DNA from: Amoebophrya sp. A120
Taxonomy: Eukaryota; Protista; Dinoflagellata
Direction of reading: 5' to 3'
Assembly: GCA_905178155.1 (NCBI GenBank)
Contig: CAJINV010000008.1
Coordinates: 3,522,013 to 3,586,012, forward strand
DNA: 64,000 nt
Under the pieces are notes generated by a model. The model searched no databases, had not been told where the DNA came from, and was given only the letters and a program-made list of their open reading frames with translations. Positions 1-64,000 of the stretch are shown one piece after another. The position numbers were made by a program, and so were the translations under genes. Each line of letters opens with the position of its first letter. Within the stretch, counting starts at the first letter, position 1.

Positions 1-1187
1 TTACCTGAAGTATATCCAGTGTGAAAGAGCGGCTCCCTCCCCAAAGTCAACATGGGCCTTTTTCTACACCAAGAACTCACCGCTTTTGGTTGTCGCTCAT
101 GACTACAAGTTTGGGCTCAAAGCGTCATGGTGTTTAGCCAGTTGTGTAGCTGCACCAGAAAAAATCGATCGCGTCATTCGGAATCATCTAGCGTGTGAAA
201 AAAATTTGCAGCCAACGAAAATTCGAATATTGAAAATGCTGATCATGGTGAGGTTGCACATGAGAAGCGCTGTAGTCTTCCTTGCAGACTTGCATAAAAC
301 AAGTCTGGGGAGGTGTTGACGATGTTTTTTCACAGGATAAAGTCGCACATGTCCTACTGCGCCTACAGCGGAGGCACTATCTGGCTGCTGAAGAACCCCG
401 ACACAACGTCCAGCCCGCTGGAGACCTCCGGTAAAGAGGGAGCCAGCCCAGCGGACACCGGGGCCATTTGCATCGCCAAGATGTACTCGCCTGTGACTGC
501 GAAGAGCTTTGCCCTTTTATCGCCCGAGAAAACTGTAGTCGAACTTCGTTAAGAGACATCGATTTGATGACTTTAGAAATTATACAAGCGAGCTTATTTC
601 TTGCGGCCTACAATAAACAAAAACATTAAACAAGAAGGTTTGTCTGCCTCGTTCGTGTCTGTGCATGGGCGGAAGGAATGTGGGACTCGCTCTTGCATAT
701 CTTCTTGCAAGAAGACCAGAGCTACTTTCTGCGTTGCACCGGTTACAATGACACTTGTTGATAGGCTGCAGTTTTTTCGTGCGATAACTCCCGGGAAAGT
801 GGACCCCGCAGGACTACGTGGTGGAGATCGCGCCCGGCGTGGATCAGGCGCTGATTCTATCCTGTTCAAAACCTTCAGTCCCACGATGTGGTGTCTGTTA
901 CTTTTCATGTATGTTTGCGGACATGGTGTTAGTGTTCAAAAGAAAAAGGTTCAACAACTCCCACCACTTGCATGTTTTTCACGCGGAAATGGTATGATGA
1001 CTTGTAGCAGCGAGGACGTTGGATAATACTAGTTAGTAGAGTACAGTCCTTTCCCATGGTGCATGAAGATTATGCTTCTGGGAGTTCTGGGAACTACGAG
1101 CACACGGGAACCAACCGTCTTTGCACAGGATAGGATCTGGCGTGGATTCTGGCTTACGCTGAGATGGATGACGCGGACAATCACTAA
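1..1187 (+). CDS. 3' part of LURP-one/Tub_2 (Tubby C-terminal-like) protein, split by 3 introners
   Basis: Removing IEs 13-339, 518-786 and 858-1132 (each +5 bp) gives one frame: YLKSHMSYC...GKWTPQDYVVEIAPGVDQALILAWILAYAEMDDADNH*. The Y-x-V-E-I-A-P-G-V-D-x-A-L-I-L motif is typical of the Tub_2 C-terminus. Stop TAA at 1185-1187. Confidence 0.7.
13..339. mobile_element. Introner element (degenerate)
   Basis: TATCCAGTGTGAAA...TTTTTTCACAGGATA; flanking DR aagta/aagtc; removal restores frame. Confidence 0.65.
518..786. mobile_element. Introner element
   Basis: TIR TATCGCCCGAGAAAACTGTAGTC vs reverse complement of end TATCGCACGAAAAAACTGCAGCC; DR diverged; removal +5 bp restores frame. Confidence 0.75.
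858..1132. mobile_element. Introner element
   Basis: TATCCTGTTCAAA...TTTGCACAGGATA; flanks gattc/ggatc; removal joins DQALI to LAWILAY. Confidence 0.7.
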
Positions 1188-3238
1188 GTAAGGTCGCTGT
1201 GCTGGTGGTCGTAGTTTTTCAACAAACGCAGACAACCGAATTCAAACAGTGAAGTAGACTCCGTGCATAAAGCATACTAGGGACAACCAAAACTTCCTCT
1301 TTCTCCGGTCCAATGTAAGGTTGCGTTTCACACATGTTGACGGAGGAGACATTATTATATTTGATATCTACAGGTTTTTTTACGCTGCTTCTTGATTTGC
1401 TGTGCTGCGGGTACGTCCGCTATTACAGCGACAATATTGGAAAAGAGAATAGAAATTCAAATAGTTAAGAGCAGAGCTACTCACTTGAACTTACGAAGTA
1501 CACTCTTTGTAAAATCCAGATCCGCCTGCGCTCAATAATTGTCTTTTATTTTCACGATTTCTGAACAGACACAACAGGTTTCATCATGACCCCTGGTTAC
1601 TTCGCAACGTGAACGCAAAGCAATTTCTAGTATCTACCACAGTCAGAAGAAGGTAAGAACAAGAGAATCAAGAGGCGGAAACAAGCAATTTGAGCACCGT
1701 TTTTAGCCGAAATTTTCATTGCAGAAAAAAATGTATCATTCTGATATTTTTGTTATGGTTTTTTCGAAAAACGCGTAGTACATCTTCGAGAGACAATTTC
1801 GTTGAACCCATCAACGACATAGAGCGTGAAAGTGACAAAACGAGAGCAAAAGAAAGGACAAAGTGCGACGAAAAGTAGAGAGACGAGGTACAGAGAGGAA
1901 CGGCCTGCCCTGCAAGCAGTGCCTTCTCAATACACTTTATCGGTTATGAATGGAAATCGATTTATTTTGTGAAAGTCGCCGCATGTTGTATGTGAAAATT
2001 AGACTTCTTCGCGATCATTCTCTTATTTCATCACAGGCGGGACGCAGGAATGCGGGGCTCAGGTAGAATATTATTCCCCTAAGCAAGAGCCCCAGCATAA
2101 CAAAACCCACATGTTGCTGCACCTCCACCTGCACTAGGAGCGACCCATTGCTTTTACTAGTAGTCCCACCAGTAGTTTACGCTTTATCTAATATGACGTT
2201 AGTGACGCGATTTTCCTGCGCCAGGTAGTAGCACGGCATTCAATCTTTTCAGAGTTAGACCACAAACGGCATTGATGTAAGGGAGTATCGTCGATGTCGA
2301 TTCGGGCGTAATTTTTTCTGCGAAGTTTAATTGCCGTGCTCCCCGCGCAACGTAGCAAAGCATTCGACGTCTCTGGGTCGTTTTATTTTATTTCACGTGC
2401 ACGTAAGAATAAGAAATCTAAAATCCTTGCAGTTTTGCCACGGCAGGAGCAGGTGCATCAAGTGACTTACAGCAGTCACGTGTAGCTGCTCGTGTGTCAT
2501 CTTCGCAAGTAAGTCAATACCGGTATAACAGAATTACATTTATTTCCAGGGGGTTTGTTTCGGAAGAGCCACAGCCCTAGGGTGTAGTCACCGGCGGGTG
2601 CGATTGCCTGGTCACGCACTTACATTAGTTGAACTAGCGAATCTATTCTAACTCGTGTAAGAGTTGAGATTGTCATGGGGATAAACAACTCGTTGTCACC
2701 TCGGCCTCGTCGCAATCGAAAAGTTTGAGGCTCGTCTATCAACAAGAACACCTCGACACAATTTTTTGCACGCCGCTTTGTTTTATATCACAACTCATGC
2801 CTTTTCATTTTCCATAACTGATGTCCGTAGATTTTTTTTCCAAGAGTTCATCTCCAGTTATTTTTTGATTATCTATCGATCTACTAAGCTCCTTTAACTT
2901 TATCTGCATGCAAGAAAACCAAAATCAAATGTAATTAGAAGTAAGACGACGGAGTGCAGCGGTTTTTGTTGCATGAACCGCGTAGACTCGTCACTGCTTG
3001 TTCGATTATCCGCAAGTTGCACTGATTGACTTGAAGTTTTCGTGCCAAATCCCGCCTCCTAGGCTTTTTTGCCAGACGAGAGAAGATGCTGCCGCTGCGA
3101 AAATGAAGATACACAACGAAAAAAATGTTACTACACCCGAGCGAAAATAAATACTAGAAAGAAAGGGAAGATCGCAGCAGCATTTTCTTCCAAGCTAGTA
3201 GTTCTTTTCACTAAACAATACCGACCGACGAGCTGCCA

Positions 3239-6200
3239 ATGTCCTCCTCCCCCTCCTCACCAGTTGAGAATAATATTTCCTCCGCACAAGCAGCAGAACC
3301 AGTACCAGAAGCACAAGCAGCAGCGCTAAGTGCGCATCCGTCGACGATCAACCCTGCTGTGCCGTCTGCTTTTCCTCTACGGCAAAACAGCTTGGAAAAT
3401 GTCAGCGACGTGCCGGACGCGCAGCATGAGGGCCACCAGGACGTGGAAGTCGACGTCGAGGCCATGGACGTCGTCCACCACGCGCACGCGCCTTCCATTG
3501 ATACAACCGCATGTAGTACTAGCTCACCACAAACTGCCTGGTACCCCGACCCACCGAGCTGCACCAACTCGGCACGCACCCGGGCGAGTCGCGTTCCGGC
3601 GTCGCCGTCCTTTGACGAAGCGGAGGCCAGGTCTTGCGCAGTTTCGCGGGTAGGAGGTCGTGTTTGTGCAGAGGAAGGAGAGAGTCGAGCTACAAGTCGG
3701 CTGAACAAGTTTTTGAATCCTGCGATGAACAACAAAGTGGAACACGAACGAGAACATGATGTGGAAATCATGCCTGTGGGTGTCGGTGTGACTTCTGTGA
3801 CTGCGTCAAGAACTACACTAGTAGACCCGCCCGCGACCACGACCACCGGCAGCGGTAGAAGCCTCTCGTCCTCCTGCGCCCCCGCTTCGCCATTATCTAC
3901 GATTGCTACGGCAGTTAACAGTTACAACCAAGCCGCGGGGGGAACGGGAACGCTCACGCTTGTGCCGGTTCTACCACAGACGAGTTGTTATAGCAAGAGT
4001 GCAACTGTGGGAGGAGATCATGGAGATGATGTTGACCAACAGCAACAGGGTAGCAATCAAAATGGTCCTGCAGCCTCCAGTTCAACATCTACTTCCAGTT
4101 CAACAGCTCTCCTGCAGCCGCTCCCTCGACAAACGAGGTCCGCGCCTTCCGAGTTGGCCGGGCTGGCAGCGACCGCAAGTGCAAAAAATACCGGAGCTGC
4201 AGGAGGCGGAGCGGGAATTACAGTAGCAAAAGTTACGACAGACGGTTCGAGTAGTTCTACTGTTGTGAACAGCATCAAGACCTCCTTGTTGTCCACCCCT
4301 GGTCGCTTCGTGGTGCCGGAAGATGGAAGTTCAACATCTATGCGCGGTGGAACGTCGACGAGACCTGCTGATGTAGATGTTCTTAAACTTGGTATGGTAC
4401 CTTTTACATCAGGAGCACCTGCTACCTCCACGGTGCTGGAAAGAACATCATGCGCTGGTGGTCCTGATGAAAAGGAGGAAGGTGGAAAGAAGCAGCTCTT
4501 GCAAGGAAACGACTACATCGAGAAGATCAACCTCTCCCCAAGGTTTGGGACGACTAGTGATCATGCAGGTTTTCTGACGAGCGGTGCCGACGACCACTAC
4601 GCGCGACACCGCCCTGGTGTTTCATCGCTGTTATCTGCGACGTCCTCTAAGGCGTCTGCATCAGCGCCTGTTGCGCAGCAGGTACTAGATAGAACAACAC
4701 CACGCAAAGAGAGGAGCGAAGACCTGACGTCTTCATCTTCGGGTACTAGCTCTGACGTCGAGCTTGTTCAGGTGAGGAATCGAAACGCGTCTGGAAGTTC
4801 CGCGGAAGTTCAGCATGTTGACCAGGAGGCCGTGGACACCGATCTTCAACCAATGACGAGCTCATCCAGTTGTACAACTTCCGGTGCGCCGGAAGGAGCA
4901 CCACGAGAGCGACCAGCTGAAGATGCGGTAGCAGACCCCAGTTTGATATTCGACGGCAGCAACAATACATCACTCTTCGGAAGCAGCGACACAACCTACG
5001 TGTTGAACACCACACGCAGCACGTCCAGCACGATTTCTTCCCTCGCCAGCTCCCGCACGACAGGTTGTAAACAAGCTGCACTGGGAGGTAGTAGCAGTTG
5101 TAATAGCGGCAGCAATCTTAATCTTTTGTTGAAAGGGAACGACTCTTGCTCCACCATCGACACCACTGCGTCCTCCTACTCAAATTGTAGTAGCTCTGGC
5201 GGTAGTAGTAGTACAACTAGGATCGTAGGAGCTTCCGGTGCAGCGCATGAGCCTTCGACACAGCACGACGAGCTCAGTGGTTCTTCTTCGTCGACGGGCA
5301 ATGCGTCAAGTTGGAGCAGCAAGCCCGGTGTGGATACCGTGTTCGACGTCACCAATCCTGCTGCTGCTGCACCTGTAGAAGAAGTTCTAGATCCAAGCAA
5401 AAATGATACCGCCTCGAATCACCCGCCCATTCTCGTCAGCCGCAGGTCGGTGAGCACCCCGGACTGCCATAGCACATCATCGCGAGCAAGTTCATCTCTC
5501 CAAGAACTCCAATCCGGCGGTGCCACGTCTTCAACCGATAATTGTAGCCCGCAGTCCCGCAGCTACCAAGGACAACAGCCGGCGAAGATGCTGACTCCAA
5601 GTGAAGGCTCATCTAGCGGCCTACTACCGGACCAGCACGGCAGTCTGGTGCGGAGCAAGAGCAGTTCTGATATACTTTCACCGACTGGAGGTGGGACAAC
5701 GACATGTAGTTCAAGGCACCCGCCAGATGCAGACCCGTGGAAGGGGTGGCGCGTGCTGATCGACACGTATTACCTGTACTATTACAACACGTACACGAAC
5801 ACGTCCCAGTGGCAGCTCCCGAAGGAGCTGCACCCGGTGCTGGGCGAGTGGAAACAGATCACGACCAACTCGGGAAACCAGTTCTGGTGGAACAACAAGG
5901 CGCAGCTCTCCCTCTGGGAAGATCCACGGCAGACCTACGACGTGTTTTCCGCGGTGCTCAGCGGGAATTTGCTGTTTTTGTACCTGTTCGTCGAGTGCGG
6001 GGGGAAGTTGGAGATCACGCACCCAGACACCAATGCCACGCTCCTGCACTACGCCGTGGCCAGTGGCAACAGGAGAATGGTGGATTACTTGATGGACAAG
6101 TTCTTTAATATTCCTACAAGAACATCTAGTTGTAGTGCGGAAGGACAAGACAAGGGAGCGTCGAGAGGTGCTGGTGCTGGTGTAGATCAAGTAAAGGGCG

Positions 6201-9200
6201 AAAGTACCACTTCTACGACGACGAAAACATCATCTTCAACCTGCGCCGCTGACAGCGTCGAGGGCAGCTTTCACTGGATCGACAAAGAGGGCAACGATCC
6301 GCTCGTTTACACGGTGCGAACCGGCTACTGGAACCTGATCAAGCCGCTGATGTCGCGGTTCCCGGTCAGGATCACAAGGAGCGGTGGACAACAAGAAGAC
6401 CTGCGCAAAAAGGAAGATTTCCTTCCTACTATCCCGTGGAACGTCGAGCAGGCGCTCCATTTGGCCTATGCCATGGGAGCCTGGGAGTGCGTGCGCGAGT
6501 TGCAGCCCTACGCGGGCGCGGGCCTGCGGTTGAAGCACGCTGCAAACGGTGGCCACATGGACGACGATAATACTAGCGCACCAGCACGACTAGATCATGG
6601 GTCATCTGTGGGACGAACAGCGAACGAAAACTTTAACAGATTCAAAACCGGTAAAAAATCCGCAGAGGAATCATCAACATCAAGAACATATTCATCAGGC
6701 CACATTGAGGTCGTGACGAGAGGTCAACATTCCTCAACCACGACCTCGAGAAGTACACCAACTCATAGCAGCAGCCGCAGCCCATACGACTCCTGGTCCG
6801 CGGATGAAAGAAGCAGTGAAATAAGCGACCATCGCTCGGCGGCAGGGGGTGTCGGCAGCTCGAGCAGTGCGGCCGTGTTCTTTTCGCCGATTTTGCAGCA
6901 CCAGCCCGTTGTTGCGCCGGTGCTGATGCCGTTGTTGGATCCGAACCAGAAAATCACCCGGATCGTCTCGAACTTGGTGGAAGGGGTGCTCGGACCGTGG
7001 GAAGCCGATTCTGACGACGACGAACAGTTCTTGGACGCCGAGGACCATATCAACCAGTACGAGCAGCTCGAAAATTTCGACCAGCTCGCAGCAGAAGACG
7101 ACCATGTTGAGAGTCTTCAGGATTTCAGTCATGAGGCGACGGCGCACGAGCTCCTTGCGGAGCATGAGAGCTTGCTGTCTTATAGCAACGCTGTTGCAGG
7201 AGCTCCTGCGTCTGCAGACGGTCGTGGTAGTGAACAACTACATCAGGAACGATATAAAAAAGATCTTCCCGATGACGTCGACGCGTTTGCGGGAGCAGGT
7301 CAGCCTGCTCACAACGAGGCTGGTGACCGAAAGAAGTTCGTGCTGCAAAAGCAGCAGGACCAAGAATGCGGCTATGCCAATGCAGAAAAAGATCCGGAAG
7401 CTGACCCTGTCGAACATGTCAGCAGTGTCTTCGCGACAGAAGACCAGGACCAGAATTTGAATTTCATCCCTGCAGCGTCCGATAGTAATTATTTCAGTAC
7501 ATTTACGCGAGCAGAAGATTCATCTTTATCTTTTCCAAGTGGGCACCCTTCTACAGCTTCGACGTCCCAGAAAATCGTTTCCGAAGCCGAAGAGCAGAGC
7601 GACCATACGTCGACCACGGACACTACCACGACTCCCAATTCCGCAGACGGAAGTGCGCGAGCCCGGACCTCCGAGGGTGCGCGAGACTTGACCTTTCCCT
7701 TCATCGAACAAGCACCAGACTGCGACGAGTCCACCTCTTCCATAGTTCCTGTGGAAGATCAAGACCGTACTCGGGGGCAAAGAACGACACAACACCAACC
7801 TTTTCCGGAAATAAAAATTTCCGAGACCACAGCATTAGGCGCAGAGGCTATTCGAGAAGGAACCGCCACCACCAGTGACGAACTAGACGAGGAAAGTGGT
7901 TCCCTTGCCCCGCTCTGGACCGATCGCAGCGAAGATTTCGCGAACTACAGCGCCACTGAAAGTTGCAACCCGCAGGAGGCCGGCGAGAGTGAGCTTGTGC
8001 TGACAGGGCACAAATCTTACGCAGGCAGCCTACAGAAATTAGGTTCCAGGATTCCACATCCGAGGACTTCTCGGATAGGACTTCACATCCGAGGAGTTCC
8101 CGGACCTGAAGTCACATCCAAGAACTCCTCGCGTGTCAGCTCACATCAGAGAACTCCTCGGACATGCGTTGACATCCCAGGAGTTAGTATTTGATGTGGC
8201 GAAAATCCTTGGGAGCAAATTCCTGCAAGTCACCTGCGTAAGATTTGTGGTCTGATCGGCAATACCTATTGGAGCACAAATTCTACGCAGGTGAGTTACA
8301 GATATTGGCTTGCAGGATTTCCGCCGCATCGCGAAATTCTTGACGCAGCGAAGATCCTGGGAAATAATTCCTGTAAGTTACCTGCGTAAGATTTGTCTTC
8401 TCACTGGTAATACCGATCTGGGCACAAATCTTATGCAGGAAACTTACAGAAATTAGTTCCCGGGATTTGCGTGCTGCGTCTCCAATCGCCTCACTTGGAC
8501 ACGAGGATCATCAGTGTGTCCAAGTGTGGCGACTGGAGACGCAGTACGCAAATCCCAGAAGTGCATTTCTTTGGGGCACGAAAGCGGAAGCTGTAGGAGC
8601 GCGAGTTCTGCTCTGCTCTTAGGTAAAGAAAACTCGCGCAGCAGCTTTTTCCTCCTGGCCTTCTAGAAGTGTGCTTCTGAACACATCTGCAGAGCGATCT
8701 GCTTTGTCTTCTAGGCAGAAGACACAGCTTCTTCTAGAAAAGAAGTAGCTTCTTCTAGAAGCTGCGTCTTCTAGAAGAAAAAAGGTCTGTGTCTTCTACA
8801 GGGAGACCAGCCTTCTAGAAGAAGACAAAACTTCGCGGCTTCTTCTAGAAGAGGACGCAGCTTCTTCTAGAAGAAGAAGCTGCCTTTTCTTCTAGGAACT
8901 CAGTTTCTAGAAGAAAACTTCCGGAAAAAGTGTTCGGAAAGGGGGTTTGCAAAGGGGTCTTCAAAGGGGTCGCGCAAAGTGCCTTAATCGCGAGCTATAA
9001 AAGGGTCAGCGAAAGGGGTCAGCGAAAGGGTCTCTGGAAAGGGGTTTCCGCGGGACCTTTTCTAAAAGAAGTCAAGAAGACTTCTTTTAGAGTCTAAAAG
9101 AAATCCAACGGATTTCTTTTAGACTCTCAAAGGATTTCTTCTAGAGTCTCAAGGTGCCTCAGAGGCGCCTTGAGATTCTAGAAGAAATCCTGGGAACTCA

Positions 9201-12200
9201 TTTCTGTAAGTCCGTTGCGTAGGATTTGCACTCAGGTCGGGATTACCGGTCGAAACGCAGATCCTACGCAACCGACTTACAGAAATGAGTTCCCAGGATC
9301 CCACGTCCGAGAATTCCTCGGATGTCAGCTCACATCCGAAAGGTTCGCGGATGTGAGCTGCAGGAGAACTTTCGCGCGCAAAGTGCCGAACTTTGGCGCC
9401 CTGCTCGTGAAAGTTCGATCCGCGTGTCCAAGTGCGGCGATGTAGAAAAAACACGGGAATTCTGGGAACTAATTCCTGGAAGTCGCGTGCGTAGGGTGTG
9501 TAGTCAGACCGGGACTACCGGTCGAAACGTAGAGCCCGCGCACCTGCTTCAAAATTTTTGAAAACCGAAGCCTTTCGGAACTGCTCTGGGAACTAATTTC
9601 TGCAAGCTCTAATGCAACCCGCAGGAGGCCGGCGAGAGTGAGCTTGTGCTGACAGATGAGGAAAAAAACATTGTTGGTGTAGGATTCTCTGAAATGAGTA
9701 AATTTTTTTTTGGCACAAAGGTGTGAAATTTTTTTAAAGCACGGCACTCCTGTCTATTCTCCGTTTGGTGTTTTGGATTCTCTGTCATGGCTGAATCTAA
9801 TGGCTACCCCGCTCCGGGCACTACATTAGCTAGCTGGGGAGGCAGGGCAATGCAAAAACCTCTGCAGCGGAGCGGGCCGGTGTGTCACCTATCGCTATGG
9901 CGGCTTCTGGCCCGGCCTCGCGATAATTAAAGACTCAGCAAAGGGCAGGAAAATCCGGCGCATTCTTGAAAACGTCGCATCTTCCTGCCGGTGAGTGTGT
10001 TGTCGCTTGTCTACTGTCAGCCCATGAGGGGTGCCAGCTTGACACTTCGCAGCAAAATTATTCTGGGAAATCACGGGCGTGCGCGCCGCCTTTGGTGCAA
10101 TATTGGGCTGCGCGGTCATTCAAAGCACGGGCGGCGAACTCGCTGCTTCGCATGATTCGGATGAGGCTCGTTTGAGGCTTCCAAAAATGAACCAAAGGAA
10201 GAAAAATCTCGGAGTGTAGGTCTTTACAGGGGAAAAAAGAGGGGTCAACAGTAGGGTCAAAAACTTCGCTTATTTTTTTAACAATCTCCGCCGCGGCTAA
10301 CAATTTACACTACTTCAAAAATTTAATATACCATGGGGATTAGAGAAAAGAAAAAACCTAGTGTAGTTTTTAAGGTTCGTGTAGCGGACCCCTTCGAGGT
10401 AGGGTCAAAAAGCACACGCATTTTTCCAACAGTCGCCCACCCGCATAAAAATTTACACTCCGAGCTTTTTCTTCTGTTTGGGCCAAGAGATCAACAAGAA
10501 CTGGCAAGATCCGAAAGGGAGCTGCGCAAGTCCCCGAGCGCGCCCATCGCTGACCGGCATGGACGCAAGTCGCTGGCTTTGCGAGATGCGTCCGGAGCTG
10601 CGGAGCTCAGAAAGCAGCTACATGGTGACGGTCGTTTTGCGGAAGGCCTTTGCGTGGTCGCGCGCCCTGTAGCTGGCGGCCGACCCGGTCGGAGGCAGGC
10701 CCGGCCTCGGGCATTAGACAGGACCAGCGATCCGCGACTGCGGGTCAGCAGACTTCGCGGCACAGCCCCGCTGATCGTCTCCTCCCCCTCGCGGCATTGG
10801 CGAGCAGTCTAGCCTCCTTAACTGTTTCACTTCCACAAAAGCAGCCAAAGCAAGTTTGGCCCACTCAGATTTATAACGCAAGCTCCCCGAAGCTGCGCGA
10901 TGGCCGGGCGGGTTTGCTTTAAAAATAATTTTGATTGAACTAAGAAAAAAATCCATGCATTTTCGAAAATCCTACACTAACAATGTTTTTTTCTTCGATA
11001 CCGCAGGAGGCCGGCGAGAGTGAGCTTGTGCTGACAGATGAGGAAATTGTGTTGAAGCAAGACGAAGAATTAAAGACGGACTCTCTTTATCAAGGCGATA
11101 AGATAAAGAAGAGTAGAACTTCTACCGATAGCAGGTCCGAAGCCGCGAAAGAACATCTTGTGTCGCAAGACAAATCGTCCAGACACAATAAGGCAGGGTT
11201 ATCTACTAGCAACAGACTGGTAGTTGCTGGTGGAAGTAAAGCCGCGTTATCAACCTCGACAAAACATCACGGAGGCGATCATGCCACCACGCGGCGCTCG
11301 CCGCCGAGCACCAGAATGATGTTTCAGGAGGACAACTTTTACGACGAGGATGATGATTTCCGGACACCAATGGATGACGAAGACGATACTGGTTCTTCTA
11401 CGCAAGTAGATGAACGACCCTCTAGTCGTGGTCCTTCAGCCACTGCTTCTCCGTCGACCATGACAGGTGCACTGGAAGGAAATAATAGTACAACGACCAA
11501 GGTCCGACAACAGCACAGCAGCAGCTACTCTGATCCGACAGAATCGTCGACTTCGTCAGATTCCCCGGGATCACCGGATACTCTGGAGCACCGCCGCGGA
11601 ATGAAAAGACGTATAGTCTATTTATATGTTTTTCTGCTCATTTTGCTTCGTTTTGATTGCATTTTCGTTTTGCTGTTTAAGTAGAGACATAGGGCAGCTT
11701 TTTGATGTTGTGCACCTGCACGTCACAGACGATGAAGATGCTCGGGCTAGCCTTTATTTTGCAACAAAGACGGTCAACGTCCAAGCGTTGTCGTAAATGA
11801 ATGTCGTGCTGGTCTTTATTCTGCAATAAACTTCAACTTTCTCATCCTCTACAGACTCTTCGTCCGAGCTCGACACGATTCCCATCCCGAACCTGGAACT
11901 TTTTTCGTCGAGCACTCGGTACCGCGGCGTTCGCCCCCCCGAAGCCCGCCCCATACCCCGGATAGCCGGTGGAAGTGGCCTCGGTGGTAGCAGTGGTGGC
12001 AGCTACAGTGGGAGCAGTGCGGGCTGTTCTTTCACGGCGAAGCATTATAACCATAACAGGAGCAGCGGTGGTGCCTCAACAAGTTCCTCCTCATCAATCC
12101 AAGGTAGGAACAGATGGAATTCCTCGTACGGGACAAGTAGAGACACCATAGAAGAGGTGGACGGACTGGAGAACTCCGTAGTACCAGGAAGTTACAACTC

Positions 12201-13512
12201 TACTTTGACGTTGGCGACTGGTTCATCTTCCAGGGACAAGAATTCGGTCCACAAGAACTACTACGTAGAAGGAGATCCACGACTTTATCACCAGAATTCT
12301 CTTTTAACCGGCGAGGATCCAGATTTCGACGAAGAGATGCGGCAAAATTTCTACTTTTCCGTGATGAAAACCTTTTTTCGCCTCGCGAAAAACCCATCCG
12401 CGTTGATCCGCTCGTTGCAGAACCTGATCATTGCAGCCTTCCCGGTGCTGCTCACGCAAGACAGCTCGTCGAGCGGGTCCGAGGAAGAGACGGTCATCGA
12501 AAATTTGGCCGAGCAACAGATAAATGCCAGCAATAGTAGTTCCTCGGTTATGCTTACACAAAAAATTTGCCGCATACGATTACGAACAAGACGCGTCGAA
12601 AAGAACGTGGTTGCCAAGCGAATAAGTGAGAGTAGATATGTCATGCTGAGTATCAATCATGAGTTTTCATTTTCTTTTCGTCGAAAACTTCTGCGTTTGT
12701 CATGCCCTGGGAGAATCAAATCATGAGAATTAGAATCTGATTTGTGTGTCGTGTGCGGTAAATGATTTCCCTTGGATGCCAATCGGGATGAACAGCTTGA
12801 GGAGACTGTTTCTCTACAGCAGCAACAACCGATATGGAAGTGTCAGAAGCGAAATTGACAAAATCGAAATGATTTGTCATGCATAAACTGGATTCCAGTT
12901 CGAACCCAGTTTCTAGCTGGCGCATCACAAATTCTGGCGGTGCCTAAATCCAGTTTGTAATGCTGCTTAGGCAGAGAGAACTGATTCTCTCATGCTGCCT
13001 TAGCAGCTCGAGCTATGAACCCAAACAGGCTTACAATCGGCCTCACTTGCCTGCTCTGCAACACACGTATTTCGCGTCATGCATTTCTTGCATCGCAAAT
13101 TTTTCGATTTTGTCAATTTCGATCCTGACAGTTCCATAACCGAGCCCCTTCCGGGAGTTTGTACAGCGCCACGAGTGTATGCATTGCAAATATGTCTGGG
13201 TCTGGAAGGATGCGATCTTGTGATGCGCATTTCAGAACGCAGAAAAATCTCTTATGCATAGGTAGCAAAAGATGCCCACTTTCTGTCACCAAAGTGGGGG
13301 ATTTGTCATGCGGATTAAGCAATGCCAATGCGTATGCGGAAGCTTCTCAAAATCTGTGATGCTAGGGCTTCCATGAAAGATGTGATGCTAGGGCTTCCAT
13401 GAAAGACATTTTGTGTCATGCAAAAACAGCATCACAAAAATCTGCATTCTTCCAGACCCAGACATTTTTGCATTTGATAGAGAGCGGGTGGGGAACAGCA
13501 TCAACCCGGTAG
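3239..13512 (+). CDS. Large low-complexity protein with two WW domains and ankyrin repeats (~2035 aa; exons 3239-8006, 11038-11610, 11855-12546, 12820-12832, 13144-13177, 13485-13512)
   Basis: WW motifs GWRVLIDTYYLYYYNTYTNTSQWQLP and GEWKQITTNSGNQFWWNNKAQLSLWEDP; ankyrin TLLHYAVASGNRRMVDYLM. Frame continues across the duplicated ESELVLT segment, two GT-AG introns and two IEs; exon sum 6108 nt is divisible by 3. Confidence 0.75.
7964..8006 (+). repeat. Exonic segment present three times (7964-8006, 9613-9664, 11001-11046) as long target duplications
   Basis: CCGCAGGAGGCCGGCGAGAGTGAGCTTGTGCTGACAG is identical at all three sites. Confidence 0.95.
8007..9612. mobile_element. 1.6-kb foldback-like non-coding element flanked by a 43-bp direct repeat
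   Basis: Perfect 43-bp DR (7964-8006/9613-9655). Repeated CTTACAGAAATTAGTTCCC(G/A)GGA-like modules in both orientations near both ends; centre rich in TTCTAGAA palindromes and AAAGGGGTC repeats. Confidence 0.75.
9665..11000. mobile_element. 1.3-kb TIR element flanked by a 46-bp direct repeat
   Basis: Perfect 46-bp DR (9619-9664/11001-11046). TIR GAAAAAAACATTGTTGGTGTAGGATT vs reverse complement of end GAAAAAAACATTGTTAGTGTAGGATT; right end finishes ...CTTCGATA like the introners. Confidence 0.8.
12833..13138. mobile_element. Introner element, family B
   Basis: TATGGAAGTGTCAG...CTGACAGTTCCATA; perfect DR accga. Confidence 0.9.
13178..13479. mobile_element. Introner element, family A
   Basis: TATGCATTGCAAATATGTCTGGGTCTGGAAG...CTTCCAGACCCAGACATTTTTGCATTTGATA; DR gagtg/gagag; internal 26-bp tandem duplication. 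Confidence 0.9.
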
Positions 13513-15692
13513 CAGCAGGACGGCGACAATAAACGGAAAATCTATGATCTCCCTGAGTCGCAACTATCTGTATCAGAAGAACAAGTCCTCGCGTTCGAGC
13601 AACATGTTGCTGCTCGGCACGCACCTCTCCACGGTCGAGGAGGGCGACGTGTACTAAGAAAAATATTCTACGGGGCGGTTGGAACGAACGAACGAACAAC
13701 GGCGTTGGATCGCTTTCTGCAGGTAGATGCTACTAGCAGTCGACAAAGATCATGAACAACCCTTGCTCTGTTCCAATTTCCCCCAGCTACATTATACGAT
13801 TTTATTTTAAAAAGACGTTCAAGAACGGCGATAGCGATATCGAAGACGAGAAATAATACGTTCTGTTTCAGAAATATACCAGTGGCAGTGAAGAACTAAG
13901 TAGTAGAGTGAGTCAATTTTATGAAGAAGGCGATTTTATTTCCGAATCACGGAAACAGGAGCAGAGAGCTATTTTTCAAATGAAACTACCGAAAGAACAT
14001 CAAAGAGGTCCAGCTACCGAGATGCACAGCGAATCGTTTATAATTACGTCGTCAGTTTTTGAATTAAGAGAAGCGCTACAACAGTAGTACTATGGGGTAG
14101 AGTACAACAAGTATTTCTTCTCGGAGTGAAGAATGATATTTCTAAAAGTCGTGATAGTTTATTTGGTCACACTAGGAGAGCTCTAGAACCCTAGTAACTT
14201 ACTCTCCCAGCGGTCGCAAAAGATCGACGGGAAGAAGTTGGAGCGCTTCCTTCAGCCGCCTCGTTTCTTACGGCGTGCAATGATTGGCAAAAGAGTCTTG
14301 ATAGCTAGTGTGAAGAAAGGTTGACCGCTCTACAAGTTTAGGGAGTCGTTATTGATGGGATTTGCATTTATTACGCTTACGGTCGTGGTTTTGTATTTCA
14401 TCAGTAAAATACTGCAGGAAAAAAAGAAAAACTCTCTAGAAACTCCATCCACCGAAGGAACACAGCCCTCCGCCTTAGCCTGAGCCAAGGGTCGGGGAAG
14501 CTTGCCCTAATGTTTCCGAAAAGGTACAAGGAAAGGCTTTCTACTGACTCAATTTGACGGCGGGCGGAATAAACAACTAAGCCGTTTATCTATGGACGAA
14601 TTTTTCTAGTACAGTAGGCGTCACGCCGTCCACCTCGTCCTTAATGACGACGAGATGAAACAATGTTTCGCCCGTGACAATCTTCATCTCGGGCGAAACA
14701 AACAAGAGCCGCGGAAGAATAGTCCTTTGCCACCCCTGCCTGAGGAGGTCTTGGTCTTTGTCAGAGTAAGCGCTTGCTGCACTACTTGGGTATAGTCGTA
14801 TCAGGAGAGTGACCCTCAGATGGATATTAAATGGCGCCACCTCCGGCGCTGGATGTATTTACGTAGAGTTCCTCTCGTCTTATGGAAGGAACGAGAACTA
14901 CTTATATTGAGAGTCTAAAGTCCGCGAAAGAAAGCTGCTAATGGCTTTCCCCTTGTTCTTCAATTGGAGCAGCGATGCGGCTGCGCTCCTTGTAGGTCTT
15001 TAACTACGAGTGAACTGTTCATATGATACTTGCTGCCACCTGAGGCGAAACTGAACAAATGATACCAGCGAAAAATACTCCTTGTCAAATTTTTATGAAA
15101 CAACAGGAAAGACCAAGGGGGCACCAAAACCTTCTCCCTTCTTGTTCGCCGCACCGTGCTACGGTACATCCATGATTGGGTTCTTCTCTGCTTCGAGCAG
15201 GATTGATGTAGTCGGGCTGTAGTTCCTCGTCCAGTGCGAGGTTTTTATATTCAAGCTGCGGGGGTCCTCTCGTGATCCGAAATCAGAGATCTTTCTACGT
15301 CTACCATCTTCAAGATTTCGTGGTTGCTGAAGAGTGTGGACGATAGTGTGTCCTCTCCCCGAAAATATATGTCCACATCAACGAGTACGAGTTTTCCTTT
15401 TGACCGCGAGAGTGATGTCAAATTCTATACGAGACTTGTTTTATCTCCTTTCGTTTGCGAGCGTGTCAAATACTCCGACTCCGTTTTGCGTTGTGGGCAC
15501 GAGTTGGTTTTTTCAGTTCTGCCTCGCGTTTACGAAGTCATCATCTCAGGAAACAATTAGTACTTTTGACGTCGCAGCGGCAGCGGCAAAGGACGCGGCC
15601 TTCAAGAATACGAAGTGATTTTTATCTTTTCATTGAGCTATAGTTCCATTTCCTTGCTGCACCTTCTTGACCCATTCGGAAAATTTCCCAAG

Positions 15693-16874
15693 ATGGAGCC
15701 CGAAGAGGCTTGGGAGCTGTATGCGCAGCCGCAACCCCAGGGATTGCGACTACCTTCCGATACGGTAGAGGACCACCAACTCCAGCAAAAATGTAGCCGC
15801 GAAAAAAACGACCCAACGTCAAAGGTGAAAACGCTCTCTCTTGCGGACCTGTCGTGTGCCATGATCGCTATTTTCGGTTTCAAGTTCAAGAAATACGATC
15901 TGAAAATGAGCATCTGCCGCCACAACACTTGCGCACACGAGATTATAGGTGGAGCTGGTAGGAATAAAACTACGACTTCTACTCCTACTGGTTCTTGTTC
16001 TGTTGACGTGACACAGGGGGCACTACAGCCAGAATTAGGCGGCCTCTCAACAGCACATCACACGACGAGCTCGTTCTCAGCAAGTACTAGAAACAAGGCC
16101 TTGCTGCTACAGTTGCACCAGCAGCGAACGCCTGCTTTTACTACAGCCACGTCGTCCACCACCGCGGAAACAGGAGCTGCACTAGCGCAAGAATCCCAAC
16201 AAAGCACGGCCCCCGGTGGTACAACAACATCAAACAAGGTCAACATGATCTCTACGACGATTGATGATCCTCCTTCGGACGCCGAATTTTTCCTGTCCAG
16301 CAAGCAGGACTTCTTGAACCTGGTTCAGGAGCGGAAGCAGCTGCTGCAGAATTGCACGACTAGTGGGAGTAGGACCGCGTATCAGCAATTTTCGGCGCTG
16401 GACGTGCAACACTGCGGGCAGGTCCGTGTCAGTGATCTCATGACGGTGGAAATGGGAAGAACGGGGGGGAGTGGAGGGAGCAGGAGCACGAGGAATACCA
16501 GTAGTACATCAAGCTCTGGTCGAGGACCCTCCGCGCAACGGCCGCCTCTGCTGTCCGAGAAGTTGGCGAGCAAGATTGTGCGGGCGGTGAGTCGCAACAA
16601 GACCACGTCGTTGGACCACAACGAACTAACGGGACATCCAGAAGAGCCGTATTTCACCTACCAAGACTACGCGGCCTACGTGCAGGACCGGGCGACGACG
16701 ACGAGAGTGGGGGAAATGAAGAAAAGCACTGCTCAACGTCCTGTAGTGGTCTCTGTGCACGAAGACGACCGACGTCCTCCCAGGAGCGCTAGTAACCAGC
16801 GAGACACAAAGCACTCGTCTTGCACTCCAAAAAAACCCACCAGTCATTTTGTAGATCATATGGAGATCGAATAA
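15693..16874 (+). CDS. EFCAB11: EF-hand calcium-binding domain protein 11-like, with low-complexity insertions
   Basis: Blocks LSLADLSCAMIAIFGFKFKK, QDFLNLVQERK, YQQFSALDVQHCGQVRVSDL and FTYQDY match the order of EFCAB11 conserved blocks as I recall them; EF loops degenerate. Confidence 0.6.
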   Translation: MEPEEAWELYAQPQPQGLRLPSDTVEDHQLQQKCSREKNDPTSKVKTLSLADLSCAMIAIFGFKFKKYDLKMSICRHNTCAHEIIGGAGRNKTTTSTPTGSCSVDVTQGALQPELGGLSTAHHTTSSFSASTRNKALLLQLHQQRTPAFTTATSSTTAETGAALAQESQQSTAPGGTTTSNKVNMISTTIDDPPSDAEFFLSSKQDFLNLVQERKQLLQNCTTSGSRTAYQQFSALDVQHCGQVRVSDLMTVEMGRTGGSGGSRSTRNTSSTSSSGRGPSAQRPPLLSEKLASKIVRAVSRNKTTSLDHNELTGHPEEPYFTYQDYAAYVQDRATTTRVGEMKKSTAQRPVVVSVHEDDRRPPRSASNQRDTKHSSCTPKKPTSHFVDHMEIE

Positions 16875-17647
16875 CAAACTGTAGTGGATCATGTCGTGGA
16901 TGAAGCAACTACATGAAGACAAACATCAATCGAAGGGATTCATGAGTTCACAAGCATTTTTATTCTCACAGGGCGTTCTGTATTTCTGTGCTCGTCGAAG
17001 CCAAGTGTTTTGTTTGCTTTCTTTATGCTTATTGTTGTATTTTCTGATGAGAGAAGAACGAACTTGAAGTACTGTTATCCACTTTTAACAGCCGGGCACT
17101 GGTTCTGCAGGCAGCACCTTGTCCCTTGTAATTGCTTACCAAGGCCGCGGCCTTCTTGCTGTACAGAGAGTGAAAGGCCACGAGTCAGGTTTATTTTTGC
17201 ACTTGGATGAGTGCAAGTAGTAGAACTGCGAGGAGACTACCACCCCGGGACCTTTACTCCGAAACTATTTCCGAGGAGGCGAGAGTTATTGTGTAGCACT
17301 GACTTTGGGAGTCAAGAAAACAAAAGAGATACAGACGGGTCGTCAAATAGAAAAAAGTAGTGTAATATCCATTTCCTTGTGCTAGTGCTTTCGTTTATTC
17401 GTGTATCAAAAGTAAGGGAACAAGATGATGCGGATCTTCACCACCATGCGTCAGAAACACCTGCGCGGTCCAGATTGACTGCGGTAAAGGCTCGAACAAA
17501 GAGGAGTCTGGTTGCCGGGACCACGACACGGTAGAGGCGATAGAACGACAGAGACGCCGGCAACTATATTGGCTGTTCTGTACGCCGACATTTTTTCACG
17601 CTGCGCATCTTGTCGTTCTTGCAACTTGAGCAGCAAGAACATTCAAC

Positions 17648-20539
17648 ATGGCCGCTGCGCAGGACCCGATGAGCCTGCTGACCAGCAACCAGGCTGCGAC
17701 GGGGTCGGGACAGATCGAAATTCTTTTTGACGTGTCGAAAAAGGAGCTCGGCAACCCGCACAGCGTGTACAAGAAGCTGGTGCGCAAGCTGCGATCGGAC
17801 TACAAATGCGGACTGAACAAGGATCTGATCACGCTGGAACGGCTGAAAACCTGCGGCCTGGTGATCTTCGCGGGGCCCCGGGAAATGTTTTCAACGGAGG
17901 AGTTTGAGGCGATAAAAAAGTACATTGGCCCGGACCACAAGGGCTCGGTGCTGTTTCTACTTGCGGAGGGCGGCGAACAGAGGCTGCAGACCAACGTGAA
18001 CTACCTCCTGGAAGTATCGTCAGGAAAAGAACTCCCTCCACGTTATATTCAAAGGGGAAGTTGTAGCTGTGATGCGCGATTTGTACTAGACAAACAGAAG
18101 CAAGCCAAGAAGACGCTTGCTGCAGGGTTAATGCAAAGGAGAGGCATTCCCATTTGCGTACACAAGTAAGCAGCGCAAATTTTTCTTCTGGTGCGTTTTC
18201 AATATGGAGAGCGTGTATTTTTCCTCACAATAGGAGGAGTTCGGGATTATGTGCAACAGCGACTCGGTGATACGGACCACTTTTCGCAAGTACCACCACC
18301 CAAAGGAGGCGTTTGTCTGCAACGGGGTGCTGTCAAAAGATCTGCTCCGGATCGCAAAGGGGGCTGCAAAGGAACTGATGGACACCATACAAGCGGACGG
18401 GGGCGGGGGAGGTGCGGGGGCGAAAGGTACTTGTTGATCCGTGGTGCGCGCTGCAGGGGCAGAAGATGAACTGCAAGCCTGTTTTTCTGCTCGACTGGCG
18501 TTGTACTAACTTCTGCTCTGAACAAGATAATAGTTCGAAAATTGGTGGAGGACGAAGCTGTGGCACAACACGTACTGCACAGGTGTTGAACAGGAAAAAA
18601 ACCCATCAGGTGCCGTCAGCCGGTCCGCAGTCGACGACGCGCCGCAGCACGGAGCAAAGTCGCCTTTGGAGTTCGTCTATCCCTTCGGTGCCACGATGAA
18701 CGTTCAAAAACCCGCGGTGCCCGTGCTGTCCACAGGTGAGAAAGCAGAAGGAATTGTTGATGTAAACAACATTTTGTTCCGCCATTTCTTATGCTGCCAC
18801 GGTCACGGAGTCGGAGATCATGAGAGACATGCCTAGTTTTTCAATACAGTTACAGCACGAATCGACTTTCAGGACTTTCCAGCGCATGAAAAATAAAAGT
18901 GTGACAGAACTACACCTCGACTTTTTTCATCTCTATCAGGCCCCATCAGTTACCCACTGAACCGGCCGGTATGTGCGGTGCACGAAAATGCAAACGGCGG
19001 GAGGCTTTGCGTGCTGGGTTCCTGGAACATCTTCTCGGACGATTACTTGGATAAGGAGAACAACGCGAAAGTCTGCGAGCTGCTCATCAAGTGGCTCACC
19101 AGAATGAACGACTGCGACCTCAGCTACAAGTACTCGACGAAATACCTTTATAGATACAACTGTCGTGTGATGCTGATGTAGTAGTTCGTTGTTCACCCAA
19201 TGGTAATGTGTAGCGTTGAGAAGCGATTTTTTCAGTGGGGTATTTGTATTGGTATTGTTGGAAGTGTCGCTGCGCCTGCAAGGAGTTTCGAAAAAACTAC
19301 AACTTGGAGCATGATGCAATGGGGCAGAAAAAAGTATGAATCCAATGCACCAGGTATGGTGAGGAGCCGGACATATCGGAGTACCACTTCCTTCCGCACA
19401 CACAATTGCTAGCGGAATTATGGAGTTCTCAAATGTTACATTCTCAACTGTTACATGATTCGTCATGCAAAACCACCGCTATCATCTACACGATCAAGCT
19501 GCTCTGCGTGACAAATTCTGGAAGGGCCAAACAGGCTGACAATCTATGCCAAATCTGTCATGCAAGACGCGCAATGCCCCCCCTTTCACTTTTCCCATTC
19601 TTGCATTACAAATCCATGTGACAGTTAAGAATGTAACGTTTGAGAATACCATAGGAATCTTTGAAGTCCTGCCTCCAGGAAGGGAATGTCATACCACGCG
19701 ACTTCACAGAAATGTTTGACGACCGGCTCTTCAAATTTGACACCAGCCTGATACCAGAAGCAATAAGGTACTTTTGTCAATGTCTGTACTTAGTACAACC
19801 GAAGAAAATTATGGTTGTTTTATTCATTGGCTTTCGCTTACTGTCAACAAAAACTCACCTTCTTTACTGACTTTTAATTGATTACGACTCGCAAACCTAC
19901 TTCAACGCACGGAAACCCAAACTCAAATGCAAAACGAACCAAAACCTACCCTTTCGTCCAGGCTCTATCAGACGCTTGGCGTGAAGCATGAAGCATTGAC
20001 GTTAATTCCGCCCGAGTTTGAGACGCCGTTGCCGCAGCTACGGCCAGCGGTATTCCCACCCGTGCTCAAAGAACCACCAGGGCCCCCGCTCGATTTGTAC
20101 GACCTGGATGAGGAATTCGCGTCCGAGAAAACAAGACTCGCACAATTGACAAACAAGGTACTCACCTGGTCGTTTTTGTCATGCACTTGCAGATATGGCA
20201 ATGGTATGGCATGGAACGACTACGACTTTTGCTTTGCGTTTCCTCCGACACAGATAGTTTTGCGTTGTTTTTTTTGTCATTTGAAGTAAGTCAACCACAT
20301 AAAAATTCCAGTGCACGGATGAAGACCTGGACTACTACGTCATGCAAGCGGGTGAGATTCTTCAAGTGAGCGAGAAGCTTCCGGACAGGAGCGCAAAGCA
20401 CGTGCTGGAGCACGTGTTCTCACAGATTCTGAACTTCAAAAAGTTGAACCAGGGCCACATGATGCAAGACCCGGACAACAGCGGCATGCTGATGGGCCCG
20501 CCCCCGGGGAGCGGCGGCGGGCCGGGGGGCTTTCCTTAA
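17648..20539 (+). CDS. IFT52: Intraflagellar transport protein 52 (multi-exon)
   Basis: GIFT domain ILFDVSKKE...AGPREMFSTEEFEAIK...GGEQRLQTNVNYLLEEFGI...KYHHPKE; C-terminal LIPPEFETPLPQLRPAVFPP...LDLYDLDEEFASEKTRLAQLTNKC. Five GT-AG introns plus two IEs. Confidence 0.93.
18015..18232. mobile_element. Introner element (degenerate; also readable as a GT-AG intron)
   Basis: TATCGTCAGGAAAA...TTTTCCTCACAATA; DR ggaag/ggagg. Confidence 0.7.
19419..19653. mobile_element. Introner element, family E
   Basis: TATGGAGTTCTCAAATGTTACATTC...GAATGTAACGTTTGAGAATACCATA; perfect DR ggaat. Confidence 0.92.
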
Positions 20540-21508
20540 CACGTCCAGTGATGCAATATACAAATGAATCGTCCGCTGTCGTTTTTGGGATGCCGTGTTG
20601 CTCACTTTATCATTTGACAATTTGTAATTATGCCGTGCAAAAATCTTCACGATTTGGTCTTACTTAATCAATCTTAAGCATGCAGCACTGAAAGCCTAAT
20701 TGCTTGGCTCAGCCTGCTGCTCGCAACGGTCTTATTCTGTGGGAAATCTGCTTAGTACTTCAGGTGGTTAGTGGTCAAAAAAAAAAGACGTCAGGTCTTT
20801 CCGTCTCCTGTCGATGATTTTGGGCTACCTCCTCTACTTTCCGCTATCATTTGCCAGTCAAAATGGCTAAAAGCATGAAATTTGCAGGAGCTCGCACATG
20901 CTTCTTGCTGTAGCGCGCTAGTAGTTGTACGGTTTTTCTTGAAGAGTCCGAGCTTCAGGATATGGAAAAACTGACGAGGAAGGTTTCCAGTTTTTGGTGC
21001 GACTACGAAAAAGACCACAGTTCCGTCAGAGTAAAGTAATATTCAACTCGAGTAAGAAAATACACGGAAAGAGTAAAAGGACGCTCTTTGAATGGAGCGA
21101 AAATATTAACTGGTTTGCTGAACAAGAACACATATGATGTTGTTCTCCTTTCATCTACGAGTTGTTCGTGCAGGGCGAGGCGCACATGTTCATCATGTAG
21201 CAGTAGCACATGCCAGGACGAATTTCAAATCGTTCGTGAGCGAGCATAATTGCGTGAAAAACGTACATTGTCGTCGTCTCGTAAAGGAGAGTGAAGAAAA
21301 TACGCCTATGCCTGGTACGCCTTGACGAAGAAGTTCTATTCACGATATTTATAATGCAAGAACCTGTTGTATATGTATACTGAACTTTTTGGAACGGCGA
21401 CGTTTTTTTTCGGATTCATGAGTAGGATAAGGTCGTGTACGACCACCTTCCCGAGCCAGACTCTAAGATCATCTCTGCACGAGTCCTCAGCCCTTCTGCT
21501 TGCTCAAA

Positions 21509-22921
21509 ATGGGTTTTCTGCAGCAGCTCCTGGCGCCGCACCATCTTCCGGAGCAATTCGATTGTTTCTCGCACACCGGAGTAGGGGACATGGTGTCTCT
21601 TCCGGCTCCTCGAGCATCTGCTGTCTTCTCGTCAGCACAGCATGCTTTGACGACGGCCCATCCGTTTTCGCAAGCGCGACCAGGAACTACGTTGGGACCA
21701 CGAAACGCCACGGGCGGGTCAATGTCATCAGCGTCGTCGACGTCAACAAGTTTTTTGCACACAAGAAATGCAATTAATGATGCAAGTATCTCTGCAGCTT
21801 ACAACGTGTCGCGCGGGCTGCAGGAGGACGTCGACCCAGCAGTGCCGACACTACAACTAGGCGGCTCTCGCCGTGCGGAAACTACGATGGCAGGGAGAGC
21901 CAGTTCGTTTTATGCGCACCACAAGGCACCGGCAACTTTGCCAGCCTCCCCGGATGATAACATTTGGAACGCGGCGTCAGAGTTGCAGTACACGTACGGC
22001 TATCGGGAAATCAAGAAACGGGTATAAGAAATAGAGACTTTCATATGGATCAAAAGTGCATAAGCATATCAATGTAAGTTTCATGTGTTGATGGCAGCAC
22101 ATTCACAAGAACATGATCAAAAAATCTTCACCAGATAAACGCCGTTGCTTCCTACGCCGCGATGGGCTGTCTCGGGGCCTTGGGAATCGGCTACATCACC
22201 ACAAACCTGCTCCAACAAGAAGCACCGCGGCAGAAACGCAAGCGAGCGGACTTCTGATCTCCTGGTCGATGGCCAGATTGCGTGTGCGGGGTGGACGCGA
22301 AGTAGCCCTTGCAAAAGATCATGACAGTGTGCTTCATTTTCATCAATCTGCAGAACTGGTTTACTTTTGCGCATGTTTAATATTGTGTCGACGACCACGA
22401 CGTAGGCACTGTCTGTAGCCGCACAATGTTAATGTTCACTTTCCTTTTCGCTCCTGGCTTCTGCTTCTGTTTCGGGGAAGATCAGCACGCGGAGGACACA
22501 TCTAAAGACACACTCACCAAATGGCACTAAGTACTACCGCTCGCTGCTGGTGTATCGCAAGAAAAAAGTGTTACAGTTACACATTGTCATGCAAGACTGG
22601 CAACAGAGACAACCTTTCTCATGCAGGAAATGCTTCGAAGCTTCGTTTCCTTCCTGTTTTCCCTTAATATGATCTTCGCATTACAAGTTTTCTCTGCCAC
22701 ACAGAGAAAATTTGTGATGCAGAAACTCCAACAAATGTGTAACTGTAACACTTTTTTCTCGTGATATGGTGAGAAGCAGCCGGAGCCGCTTCCTTAGAAC
22801 CAGGCAGAACTGCTATTCCAAACCTAAAGATCAAATTTTGGGAATTTCTAGAGACTATTTTACTCACAAGAACTTAATTGTTGATATGCAACAACTTGCT
22901 ACGAGTACGACCACGTTGTAA
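21509..22921 (+). CDS. Hypothetical protein with basic C-terminus
   Basis: ORF 21509-22021, GT-AG intron 22022-22480 and IE 22553-22766 give ...YGYREIKKRISTRRTHLKTHSPNGTKYYRSLLVRSSRSRFL...; start and end uncertain. Confidence 0.45.
22553..22766. mobile_element. Introner element, family F
   Basis: TATCGCAAGAAAAAAGTGTTACAGTTACACATT...AATGTGTAACTGTAACACTTTTTTCTCGTGATA; perfect DR tggtg. Confidence 0.92.
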
Positions 22922-23539
22922 CGATGAAGGATTTTTCTTGCTGCAAAGCAGTTTTTGGATTGTTTCTCCTGAGCTAATTTTGAAATTTCACTCTCGTTTG
23001 TTTCCGTTTCTCGCTCGAGTTCTTCTTGATTCGCAATGAAAAACGAAAAGGAACAGGCTTTAGCTTTGAAGACAGTTTCAACCCGCTGTGTCGCTTGTAA
23101 GTGCAAATAAAATGGAAGCACTGCGCAATAGATTAATATCAGCAGCCACCGGGCTGATGCTGCTCCGTCCCTGCGACGAATCTTTTTGTACACAGTCGCT
23201 TTTGTATGATTTAGATGTTCATCCGGAATGAAGCGGCCATTCCCGGCACGCCTTATGCAAGTAGCACAAGTCGGTGCGGCTCTGTACAAGAGGCACCGCC
23301 ACCACCACATAATTTCCACCTATTTCGTTGTCTAAACTCATTGTCGTGAAAGTCGCTCTCTTCCAAGGCCACGGTCATGAATCCGATATTTGCATGATGA
23401 GAATTTCCATACGCGACCGAACCCTTCTCGTGATCGAAAGTTCAAGGAGATCTTTTCACGGTTCGCAAATCAAAATCTTTTTCAACACTGTTGTCCTATA
23501 GGTTCTCGTAGAAGAAAGATTTCACCCTCTACCGCAACC

Positions 23540-24775
23540 ATGCGCCGTCGCAAACCGAATGCAGATTTTTCATTACCGTCTGTGATGACACATAATATCG
23601 TGTCTTTTTCTTTACAGGGATCATGCACGTTCTTGAGAAGTATCGTTCTTGTCGCGTTTTTGCTCCTTTGGCAGCCAGTTGAAGAAATTTGCGCGGTCAG
23701 AACTGCCGCCGCATCCACTTCCGCGCTGCTTTCGGTGGCAAAGACAAAATCCGAACGACTTGCCGATGAGCGACGTGCGCGAACAAGAGTAGCTGTAACA
23801 CTGGACGACACCAAGGTGAAGCAGCAGCAGCGGCAAAAAGTAGACCAGCAGCAAGAGGAAAATGAAAGCACCCGAACAAAGCAGACGCCCCGTGGGTTCA
23901 CCGCCTGCCAAAACTTTCTCCGCAACCGCAAGGCGCAGCTGATCAGCGGCCCCGATCTCGTGCGGGTTGTGGAGTCGATGTGCCAGCCGGCTGTGTATCG
24001 AAAGGAAAAATCCCCCCTCCCCATATCAAAACGGAATTTCTCATGCTGGATTTGTGTACACAAATCAGCTTTGTATTGCAGAGAGGCATTGTGCCCAGAT
24101 CCCCAGGCTAGGGAGGGGCGTATGGGTCTAGTTGTTCAGCATGGAAAACCCTTTAGTCCCCAGGCTAGGGAGGGGCTTCCCTTTAGTCCCAACAGCATGA
24201 GAAATCGCTTCCGTAATATGCCGGAAGCTTCTACCCTTGTCTTCTTGCAAGACAAATGCGATTTGTGACCTCAAATCAACAACACAAATTTTCAATATGG
24301 GGAGGAGGGATTTTTCCTTACGATACTGTCACGAACGGGAACAGCTCCTACCGCTACCGGAAGGCCTTATCAAATGTAAAAATGTCTGGGTCTGGAAGAA
24401 TCCGAACTTGTGATGCTACATTTGGATTCCAAAAAAATCTGGCTTGCATAAGCAGCAAAGGGAATGCAATTTTGGCTACGCGGAGAGGGCATTTGCCATG
24501 CGGAATAGGCATCACAGAGCCCTCGAAAAGTCTGTGATGCTAGGGCATGCATCACAGACATCATGGCCCATGCAAAACGTGCATGACAAGTCTCAGAATC
24601 TTCCAGACCCAGACATTTTTACATTTGATAGGCCTGCAAGGAAATGCAAGCCGTCACACTGGAAAAGTACGGCCACGAGGTGGATTGGGACCCGGCCGCC
24701 CTGTGCCACGATCTGATGACGCGGTTTCATCAGTACTCGCCCTCGAACGCACAGAACTTCAACATGGATGGGTGA
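23540..24775 (+). CDS. Putative secreted protein with a Cys-containing C-terminal domain
   Basis: Hydrophobic stretch IVLVAFLLLW. Removing two IEs gives GFTACQNF...ESMCQPAVTNGNSSYRYRKACKEM...AALCHDLMTRF...MDG*. Confidence 0.6.
23996..24325. mobile_element. Introner element, family D
   Basis: TATCGAAAGGAAAAATCCCCCTCCCCATAT...ATATGGGGAGGAGGGATTTTTCCTTACGATA; DR ctgtg/ctgtc. Confidence 0.9.
24368..24630. mobile_element. Introner element, family A
   Basis: TATCAAATGTAAAAATGTCTGGGTCTGGAAGA perfect TIR; perfect DR ggcct. Confidence 0.93.
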
Positions 24776-26009
24776 ACCGCTTGTCTCAGAAGACAAATTA
24801 AACTACTGGAGGGCGTCCACTGATGCGATTGTAAAAGTCGTGCATGGCACTCAAAAATGAGGCGATCCCATAATTCTTCCTCGGTTTGGATGTGAAACGA
24901 AGGATCGACGTGATGTTGGCAAATGATCACTACACTCAGACTTGAAACAAGAGTTCATAATCAGGAATAAACATTTGATGCCACCAGCTCTTTCTTTTTT
25001 CCGCAAAGACAAACAAATATAGTAGTTTCCAAACGGCGAATAGAAGTACGTAGCCATGGCATCGATCTTCATCAATCGTGTTGGCTTCAAGTACACCCCT
25101 GCATGAACGGCACCGGGCCGACTTACTTCGAAGACTTCCTGTCACCAACCGTGACAGTGTAATTAGTGTGGCGCATATTTAGTGTTTCATTCTCATTTCC
25201 TATCCTCAGTAGCATTGACGATCAAGAGGTTGTATACATAGGCACAAAGTGGTAGTCCTCCTCTGCTTTCAAATACAAAGCGCAGTGCTTGTTGATGCAA
25301 AAAAAGCTCGGCAAAACCGACAAAAAAGTAGTTATCGCCGCCCGACGGGCTTTTTTTATGTATACTGCAACTGCTCCTTTGGCACACGTATTAACGAAAT
25401 CTTGAGCTTAGATCAAGGCCACAGAGAACCGTCGCAAGAAAATCTATCATGAAAGAAGATCTCATTGCAGAAAGATCTTGATACGTGTAAAAAAGCTGAG
25501 TGAGAAGTGTTGTCCTCGAAAATATAATGGATGCAGAGGTTATGGATACAAAATTAGTTTCTAGAATGAAAAAATTGGCACTGCAACCCCTTTACGTTCT
25601 TCTGGATAGGGGTTCTCTTCAGATCGCCATCGTACTTCAACATACACTAAGATTTGTTGAGTGCCCTCACTTGCTCAAGGTAGACCAACAAGGTAGGGGT
25701 GCATTTATTGCGTTATCGATCTTCCATGTAGTAAGTTATCTCATCGATGTAAATCGAAAATGCAAATGAAGGTCTCCTGTAAGTGGTTGAATCTGCTTCT
25801 GTTGTGATAGGTAAACAGGGGTGGAACCGGAAGCGATTCGAGCGGTTATCTATACTTGGAGTGGTTCTTCATTCTGCTGCTCATTTGCGCTACCCATGCC
25901 TCATGTACGTTTCGTATCAATTAGTTGTTCACAGTTGTATAATTTACTACTAGCTATCGGGTCCTAGCACGACTCTACTTTTTCTCTCCTGGCTCTGCTC
26001 TCGTCTGTT

Positions 26010-29000
26010 ATGTCAGACAGTGAGGATCTTTTGATCAAGCGGCGGCAGAAGCGCCGTCGCGTTGTGGCCGACAGCGAGGACGAGGACGAGGATCTTCCGC
26101 CTGCACCTCGACCAGCGAAAAACGACGCGCAAGAGGTACACCAGCACCATCCAGACCGACTACCGACCCCCGGCAATGGTACTAGAAGTGCTGCGCTAGA
26201 CGCGCCGGCTAGTTCCAGCACCGCTAGCAGTAGAAGTTGTACGACTACTACAACCCTCGCCGCGGCAGGGGCAGCTGCAGGAGCCCCTCCTGGGGGTAAT
26301 TGCACGAGTAGAGGAGCATCAAGTTCCAACCTGCAATTCGCTGCACAAGACATGAGAATAGAGCATCAATCGGTACAACTATCGCCTCCGTCGCTGTTGG
26401 GCCAGGGGCTAACGAACCTCCTTGCGGGGTTGGAGGGACCCCCGCCGGAAGAGGCAATGGCAGCAGCGCCGTCCTCCTCGTCGTCGGGGCCAATGGTTGA
26501 TATGATAAGACCTGTTGCACCAGCTCCAGCAGCCGCCGGGGGCCAAGTCTCGTTTCCGCCAGAATCTTCTGCAGCACGACTACAGCAAGAAAATGCAGCC
26601 ACTGTTCCACATCAACAAGCACAAAACGGCACACTAATACATGGAATGGTAAATAAGGGAAAAGGTAAAGGAAAAGTGAATGGCCAGGTAGTTGTACAAC
26701 AACGAAATGGAAATTTTCAAGTTCCCGGAGATCGTGGAGCACAGTATCAAGCAGCTCTACAACTTCAGCAGCAGCAGCAGCAAGTTCCTGTGCAAACAAG
26801 TGGCCGAGCAGGACCTCGACTCACCCAGCAGCAGATGCTGGAGCAGCGACAGAGGCAGCAGCAACTGCTGCTCGCCCAGCAGCAGCAATTTGCGCAGCAC
26901 CAGCTGGCGTTGCGGCGGCAGCAACAAGTCGCAGCTTCTGGGTCAGGACGACCCCACGTTCATCATTTTGCACCAGACCCAGTGCACCAGCTGGCCGCCC
27001 CCGCGCCCGCTGCTCCCGGTGGCCAGAAGAGGAAGAAGCGAAAACAGCAAGCGAACCACGGTTCCGACGATGAGTATTCCCCTCCCTCGGCCTCCTCCTC
27101 CGACGAAGAGGACCCAGAGTACGACAGCCGCGCGGTGCGAAAACAGCGCAAACAGCAGCAGAAGCAGGAGCAGGAGGCGAAGTCGTGGCAGGCGAGTGTG
27201 GACAAGATGCGCAAGACGGCGAGCCACGTGGTCTTCTTGGTGCAGAAGGAATTTGCGAAAACCCAAAGCATCCACGGCTTCGCGCGGGTGAAAAAGGCGA
27301 TCGCGAAGGGGCGCACGAATTTGGTAGAAAATTGCAACGACGCGGGGTTCGTGACCCAGAACAAGATTTCACTTGTTCCGACGACCAGTGCTGGCAACAC
27401 AACTGGAACGACGAGTAATGGGGCATCTTCAAGTACTGCTACTGCTGGTGGTGCACCCTCCACCTCGCTTCACGACCCAGGAGCATCTTTAACGACGGGT
27501 ACAACATCTGCAAACACGAGCTACGGCAAGTTGAAGGACTACCAGAAGGTGGGCGTCCGCTGGCTCACGACGCTGACGAACGCCGGCTACGGCGGCATCT
27601 TGGCGGACGAGATGGGGCTGGGCAAAACCGCCCAGATTCTCACCTTTCTGGAGCTCCAGAAGTTCCGCCAGGGGCCGCGCATGGGCCCCATCCTCGTGTG
27701 CGCGCCGATGTCGCTCCTGCGAAACTGGGAATTGGAGGCGGAAAAGTGGACCGGCATGCGGGTCTTCCGCTACCACAGCTCCAGCCAGAAGGAACGGTGG
27801 CAGCAGGCCGCGGAGTACATTCGGGAGGTGAACAACCACATTCGGCAACACGGTGAGGACGCGGGGAATCTGTACGACATCATTCTGACCACCCAACACG
27901 TGCTGGCGAGTCGCGAGGACCGGAAGGCCTTCCTGATGCAGCTGCGCTTTTCCTACTTCGTCACGGACGAGGCGCACTTTTTGAAGACCACGAACACGAA
28001 GCGGGTCCAGGAGATGCACAAGATCAAGGCGGAGAAGCGGATCCTGCTGACCGGCACCCCGATCCAGAACAGCCTGAACGAGCTGTGCAACCTGCTCTGG
28101 TTCTGCATGCCCAGCGTTTTTTCCGCCTTGACCGAGCTGGACACCGCGAAAGACAAGAAACTCAAGCTCAACTGGCTGCAGAACCTCTCCTCCGCCTTTC
28201 TCCTCCGCCGGCTGAAGAGCGACGTGCTGAAGGATTTGCCGAACAAAAAGGTGTTGGTGTTCGCGACCGACCTGACGGCGTCGCAGAAGCTGCTGTATCA
28301 GAAGGAGATCGCGGAGTTCCAGGGCAGCAGCGGGTCCGTGGTCTACAGCTACGGCACAACAACCTCGAGCGTAGCTTCCGCCTCCTCCTCCAGCGCTTGT
28401 AGTTCTGCCCTGCTGTCTCCCCCCGCGGACACCGCGAGCTTGAGCTCCAGTGCGAGCAGCGCGAGCAGCTCGCTGGTGAAGCCAGCACATCACCACCGGG
28501 GCGTGACCACCCGGAGCGCGCGACAGAAGATCGCTGCGAATATTAAAGCGACATCAACGAGCTCTAATACAGCAGCCATCTCGACGACGTCCGGGAAGCA
28601 CCTGCTGCCGTTGGGCAAGCAGAACCAGCTGGACAAGGGCACCGCGACGGCCTTCAAAAACATCTACTCGCGGCTCCGCCGGATCTGCGGCGCGCCGCTG
28701 CTGGCGCAGACCAAGTTCACGGAGCAGCAGTACACCGAGCTGGCGCAGTTGCTGCTACCCAAACGGGACGACTTCCTCAAAGCTGGGTTGCAGAAGATCG
28801 AGAAGCAGGTGCGCCAGTGGTCGGACTTCGAGGTGCACAACGCGGCGAAGTGCTTTTACCTGCCCTACCCGTACCGCGCGACCGCGGAGGAGATATGCGC
28901 CGGCGGGAAGATGCAGGCCTTGCTGGCGCTGCTCGAGGAGCGGCAACAGGAGAAAACGTTGGTGTTCTCCCAGTACACGCAGTATCTCGACGTGATCGAG

Positions 29001-30329
29001 GAGGCCCTGCTGCTCAAGGGGTTCAATTACGTGCGGCTCGACGGGTCCACGGCCAGTGAAGACCGCCAGCAACTCGTGGAAGATTTTTCGACATCTGCTA
29101 CTGCGCACGCTCCTCAAGATGGAGAACTTCCGGCGGACAAGGGGAACGACCTCGGCGGGGCGGCGGCGCAACTACAACAACCAGGACCCGTCGGAGCCGC
29201 TGCGGCAGTAGTACCGGTGGTCAATGCACCAGAGAAGAAACCAGTGCAGGTGTTCCTCCTGTCTACCAAGGCGGGCGGGGTCGGGTTGAACCTCGTTGCG
29301 GCCGACATGGTCGTGTTGATGGACATGGACTACAACCCGCAGAACAATTATGGGAGTGTCAGGATTGAAATCGTCAGCGTTGAAATAGTTTGTCATGCAT
29401 AAAATGCATGACCCGAGGCACGTGTGTTGCAGAGCAGACAAGTGAGGCCGATTGTAAGCCTGTTTGGGGTTATAGCTCGAGCTGCTAAAGTAGCATGAGA
29501 AAATCGCTCTTCTTTGCCTAAACAGCATGACAAAGTGGATTTAGGGACCACCGAAATTTGTCTTGCGCCACTTGGAAACTGGGCCCCAACTGGCCTTCAT
29601 TTTATGCATGACAAATTATTTCAACTTTGTCGATTTCAACTCTGACACATCCATAACAATCGGCAGGCCGAAGACCGGGTGCACCGCATGGGCCAGCAGC
29701 GCGACGTCACGATCGTTTACATGCTCACGTTGAAAACCATCGAGGAAAAAGTTTTGGAAATCAACCTGCGCAAAATGAAGCTGGACGCTGCTTTTGGTGG
29801 GGTCAATGCGCTCGCCAAAGCCGCGGAGGGGATCAGCACCGAGCCTGGAAGTAGTAGTGGTACCACGACGATGTTGAAAACATCGAATTATAACGGGAGC
29901 AGTGCTGTTGACCCAACAGCGGGCGGGGCCCCATGTCCAGGCGGAGCTGGACGTCATCTAGCAACACCCGGAACACGACCTCAGCACATCAACGATCCTA
30001 CTCTTGGTCATCTCGTCGTCCCTCATCGTCACACGACGGACAGCCCTGCTCAGGAAGCTGCGGGGGCTGTCGTCCCATCTTCCTCGCAAATAGCACAGCA
30101 TCCCCGTAGTGGGCCACAGTCTACTGTGCAGCTGCCCGGTGCATCCCCAGTTTCCCCGCGGGTCGAGGACGATCGCGCACCAGAAGACGTGGAAAAGGAG
30201 AGCCTGCTGGAGCTCAAAAACTCGTTCGCGGTTCTCGATGAGAGCGGTCGCGGCGAGGAGGTCTTGAAGGAGGAAGCAGCGTCGTGCAAGGTCGCCTTCG
30301 TGTCCTCAGTAAAGGACTTGCTGGGATGA
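26010..30329 (+). CDS. SMARCAD1: SNF2-family chromatin remodelling ATPase, SMARCAD1/Fun30-like
   Basis: LKDYQKVGVRWL, GGILADEMGLGKT, DEAH, LLTGTPIQN, FLLRRLKSDV, SDFEVH, LVFSQY, FLLSTKAGGVGLNL. IE removal gives MDYNPQNNRQAEDRVHRMGQ (motif VI). Confidence 0.85.
29349..29655. mobile_element. Introner element, family B (opposite orientation to 12833)
   Basis: TATGGGAGTGTCAG...CTGACACATCCATA; perfect DR acaat; interrupts the helicase just before motif VI. Confidence 0.92.
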
Positions 30330-31074
30330 GGAAGCAGGTCGTTCAGTAGTATTTTTCTACTTTCTTACCCCCATAGACACAGACAGAGTTAGTGTTAGAT
30401 TCAGATTGAGACATCAAAGTATGTACCCTGCCGGACCAACGAGTGGCTCTAGGATTTGTCATGCTGGAATGACAGTAATATGAAATATGGACGACGATGA
30501 AGATGCAGGGTCTATTCGTTCCATTTCTATATTCTATTCAGCCCTTGAATCTTTTTGCAACAACCAGGCAAAATCAATGAACGAGATGTGTCCGATGCAA
30601 CAGATTAAAAAGGTCAAATTCATCAAAGTCGCGCAATCAAAACATACACACAGAAATCGAAAATGGATTGCGTGTGGTCTTGTCACGGCGGAGAAGTAGA
30701 CGCCCCGCATCTTCCATTGCTTGCTTGTATATAAACAAGTTGTCGGGCTCGAGTCTGCGCGAACGAAGGACAAGGATCAATAATGGCAAGCCCGCCTCAC
30801 GTAGGGTAGCAAGCTTACAGGTCCGTAGTTGGCAGTCCGTTCACTTGCTCACTTTTCAAAGATCTTGATCCAAACCGATCAAAATTGCAAATGAGCTGTA
30901 GAGGGTTCTCTTGAAAAAGGTTCGACGCCGTGGACTCGATGTGCTTGAAAATCGAATAAAAACAATGCCACCTTGTCCCGTTCAGCTAACGAGAGCATTT
31001 TTGCGGGATCTGAATCTAGAACGACGCAAAGATCCCCGGCAAGTAGAGATGACGTTCCTGTATAGAAGTTGTAA

Positions 31075-31579
31075 GAACAAGGTAACAAGGAACCTAGACG
31101 TGACCGGGGGGGTCACGTCCGTCCGGCCGGCCGGACGGACGGCACGTGACGTGACCGGGGGTCGGTCGTGGTGGAGGAGGTGGAGGTGGCTGCGGTGGAC
31201 CGCGCGGCCGGGCAACTAAAAAAAAAAAAAAAGGTCATGAGCTCGGCACTTCACTGAAGAACTGCCTTCTTCGTCACGCTCCGCCCCCGGTCACGCGGCC
31301 GGGGGGTGTCAGCTACCTAGCTCGGGCGCCCAACTAAAAAAAAAAGGTCATGAGTTCGGTCTTTCACGGAAAAACGGAAAAAGGCGCGGCTCTTGCCGCT
31401 GGTCCGCCGTCGGTGACGCGGCCGGGGACTTCTAGCTACCGAGGGCCACAGTTGCTGCGGCATTCAGGAGCGCCGAACTCGCCCCGAGGCCGGACTGCCC
31501 CCGGTCACGTGCCGTCCGTCCGGCCGGACGGACGGACGTGACCCCCCCGGTCACGTCTAAGTTCCTTGTTACCCTGTTC
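31075..31579. mobile_element. Intergenic MITE, PIF/Harbinger (Tourist)-like
   Basis: Long TIR GAACAAGGTAACAAGGAACCTAGACGTGACCGGGGGGTCACGTCCGTCC... mirrored at the right end; flanked by TAA on both sides (31072-74, 31580-82); internal direct repeats CAACTA(n)GGTCATGAG. Confidence 0.8.
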
Positions 31580-31938
31580 TAAGGATGTAGTGATAACCTT
31601 GCTCGAAAGTCATCGAAAAAAAATGGTACTCAGACGTACTTATCATTCTCGGCGCCACGGAATTTGTCCTTATTTTCTTCACTAAAAAAGAACTACTCAT
31701 ACTCAATCACTCTGCTTCTTTTTTCAGGTGTACTATTATCAGGACAGGCGCTTTTTCACTGTTTCTAGTACTTTCCTTGGCGGAGTTGTTTGGACTGCAT
31801 TTTAGTATAAAAGGGAAATGTTCTTGTTCTTTCGAATTGGACCCGCGTATGGTTTTTAGTCCCTTTTTCAGCGACATTTTTTTTTACCGTCTGTTGCAAT
31901 AAAGTACCGATCGAAAAGAGCAGAAAATTTATAGCACC

Positions 31939-33952
31939 ATGGTATCCACCACCACCTTGCAGCTCGGTTCAGCCTCCACGACAAGGACCGCGGATCATGT
32001 TGGCTCCTCTACGACTGCGGCAACCGGTCGTGCTAACAGTGGTACAACGACCTCCACGGCGCTGAATTTCACAACCAGTCGGAAGATGGACAGCATCCGG
32101 AAAATTAGTGCGATGTTCGACGACTTGATTAACATGATTCCGCCACGGTACTACCTCAACGATGAGGAAAATTGGAGACAACTACCAAGCGTTGATGACG
32201 CCACGCCGACCACCGAGGTACTTATTTATTTTAGAGTGGTTGATGATACCTACATACTAACTGTGGGGCCGGCCTGAAGATCATGCTGCACATTGACGTG
32301 AACTACACCGGACTCGTCAAGATATTGTTGTGCATAAAGGCAAACCCATGGTGGGGATCATGATCCTGATCGTGCTGGATACTTATCAAAGTAAGTAAAC
32401 AAGAATTTCAAATTGCTGTATCGGCATGATGAAAACGCATCGCAACTTTCTTCATCGTTTAGGTTGTCTGATCTAGATGACTGAAAAAACGAGCGGCGTC
32501 CTTTCTGACGAACACATCGCGACAAAGTCAACATTGATTAATGCAGGAAATAAAAGAAGTAAATGCATTTAAACTTTAAAAAAAACCACAAAGGGGTTTA
32601 CGTTTACCCTTCAAACGTTGTAAATCACTTGAAAACATCAATCACGATCATCTCTTGTTCATCCAGGTTATCCACAAGCTCGCGCAGCAGCGGTTGAGCC
32701 AGCGGGGGAAAGCGAAGAACAAGAAGCAGAAAGGCAGTAATGGTTCGCAAAACAAACCGCAATCGCAATCGGAACTGCGGGCGAAGATGCAAGAGAAAAT
32801 TGCGCAGATGCAGGCGCAAAGGAAGGAGGAGCAGCGGCAAAGGGACTTGAAGAAGAAGGCGGTCAAGAAGGACAACGACAAGAAAGCGGACAAGATAAAG
32901 AAAGGTACAACATCTACCGACGAACAGCGAGGAACGACGGAGCCTACTACTCTACACAGTTCAAGAACAACTCACAACAATAAAGACGCTACTTCGACGC
33001 AAACGGCCAGCATCAGCAACAAGGATAAAACTCTAACCGGAGCTGCAGTTGTAGACCACGGGGCTCTTGCAGCAAAAGATGCAAAACGAACCGGAGCAGC
33101 TGCAACAGCAACTTGCTCCAAGGACCGCGACGACGTCGATCTCAATGAGGAGGACACCGCCGTCGGCGACCTGGATTTCGGGAATGTCAAGACAGAAAAA
33201 GCCAAGCTTTCGACCGAGTACGAGGAGAACAAAAAGGGCTCCAAGTGGAAGAAAATCGACAAGGCGGTGCGGGACGAGGAGCGGAAGCAGAAGAAACTGG
33301 AGAAACTGGACGACGCGACCCGGAAAGAGCTGGAGCAGCGGGAAAAGATGGACGTGGCGCTGAAGCGCGCCATGGGGGAAAAGGTGAAAACGGTGGACAA
33401 TGTATCCTGATTAAAAACGTTGCCACACCAGAGGCAGGAGGGGAAATCTGCTAGACAAATCAACAAGCTTTGGTTGTTTGGCATGGTAGGTTTGTCCTTG
33501 TAGTGTAATCCTGTTTAGCTAGTTCAGAAGCATCACAGATCGAGCATAGCGCTCTGATTCTAGCGTCACAAATTCCAAAACTCGAATAGAAATCGTTGCT
33601 CATAGGGCTCCGCATGAGAAACTTTACTTGCATGCAGAATTACATGACAGCTCTGGGGTGGGGATGTTTTTACACGGGATACAATGCCGCGAAGCTGAAG
33701 AAAACCAAAAAGCATCTCGTCCAGGAGAAGCGGAACAAAGCCTTCGAAAACAAACAGAAACAAGTAATGAAGGAGCAGAAGGGGGAAAATAAAAGCGGTG
33801 GAAAGATGAACAGTGGCAATAAAGGGACCAACCAGAAGGGCGCAGGAAAGAAGGGAAAGGGAGGAAAAAACACCGTCGGTCCGAAGCGACGCGGCGGCTT
33901 CGAGGGCAGCGTGGGGAAAAACACGGTATTGAACAAGGACAGGGATGTGTGA
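31939..33952 (+). CDS. SURF6: SURF6/RRP14 ribosome biogenesis protein
   Basis: N-terminal FDDLINMIPPRYY (RRP14-like), ELRAKMQEKIAQM, MDVALKRAMGEKVKTVDNAAKLKK, C-terminal RRGGFEG. GT-AG intron 32218-32666 plus IE 33403-33681. Confidence 0.85.
33403..33681. mobile_element. Introner element, family C
   Basis: TATCCTGATTAAAAACG...TGTTTTTACACGGGATA; perfect DR caatg. Confidence 0.88.
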
Positions 33953-35076
33953 TGACAAACCGTTCTTGTTAAAAATACCCTTGTCGCTTTAATGTTCTGA
34001 AACCGCAGACCGGTGCCGCACGGCAAGCCGTTCCCGCTACTCCTGCAAATAAAGAGCTATTTTGTAGTTACCAGGAAAGGAAAATCATAACTAGGTGATT
34101 CTGAAATTATTGCAGGAGCAGTTGTGCTGGCCACTTGTCGACGCGCACAGTCACCTCTCTGAAATTATAAAGATTTGTCACGTTTACTAATTTGCGCCGC
34201 ACGAATTACGTGAAAATCTTGACCACGAAGTTGAACCCGAGATAAAACTCGGAGTCTAAAGTAGATTTTATGATCCGTGTTCTGAATTATGCGAGGAACT
34301 ACCACGTTCCTGTCGTCGGTGCCGAGGTCTACGAAAGCAACAAGTAAGAATGTACTGAAAAAGCAAAAGAGCATAGAACCACACGACGTGCAGAAGAATA
34401 TAGAAGTCTGACTGTGGTCACAGTCGGTCCAAGCACCGTCCGCACCGTCGGTAGTAAAGTAAGTACTGCACCACCATCGTCCTCCCTCCTATGAGTCGTC
34501 TCTTAGCTATTTGATGCGACTGAATTTCTCGCAGGAACGAAGGTCAAATTCAACCGTTCGTGTCGTGCAGCACATATTGTCGGTTCGTTCCACGCGATGA
34601 CTTCTGTCTGTAAACGAGGTGCACCAGCACCTTTTCGTGCAACAAATACAGTACGACGACGTTCGGTTCGTGAAGCTCGATTTATCGCTTATGGACTTGT
34701 CTTTGTAGATAGAAGAAGAATTGCCGTACCTAGATCTGCTAGCAGCCTTCGAAATCGTCGTTTCTGCCTTTCACTATTCTCAGGACCCCCTGCACGATCC
34801 TTCCAAACTAGGTTTCTCTGTCTCCTTAATATCTGTAGTCCACCAGTACACTAGCACAAAATATCTGTAATGTATATTACTTAATTTGGTTTGTCATTCA
34901 ACCAAGCTAAGCTAGCTTGCTTGTCAGCCCTTCTCTAGAACATCACCTCTACAACAAGTTACCCACAACTTTTCCTAATATCTTTCCATTCACGACGATG
35001 TCACCAAAGAACCTACTTTCTTTCCCAGATTATTTAGTAATTTACTACGGTGTCGTCCCTGTCCTCACATGCGGAC

Positions 35077-35218
35077 GCGAAATCGTCTCCTCCTCGTCTA
35101 GAAAGTGGATCGTCTGCAGAGCCTTTTTCTGAACAGAAATCCAGCCTGCGAAATCGCCTCCTCCTCGTCTAGAAAGTGGATCGTCTGCAGAGACTTTTTC
35201 TGAACAGAAATCCAGCCT
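35077..35218 (+). repeat. 71-bp tandem duplication
   Basis: GCGAAATCG(T/C)CTCCTCCTCGTCTAGAAAGTGGATCG...AAATCCAGCCT x2 with 2 mismatches. Confidence 0.9.
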
Positions 35219-35511
35219 CCAGGTGTAGTTACGCTTCCTGTAGGCACCAGACAAGCCCGTTCACCGACTCCGTTCGTGAGAAAGCGCAACAAGAAAGAGA
35301 AACTGTGAACTGAAAACGAAGCAAGTGAAATTATCTTCGAGGTGGTTTATGCGTTGACCTGTAGCGAACACCCTACTTCGCGGAGCACCACAGCAAAGCA
35401 GATTTCTCGAAAGGGAGGAGCGAGACAGGACAACGCCTTCCGCGACCTCAACAGAACTTACCGCGTTCCTGTTCTTACCTCTCCTCAGGCAAAAGTAAAG
35501 TCATCAGGAGC

Positions 35512-38500
35512 ATGGGGAAATCAACTCCGGCAAGTCCGGACGACGTTGTGATCGATGTCGCGGCGGCAGGATCTTCCTCCACCACCGGAGCGGATCCAGG
35601 CGCCGGAAAAGCTTCGTATCCACTGCAAAATAGAAGATGTCTGGGTCTGAAAGACGAAGAATGTAGAAATTGCTGATGCAGAAAGTGGAGGCCTTGGCGT
35701 GGCCCCGCGAGGTCAAGAATGCATGGCCTAGCGTTACAGATTTTTTTGCCAGAGCCTTGCCAAGCCCAAGCCTATGCCGCATGATGAGAAGTGCTTTCTT
35801 GTTAGAGCGCGAGAAACCGCACCGTTTTCGCTGCTCATGCAATACAAATAAAATGTTTCGATTTCGTGTATGTGTGAGTTACAGGAAGCATCAGAAATTT
35901 TCATTCTTTTTCTCAGAGCCTGACATGATATGTGCAAAAGTGCATACTTTTTCCTCGTCCTCCGCGACCATTGCCGGCGGCGCGAAGGATGCGGTGATGA
36001 AGTTTGGGTCCTTCGGCAAGTCCGTGACGAAGTCTGCGCTCCCGCCGGTGGATGCCGCGGGTGGGGCCAAGGACGCGGTGTCGAAACTGGGGTCGCTGGG
36101 GAAATCGATGACCAAGTCCGCCTATCAAATGCAAAAATGTCTGGGTCTGGAAGGTTGGAACTTGTCATGCTAAATCTGAATCAGTATCAGGCAAAAAACT
36201 GTGTTGTATGATTGTCAAAAGTTGTGCACTTTTGACCTAATCGAGAGGCAGTTTCATTCTCATGCAGGATAGGCATGAGAAAGGTCTCGCAGAATCTGTC
36301 ATGCTATGTCCTACATACTACACCTCATGGGTCGTGGAAAACCTGCATGCCAAATCTCACAATCTTCCAGACCCAGACACTTTTGCATTTGATACCGCAC
36401 TGCCGCCGATCAAGCTGGGCAAGGCGAAGTCCAACATGGAGGGAGAGGGGGAAGCCACGGGTGACGGCAACAAGCCGCAGCAGTCCCTGAAGGCGAAGGC
36501 GGCGGCTAAGAAGAAGATGACGGCCGCGTATCGTATTTAAAAACGTCCCCATCCCAGAGTTGTAATGCAAATCTGCATGCTGAGAATGTTTCTCATGCGG
36601 AGCCCCATGAGAAGTATCTTCTAGTCGTGTTTTGGGATTTGTCATGCTCCAATCAGCATGATATACTAGATCTTTAATGCTGCTGAAGTACCTCAAACAG
36701 CACTACACTACGAGTCCAAATTTGTCATGCAAGACACCCAAAACTTGTGAATTTGTCTAGCCGATTCCGCATCTTGCCTATGGGGTGGGGACGTTTTTAG
36801 ATAGGATACCGCGCAGCTCCGGTTCGAGGCGAAGAAGAAGGCCAAGGAGAAGGCCGCGGCGAAGGAGGAAAAGAAGGCCCAGAAGCGGCGGGAAAAGGAG
36901 GCGGCGGCCAGCAGCGCGTCCAAATCGACGCCGAAGTCCGCACCCACCGGATCCACGCCGCAGGAGAGCGGGTTAGAGCTGGCTATCCAGCAGGAAAGCG
37001 AAGTACACCCGTGACACCAGAAAAGGCGGCATAATTCCTCGTGTAGCCAAACACGTCAAGGTCAACTTTGGGACCATGCGGACGAGGAGGCCGCAACATT
37101 TACAAACAATCTGCTGGTGTCATGTAGAACGCAGAATGCACTACCTACGTATATACATAGGAAAATGAAATCACAGTAGAGGTACTAGGAATATTTATGC
37201 TGCTCCTGTGCATGCAAACAGGACTGCTGGATGAAAAACACTGGCTGTGTAGTGTGACGCTTCGAAATAGACAAGCTGCCAAATGAAAAATAGTTTGCAA
37301 TTTTTAATGGCACGTTGTCGGGTGTACTACTTTGCTGTATGATATTCGCCGTTATCCGCGAGGATGAGGAGCTCGCCAGTTCGTCCTCATCAAGCAGCTC
37401 AATGGACAGCGCGCGGTCCGACTCGAAGGACGCGGAACAAGACAGCACGACGCCCGGCGGCTCGAAGAAAAAGAAAAAGAAGGAAAATAAGACCGGAGAG
37501 GACAACGACGACAACGCCTCGGGTTCGGGGTCGAGCTACTCCACCGAGGGCAGCAAGTATCCAACGAAAAAAGTGTTACAGTTACACATTTGTAGTCAAT
37601 TCAGCAACACAAATTTCTCTGCATGAGAGAGAAAAGTTGTAATGCAGAAATCCTACGGGAAAACACCTATGAAACGAGGCGCCTATGCATATCCGGCATG
37701 ACAGAGCTTGTCTGTCTTGCTTGGCCTGCAACACAATGTGTAACTGTAACACTTTTTTCTTGCGATAGCAAGGCCGCGTCCGACGGGCTGTCCGAGGTGG
37801 AGACGGAGTCCGATGACGAGGGCGAGGACGCTATCCTAAGTAAAAACGTACCCACACCAGAGTTGTCATGCAGATTTGCAACGACAGGAACATTTGTAAT
37901 GCGCATCTGCATGAGAGGCATTTCCAGTCGTGTTTTGACATTTGTAATGCTGTAAACACGACGAGGAGATGGGTTTGTCATGCGACTGCACTTGCTAACC
38001 TGCACTACACTGCGGAGTGCAACTTGTCATGCGTGACTCACAAAACTCCTAGGTTTGTGTTGCAAAATCCCCATCCTGACTCTGGTGTGGGTACGTTTTT
38101 ACTCAGGATAGACGCCTTCGCAGAGCTGGACGCGCACTACCGCCCATACTTCTCAGTTCTGTTCCCCATATCGCAAATCATTATCTTCCACGTCACCAAC
38201 GACATAGACGGCATCGACAGCGGGCCCAACGCGTTCTACACCTGCGCCGCGGATCCGGCCTACTGCACCAACTGGATCAAAAACCTAGGACAGGAGTGGT
38301 GGATCGATTCCAGCTGCGACATAGACAAGGCCCGCAACGTATGCTAGCGTCAACAGTTAGAAATCGTCTCCATCGTGGAGGAGAAGACGACCTTGGTGTC
38401 ATGCGAAGGGAACAATATTAAAATGGATCTCAGTTCTTGGACCACAAACAATTTCTAGTATTCAAGGGGCGCATGACAAATCTTTGGAACAACACCTAAA

Positions 38501-40167
38501 CCGCCAATTTGTATACGCTTTGGTATAACTAAGAGCGAGATGAAATAGAAATACGGCTTTTGCCGTAGTGGTCCTTCGCAGGTGTAGCGGTAAGTAGCTT
38601 TAAGCTAATACTAAAGCCGCTTGCCTTCTCTGCACCACAAGCACAAACTTTGTGCGTCGCGTTTTATTATGCGCCACGCTCCAGCGGCCTGGCTATTTAT
38701 GGAAGGGTTCCACCCTGACGGAAGATCGTGCCGTAGGAGCTGCGGTCGGTTACGGTTTACTTATTTCGACTTCCACTTCTGTGATTTCCACAACTTCCTT
38801 GACGCTTCCATACAATGCCTACGTGCACGGGGGGTGCCCGGCCTGGACCGACCAGCGCAGTCAAGTGTGGCGAGCGGTCACCTACAGCCTGTGCCACGTA
38901 GATTTCGATCACGTGTGGTTTAACGCTTTCTTCTATCCAAAGTGAAAGGCGCAGCTCCCCTCGCTTCTAGCCCCCCCCCAACAAAAAAGACCTGTTTTCA
39001 TCATATGCAAATTGTGGTTGTGCAGCCATGGGCATGGTAAATAGCAAATGAGAAAAACTCCGCTGTGTTGGTTACGGGGCCGCACGGAGCAGGCAAGATT
39101 TGTCTTGAAAGGAATGCACGCGGATTCTTATTTTAGGTTCAAAGAGTTTTTTTGTGTACAAACAAAGAGTCTACTAAATGTTATACAATTTTTCAAAACA
39201 ACGAACGAGCTTTGCGAACAGAAATATTTGACGCTTGTACTATTTGGGCACGACTGGGGCGCTGTTCCTTTTCTCACTGATACTTTCGAGCTTCTGTTGG
39301 GTCCCAGCTTGGAGATGGTTCACGGGCACGTGCGGTTTATTCCCCTGGTGTTTCTCGCGATTATCGGTGGCGCCCTTGCCTGCGCCGCCACGGATCCAAT
39401 AGGCAGAGTCGTCGGCTCGTCTGGCTACGTCTGGGGCTTGGTGCCCATGCACGTACTTATTTTTTGATATATCATTTCTGATTTGGCGCCACCTTCTTAC
39501 TTTTCGGAGGTTTTTTGCTTAGCGCTGCGGGAGGACCTTCCCTTGTTGCAAAAGAACCACGACTACATGAAAGGATTGATAAGCAATATCATGCATAATT
39601 CGCATTAATTTCGAATCGCGACGACACCTCCTGCGCTTTATTTTCCTCATTTCTCTGCCGTATGTGTATGTCCGCGATTTCAAAACCTGTACTGCTTTCT
39701 GACCCGTGCAAATGAGATAAGTGCCCCTATATTTCAACATCCAGGTATCCGGCGTGCTTCTGAATTGGGACGAGCTCGGACACGAAAAGATTTACGGGGT
39801 GCAGGAAAACTACTTCCGGCTACTGCTGATCTGCATCATCTCCGCAACGATGGCTTGGTCTATGGTGGACGACATAGAGGCCGGGACCGGGGTGTCCCAC
39901 GCCGCGCACGTCGGCGGGGCGCTCTTCGGGTTCTTCTTCTCGCTGAACGGTGTGAAGAACGTGGTGGTGGAGGACTGGGAGCTGATCATGCAGTGGATCT
40001 CGCTCGTCATCGCCCTCATCTACACGGTGATTTGCGTCGTACAGATCGGCATCCACGATACCCCAAACTCCCTCACCGGGATGCCCGTCTGCAATATCCA
40101 GGGAAACTGCACATGGTCTGATCGTAGTATCGTGTCTAAGTACTATCTACTGGATCTTACGCATTGA
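35512..40167 (+). CDS. Rhomboid intramembrane serine protease with long N-terminal extension (5' end uncertain)
   Basis: After removing 8 IEs and one GT-AG intron (39453-39744): RPYFSV, QVWRAVTYSLCHVDFDHVWFNAF, GPSLEMVHG, catalytic VVGSSG and SHAAHVGGALFG. Confidence 0.85.
35617..35946. mobile_element. Introner element, degenerate family A
   Basis: TATCCACTGC...ATGTCTGGGTCTGA / TCAGAGCCTGACAT...AGTGCATA; flanks cttcg/ctttt; frame restored. Confidence 0.7.
36123..36394. mobile_element. Introner element, family A
   Basis: TATCAAATGCAAAA(A/G)TGTCTGGGTCTGGAAG TIR; DR ccgcc/ccgca. Confidence 0.92.
36529..36808. mobile_element. Introner element, family C (reverse orientation to 59513)
   Basis: TATCGTATTTAAAAACGTCCCCA...TGGGGACGTTTTTAGATAGGATA; perfect DR ccgcg. 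Confidence 0.9.
36984..37344. mobile_element. Introner element (degenerate)
   Basis: TATCCAGCAGGAAAGCGAAGTACACCCG vs reverse complement of end TATCATACAGCAAAGTAGTACACCCG; flanks ctggc/ttcgc; frame restored (ELAVIRED). Confidence 0.7.
37558..37767. mobile_element. Introner element, family F (reverse orientation to 22553)
   Basis: TATCCAACGAAAAAAGTGTTACAG...CTGTAACACTTTTTTCTTGCGATA; perfect DR gcaag. Confidence 0.92.
37832..38110. mobile_element. Introner element, family C
   Basis: TATCCTAAGTAAAAACGTACCCACACCAGAGT...ACTCTGGTGTGGGTACGTTTTTACTCAGGATA; perfect DR gacgc. Confidence 0.93.
38340..38812. mobile_element. Introner element (degenerate, B-like)
   Basis: TATGCTAGCGTCAA...TTGACGCTTCCATA; DR caacg/caatg. 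Confidence 0.75.
38934..39282. mobile_element. Introner element (degenerate)
   Basis: TATCC...AAAGGCGCAGCTCCCC / GGGGCGCTGTTCCTTT...TGATA; flanks tcttc/ctttc; removal joins WFNAFF to ELLLGPSLE. Confidence 0.7.
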
Positions 40168-41957
40168 AGATTCATCGCAATATCGTCCTACTTCTCGCGA
40201 GACTGCAGCTCCTTTGCGAACGAAGTGCAGTCATAGCCTTCAGCTTTATGAACGAACGATGGACAAATTAATACGTATCTCTGATCATGTGCGTAAGTAC
40301 TACTACGCAATGAGAATGAATTCTAAGTTTCGACTCAACAGAGTCAGTAAAAAGCGGATTATGATTGCCCGAAGCTGAAATAGGATGCATGAGCATGCAT
40401 GCTAGACGAGAAGAAGAAGAATCTTCTAGCCAGGAAGCGTTGTCATGCGATCGTGGATAGTACGCAGATACGATAGACCAATTTTTGCACAGGATATGCA
40501 AGTGTTGCGTGGAAGGCGCGGTGTGTCCACCCCCTCTGCTGGATGTCGTCAACGCGACCCTGAACGTAACAAGGTAGGAGCGGACGAGGCGTCTAGAAGT
40601 TGTGAAACAACTGCATTGGCGAATACTATGGCTTTTATCCATTTTTTCCATGGCACGAGTACCAGCTGCAAATTCAGGTTGCCAACCTTGGCAGGTATTT
40701 CTGCTGAGTATGTTGTCCTGATCAGGAGTTGCAGCAGCCAGGATCACGGAAGAACACTCTAGCCATGATGGCGATGAGACGAGCAACAGCAAGCCAATGT
40801 CGTGAATCTGCACAGAGGACTACACCACACTTGAAGTTGTAGTGTTTTTTCGTGCAACTACATGAGGTGTCAAAGAAATCGTAGTGCTTAGTGTGGTACC
40901 CAAGCTCAATCGAATCCCAGCACTGTTAGCACTATTTCTATTCTGCCCACGTCCAGAACCAGATGAACATTAGGGGTTGCTGTACCTTTGCTGCTCTACT
41001 CGTGTTCCAGTAATATTTATAATACGTACTTTCCATTTGTTGATTCAATGAGTGGAACATATCTATCGATTGAGTATATTGAATTGCCGACCCTCCCGCT
41101 AGTACGTTGCTGTGGATGTACTGCCGAACCGTTTGTTTGCTGTTGGGTCCCTCTCGTGCGGACGGCAAAAACGCAACCCTTTACTGGGAAGTTCTATGTA
41201 CGAAAACGAATGTGTCTTTCGATGATCTTGGCCTTGCTATTAATTAGCAAATACCGCCGCCCACACGGCGGTTCCAGCGTCGCTAAGAAGCTGAGCGACT
41301 GCCTGCCAAAAAGTTCGGACAGGAGTTGTCAAGTCTCTTTGATCATAGCAAGAAAGATCCCCGTTCGACACGGACTGTCCTTGCTTCGATCAAAACACCA
41401 CCCTTTGAAAGGCGCAAACAGATACAAGTACATTTCCGAAAGACAGAAGTCGAGTCTAAGTTTTCGGAGCTGTCCTTCTGTTTTTTTCCTTTTCTCTACA
41501 ACTTAGCGCCCGCAATGTCGAAGGTGATTGGGAATGAGGTTGGAATTGACGCGCTGCTGTCCTCGCGTTTAGGGTGACTGTACGTCAATTTTCGATGAAC
41601 AATTTTTCAAGCAGCTGCTTTAGCGATTCCAACTTTCATTGACTTCTACTTGAATTTATACATTTGATTTCTGATTGTAAAGATAAAAATAAGTACTATT
41701 ACCGGTTCCTCCTCCTCCTTTGTTTTAATAGAAAAGATCGGCTCATCTGTTGTAGTTCACCCGGTTTTTTTTGAAACAGAAGCTTTTTGAAAACAAGAAC
41801 GCCGCCCCAATTTACTTAGAAAGAGCGTATCACATCGCACCCGTTCGTGTCGTTCGAACGAAGAGAACAGGACCGACCGAAGAATTCGTTTTAATCTGAT
41901 CGACAACATTTCCATCAAGAATTTGGCGTTAGGGAAGATCGAGGAATTTTTTCCACC

Positions 41958-44900
41958 ATGGCGCAGCTACATCGCAAGAAGACCCTTATGAGTAGCAAGA
42001 AGAATTCGTGCTACACCGGGACGACTGGAGGGGGCCAGCCGGCTGCGGCTTTGTTGACGAGAGTGGTCGCTCTTGTGCCGATCTTGTCGTCTGGTTTGGG
42101 GTGCAGCTGGTGGTCCACGACCTCCACCGGGGGTCCGCAGGTGGCAAGCGGCGGCCTCATTGGTGTTGACGCCGTTCATCTTTCCCGCCGCGGTCCTGCG
42201 TCGAGGGCCGAGCAACAAGGCGCCGCGGGGGCCAAGAAAGGCACATCAAGCACGGTCAGCGTTTTCCAACGCAACCACTTGTTGCACGAGAAAGAGAACG
42301 AAGTCGACTACGACCTGTCCTACCAGGACTGGCAGGAGGTACTCACGCACGACAACAAGGACGAGATCTTTTCCTTCCTGGACCGCTACTACAAGCACGC
42401 GAACAAGGAATTCAAGGTAGAAATCGGCTCGAGTACCGTCGATGGCGTGCCCGAAGACTCCTCGGAACTGATCCAGATTCTCAAGTTTCTCCACGAGGAC
42501 AAGGAAGTCGTGAGCACTTTCGGCACGCGGTCCCACCCGACCATTATGGCGCAGCAGCAGGCGGACGTCGAGGCCAATAAAAAACATCAGAGAACATCAA
42601 GTGATGGGACCACGAACTCGTCCACGTGGCCCCCGTACAACCGCAAGTACAAGGGCGAAATTTTGGCGAAGCTGACCGGGGGCGACTGGAGCCGAGCCGA
42701 GCTGACCGATACCATCTTCAAAGCCTTTCTGGCGAGAGGCGCAGATGTGACGGCGTGGAAGATTCTGAAGGACTTGCTCACCATGAAGGGCGGCTGGACC
42801 ATCAATTACGACGGCTCCTACGCAATTTTCCTGGCCGGGCGTGAGGAGTCCCTGCTCGCTTCTAGTAGTGGCGGTAGTTTTGTTCTTGTGGCTGCTGCTG
42901 GTGCTGCTCGTCCCGGCACCAGCTGCACAACTTCTGTTGAGATCGCGGGTCGTGTTGATCAACATCTACTGCTTCCGGCGGCACAATCCTTCCTGGCGCC
43001 CGGGGGGGAGACGTTGCAGGCCGTGAGCCTGCTGGCCCCGTTGCGGGAGGCCAAGCAAGACGCCGCGGTGGCACTGCTGAAGCGGTTTCTGAAGGTAAGA
43101 GAGGGAATCAGACTAATAGAATGGAATCAGACTAATAGAATCAGACTAAATGTAGAATCAAACTAATGGAATCAGACTAGAGGTAGAATCAGAATAGTAG
43201 AATCAGGATAGAAGATAGAATCAAGATACTAGCATCAGAATTATGCATGGAGTCTGTGCCCATAGTCGAAGGTGCTCGCCGCGCATTTCTTTCTCTCTCG
43301 TCTGCATTGCACCCGTTGTCCCCCTGCGCTTTGGCCAGTCGTTTTCTCATAATTTCATCGCTCGGCTTTGCATGTTCGCTGCCGCGCATTTATTTGGGTT
43401 GAGATGGCCATGAGACTTCATTTGCATGCTGTGTATGCCTTCGAGTCGAACCACACTTAGACACAAGGGCGCAGGGTTCTGTTGTAATTCTCATGATTGT
43501 ATATCTTGGTTGTGCATAAGTTGTGATTGGCGATCCGTTGCGGCCACCGATCCCGGGTCGGCTTCTATCACAAGTGCCGGGACCTTGTTTGCCGATTTGT
43601 TTTCTCGTGACGGCACGGCTGGCAGACCGCACACGGATCGCGGACGACCGACGACATGCCGGCACAGGTACTACAGTCTTGCTTTACATTAAGTGCGGCT
43701 ACCATGATGCAGTAGCTGTGCTCTTTTTTTGGACGCAACTACGGATGACTTGAAATGAAGCGCAAGAGAAGTATGCCCTATGTCCATGCATGAAACCTCG
43801 CACCACCACCACGATGACCACGCACCTACGCGCAGCACCACGGAACTGGAAGGGCGACAGCTTCGCCCTCGCAAAGTAAGTTGTGCTCTCCGCTTGCGCT
43901 TATTTCCGAACGCATTGCGTCTCGCTTTATTCCTTGTTGAAGAGACAGAAAATCGAGCTCGAGATCAAAACCCGATGACACATGACGCAAGCGCGTGTAG
44001 ATTGGCTCAGAGCCCATGCGCTCGTCTGCGTATGAATAGCCACAGACTGACGATCCTGGTTTTTGATTGATGAAGACGTCGGCCGTTTGCTGTTTTTTTG
44101 ATTGATTGGTCAAGATCTCAGCCGCTTTTTTTGTCTTTTGGTAAACGAACGGATAGCGGCAGTGGCTCCCTTCTGTGATTCGTTTTGGAAAGCTTACGCA
44201 AGCATCTGGATTGTTGAGATTCGTCTATTCACTAGAGGAGAAAAAAGGCTAGAACTAGAAGTAGAGCGCTAAGTCTGGTAGTACACATGAACTCACCTAA
44301 ACGAAGACCACTCAGCTGGGCGGCATAGATAGAAGAGCACAAAGACGAGGCCCTGCCAGCGATGCACGACAAAGTTGGCAGCTAGCTGCCTGATCGCAAA
44401 AGGACTGTCGGTCCGTTTTCCTTCGCCTCCGTCCGTCGCTCGGTCAGGAAAGCATGCAGGCACAGGGACCACAGTCGCCGCCGCCGGCCTCGCGCAAGCT
44501 TGCCGAGCGGATAAACAAGATGTCCCAATCAGAACGGCGGCGCAAGCGGGACAAGGTGCAGAAGGAACTCTCGGCGAAGGAGGGCCTCCTGTCTGCCTTG
44601 GCAACACCGGGGGACGCCGGCGACAAAAGCGAGCATTATGGGACTCTCAAGCGTTACGGCTACACACTCAGCAGCTGCGTGGGTTTCTCATGAAAGACTA
44701 TTTTCGTGATCCGTCGGGCTAAACTACTTTATCACGCAAAGATACTTTTTGGCTTCGGTCGGGCTACTTAGCATCGCGAGTTCATCGATGTAGGGGCTGA
44801 GTGTGTAGCCAACAGCTGAGAACCCCATACACGCGCTGCCTCGGTTTCGGGTGCGGGGGACGGTGGTGCCAGTAATGTGGCAGGCGACAACGGGCTCGGG

Positions 44901-47900
44901 CCCCGAAGCAAAAAGCAGAAGCTTGCGCATGCGGTCGGGAAAAAAAACCTTTTCTTCGAGTTCGAAAAGCTGCCGGAACCATCGGGGAACACCCCGAAGC
45001 GTGGGCGGCCGAAGAAGAACCCTCCGGACCCCCTCGCGTTGCTGGATGGTGACGCCGTCGCAGGTACTTTAAGTATAGTGGATGAATCGATAATCAAGTA
45101 AATGGATATCAATCATGAAAATGAAAATCGACGAAAATCGATGGCGGTGTGAATAATGTATCCAGAACTCTCAAGCTTCAGCAAAAGGGTCTCGGTCTCA
45201 GTATCGTAGTTGGAAATCAATCATAAAAGAGGTGCGTCGCAGTATGAGCTCATCAATTGGGTATGTCAGTGCAAAGATGCCGGAGCGTCGTCCATAGTGT
45301 ACAAATAAATCGCGCGCCATGCCTTTTTTGGCTACCAGTAGCACCTTGCGCCGATGCTTTTCGTGAATGATCGCGCGTGCCCTAGACTGAAAAAAGCGGC
45401 GCCGTCGGGGGAGGGGCTCCCGGCCCAGCCCTCCGCAGGGGGGCCGCAGCGCGCCGTCGTAAGAGCCAGCGCATGGCGGGCGCGGTTTAATTGAGCGCCA
45501 CTGAGTGTCTGTAGGGGCCGCTAGCGGCGGCGGCATTTGTGGCCGTGAAGTGGCAGCGCTCTCCCTTCTTATCGCCCCCCCGCCTGCCGGCTAGCAGGCG
45601 TCGTAGTAGATGGGGCGAAGGCTGGGGTGTGTGTCTTTCAAATTGCGGCGTCCCGCATTCGGATTTTGCCCTGCGAGGTCCGAATGCGAGTGCAAACAAT
45701 GGCCCAGACAAGGAGACTGCGATGGTTTGCATTGCTTGCCTTCCCCGCACCAGCGGAAGCTGGAACTTCGACTCTTGCGGCAGAGGCGAAGTTCCGGCTT
45801 AGCTTCGCCTTTTCGACAGAGGCGAAGTTCCGGCTTCCGCTGCGGAGAAGACAAGCAAAGCAACCTCCTTGAAGAAAAGAAAAGCTTGCGCTGACTTTCA
45901 CGCGGCGGAAGTACAGACTGCGCCTCCTGCGAAAGCGGCGAAGCTGCAGTTCCGGCTTTCGTTGTGGGGAAGAGGGCGAGCAAAGTAACTTATTTGAAGA
46001 GCAAAAGAGCTTGGGTTGACTTTCGCGCCGCGGCCGCCGGAACTTCGCCGCTGTCGAAGGAAGTGCAGGAAGCTCCGGCTCCCGCAGTGTACATGTTGAA
46101 GCCGGTCGTCTTCCAATATTTTGCGCGGACGCCCGTCCGCGCCGATCGGTGGGCTGGCACAAAATGCCATCAGGTGCTTGCCGAAGCCCTTCATAGTTCC
46201 TCGCGTAGCTAGCAGTCGTGGCCGGTTTGCGGGCCTTCAGCAGCAGCTCCCGTTCCGTATCCCCGTACTGCCGCTCCGTTGGCTTGCGGCTGGGGACGTT
46301 GAAAGCCGCCGTCGTTCGCGCGGCATCGTCGTACTTCACCTCGGCGCCCTGATTCGTGGCCCGCTTCAGCATGGTCACGGTGAGGTCGTGGGTGAAAGCA
46401 AACACGATGCTACTGCCGTGCTGGCGGCCCTACGGCCGGAGAGGTTCATTGTCCGGACTACCATCGGGGGCAGCAAAGTTCCAGAAAAATGCGACGCTTT
46501 GCGATCTCTCTTAGCACTGTTGCGGTTACGCCAAACGGCTGCACCGCTGTAAAAAGGCTGACTTATACTGAAAACCAGCCATCGGAAAAGACCCAGAAAA
46601 ATGGACCGTTAGCCCCTGTCTAGATACGAGCCCACGACTGGCGTCCTTTAGGTAGAAACTGAAGCGCCCTTTACAAAAATACGGAAAGACATAGCCTCCC
46701 GCCCTGTCTAGATAGGAACGGAGGCCCTTTTCAGGCGCGGGGAGATCAATATTCCCGGACTTTCCAGGAAAATCCTGGCAAATCTCGCGCCCCCGGGCGT
46801 ACTCCAACGCTCACGCTCCACGCGCTGTAGAGCTTGCTTGTCTTCCCCGCAGCGGAGGCCGCAACTTCGGCTCTGTCTAAAGAGGCGAAGTCCCGGCTTC
46901 CGCTGCGCGGAAGGGAGGCAGGGCAAAGTGTGGAACGACTTCAACCAAGACAGAGCAGCTGCAAAACTTGGATGAATAAAGGACAGGAGCAGTGACATTC
47001 TGAGACAGTAGCACTTAGGGCGAAAAATAGGCTACCACTACCCGCTGCGCTTTTATTTGCAAAGCTTTTTCACTTCGGATTTTGGATGACCGTTTCGAAG
47101 CCACGGGGGGCGTGGCGTTTACAGAGACGCGAGCAATTCACTCCCAGGTCTACCCCTGCTAGTTGCGGACGATCAGCAGCAGGACGCTCTATGCGTGGCA
47201 GATGTGTCTATGTCTGGCGCTGCGAGATCTGGACACGACAAGAGTTGCGCATTCTTCAGAGGATGCGTCAGCTTTTTCTTTTTGCTCGTTTCGAAGGGTT
47301 TCCGGTCATGGAAAACGCGGTAGATCTACAGCGTAGTTTTGCATGACGCCTGCTTCACTGCCTTCTTCAATCAGACCCAGACGCATTTGCATCGGATACG
47401 CCGATGGAGGTCGCAATGGCGCCGCGGCCGACAGCGAATCCGATGCCCCGGCTTTGACGGTGGAAGTCACCATTTCCGCGGGGTGGCAGCAGGACCTTGG
47501 CGGTGCCCGAAAGGCTATTTTAGAACGAATGGCGGCGGAAGCCGGCGGGCTATGGACCGTGAAGATCACAGCGGAGACGGGGCAGACGACGGTCTTCTGC
47601 CGTAATTGCCTCAGCATAGCGAAGGGCGGCGAGCGGGAGTGTAAGTACAAGCTGACCGGGACGATGCCAAAGGGCAACCGGGGCGGGACCCTCGAGCTGA
47701 CGGCGAACAACTTGAAGCATGGCACGCGCTTGCCCGGTGACCGCGCGGGAGCTCGCCGCCGGGCACTGCAGATCTCGGCCGCGAATCCCGAGATGGCCGC
47801 TGGCTCCATCGAGACCATGATGTACAACGAGACTGGGATATTTCCACACGTTGGCGATGTTCGCAGTGCTGTCAAGGATGTTCGGAAGAAGTTGCAGTCT

Positions 47901-50900
47901 AAAAATGCAAAGACCGTTGCTGCCATCATGGACTTGGCGAAGGGCAACCCCGTGCCCGCGGCTCCATTTGACCTCTCCAACCTTTCGCCGGCTCCGTATT
48001 GTTTCCTTCTCGAAGAAACAGGCTGCTACTGGACGAGCGACCTGCTGCTGGCCGTTTTCGCGTTTTACCATTCTGTGGCGTTGGGACAAGATCGCAACCC
48101 GCATCAAATAAAAGCAATCCACGCGGGTGATTGTTGCCATGCAGACACGACGGCGCAGGAGGGTCGGCCAGCTATGAAATTTGCCGCGGTCCCGATACTA
48201 TGGATTGCAAAAGTGTCTGGGCCTGGAAAGAATGGAATGCGTGATGTTACATTTGGATTTATTTTTATAAAAAATCTGTATTGGATGAGCAGCAGCAGAA
48301 GCCTAGTTTTTTCTACGGGAAGAGGGCACTTCTCATGCGGGATAGGCATCAGGACGGCCTCAAGAAACCTGTGATGCTGGGGCAGACATCGCAGACATCT
48401 ATCTTGGGTCATGCAAAATGTGCATGACAAACCTCGTATCCTTCCAGACCAAGACATTTTTGCATTTGATAGATACGGAAAACCCCGGAGGGAGAGTATT
48501 GCCTGACCGAACTGGTCGGGTTTTTAGCGTGGGTCGTCGAGGAGCAGACTGCTACTTACGAGGTGGGAATGCAGAGCTTTCTGCGTCTTCTGGAGAGCCG
48601 TTGCGGTGTTTCGGCGCTCAACACTGCCGTCGCGGCCTGGGACGGAACCCCAACAATTAGCCAGGCTCTGTTAGACCGTGTCTACCGCCCCGGGAAGAGC
48701 GCAGCGGCGTTGGTTTCCAAAATCGACCCGATGAAGGCAGTTGCGACGAAAGGCAAGCGACCGGGGGAGGGAATAAAAAGCGAAGCGGATCCGTTTTTGA
48801 GCGACGCGGAGTCCCTTTTCGATGAAGATGGTGGCGACTTTGTGGACCCCGGCACGCGTCCGATCCTGAGAAGGGATTTGCCACATATCGAGAGGACAAC
48901 GGTGAAGCATAAAGTCGGGGCGTGGCAAGGCGTATGGCGCTGGCTTCCGTTCATATTGGACCCACGCCTTTTTAGTGCCGCGGCCTGCCTCCTCCTGCAG
49001 CGCGTCCGCAGCCGAAAAGAAAAAGACTTCCGCTACCTCTTGGGCACCAAATTCGACACGCTGCCGGATGGGACCTTTGTCGCGAAGAGCGGTTGGTGCA
49101 CCGGAATGACTGGCATGGACTTCAAGACGCCCCGGCCCCCGTACGCGGAGCAGACGACCGAACGCGCCTGGGGTGTTGAACAGATGCAGAGGGACGCGGC
49201 GAGGAAGGCCAAGGACCCAATCCAACACTTCGGCGTGGAAACTGCCAAACACTACCGCAACCGAGGGTATGTCGAGCAGCAGTTGCGTTACGAGACTGGT
49301 CCCGCCGGGAACGCCGTCCCCAAACCGACGGGCCGATACCTGTTGCGGTGGGATGCGCCGCTCGTGGCCGAGGTCGCGGGGCACTCCAAATCCGTCATCA
49401 GCTGCAAAAAGAAGGCGAGCGTCCGACATTTCGCCCCCGGCAGCAGGTTGGGAGAACAGTACAAAGAGCTCAGCGGGGAACAGCTCCGGGACCGTGTGGA
49501 AAAAGGCGAAATAGAGATCCACGAGCGCTTTCTCGGGGAAGATGAAGAATACCTTGTTACAGTCCTCCCGAACTACGTCCATTCGAAACAAAAAAGCGCC
49601 CCGGCGCCGCCGAACGCCCTTTCGCTTGATCTGGCATGCTGGTTGTTGACGACGGATTGCTCCCCCGGGAAGCCGAACTACAAACCCCTGAGCGACTACA
49701 GGCCCGGAACAGCCGAGGCGCGGCACCACTGGAAGAAGGTGCGGAAGCTGATGGGCGAGTTCCGGGAACTCCAGCGGAAAAAGCAGCAGGAGGGCCAGGC
49801 AGTTCCTGTAGTGGACTTCGATGGCTTGGGTGGTGGGAACCCAGAGGCCGGGGAGGCGGGTTCCGGCGAACCTCCGCAGGAAGATGCGGCGGAAACGGCC
49901 GCGGAAGCACAGCAGGCCGGTGGCGAAGCTTCCGGAGGACCTGCGGAAGGGTTCCTGCCCGCCGCGAATGCAAAAGCCGCTTCTGGTGATTCCTTCCGCG
50001 AGCAACGTGTGGGTGTGGACGCCACTGTGCATGCTGCCGGCAATACCAACAACAAAGAAGTGATGGACTCGGACGTGCCAGACTCAGAAGCATCGGGGGA
50101 CGACCCGCACGGGCCGCCGCTTGATCATGCGGTGAAGAGCAGTAAGGAAACGAGAAGCCTGTTCTTCGCCCAAGTACTGGGGAAGAAGAACATGAAAGCG
50201 GCCGGGCTCGGTTTCAGTTCGCAGCGTGCGGAGCCGAAGGGCAAGAGGATGGGCGCAAGTGGTGGAAACGATGACGGCCCCGCCTATCAAATGCAAAAGT
50301 GTCTGGGTCTGGAAGATTGCGAGACTTGTCATGCTTGTCTGGCATGACAAAAAAGTTTGTGATGCGTGTCCAAGAAGTAGAAGAGACCCTTTTCCGCCCT
50401 TCTGCCTGTCATGCAAAAACGCAGTTTCTCATGCGAAAAACGTAACAAAAAGAACTACAGATATTTCTCATGCTTGGCTGCGCATTACAGAGCATTCACT
50501 GTTCCCAACACAGCGTTACAAGTTTCCAGACCCAGACATATTTGCAGTGCATACCGCCGCATACGATCCGAAAAGATTGCAGTTGATGGCCGTATCTGCT
50601 GATTGGGTGTTTGGGTCTGGAAAAGTGCCGATGTCGAGTCGGTCTGTGCATGCTTTCGGTCGTATGCAGGATAGTGATTAGGGTGTGAGAGTCGCTGGCG
50701 TGGTCGCTTCCTGACTCGACATCCTCCAGGCGGTGCGACCATGTCATGTGCTCAGCTGGCATCTGCGTGATGTCATGTAATCTTTCACTTTGCATCTGCA
50801 CTGCTCTTCCAGGCTCAGACACATTTGCGGCCCATACTCGACTGGTGATGACTTCGACGCACAGCTGGCAGACGATGGAAAGTATTCTTTCGGCGAGGAA

Positions 50901-53900
50901 ATTCAAATTTTGGGAGGTGGCGGCAGTACTGACGCGCGGGGTCCGAAGGCAGGCGCTGTGATGGCAAAACGCGAAGAAACCTCGCTGAGTGAAGATTCCC
51001 TGTCCGAGAATTCTGAGGATGACTTGGAGGCGCTGAAGCTGAAAGAGCGAATCCGAAAACTGAAAGCGAAGATGAAGGAGAAGCAGGAGCGTCGTCGGCG
51101 GCGCGATGCGGAGCCGGGTCGTTTGGAGCTCCCGACCACAAGCAGCGGGCACGGTCTTGGAGTCTCTGGCGCCGTCGGGATAGAGGACGGCGAGATGCAG
51201 GACGTCGAGATGCAGGACGTCGAGATGGAGGATGTCGAGATGGAGACGGGGGACGACCCCGACGTCGAGACCCTCGACCAAAAGCCTCCCCCGACCACAT
51301 CTACGTCGCTGAGTGCCGGAGCGAAATTTGCGCAAGCCGCCAGAGCGAAGCTGACGCACAGGGACGTGCTGGGGATCCGGGTAAAGGTTGAGCTGGTGGA
51401 AGTTCTTCCGGAGAAACCGGCGGACGAGGGCAGTGCCGCAGCTGCAGCCAGTAGAACAAGCGTTGCAAACACGACGGGAACTGGTGCAGACGCTGCCACT
51501 GCAGAAGCGACGAAGATGACGCCGGAGCTAATAACTTTGAAGCCAGTGCAACTATCCGGAACGAAGAAAAAGCCCTCCTCCCCATATCGAAGTCGCAATA
51601 TGTGATCCAGATTTCCACAAATCAGCTTTACCATACTAGAATGAAGGGAGCAGATGCATTCCTCAAAACCACACTTGTGCCGTAGCGCGTACGTCGCGCC
51701 TTGTCCGCATCTAAAGCCGCGGCTTGCGCGCCTTGTCCGCGTCTAAAACTGCGGCTTGCGCTCGGCTCTATATGTTTGTAAAGCGGCCGAATCCTGTTTC
51801 TTGTTTCTCTTTCGCCTAGTCCTCTGCTGACCTTATCTTGATCACCTCGCGCCAGATACCATCACAGTAGGCAGCACACCAAACGCCGCCGCTCTGGTCC
51901 ATTTTTCTGGAACTTTGTAAGTCTAACCGGCGCGCCTTGTCCCCATGCTATGGTGGACAATTCGCGCCAAGTAACGTAGAAAGCAGTAGGAATGTGGCTG
52001 CAAAAGTCTGGAACCTGAAGAACCCTTGCTCCAAGTCTTCAAAAGTAGTGCTGCGACTTTCAAGCTTAGGCCTCGCCTTGTCCCCCTCTGTTTCTGGTCT
52101 CGGGCTCCTCTTCACAGGGATACGGACCAGGGCCAGGCTTTCCGTTGTCGGCAAGGCGGGAACGTCGTGTCTCGTCGCGGAACGGTGCCGCTACCGGCCG
52201 GCGACGTCCACTGTTCGTCTCTAGACACGGCGGCGTGCTCGACTGGGCTCGCAAAGGTTCTCGCATTATGCTCAAAAAGTTGCGCGCTAGGCCGTTCCGG
52301 AACACAAACGCGGTCGCCGGGCCCGACAGCGTGCTACTATGCTTCTACGGTATACGAAGCAGTGAACTATTGCGGTAGAAGCGCGCTTGTTTGTAGTCCG
52401 AGCGAGGTGCTCGAGCGTCTGAAGCCCTTCTGTAGTCAGACAGCATTCTGTAGTCAGAAACGGCGCTGGTGTTCCTTCGAGCGTCTGACCTATGTGATTG
52501 ATCGGTGTTCTCCGTCGCGCGGAGGAAAGCAGCATCACAAATTTTGGCTTCGTTACGGGAAGGGGGGCGCTTCCTCACAATAGCAACCGAAAATCACATT
52601 CCAGCGCCTTCCTACCGAAGAGGAAAAGGAAGCTGAGGAGGACGAGCGCCCGGCTGTTCTTGCGGCGCCTTCGGCTTTCGAATACTGGCGCGAGCTTTAC
52701 CCGTATCTGAAGATGAAACTTTTCAAGAGCGCGATTCTCGTGCCGTTCAACGACGACGACAAGTTTGACTTTCAGGAGGGCCGCTCCCTCCGCGCCGCGC
52801 TGGTCGATCTCGGTGTCGACGCGGACGACATTCTGCTAACCCTGGGCATCCCCGCGAGATTGTTGCAGAAACCGGTGCAGTGGGTGGACAAGGAGAAGTT
52901 CGAAAAACATCTGCTGCAAATTGCGCCGAGGCCTCCCCTTGGGGAGAACCCAAACCACGACGGATCTCTGCAGGCGGAGGCTGAGTTGAATCGGGACGAA
53001 GACGAGGTCATTTGCGATTCCGCAAGCGAGAGCGCCAGTGCCAGTGAGGGGGAGGAAGATGACAACTGCTCGCCATTCCACTCCGTTCAGTTTCTCCGGG
53101 ACTTCGGGTTAAATTGTGCGGTCGTCGTCTCTATTCATTGCAAAAGTGTCTGGGTCTGGAAGAATGTGGGATCTGTGTTTGTCATGCTAGTCGGGCATGA
53201 CGCTGGGCTTTGCATTGCGTGGCCAGCAAGAGCTCCTCTTGTCATCGTCTGTCATCTTGTTATGCGGAATACGCAACACGGAGCCAAGGATAAATCTGTC
53301 ATGCCTGGCGATGCGTTACAGTGTGCTTTATTTAGATTTTCACTGAAATGCATCACAAATTTCCAGACCCAAACACCTTTGCAATTGATAGCCTCCAAGG
53401 TCGAACGGGACCCGCGCACCAATGAGGTGATCAGGCTTAAGGCGAAGGCTTGCAGTTGTCCCAGATCTTTGCATATCTGGTTGGACTGCAAGCACACATT
53501 TTATACCGACACCTGGACGGCGGAAAAAGACCCGAAGGGCAAGCGCGGCCGCAGGAAGGGGACGACCGACGCGCAGAAGGGCGCGGAGACCTTCCTGGAG
53601 GGTGTTGCGGTTGCGCGCGCCAAGGAGAAGGACAAGAAAAAGGCAGAGGAGGAAGCCGCCGCGGCGGCAGCAGAGGCGAAGGAAAGGAAGCCGCTGAGAA
53701 GAAAGGCAATGGGGTGGAAGGAGATGAACCTGCAGAAGTACGCTCTCCAGTGCCCCGACCCCCCGACGCCCTGGACGGCCCTCGCGCGGCCAATCTTCAA
53801 ACGCTGGCTCGATGCGGGTTTTTCGTTGCGGCTCTTTCAGGTACATGCTGTTTTGCTTTTTCAGTTGGGGTAACATGAATCTCGAGCAGCAGCCTCATCG

Positions 53901-56900
53901 CGACTATATAATTTCCAACGCGAACAAAGTGACTCGCGCAGAGCGCCATTCTCTTTTCTTCAATGAAAACGCCCTGTGTTTTCTATCAGTCTCACCACGC
54001 TGAACATGCAGCGCAAATACCAAATAAACAGGTTTCCCAGGCCGGGATCGGCTTGAGAATGTTCACCAAGGCGACGCAGTTTGGAAGCTACGCCGAGGCC
54101 ACGGAAGTCCAGGCGGTTGCCAAAGGTCTGCTGAAGCAGAAGAAGGAAGGCTTGTTGGAGGAAGAGGATGCGACGCAGGGCGCCGACTTTGCCGATGTTG
54201 TCAGGGCCGTCGTGGACACGTTGAACAGACCCAGCGCGCACGACGTCATCTCCCACCTGCTTGCGGAGGGCGAATCAAGGAGCAAGACTTATTATGGCCA
54301 CTACAAAGGCTGCACGGGCCCGAAGTTGCGCGACGTCCTTGGGCAGGCCGTCAACTGCTTGGTCGCCATCAATGTTCTCGCCGTCCAGCACCTGAAATTT
54401 ACGGACAGTCGCCAGCGGCGCGTGGAATATGATGCCCTTTTTGTCCCCCTCCGGGAAGCAGCAGCGTCTTCGTCGAAGCCAGCCGGCAGGGGACAAGGCA
54501 AAGCGCCAGCTGCGCAACCGCCGCCGCCAGCTGCGCAACCGCCGCCGCCAGCAGCTTCCTCGAGCCGCAACAGCCCGAACATCTCCACGGACACCGGTGC
54601 CAAGAGTAAAAATGCCGGCGCGGTGATATCCTATGGAAAAGCGCACCCATTACAGAGCGTGTGCCTACACCCGTGCTGTCATGGTCTAGGGAAGAAGTAG
54701 GCGCATCTTTGTCATGTGTGTGGGCTCCTGAGTCGAGACATTGTTCTCCTTGCAGTGGGTGATCTTCTTCAGAGCGGGAATCTGTTTGCATGAAGATTTC
54801 ATTTGCAATGGCATCCCTAGCCCCCAAAAAGAGATCGCAATCTGTAGAGTGGGCGCTTTCTCTTAGAGGATACCGAAGCAGCAGCTCCTCCGTTGTCCCC
54901 GCCCAGGCGAAAAAGGCTCCGGTCGTAAGTGGTTCCAGGGGTGCTGTGTTTCCAACGAGTTCAATAGGTCCGTTCCCGGCGGCCGGCTCCAGTGCCGGTG
55001 CGTGTAGTACTATCGTAGTGCTTTTAGATTGCTTTCCAGTAGCTGTCTGCTGTAGCATCAAAGAGTTTTTCCATCGTCCACACTCTAGCGGCACAATTTT
55101 CCTGGCTCGCGCGAATTTATTGCGTGTGATAGTTTGCTATGCCGTTTGCAATACAAATCCATGTGTCTGGTGTCGGAAATTAGCAAGCCTTTTCATGCTG
55201 GTCTGTATTGCGAGGCCCCGAAGAAGTCCTCCTGCTTGTCATGACAAAACGCCGCTTCTCATGCGGAGCACACATGCAGCACAGAGTGGGGCTCGCTCGC
55301 ATCATACAGCACAACTTTCCAGACCCAGCAGACGCATTTGCACGCAATTTGCACTGAGCATACATCTCAACACAATAAACAGGACAAGGCAGTAAAAGCG
55401 AGGCTGGCAAGGTCAAGTCCATTCCTAGTTCTTTCGCCAGCGGCAACATCAAGGACAGCAAGACCGCCGCTGCAAACTTCGCGGCCCCATCGGTTTCAGC
55501 GCGCCCCGGCAAAGAGGTCAACAGGACAGGCGCTGCAAGCTCCACAGCCCCATCGGTGTCAGCGCGCCCCAGCAAAGAGGGGAACAAGACCGCGGCGGCA
55601 ACCCTCGGAGCTCCATCGGTGACGGCGTCGGCGCCCGACGGCGAGTAGGCGTCGGGGAGGCTTTTGATTTTGAAGTTGACGGGAGATGTAGACAGAGCGT
55701 GCTCGTTGCGAGTCTTTACTGTGTCCTTTTTCACATTCTACCTACTTACTAACTTGGGCCATCTACGTTCATCTCGATTCATCTGCTTGTGCTCTTTATT
55801 CGTGCCTACCGCTTTCATACTCATTTACTGACTCATACTTGAGTAAGCCACTCACTCGTTATCAATCTGCTCCTCTACCACCACAGCTTCTTTTTGTAGA
55901 CGGAGTCACACTCTTCAGAGCACTTTTTTGAAGACGAATGAAAGCAGACGCAAAGGCAAAACGCCCCGCGCGACTTAGATACAGCGACGCTATATTATTT
56001 CGTCTATGTGCCCCGTGCTTGAGTTTGAATTTTGTTGCGCTCGGGATTCTATCTCTATCCGGTTGAGGAACGAGTGCGGCGGTGTAGCTGATTCCTGTGG
56101 GGTTCTTGTTGAGGGATGGCCGACGTGCTGCACGATTGCAGTTTGCAAGGAGTACCTGCGCACCGTGAGCGGTTTGCAAGTTAAGGCGGCGCGCTTGAGA
56201 GGTGTTATAGTCGCAGTTGAGTGCCCTCTCTCTTTGGAAGGCGCCCGAGGAGGACGAAAACTTGAGAGGGGGAGACTTCTCCAGAGGGTTGCCTCCCGAC
56301 GTTCCGGCTGCGTCGAGTAGTTCAGGCGACTGCTCTGTGTCGCAACTTGGAGTCGAGCGGCCGTGCCCGCACGTGAGCAGAGCTTGCGAAAAAATGAGGC
56401 GGCAGGCTATGCCATTCTGTGCAAAAACGTCCCCGCCTCGTAGTCAAGGTGGCAAATCTGCAATACAAATCCAGGCTCTGCTGGGAGATACGCATGACAA
56501 ATTTGCATCTGCAGTGTCGTGTGGGTTAGCAAGGAGGGGGAGAGCCGCATCACCGCGGCGCCTACGCATCCTATTCATGGCATTTATTACAAACCCCCGA
56601 ACCAACACGACTGCAAGGTCTTTTCGTGCGAAGGTTCTTCTGCAGTTTTTTCTGTTGATGCAAATCAGCATATGGGGCGGGGACGTTGTTATCCAGGATA
56701 TGTGTGCTGGTTCGCTCGGGACTCAAGCAAAGCAGCAGGCCGGTTTTCTGACAGTTTGCCGAGAGAGACGGGTGAGAATCTCGCGTGGGGGTCTGGCCGC
56801 GCATGATTGGGTACGTACGCATGAGACGAGCCGACGACGCCGTGGTGGAGGCCCAGCAACAGCAACCTGGCGCAAGAATGGGGCGCAACGGTGGTGCGAG

Positions 56901-59900
56901 GCGCAAAGACGTTGCTGTGTAGATTCTGCGCCAATCATTCTATTGCGATTCGGAACCATCTTCCAAAAAATACAAATCTCAGGTAGTCCCCCGCGGAGTC
57001 GATAGATTGTCGCTGCGAAGCCTGACGCGCTTACGGAAGCAGACTGCCGGTGGCGGAGTGGCACTGGGTCGCAGGGTCATAGAAGATGGCATCCAGGTTC
57101 GACCAGTTCGTGGATAACTAACAGCACGACAGAACTTTCGCTCTGCCCACGGAAAGATCAGCAGCGGCGACACGACCGAGCACGACAACAAACTACGACC
57201 AGGCCAGATCACGGATTCGATGCTGCAACGAAACTAGCCTGATTCCACTAGTCTGATTCCATCCGTAAACCTGATTCCGATACGCGGATTCGATACCTTA
57301 GCCTGATTCCGTTAGTCTGATTCCATAGATAAGTCTGATCCCGTAAATGCTTTAGTCTGATACCATCGACGACCGTTTCTGAACGCGCAGGACAAAGAGC
57401 TCCCGAACAAGCAGGTGGAGGCCATTTTTAGCAGCCGGAACGAGGCTCTCATGCTGTTTGCTCTACGGAACTGGAATGGGTTGCCCCGGACCCGTATCAA
57501 ATGCAAAAGTGTCTGGGTCTGGGAGGTTGGAGCTTGTGACGCTAACTTTGGACTCTAAAAAAATCTGTATTGCATGATCAGCAAGAGGAGTCTAGTTTGT
57601 GCTACGCGGGGAGGGCATTTGTCATGCGGAATAGGCATCCGGAAGCCATTGAAAAATCAGTGATGCTAGGTCATGCATTACAGACATCCTGGGTCATGCA
57701 AAATATGCATGACACTTCCGGCAACATTCCAGACCCAGACATTTTTGCATTTGATAACCCGCTACGACCTCCTGCAACTCGCGGACATGCAGAGCGATCC
57801 GCTCCTTGCCGCCTTGCGCGATCTATCAAATGCAAAAATGTCTGGGTCTGGAAAGTTGGAACTTGTGATGCTAACTTTGGACTCTAAAAAAATCTGCATG
57901 ACCAGCAAGAGGAGCCACATTTGTGCTACGCGAGGAGGGCATTTGTCATGCGGAAACGGCATCAGGAAGCTTTCCAAAAATCTGCGATGCTGGGTCATGC
58001 ATTACAAGCATCATGGGTCATGCCAGACAAGCATGACAAGCCTTCCATTCTTCAAGACCCACACATTTTTACATTTGATACGATCCGCTCCACGAAGATA
58101 TTAAACCCTCCGCTTTTCACGGAATCGTCGGAGAGGACTCCATACTCAAGAAGAACAGCTGGTTATTGACGACTCCGGCCGACGTGCAAGCCGTCGCGCC
58201 TCGGAGCTGCCCGCCGGCGGTGGGCGAGCACCTGGGAAAACCGGCGCTGGTCCGCCTGGGTAGTGCCGTCGATCAGGCCCGGCTCCTGCGGTACGTGCAG
58301 AAGTTCGCCAACGCAGGAGTAGACCTCCACCTCTCGAAGAAGGTGAAACCGTTCGAACCGCTGATCGTGGAAGATTTTCTGGAGCTGCTTACCAGCGTCA
58401 CGTTGTATGCATTGCAAATATGTCTGGGTCTGGAAACTTGTAATGCTAAGTGACGTAGCATGAGGAGCCCACAATAAATGATTGCCTAGCATGACAAGCT
58501 TCTGAGCTTCTAAGTGTTGCCTATTCGGCATGACAAACTCCGACTTCGCATCACAGAAAAAAAGGGTTTTTGGGTACCGTGCATGACAGACTTGAAAGTC
58601 CTGCTAGCCTAGCATGACAAACCTTGCTTTTTTCCAGACCCAGACATTTTTGCATTTGATATCACGGACGGAAACGGGAAAACCAATCTGGTGAAACACG
58701 AACCATTCCTGCTCAACCTGCTCGACCACTACCGGGTCAAACTGCCCGTGCACGTCTCCACAAAGGTGTTGGAGCAGTTCTACGAGACCGAGAAAGCCTA
58801 TGGAACTGTCAGGATCGAAATCAAGAGAGTCGAAATAAGTAATTTGTGATGCATAAAAGCGAGGATACCAGTTGGACCCTCAGACTCAGTTTGTTTCCAG
58901 GTGGCGCGTGACGAATTTCGGGAGCACCAAGATCCAGTCTGTCGCGCTGTTTGCGCAAAGAAGACGGCTCCTGTCATGAAAACTCTGGCAGTCCATCGTC
59001 TTCCCCTAAACAGGCTTGCGATTGGTCTCATTTGCCTGCTCCCCAACACTGGCCTTACGTGCCCTACATTTTATGCATACACAACTAACTAAACTTTTGG
59101 ATTTTGTCGATTTTGATCCTGGCACTCCCATAAGGTTGACGCAGAGGCGGCTGCGCTCACCCTGCCTGCGGACGGTCCAGCACTTGACCAGGAGGCGGCC
59201 GGGGCTCGGAACCGGGTTATGGCGTTCTCAACTGTTACATTCTCAACTGTTACACGGATGCGTGATGCAAGAATGGCAAAAGTGAAAGGGGTCACCTTGC
59301 GGGTCTTGCATGACAGATCTGGCAAAGATTCCGAGCCTGTTTGGCTCTTCGAGAATTTGTCATGCGAAGCAGCTTGATCGTGTCGATTCTGATTGTGATT
59401 TTGCATTTACAAATCATGTAACAGTTGAGAATGTTAATGTAACAGTTGAGAACGCCATACGGGTGCTGGCCAGGTTTCTGTCTCTGCCGCGGCGCGATTT
59501 GACGACCCACAGTATCCTGAGTAAAAACGTACCCACACCATAGTCAAGATGGGGAATCGGCTAGACAAATCCACAAGTTTTGGCTGTTTTGCATGACAAA
59601 TTTGGATTCGTAGTGTAGTGCTGTTTGAGCTAGCTAAGCAGCATCACAGATCTAGCATACCATGGTGATTGGAGCATGACAAATTACAAAACACGACTAG
59701 AAAATGCTTCTCATGGGGCTCCGCATGAGAAACATTTTCAGCATGCAGATTTGCATTACAACTCTGGTGTGGGTACGTTTTTACTGAGGATACACACCGT
59801 GAAAAAGTTGTTGGAGGAAGCGGAACTGGAAATTGTCGAAGGTTGCATCGTATCAACTGTAAAAATGTCTGGGTCTGGAAGAATGCACGTTTGTCATGCT

Positions 59901-61597
59901 AAGTCTGAAGCATGCAAAAATCTGTGTTGCATGATTACCAAAAGTCGTCCAGTTTTGACCAAGTCGGGAGGGAGTTTCTCATGCAGGATAAGCATGAGAG
60001 AGATCGCGCAGAATCTGTAATGCTAGGCTCTGCATTCCAGACCTCATGGGTCATGGAAAAGCTGCATGACAAATCGCGCACTCTTCCAGACCCAGACATT
60101 TTTACAGTTGATACATCGCTATCAACTCGAATGGTACGACAACTGCTACAGAGTACGACACTGCAGCTACTTCCGCTGCTGCTGCAGCGCAGGCGGGAGA
60201 AGTGGAACAAGTGGTAAAGGGGACCACGGACAAGAACAACTCCACGGCAACTTTTAGTACAACAACTCGCCGCAAGACGAGCAGCTGCAGCAGCCCCCGC
60301 ACCGTGGCCAGTCTGTCGATCGCAAAAAACCCGTTCAAGCTCCGCATTCTGCGGGGTCTGTATACGCAGCCCGGCGCTTGGAACATCGAGCGCGACGTGA
60401 CGATGAGGATCTGGAAACATGCCGGCATCGACGTGGACACGCCGCAGAGCCAGCTGGCGCTGGCAGCACTGAAACTGTTCGATGCCACCACCCAGATGCA
60501 CCCCGACCACATCGACGCCATCCTCTCGACCAAGAACACCGACCTGATGTACCACCTGCTGGACACGTGGGACTTCCCCATTTCGCACGACCAGTTCGAC
60601 GAGCTGCTGAACTTCGATTGGTGCTTCGGCCTTCAGCCGTGCACAAAGCTGACATCATCTGCGTGCACAAAGTTGACATCATCTGCGATGTCGGCTTCGT
60701 CCTCTGCCGTTGCAGTTTTCAGCCTGGATGCTGTCCCGGTGGGAGTTCTTCCCTCCCCGGTCGTGGGGAGTTGTACATCAGCACGGGCCGCCGGGGTAGC
60801 AGCTGCACTCGTCACAGGCGAAGAGCAGGGGCGGGGCAACAACGACGGCAGTACCAATAGTATGCCCACCGCGACGACGAGGAGCACCGGTGCGGCTGAA
60901 GAAGCGTGTTGCGGAACTACAACTTCGCCCCCCACTTACTACTACACCAACCGGGCAGGTGGCATCAAGGTGATTGCCAAACTGCTCACCAAGTGGCAAC
61001 CCAACCTGACGGCGGAGCAGGCCGCGGGCCTGCGTCGCAGGTACGCGGATTCTCCGGTGTCCGACTTATCAAATGTAAAAGTGTCTGGGTCTGGAAGATT
61101 CTAGACTTGTAATGCTGTCTCTGGATTCCAGAAAAATTTGTATTGCATGACCAGCAAAAGGCCTCCAGTTTGTGCTACGTGGAGAGGGCATTTCTCATGC
61201 GGTAGAGGCATCACAAAGTCTTCTAAAAATCTGTGATGCTAGGGCATGCATCACAGACATCATGGGTAATTCAAAAGATGCATGACAAACCTGGCAATCT
61301 TCCAGATGACCCAGACATTTTTGCATTTGATACGACTGGGTGACCAGCAAGTACGGTGGTGGTGGACTTTCCGCCAATGAGGTGATGTTACTGGAAGAAA
61401 CTACCCAGGGCGGCCCAGAAGTAGACGGGCTGCAAAATGCATCCCGGCAACACCAGCAGCCGCAAGTAGAACCTCAGCCGCTCGGTGAAACGGAAAGTAA
61501 AAATCAGGGTGACGGAGGACAAGTCGACAATGAAGCTGCTGCTGCCGATATTGCGAGAAAAAAATCCCTCATCCCCTATTCAGCACAGGATTTTTGA
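41958..61597 (+). CDS. Unknown ~1046-aa protein with N-terminal hydrophobic segment; host of the 14.3-kb MULE and 8 introners
   Basis: Exon 1 41958-43094 (..LLKRFLK) resumes at 57391 (DKELPNKQ..). A stop-free frame continues through nine short exons after IE removal to TGA 61595-61597; exon sum 3141 nt is divisible by 3. Confidence 0.7.
43105..43240 (+). repeat. Left subterminal GAATCAGACTA-like tandem motifs
   Basis: Multiple GAATCA(G/A)ACTA units; mirrored at 57234-57362. Confidence 0.85.
44454..45101 (+). pseudogene. Degraded accessory ORF in the MULE with an AT-hook (PKRGRPKK)
   Basis: Coding-like fragments (SQSERRRKRDKVQKEL..., GNTPKRGRPKKNPP) separated by stops and frameshifts. Confidence 0.35.
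45732..46927. repeat. Dispersed hairpin-forming repeats inside the MULE (45732-45858, ~45900-46080, 46834-46927)
   Basis: TTGCTTG..TTCCCCGCAGCGGA..GC..AACTTCG / CGAAGT(T/C)CCGGCTTCCGCTGCG..AAG..A.GCAA arms are inverted within each copy. Confidence 0.6.
46080..46546 (-). pseudogene. Degraded ORF divergent from the transposase
   Basis: FWNFAAPDG...RP*GRQHGSSIVFAFTHDL...ARKPATTASYARNY then frameshift to KGFGKHLMAFC; high GC3 codons; in-frame TAG. Confidence 0.3.
47343..55648 (+). CDS. MULE (Mutator) transposase with SWIM zinc finger, ~1789 aa (exons 47343-48198, 48477-50284, 50559-50592, 50842-51552, 52588-53131, 53396-53840, 54041-54626, 54878-54997, 55383-55648)
   Basis: N-terminal zinc-finger-like VFCRNC...ECKYKL...NNLKH. 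MULE core AGD...LAWVVEEQTATYEVGMQSFL...AAWDGTPTISQAL, RRDLPH in the CxxH position, W...EQTTERAW (third E). SWIM CSCPRSLHIWLDCKH at ~53451-53495. Exon sum 5370 nt with no internal stops. Confidence 0.82.
48199..48471. mobile_element. Introner element, family A (within transposase DDE core)
   Basis: TATGGATTGCAAAAGTGTCTGGGCCTGGAA...TTCCAGACCAAGACATTTTTGCATTTGATA; perfect DR gatac. Confidence 0.9.
50285..50553. mobile_element. Introner element, family A
   Basis: TATCAAATGCAAAAGTGTCTGGGTCTGGAA...TTCCAGACCCAGACATATTTGCAGTGCATA; perfect DR ccgcc. Confidence 0.9.
50593..50836. mobile_element. Introner element, degenerate family A
   Basis: TATC...GTGTTTGGGTCTGGAA / TTCCAGGCTCAGACAC...CCCATA; DR eroded; removal +5 bp restores frame. 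Confidence 0.65.
51553..52582. mobile_element. Long (1030-bp) introner, family D-like
   Basis: TATCC...AAAAAGCCCTCCTCCCCATATC / GGGAAGGGGGGCGCTTCCTCACAATA; perfect DR gcaac; removal joins PVQ to PKITFQ...MKLFK. Confidence 0.75.
53132..53390. mobile_element. Introner element, family A
   Basis: TATTCATTGCAAAAGTGTCTGGGTCTGGAA...TTCCAGACCCAAACACCTTTGCAATTGATA; DR gtctc/gcctc. Confidence 0.88.
54627..54872. mobile_element. Introner element
   Basis: TATCCTATGGAAAAGCGCACCCATTACAGA / TCTGTAGAGTGGGCGCTTTTCTCTTAGAGGATA; DR eroded; frame restored. Confidence 0.7.
57234..57362 (-). repeat. Right subterminal TAG(T/C)CTGATTC tandem motifs
   Basis: Reverse complement of the left GAATCAGACTA array. Confidence 0.85.
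57495..57756. mobile_element. Introner element, family A
   Basis: Family A TIR; perfect DR acccg. Confidence 0.92.
57824..58080. mobile_element. Introner element, family A
   Basis: Family A TIR; perfect DR cgatc. Confidence 0.92.
58406..58661. mobile_element. Introner element, family A
   Basis: Family A TIR; DR tcacg with an extra ttg on the left. Confidence 0.88.
58799..59132. mobile_element. Introner element, family B
   Basis: TATGGAACTGTCAGGATCGAAATC...GATTTTGATCCTGGCACTCCCATA; DR eroded; frame restored. Confidence 0.85.
59218..59459. mobile_element. Introner element, family E (reverse orientation to 19419)
   Basis: TATGGCGTTCTCAACTGTTACATT...AATGTAACAGTTGAGAACGCCATA; perfect DR cgggt. 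Confidence 0.93.
59513..59792. mobile_element. Introner element, family C
   Basis: TATCCTGAGTAAAAACGTACCCACACCA...TGGTGTGGGTACGTTTTTACTGAGGATA; DR cacag/cacac. Confidence 0.92.
59851..60113. mobile_element. Introner element, family A
   Basis: TATCAACTGTAAAAATGTCTGGGTCTGGAAGA perfect TIR; perfect DR catcg. Confidence 0.93.
61067..61332. mobile_element. Introner element, family A
   Basis: Family A TIR; perfect DR cgact. Confidence 0.92.
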
Positions 61598-63192
61598 AGC
61601 GGGATTATAATTTGTGCTGTACTCATGATCTTCAAGAGGTACTACTGTCGGCACACGCAAAGCATCTGCGTAAAATTATTGCCTTGTTATTTGCTGCAAA
61701 TGCAATACATTAAATTTGCATCACTGAGTCATTCTCATTGCGATATGGGGAGGGGGATCATTTTCATTTCGATAGTTAACGTCTGGACGGTTTCTTCATC
61801 TGGTGACGAGACCGGATCGCGGGAGGACTGGGACATGATTCCTGCTGACGGTAGTTCGTTGGATCCGTAAGGCGAACTCTCGTACGTCGGACCCTTTCTG
61901 AAGATGTGCCGTTCGCACTGTGGTGTGTACACAAGAATGAGATCGCGCTGCTTGTTGCACTCACTTGTTTTGCCCGCAAACGTTTTGTAAGTTCTTCTAC
62001 GAAGTAGGTATCAAGTTGTATGTACGTACCAATCTACAACTGCCGGATGAACAAGAATATAGACGAGCAGAAGTTTTGGAATATTGTACTTAGTTTTGGA
62101 AATTTCTGTCTTGAGAATACTACAACAAACCACGGGGCGGGATCTGCTTCTATTTTTCCCTCTCAATACAGCACTGCACCAGCTAGACACAAAGAAAGAT
62201 TTAAACTTCTTGCTGTCACTCACAGTATCGTCGATTTCGATCGTCTGCACGCAAGGGCAGGTTGTAGGTAATGTGTATTTTTGAAGATATTTTTGTTGGG
62301 CCGACGAGGTGGAAGGGGTACCTGCTGCTAGCGTTGAGGGGCGCTTTTGTCCATGCGAACCGCGATGAAAAATATAGAAACCCAAGAGCAAGCTTTGCTA
62401 CATAATTGTGTTGCGCAGATGGAAATCAGAATTGGTCTAGGACCGACTAACCAATCTGACAGGACTTCTTCACAGTCTCAGTTGTAGGATCTAACTTCTG
62501 GCCTCGGGTTTTCCCCTACAACTTCTAGGAGTGGAAAAAGAAATATGGTCTTTGTTCTACGAAACCGGTCGTACCTGGTGGGCCTTTATCTGTAAGCTTT
62601 TGGTTTTTTGTTGCCCTGGCGCGCGTTGGCCACAAGATCTGTAAATCCAAAATTCGTGGTGGCGCAATAGTACTCACTGCAGAAAGGTGATCTCGCCCCG
62701 AGAATGCAGAAGTGTGCACACGTTTGTAATGCAAACACGAGGAAATTCAGAAATCGAAATTCGAAAATGCAATGCTCTACTGCTCCAGCAGAATTTGAAG
62801 CAAGGAAAAAAGAAAAAATCGATTGGTAGAATCTTGGATCAAATAAGTAGAAGGAAAAGCTCAGCAACAAGGTGAACACGGCAACTTAATACTACATCAT
62901 CAAATTCATTTTCAATTTTTTGAACAAAAATTATCATCATTTTCACGAGCAGGACTGCACAACATGAAGAGTTAGCGAGCCAAGACTCGAGAAAAATTAC
63001 CGTTGATTTCATCCGGCAGCGAGCGTCGTGTCTCCTTTTTTGTCTGACCCTAACACACCAGTTGGACGAGAAGACTGACTACACTTGACTGTTACACTAA
63101 GCAAAGAAATACCGTCTTTCACCGCCACAAAAAAAACTAGAAGCAAGAGACCTAACAGCATCAATTGAGCCTCGTCCGCAAAAGAGAAAAAA

Positions 63193-64000
63193 ATGGTGGC
63201 AAGCAGCGGTAACGCGCGTGGCGGGGGTCCGGTTTCGCAGCCGTCACCGGAGGTTACCGCGTTGGCGACCGAGTTCCGGGAGCTGCAGAAACAGCTGCAG
63301 ACGAACTACGATTCGCGGATGAAGCTGCTGACTCAGCAGGAGGAGAACCAGACGGTGGCGAAGGAATTCGCGATCCTGGAGCAGGTATCCTGTGCAAAAG
63401 TATCGTACTCGTACTAATTGCAGATATGCATAAAAAATCCAACTTTCTACCTGAAATAGCACGACAAATTCATTGCATTTTTGTTCTTGGGAAAGTTTGT
63501 AATGCAATTCATACTAGGTAGTACGATTACTTTTGCAGTGCATAGTATGACGGTGTGGTCTACAAGTTGATCGGCCCCGTGCTGGTCCGCCAGAACCTGG
63601 AGGACGCGATATCAGAATGAAAAATCCCCCCTCTCCATATCAAAACGAAGTTTCTGATGCTGGATTTGCGTACACAAATCTGATTTGTCTTGCTGGCGAG
63701 GACTGCGGACCCATGTTAAGCCTGAGGAGACAGGTTTTGGCCTTGGCGCTTCGCATGACAGACGTCTATGCTGTAGGTGCAACAGCATGACAAACCGCTT
63801 GTAGAATGCGGCGGAGCCTGTGGAATTGCCTTCATGTAACACAGAGACGATTTGTGGTCACAAATTAGCAACACAAATTTTCGAAAACGTGCCTTGTCAA
63901 TATGGGGAGGGGGGATTTTTCCTTTTGATACGCGAAGGGGAACGTGGACAAGCGACTGAACTACATCAAGGAAGAGCTCGACCGAGCGGACAAGGTCATC
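63193..64000 (+). CDS. PFDN6: Prefoldin subunit 6 (runs off window end)
   Basis: After IE removal: LLTQQEENQTVAKEFAILEQDGVVYKLIGPVLVRQNLEDAKGNVDKRLNYIKEELDR. Confidence 0.9.
63386..63544. mobile_element. Introner element (also readable as GT-AG intron 63385-63545)
   Basis: TATCCTGTGCAAAAGTATCGTAC...GTACGATTACTTTTGCAGTGCATA; flanks gcagg/gtatg. Confidence 0.75.
63610..63930. mobile_element. Introner element, family D
   Basis: TATCAGAATGAAAAATCCCCCCTCTCCATAT...ATATGGGGAGGGGGGATTTTTCCTTTTGATA; perfect DR cgcga. Confidence 0.92.

Follow-up and report, generated by a model that had tools for sequence, protein, structure and literature searches.

A transposon of 14,281 bp lies in a coding exon of a host gene of Amoebophrya sp. 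A120 (positions 43094-57374, + strand, of the window, the 64,000-nt stretch of contig CAJINV010000008.1 that we analysed), and we consider it probable that this element is absent from the mRNA as a giant intron, with its own gene expressed inside. The deepest assembled contig of the public RNA-like run X1 (depth 19.4) joins 43094 directly to 57367, covering 41800-43094 and then the exact letters of 57367-57396; the evidence for this joint is one assembled contig from one run, that is, contigs and not reads. The following features frame the joint.

41958-43094, + strand: upstream coding exon of the host gene, 379 codons (ORF; X1 contig at depth 19)
43085-43093, no strand: left 9-bp target site duplication GTTTCTGAA, identical to the right copy
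43095-57366, + strand: the 14,272 nt that the joined transcript form lacks, starting GTAAGA and ending ..ACCAT (X1 contig)
43104-43239, + strand: left subterminal array of GAATCAGACTA-type repeats (tandem-repeat and motif scans)
57233-57364, - strand: right subterminal array, in the orientation opposite to the left one (inverted-pair, tandem-repeat and motif scans)
57375-57383, no strand: right 9-bp target site duplication GTTTCTGAA, a perfect match to the left copy

Run X1 behaves as RNA. Its RNA status comes from an automatic guess together with an internal argument: we read it as RNA because about 2.5 kb of the stretch has no coverage at all and because its two skips, one of a 2,084-nt GT..AG segment and one of a MITE, both recur in the RNA-based annotation (P0005). 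Two raw-read RNA runs, X10 and X11, contributed no reads. A second X1 contig (depth 6.5) passes 43094 into the element and fades by about 43.9 kb. The unjoined form makes up roughly one third of the X1 signal, the joined form being about twice as abundant; at an ordinary intron in X1 the unspliced and spliced depths are 2.9 and 5.8, a ratio of the same order.

The removed stretch has GT..AT ends. Its 5' edge, AAG|GTAAGAG, is built from the conserved second base of the element onward, and its 3' edge, AT|C rather than AG, falls 8 nt before the right end of the element. The joined message therefore retains 1+8 nt of the element and both 9-bp duplications, an extra 18 nt or six in-frame codons (KRRPFL), and its product is six residues longer than that of the reconstructed empty site (..KRFLNAQDKE.., in frame by codon bookkeeping). 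An earlier note on this DNA had predicted splicing from 43094 to 57391 that joins the exons in frame with a net loss of two residues. The consensus donor that it named (AAG|GTAAGA, 43092-43100) is indeed present at the left edge of the element, as is the CAG that ends at 57390, 7 nt past the right duplication; that CAG, however, is not the acceptor used. The RNA check proposed for the 43094-57391 junction thus links the two halves in X1 and keeps the frame, but with 57367 on the right side and a product longer, not shorter, than the empty site. From the X1 joint and the open frame beyond it, the giant-intron idea is therefore supported in substance. Insertion into an exon, absence from the mature mRNA and a kept frame mark an introner, and the joint 43094|57367 displays all three, be it of RNA-level or of DNA-footprint origin.

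The borders of the element are secure. Its 9-bp duplication, terminal inverted repeats and inverted subterminal arrays, all described in the earlier note, were found again, and the borders are not due to chance, because the termini are identical in nine other copies, six of which have target duplications matching at 8-9 of 9 positions. The element starts GGTAAGAGAGGGAATCAGACT.. and ends ..TTTAGTCTGATACCATCGACGACC; the terminal inverted repeat is imperfect (GGT....GA.GG.ATCAGACTAA) and gives way inward to the inverted arrays. The motif GAATCAGACTA occurs seven times on the + strand in 43105-43210 and six times on the - strand in 57235-57363, and at 0 or 1 mismatch it was found nowhere else in a scan of the whole window. 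RNA pairing of the two element ends is computed at -140 kcal/mol (shuffled sequences: -57 +/- 6), with a potential end-to-end duplex of ~170 bp.

The nine other copies are shorter (1.7-2.5 kb) and lie elsewhere in the genome, with both termini identical over 21-24 nt and exactly as in the 14.3-kb element; the donor-like terminus is kept in all family copies. The 14,281-bp element is the sole full-length copy in the genome: its interior at 47343-50347 is single-copy, except for a MITE inserted there, and fragments 95-99% identical to its ends are found elsewhere. We regard it as the master-like member of a small family. One candidate second full copy was rejected, having only its first ~1.06 kb in common with the element, the first 536 bp of this at 95% identity. 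The short copies sit in AT-rich non-coding DNA, and long ORFs abut both sides of none of the nine; they do not show the introner-family pattern of many near-identical intronic copies in unrelated genes. Because of this AT-rich, non-coding placement, the notion of an evolved 'self-concealing' design finds no support.

On the host side, the upstream frame runs into the element and reaches a stop at 43164-43166, where the A120 annotation ends the host protein (P0001, 402 aa). Beyond the joint, the host gene would continue as follows.

57367-57494, + strand: exon 2, comprising the final 8 nt of the element (CGACGACC), the right-hand duplication and host coding sequence ..RRPFLNAQDKELPNKQVEAIF..
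57495-57761, + strand: predicted intron, an introner MITE together with a single copy of its 5-bp duplication ACCCG
57762-57823, + strand: exon 3, 21 codons, in phase
57824-58085, + strand: predicted intron, an introner MITE plus the 5-bp duplication CGATC
58086-58402, + strand: exon 4, 106 codons, in phase
58403-58666, + strand: predicted intron, an introner MITE plus the 5-bp duplication TCACG
58667-58849, + strand: exon 5, in which the frame is open until the stop at 58847-58849 unless another intron intervenes

When the observed joint is followed and the three MITEs are removed by rule, the frame is open for 379+42+21+106+60 codons; to check this continuity, only the 0-2 bases of each split codon were taken across a junction, and exons were searched singly. 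The ~670 stop-free downstream codons asserted previously do not exist as such: read from 57391 with no introner removed, the frame stops after 55 codons (57554-57556), and it extends for 229 codons, to 58847-58849, once the three ~260-bp introners are taken out. The exon 2 motif VEAIFSSRNEALMLFALRNW recurs as IDAILSTKNTDLMYHLLDTW in a downstream ORF (60202-61104); a weak version of it also occurs on another contig, within an open frame of 1,039 aa.

The host protein is an orphan in our searches. We found no paralogue in the A120 genome, where the locus is single, no homologue of 208-663 aa among 5.8 billion proteins, no homologue of downstream exon 4, and no Pfam or NCBIfam match to P0001. Genome, protein and metagenome searches found no empty-site allele or ortholog proving that the two halves were one ancestral gene; a metagenome contig that is 98.7% identical (JACKZZ010013799.1) stops at window position 42534, short of the insertion site.

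A gene lies within the element, in the orientation of the host gene. As the earlier note had it, this nested gene is complete; it is expressed, the annotation splits it into two fragments that together come to about 1,800 aa, and six small introners interrupt it.

44970-45063, + strand: exon with AT-hook-like KRGRPKK, possibly beginning further upstream (RNA contig; annotated partial protein P0005)
45064-47147, + strand: GT..AG intron (X1 joint; identical joint in P0005)
47148-47188, + strand: 41-nt exon (X1 contig; P0005)
47189-47402, + strand: introner MITE with CT..CC ends, element plus 5 nt (X1 joint; P0005)
47403-55645, + strand: remainder of the gene, exon C (47403-48197) and then the exons of annotated P0002 (CAD7958590.1, 1600 aa), with another five MITE introners, near 48.2, 50.3, 50.6, 53.1 and 55.1 kb

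The product had been called a Mutator transposase, a label to which Pfam, NCBIfam, PDB and fold prediction lend no support. Ten large ORFs and ten exon-level pieces gave nothing relevant in Pfam at E values up to 10, and Pfam and NCBIfam gave no match to P0002, its homologue P0004 or P0005. The models PF10551, PF00872, PF03101 and PF03108 and those of NCBIfam did not match the element protein even at E = 10, nor did PF10551 or PF00872 match anywhere in the A120 genome. A PDB sequence search with P0002 returned a chance match only. Phmmer with exon D against 1.84 billion representatives recovered the protein itself, a repeat artefact and one 248-aa protein of Amoebophrya AT5.2, the only outside homologue of the element protein. 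In the ESM Atlas, exon C had sub-threshold neighbours at 0.84-0.89 that include FAR1, MULE and FLYWCH clusters, and residues 1-480 of P0002 had no usable match. By eye, the protein has an N-terminal AT-hook, a Cys/His-rich stretch and D..D..DxxH motifs; P0002 and P0004 have the conserved GDCCH(A)D, (F/W)DGT and DL(P/A)H(I/V)ER in common, and the AlphaFold models (pLDDT 32 for P0004 plus P0002, 36 for exon C) were unusable and gave no fold for them. What points to Mutator is the duplication, perfect at 9 bp here and within the 8-11 bp usual for Mutator/MULE elements, the terminal inverted repeats common to autonomous and non-autonomous members, and the weak language-model leads; a recognisable DDE transposase domain (PF10551, PF00872) was not found. 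The element is probably a young cut-and-paste DNA transposon of the Mutator/Foldback type.

In the reading that we favour, the transposon would have inserted in the sense orientation into a coding exon of the orphan gene. The host gene is transcribed into the element, and 43095-57366 is missing from most molecules of one data set. Removal would take place at the RNA level, by the tolerant machinery that handles the genome's thousands of hairpin-ended, non-GT-AG introners, and the long inverted subterminal arrays probably draw the two element ends together. Unprocessed molecules would be read as far as the stop 72 nt into the element, giving the annotated 402-aa protein; in processed ones the host frame runs on into the downstream exons, themselves split by small introners. 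The ~1,800-aa gene of the element is transcribed and spliced independently within the giant intron.

An AT|C boundary lacking AG is unusual for the spliceosome, which speaks against RNA-level removal, and imprecise DNA excision could leave it too. The main alternative is a DNA allele: excision in part of the culture would have left a 1+8-base footprint between the duplications, and the in-frame 18-nt allele would be transcribed. We judge this unlikely. Such an allele would account for a 3' edge inside the terminal inverted repeat, for the retention of both duplications at the junction, as in excision footprints, and for the coexistence of both forms in X1, and the element looks young and potentially active from its perfect duplication, its intact expressed gene and the near-identical end fragments. 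The left edge, however, lies exactly at the consensus donor G|GTAAGAG, and the assembly has the insertion, with no alternative footprint contig and a single locus in the genome. Since joined molecules outnumber unjoined ones about two to one in X1, a footprint allele would need to be in the majority. An unspliced:spliced ratio of the same order is found at an ordinary intron in that run. Footprints of hairpin-forming transposases (hAT, Mutator type), moreover, usually retain flanking bases, not eight bases of the element.

We think it quite unlikely that the cutting is guided by structure and independent of splice sites, with the ~170-bp stem defining staggered cuts (5' after 43094, 3' after 57366) and the termini tuned to leave 1+8+9 = 18 nt. 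Were this so, any sense exon insertion would keep the frame, and the element would be a genuinely self-concealing autonomous introner, the largest known. Very unlikely, in our view, is that the RNA processing is real but meaningless, with an upstream ORF and downstream exons that are separate units or in decay and a joined message that is a by-product: this would suit a host protein with no homologue in our searches, an annotation that stops at 43166 and the third of the signal that enters the element, but the frame is open through four successive junctions, the empty-site reconstruction is in phase, and the exon 2 motif recurs downstream and, weakly, elsewhere. We give hardly any credence to a reverse transcriptase jump across the base of the stable end-stem or a chimeric assembly, for although the ends can pair, the joint lies at the stem base with non-canonical ends and contigs are what reveal it, the two sides have no common 30-nt word for a k=31 assembler to merge, the joined contig has the greater depth, its left edge is a consensus donor, the frame is preserved, and such jumps usually use short direct repeats, and both 9-bp repeats are retained here.

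If removal is at the RNA level, the locus would show, as it happens, how a full-length, gene-bearing transposon takes the first step in giving rise to an intron: a young insertion, an in-frame host message and a nested gene expressed inside the new intron. The tolerant intron-removal system of A120 could then act over 14 kb. The published A120 annotation pipeline limited introns to 10 kb (Farhat 2021, PMC7789003), which explains why the giant intron was not annotated; this limit truncated at least one gene.

Introners are transposon-made spliceosomal introns (Huff 2016; Gozashti 2022, PMC9860276; Gozashti 2025, PMC12130899). The premise that all those described are small and non-autonomous no longer holds: autonomous elements of the TIR and LTR types are reported to give rise to introns, in Amoebophrya A120 among others (PMC12130899). 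Intron-making transposons that leave a multiple of three bases, autonomous ones included, are already published, and because the principle is known the present case is instructive rather than a new concept. Like introners, our element is an exon-inserted DNA transposon with a target duplication and its own donor, absent from mRNA; as Aureococcus introners add 4+8 = 12 nt in frame (PMC9860276), it leaves a multiple of three extra bases in the message. It differs in being a single genic copy rather than one of many intronic copies, in its length of 14.3 kb, where introners usually measure tens to hundreds of bp, in its non-AG 3' boundary inside the element, and in having its relatives in AT-rich non-coding DNA.

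In A120, non-canonical introns make up more than 60% of the total; their ends form hairpins and their boundaries vary (PMC7789003). The introner elements of Amoebophrya are 40-1000 nt long, have no coding capacity and carry 3-5-nt direct repeats that overlap the boundaries, so that the original sequence is restored (PMC7789003). Our element shares with them the genome, end inverted repeats able to form an exon-joining hairpin, and non-GT-AG boundaries, theirs being cut at variable positions relative to the stem; unlike them, it has a 9-bp repeat of which both copies stay in the mRNA, 14,272 nt removed and a gene of ~1,800 aa inside.

Exon insertions of maize Ds, dSpm and Mu, studied by Wessler and others in the late 1980s, are reportedly spliced out via sites in their termini, and this imprecise removal from pre-mRNA is said to leave a few codons extra or missing and partial gene function. 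The imprecise removal of our insertion likewise uses a donor in the end of the element, but the maize cases are mostly small, non-autonomous and GT-AG, as against a 14.3-kb gene-bearing element with GT..AT ends. With Mutator (MuDR/MULE) and Foldback elements it shares the 9-bp duplication, inverted ends of tandem subrepeats and short non-autonomous derivatives with common termini; unlike Mutator/MULE, its protein matches no family profile. The original genome paper found no transposase in A120 (PMC7789003); contrary to this, A120 appears to encode a transposase-like protein with matching non-autonomous derivatives.

Transcripts linking both halves of the host gene exist, as seen in one contig of one public sequencing run (X1, marked "RNA?"). 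When sequencing runs were compared with the window over 41800-47700, two raw-read RNA runs contributed no reads and carry no weight either way. The X1 contig (depth 19.4) followed 41800-43094 without differences and then passed into CGACGACCGTTTCTGAACGCGCAGGACAAA, exactly window 57367-57396. A second X1 contig (depth 6.5) begins 30 nt before 43094 and enters the element, inside which X1 coverage declines to zero by about 43.97 kb. We argue that X1 is RNA because about 2.5 kb lie at zero depth beside 19-fold exons, because a 212-nt contig leaves out 2,084 nt with GT..AG ends and another 214 nt (a MITE introner plus 5 nt), and because both skips are joints of the RNA-based annotation; from this RNA character and the deep contig crossing 43094/57367 we conclude that joined host transcripts exist.

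The element (14,281 bp) is enclosed by two copies of the 9-bp duplication GTTTCTGAA, at 43085-43093 and 57375-57383, as the earlier note had proposed from sequence alone. Absent from the joined form are 14,272 nt, 43095-57366. The 5' edge is the consensus donor predicted at the element's start, AAG/GTAAGAG, which all family members carry at the second base. The 3' edge is not the predicted CAG ending at 57390; it reads ..GATACCAT/CGACGACC, without AG and 8 nt short of the element's end. The proposed giant intron is thus supported in that the X1 contig joins the host halves in frame, but its acceptor is not; overall, what the note observed is confirmed in part, and its interpretation has partial support.

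Upstream, the host frame spans 41958-43094 (379 codons), and the annotation gives it as a 402-aa protein whose stop lies 72 nt inside the element. The joined message retains G, CGACGACC and the second duplication, 18 nt above the inferred empty site, and its product reads ..KRFLKRRPFLNAQDKE.. versus ..KRFLNAQDKE.. at the empty site; codon bookkeeping puts both in frame, and divisibility of the remainder by three is a one-in-three chance expectation. The ~670 stop-free codons that the note counted downstream do not form one contiguous stretch: the frame stops after 55 codons. Once three downstream MITEs are taken out, each together with a single copy of the 5-bp duplication, the frame stays open for 42+21+106+60 further codons to a stop at 58847-58849. 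These MITEs belong to an introner family (about 215-270 bp, 5-bp duplications) with 14 pairs or copies in the 64-kb window and >5,000 first-look candidates genome-wide.

Copies of the MITE introner family in the window (all with TIR TATCAAATGCAAAAATGTCTGGGTCTGGA)
13194-13463, copy 1
24384-24614, copy 2
36139-36378, copy 3
47189-47402, copy 4
48198-48472, copy 5
50283-50555, copy 6
50595-50830, copy 7
53131-53391, copy 8
~55100-55335, copy 9
57495-57756, copy 10
57824-58080, copy 11
58403-58661, copy 12
59850-60110, copy 13
61066-~61330, copy 14

The segment 47189-47402, removed with CT..CC ends, is the MITE plus one duplication copy. A second repeat family, probably another introner family, occurs at 37.7-38.2 kb and 59.4-59.8 kb, where short ORFs of either strand translate to ..SGVGTFLLRI.. 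/ ..KNVPTPEL..; the family is present in the stretch between host exon 5 and ORF 60202-61104.

Removal at the RNA level is the likeliest explanation of the joint, and we regard it as probable: the intron-removal system of A120 would excise the element from the host message. First, the removal of elements with hairpin ends is routine in A120; their boundaries are non-GT-AG and do not keep a fixed position with respect to the stem (PMC7789003). Second, the element's ends can pair stably, the predicted, very stable imperfect duplex reaching -140 kcal/mol versus -57 +/- 6 for shuffles. Third, the donor is canonical. Fourth, unprocessed and processed signal stand in a proportion similar to that at an ordinary intron in X1. 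Fifth, a leftover that is a multiple of three has precedent in Aureococcus, whose introners leave 4+8 nt (PMC9860276). The main alternative is that the joined form is a transcribed DNA allele carrying an excision footprint; this would account for the non-AG edge inside the TIR, but would need majority status in a culture whose assembly has only the insertion, and we find it doubtful. A reverse transcriptase or assembly artefact is unlikely, since the two sides of the joint have no common 30-mer, the joined path is deeper than the unjoined one, the frame is preserved and both direct repeats are kept.

The element's ends carry GAATCAGACTA seven times direct and six times inverted; this sequence is absent elsewhere in the window at 0 or 1 mismatch. 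Nine shorter elements of 1.7-2.5 kb, spread over seven other contigs, have the identical termini GGTAAGAGAGGGAATCAGACT.. and ..TTTAGTCTGATACCATCGACGACC, and six of these elements are flanked by 9-bp duplications (8-9/9 matching), which independently confirms the boundaries of the large element. The window, C8:3522013-3586012 of the 115,520,608-bp assembly, holds the only full-length copy, whose interior is single-copy. The element differs from introner families in that only the window's copy sits in a coding exon: the shorter copies have AT-rich target sites (AATAATAAT, ATTTTTTAT, TTTTTTTTC, GAAATTAAA), and none of the nine was found to be adjoined on both sides by a long open frame, leaving the suggested "self-concealing" design unsupported.

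A partial relative on contig C1 matches the left ~1.06 kb of the element (first 536 bp at 95%). C7:1513067-1515170 is a deletion derivative (92-97%) in which 53922-55316 (92%) is joined to 56652-57374 (97%), with the right terminus intact and a different flank. At C11:978469-982693, two 1,794-bp family copies that match completely, flanks included, lie 2,431 bp apart without target duplication; they are a tandem segmental duplication of element and flank rather than two insertions. C8:2215282-2219123, 6 kb from the short family copy C8:2207579-2209289, is a divergent relative that matches the left internal region of the element at 70% identity; 3.5 kb beyond this match lies a 142-aa open frame that shares 34% identity with residues 42-135 (the putative catalytic core) of P0002, an annotated part of the element's gene. 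This relative may represent an older autonomous lineage, separate from the first.

The same-strand gene proposed inside the element is indeed there. The exons of P0002 (CAD7958590.1 / GSA120T00005880001, 1600 aa, on record under Amoebophrya sp. A120) lie on the + strand between 47928 and 55645, and P0005 (partial, 175 aa) covers upstream exons with joints 45063/47148 and 47188/47403. In exon C (47403-48197) the two occupy a single open frame; they are therefore parts of one gene, which encodes about 1,800 aa and has MITE introners as six of its introns. The published annotation divides this gene (44970-55645) in two. The protein contains a stretch rich in Cys and His as well as KRGRPKK, which resembles an AT-hook, and its sole outside homologue, a 248-aa protein of Amoebophrya AT5.2, keeps GDCCH(A)D, (F/W)DGT and DLxH(I/V)ER, which by eye look like the D, D, (C/D)xxH of hAT- or Mutator-type transposases. 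Mutator is our best guess, favoured somewhat beyond even, because of the 9-bp duplication and Foldback-like ends. The Mutator transposase of the earlier note is not confirmed, and membership of that family is tentative: Pfam, NCBIfam and PDB searches gave zero matches at any threshold. ESM Atlas neighbours of exon C (FAR1, MULE, FLYWCH) were all sub-threshold, and two AlphaFold runs gave no usable model. C11:2744934-2745740 (- strand) is 74-79% identical to residues 863-1061 of the element's protein, within 676- and 938-aa open frames; either the element captured a host gene (Pack-MULE-like) or part of its gene was domesticated.

The classical exon insertions of maize Ds, dSpm and Mu, which are spliced by means of sites in the ends of these elements, offer an older analogue. 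Introns made by transposons, the in-frame bases that these leave behind, and intron generation by autonomous elements of the TIR and LTR types have been described, and Amoebophrya A120 is named explicitly as rich in diverse introners (PMC9860276, PMC12130899). In A120, >60% of introns are non-canonical, and among these are many repeated introner elements, which have inverted repeats at their ends along with short direct repeats; Farhat et al. 2021 did not find a transposase and sought introns only up to 10 kb (PMC7789003). To what has been described, this locus adds the 14.3-kb size, the GT..AT boundary pair, a complete expressed nested gene itself riddled with introners, and a correction to the published A120 annotation.

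The metagenome-collection contig JACKZZ010013799.1 is 98.7% identical over 4.27 kb (window 38278-42534), and pieces of the host exon (42453-42738) are present at 99%+ in an estuary metatranscriptome (X5); environmental data therefore include close relatives of this strain that express the host gene. The motif [VI][ED]AI[FL]S..N..L(M)..L..W in host exon 2 (57409-57480) recurs in ORF 60202-61104 (60550-60630), so the host gene may continue past 58849. The motif, a candidate repeat domain in a family of orphan proteins, also appears weakly twice in a 1,039-aa frame at C3:11932957-11934201.
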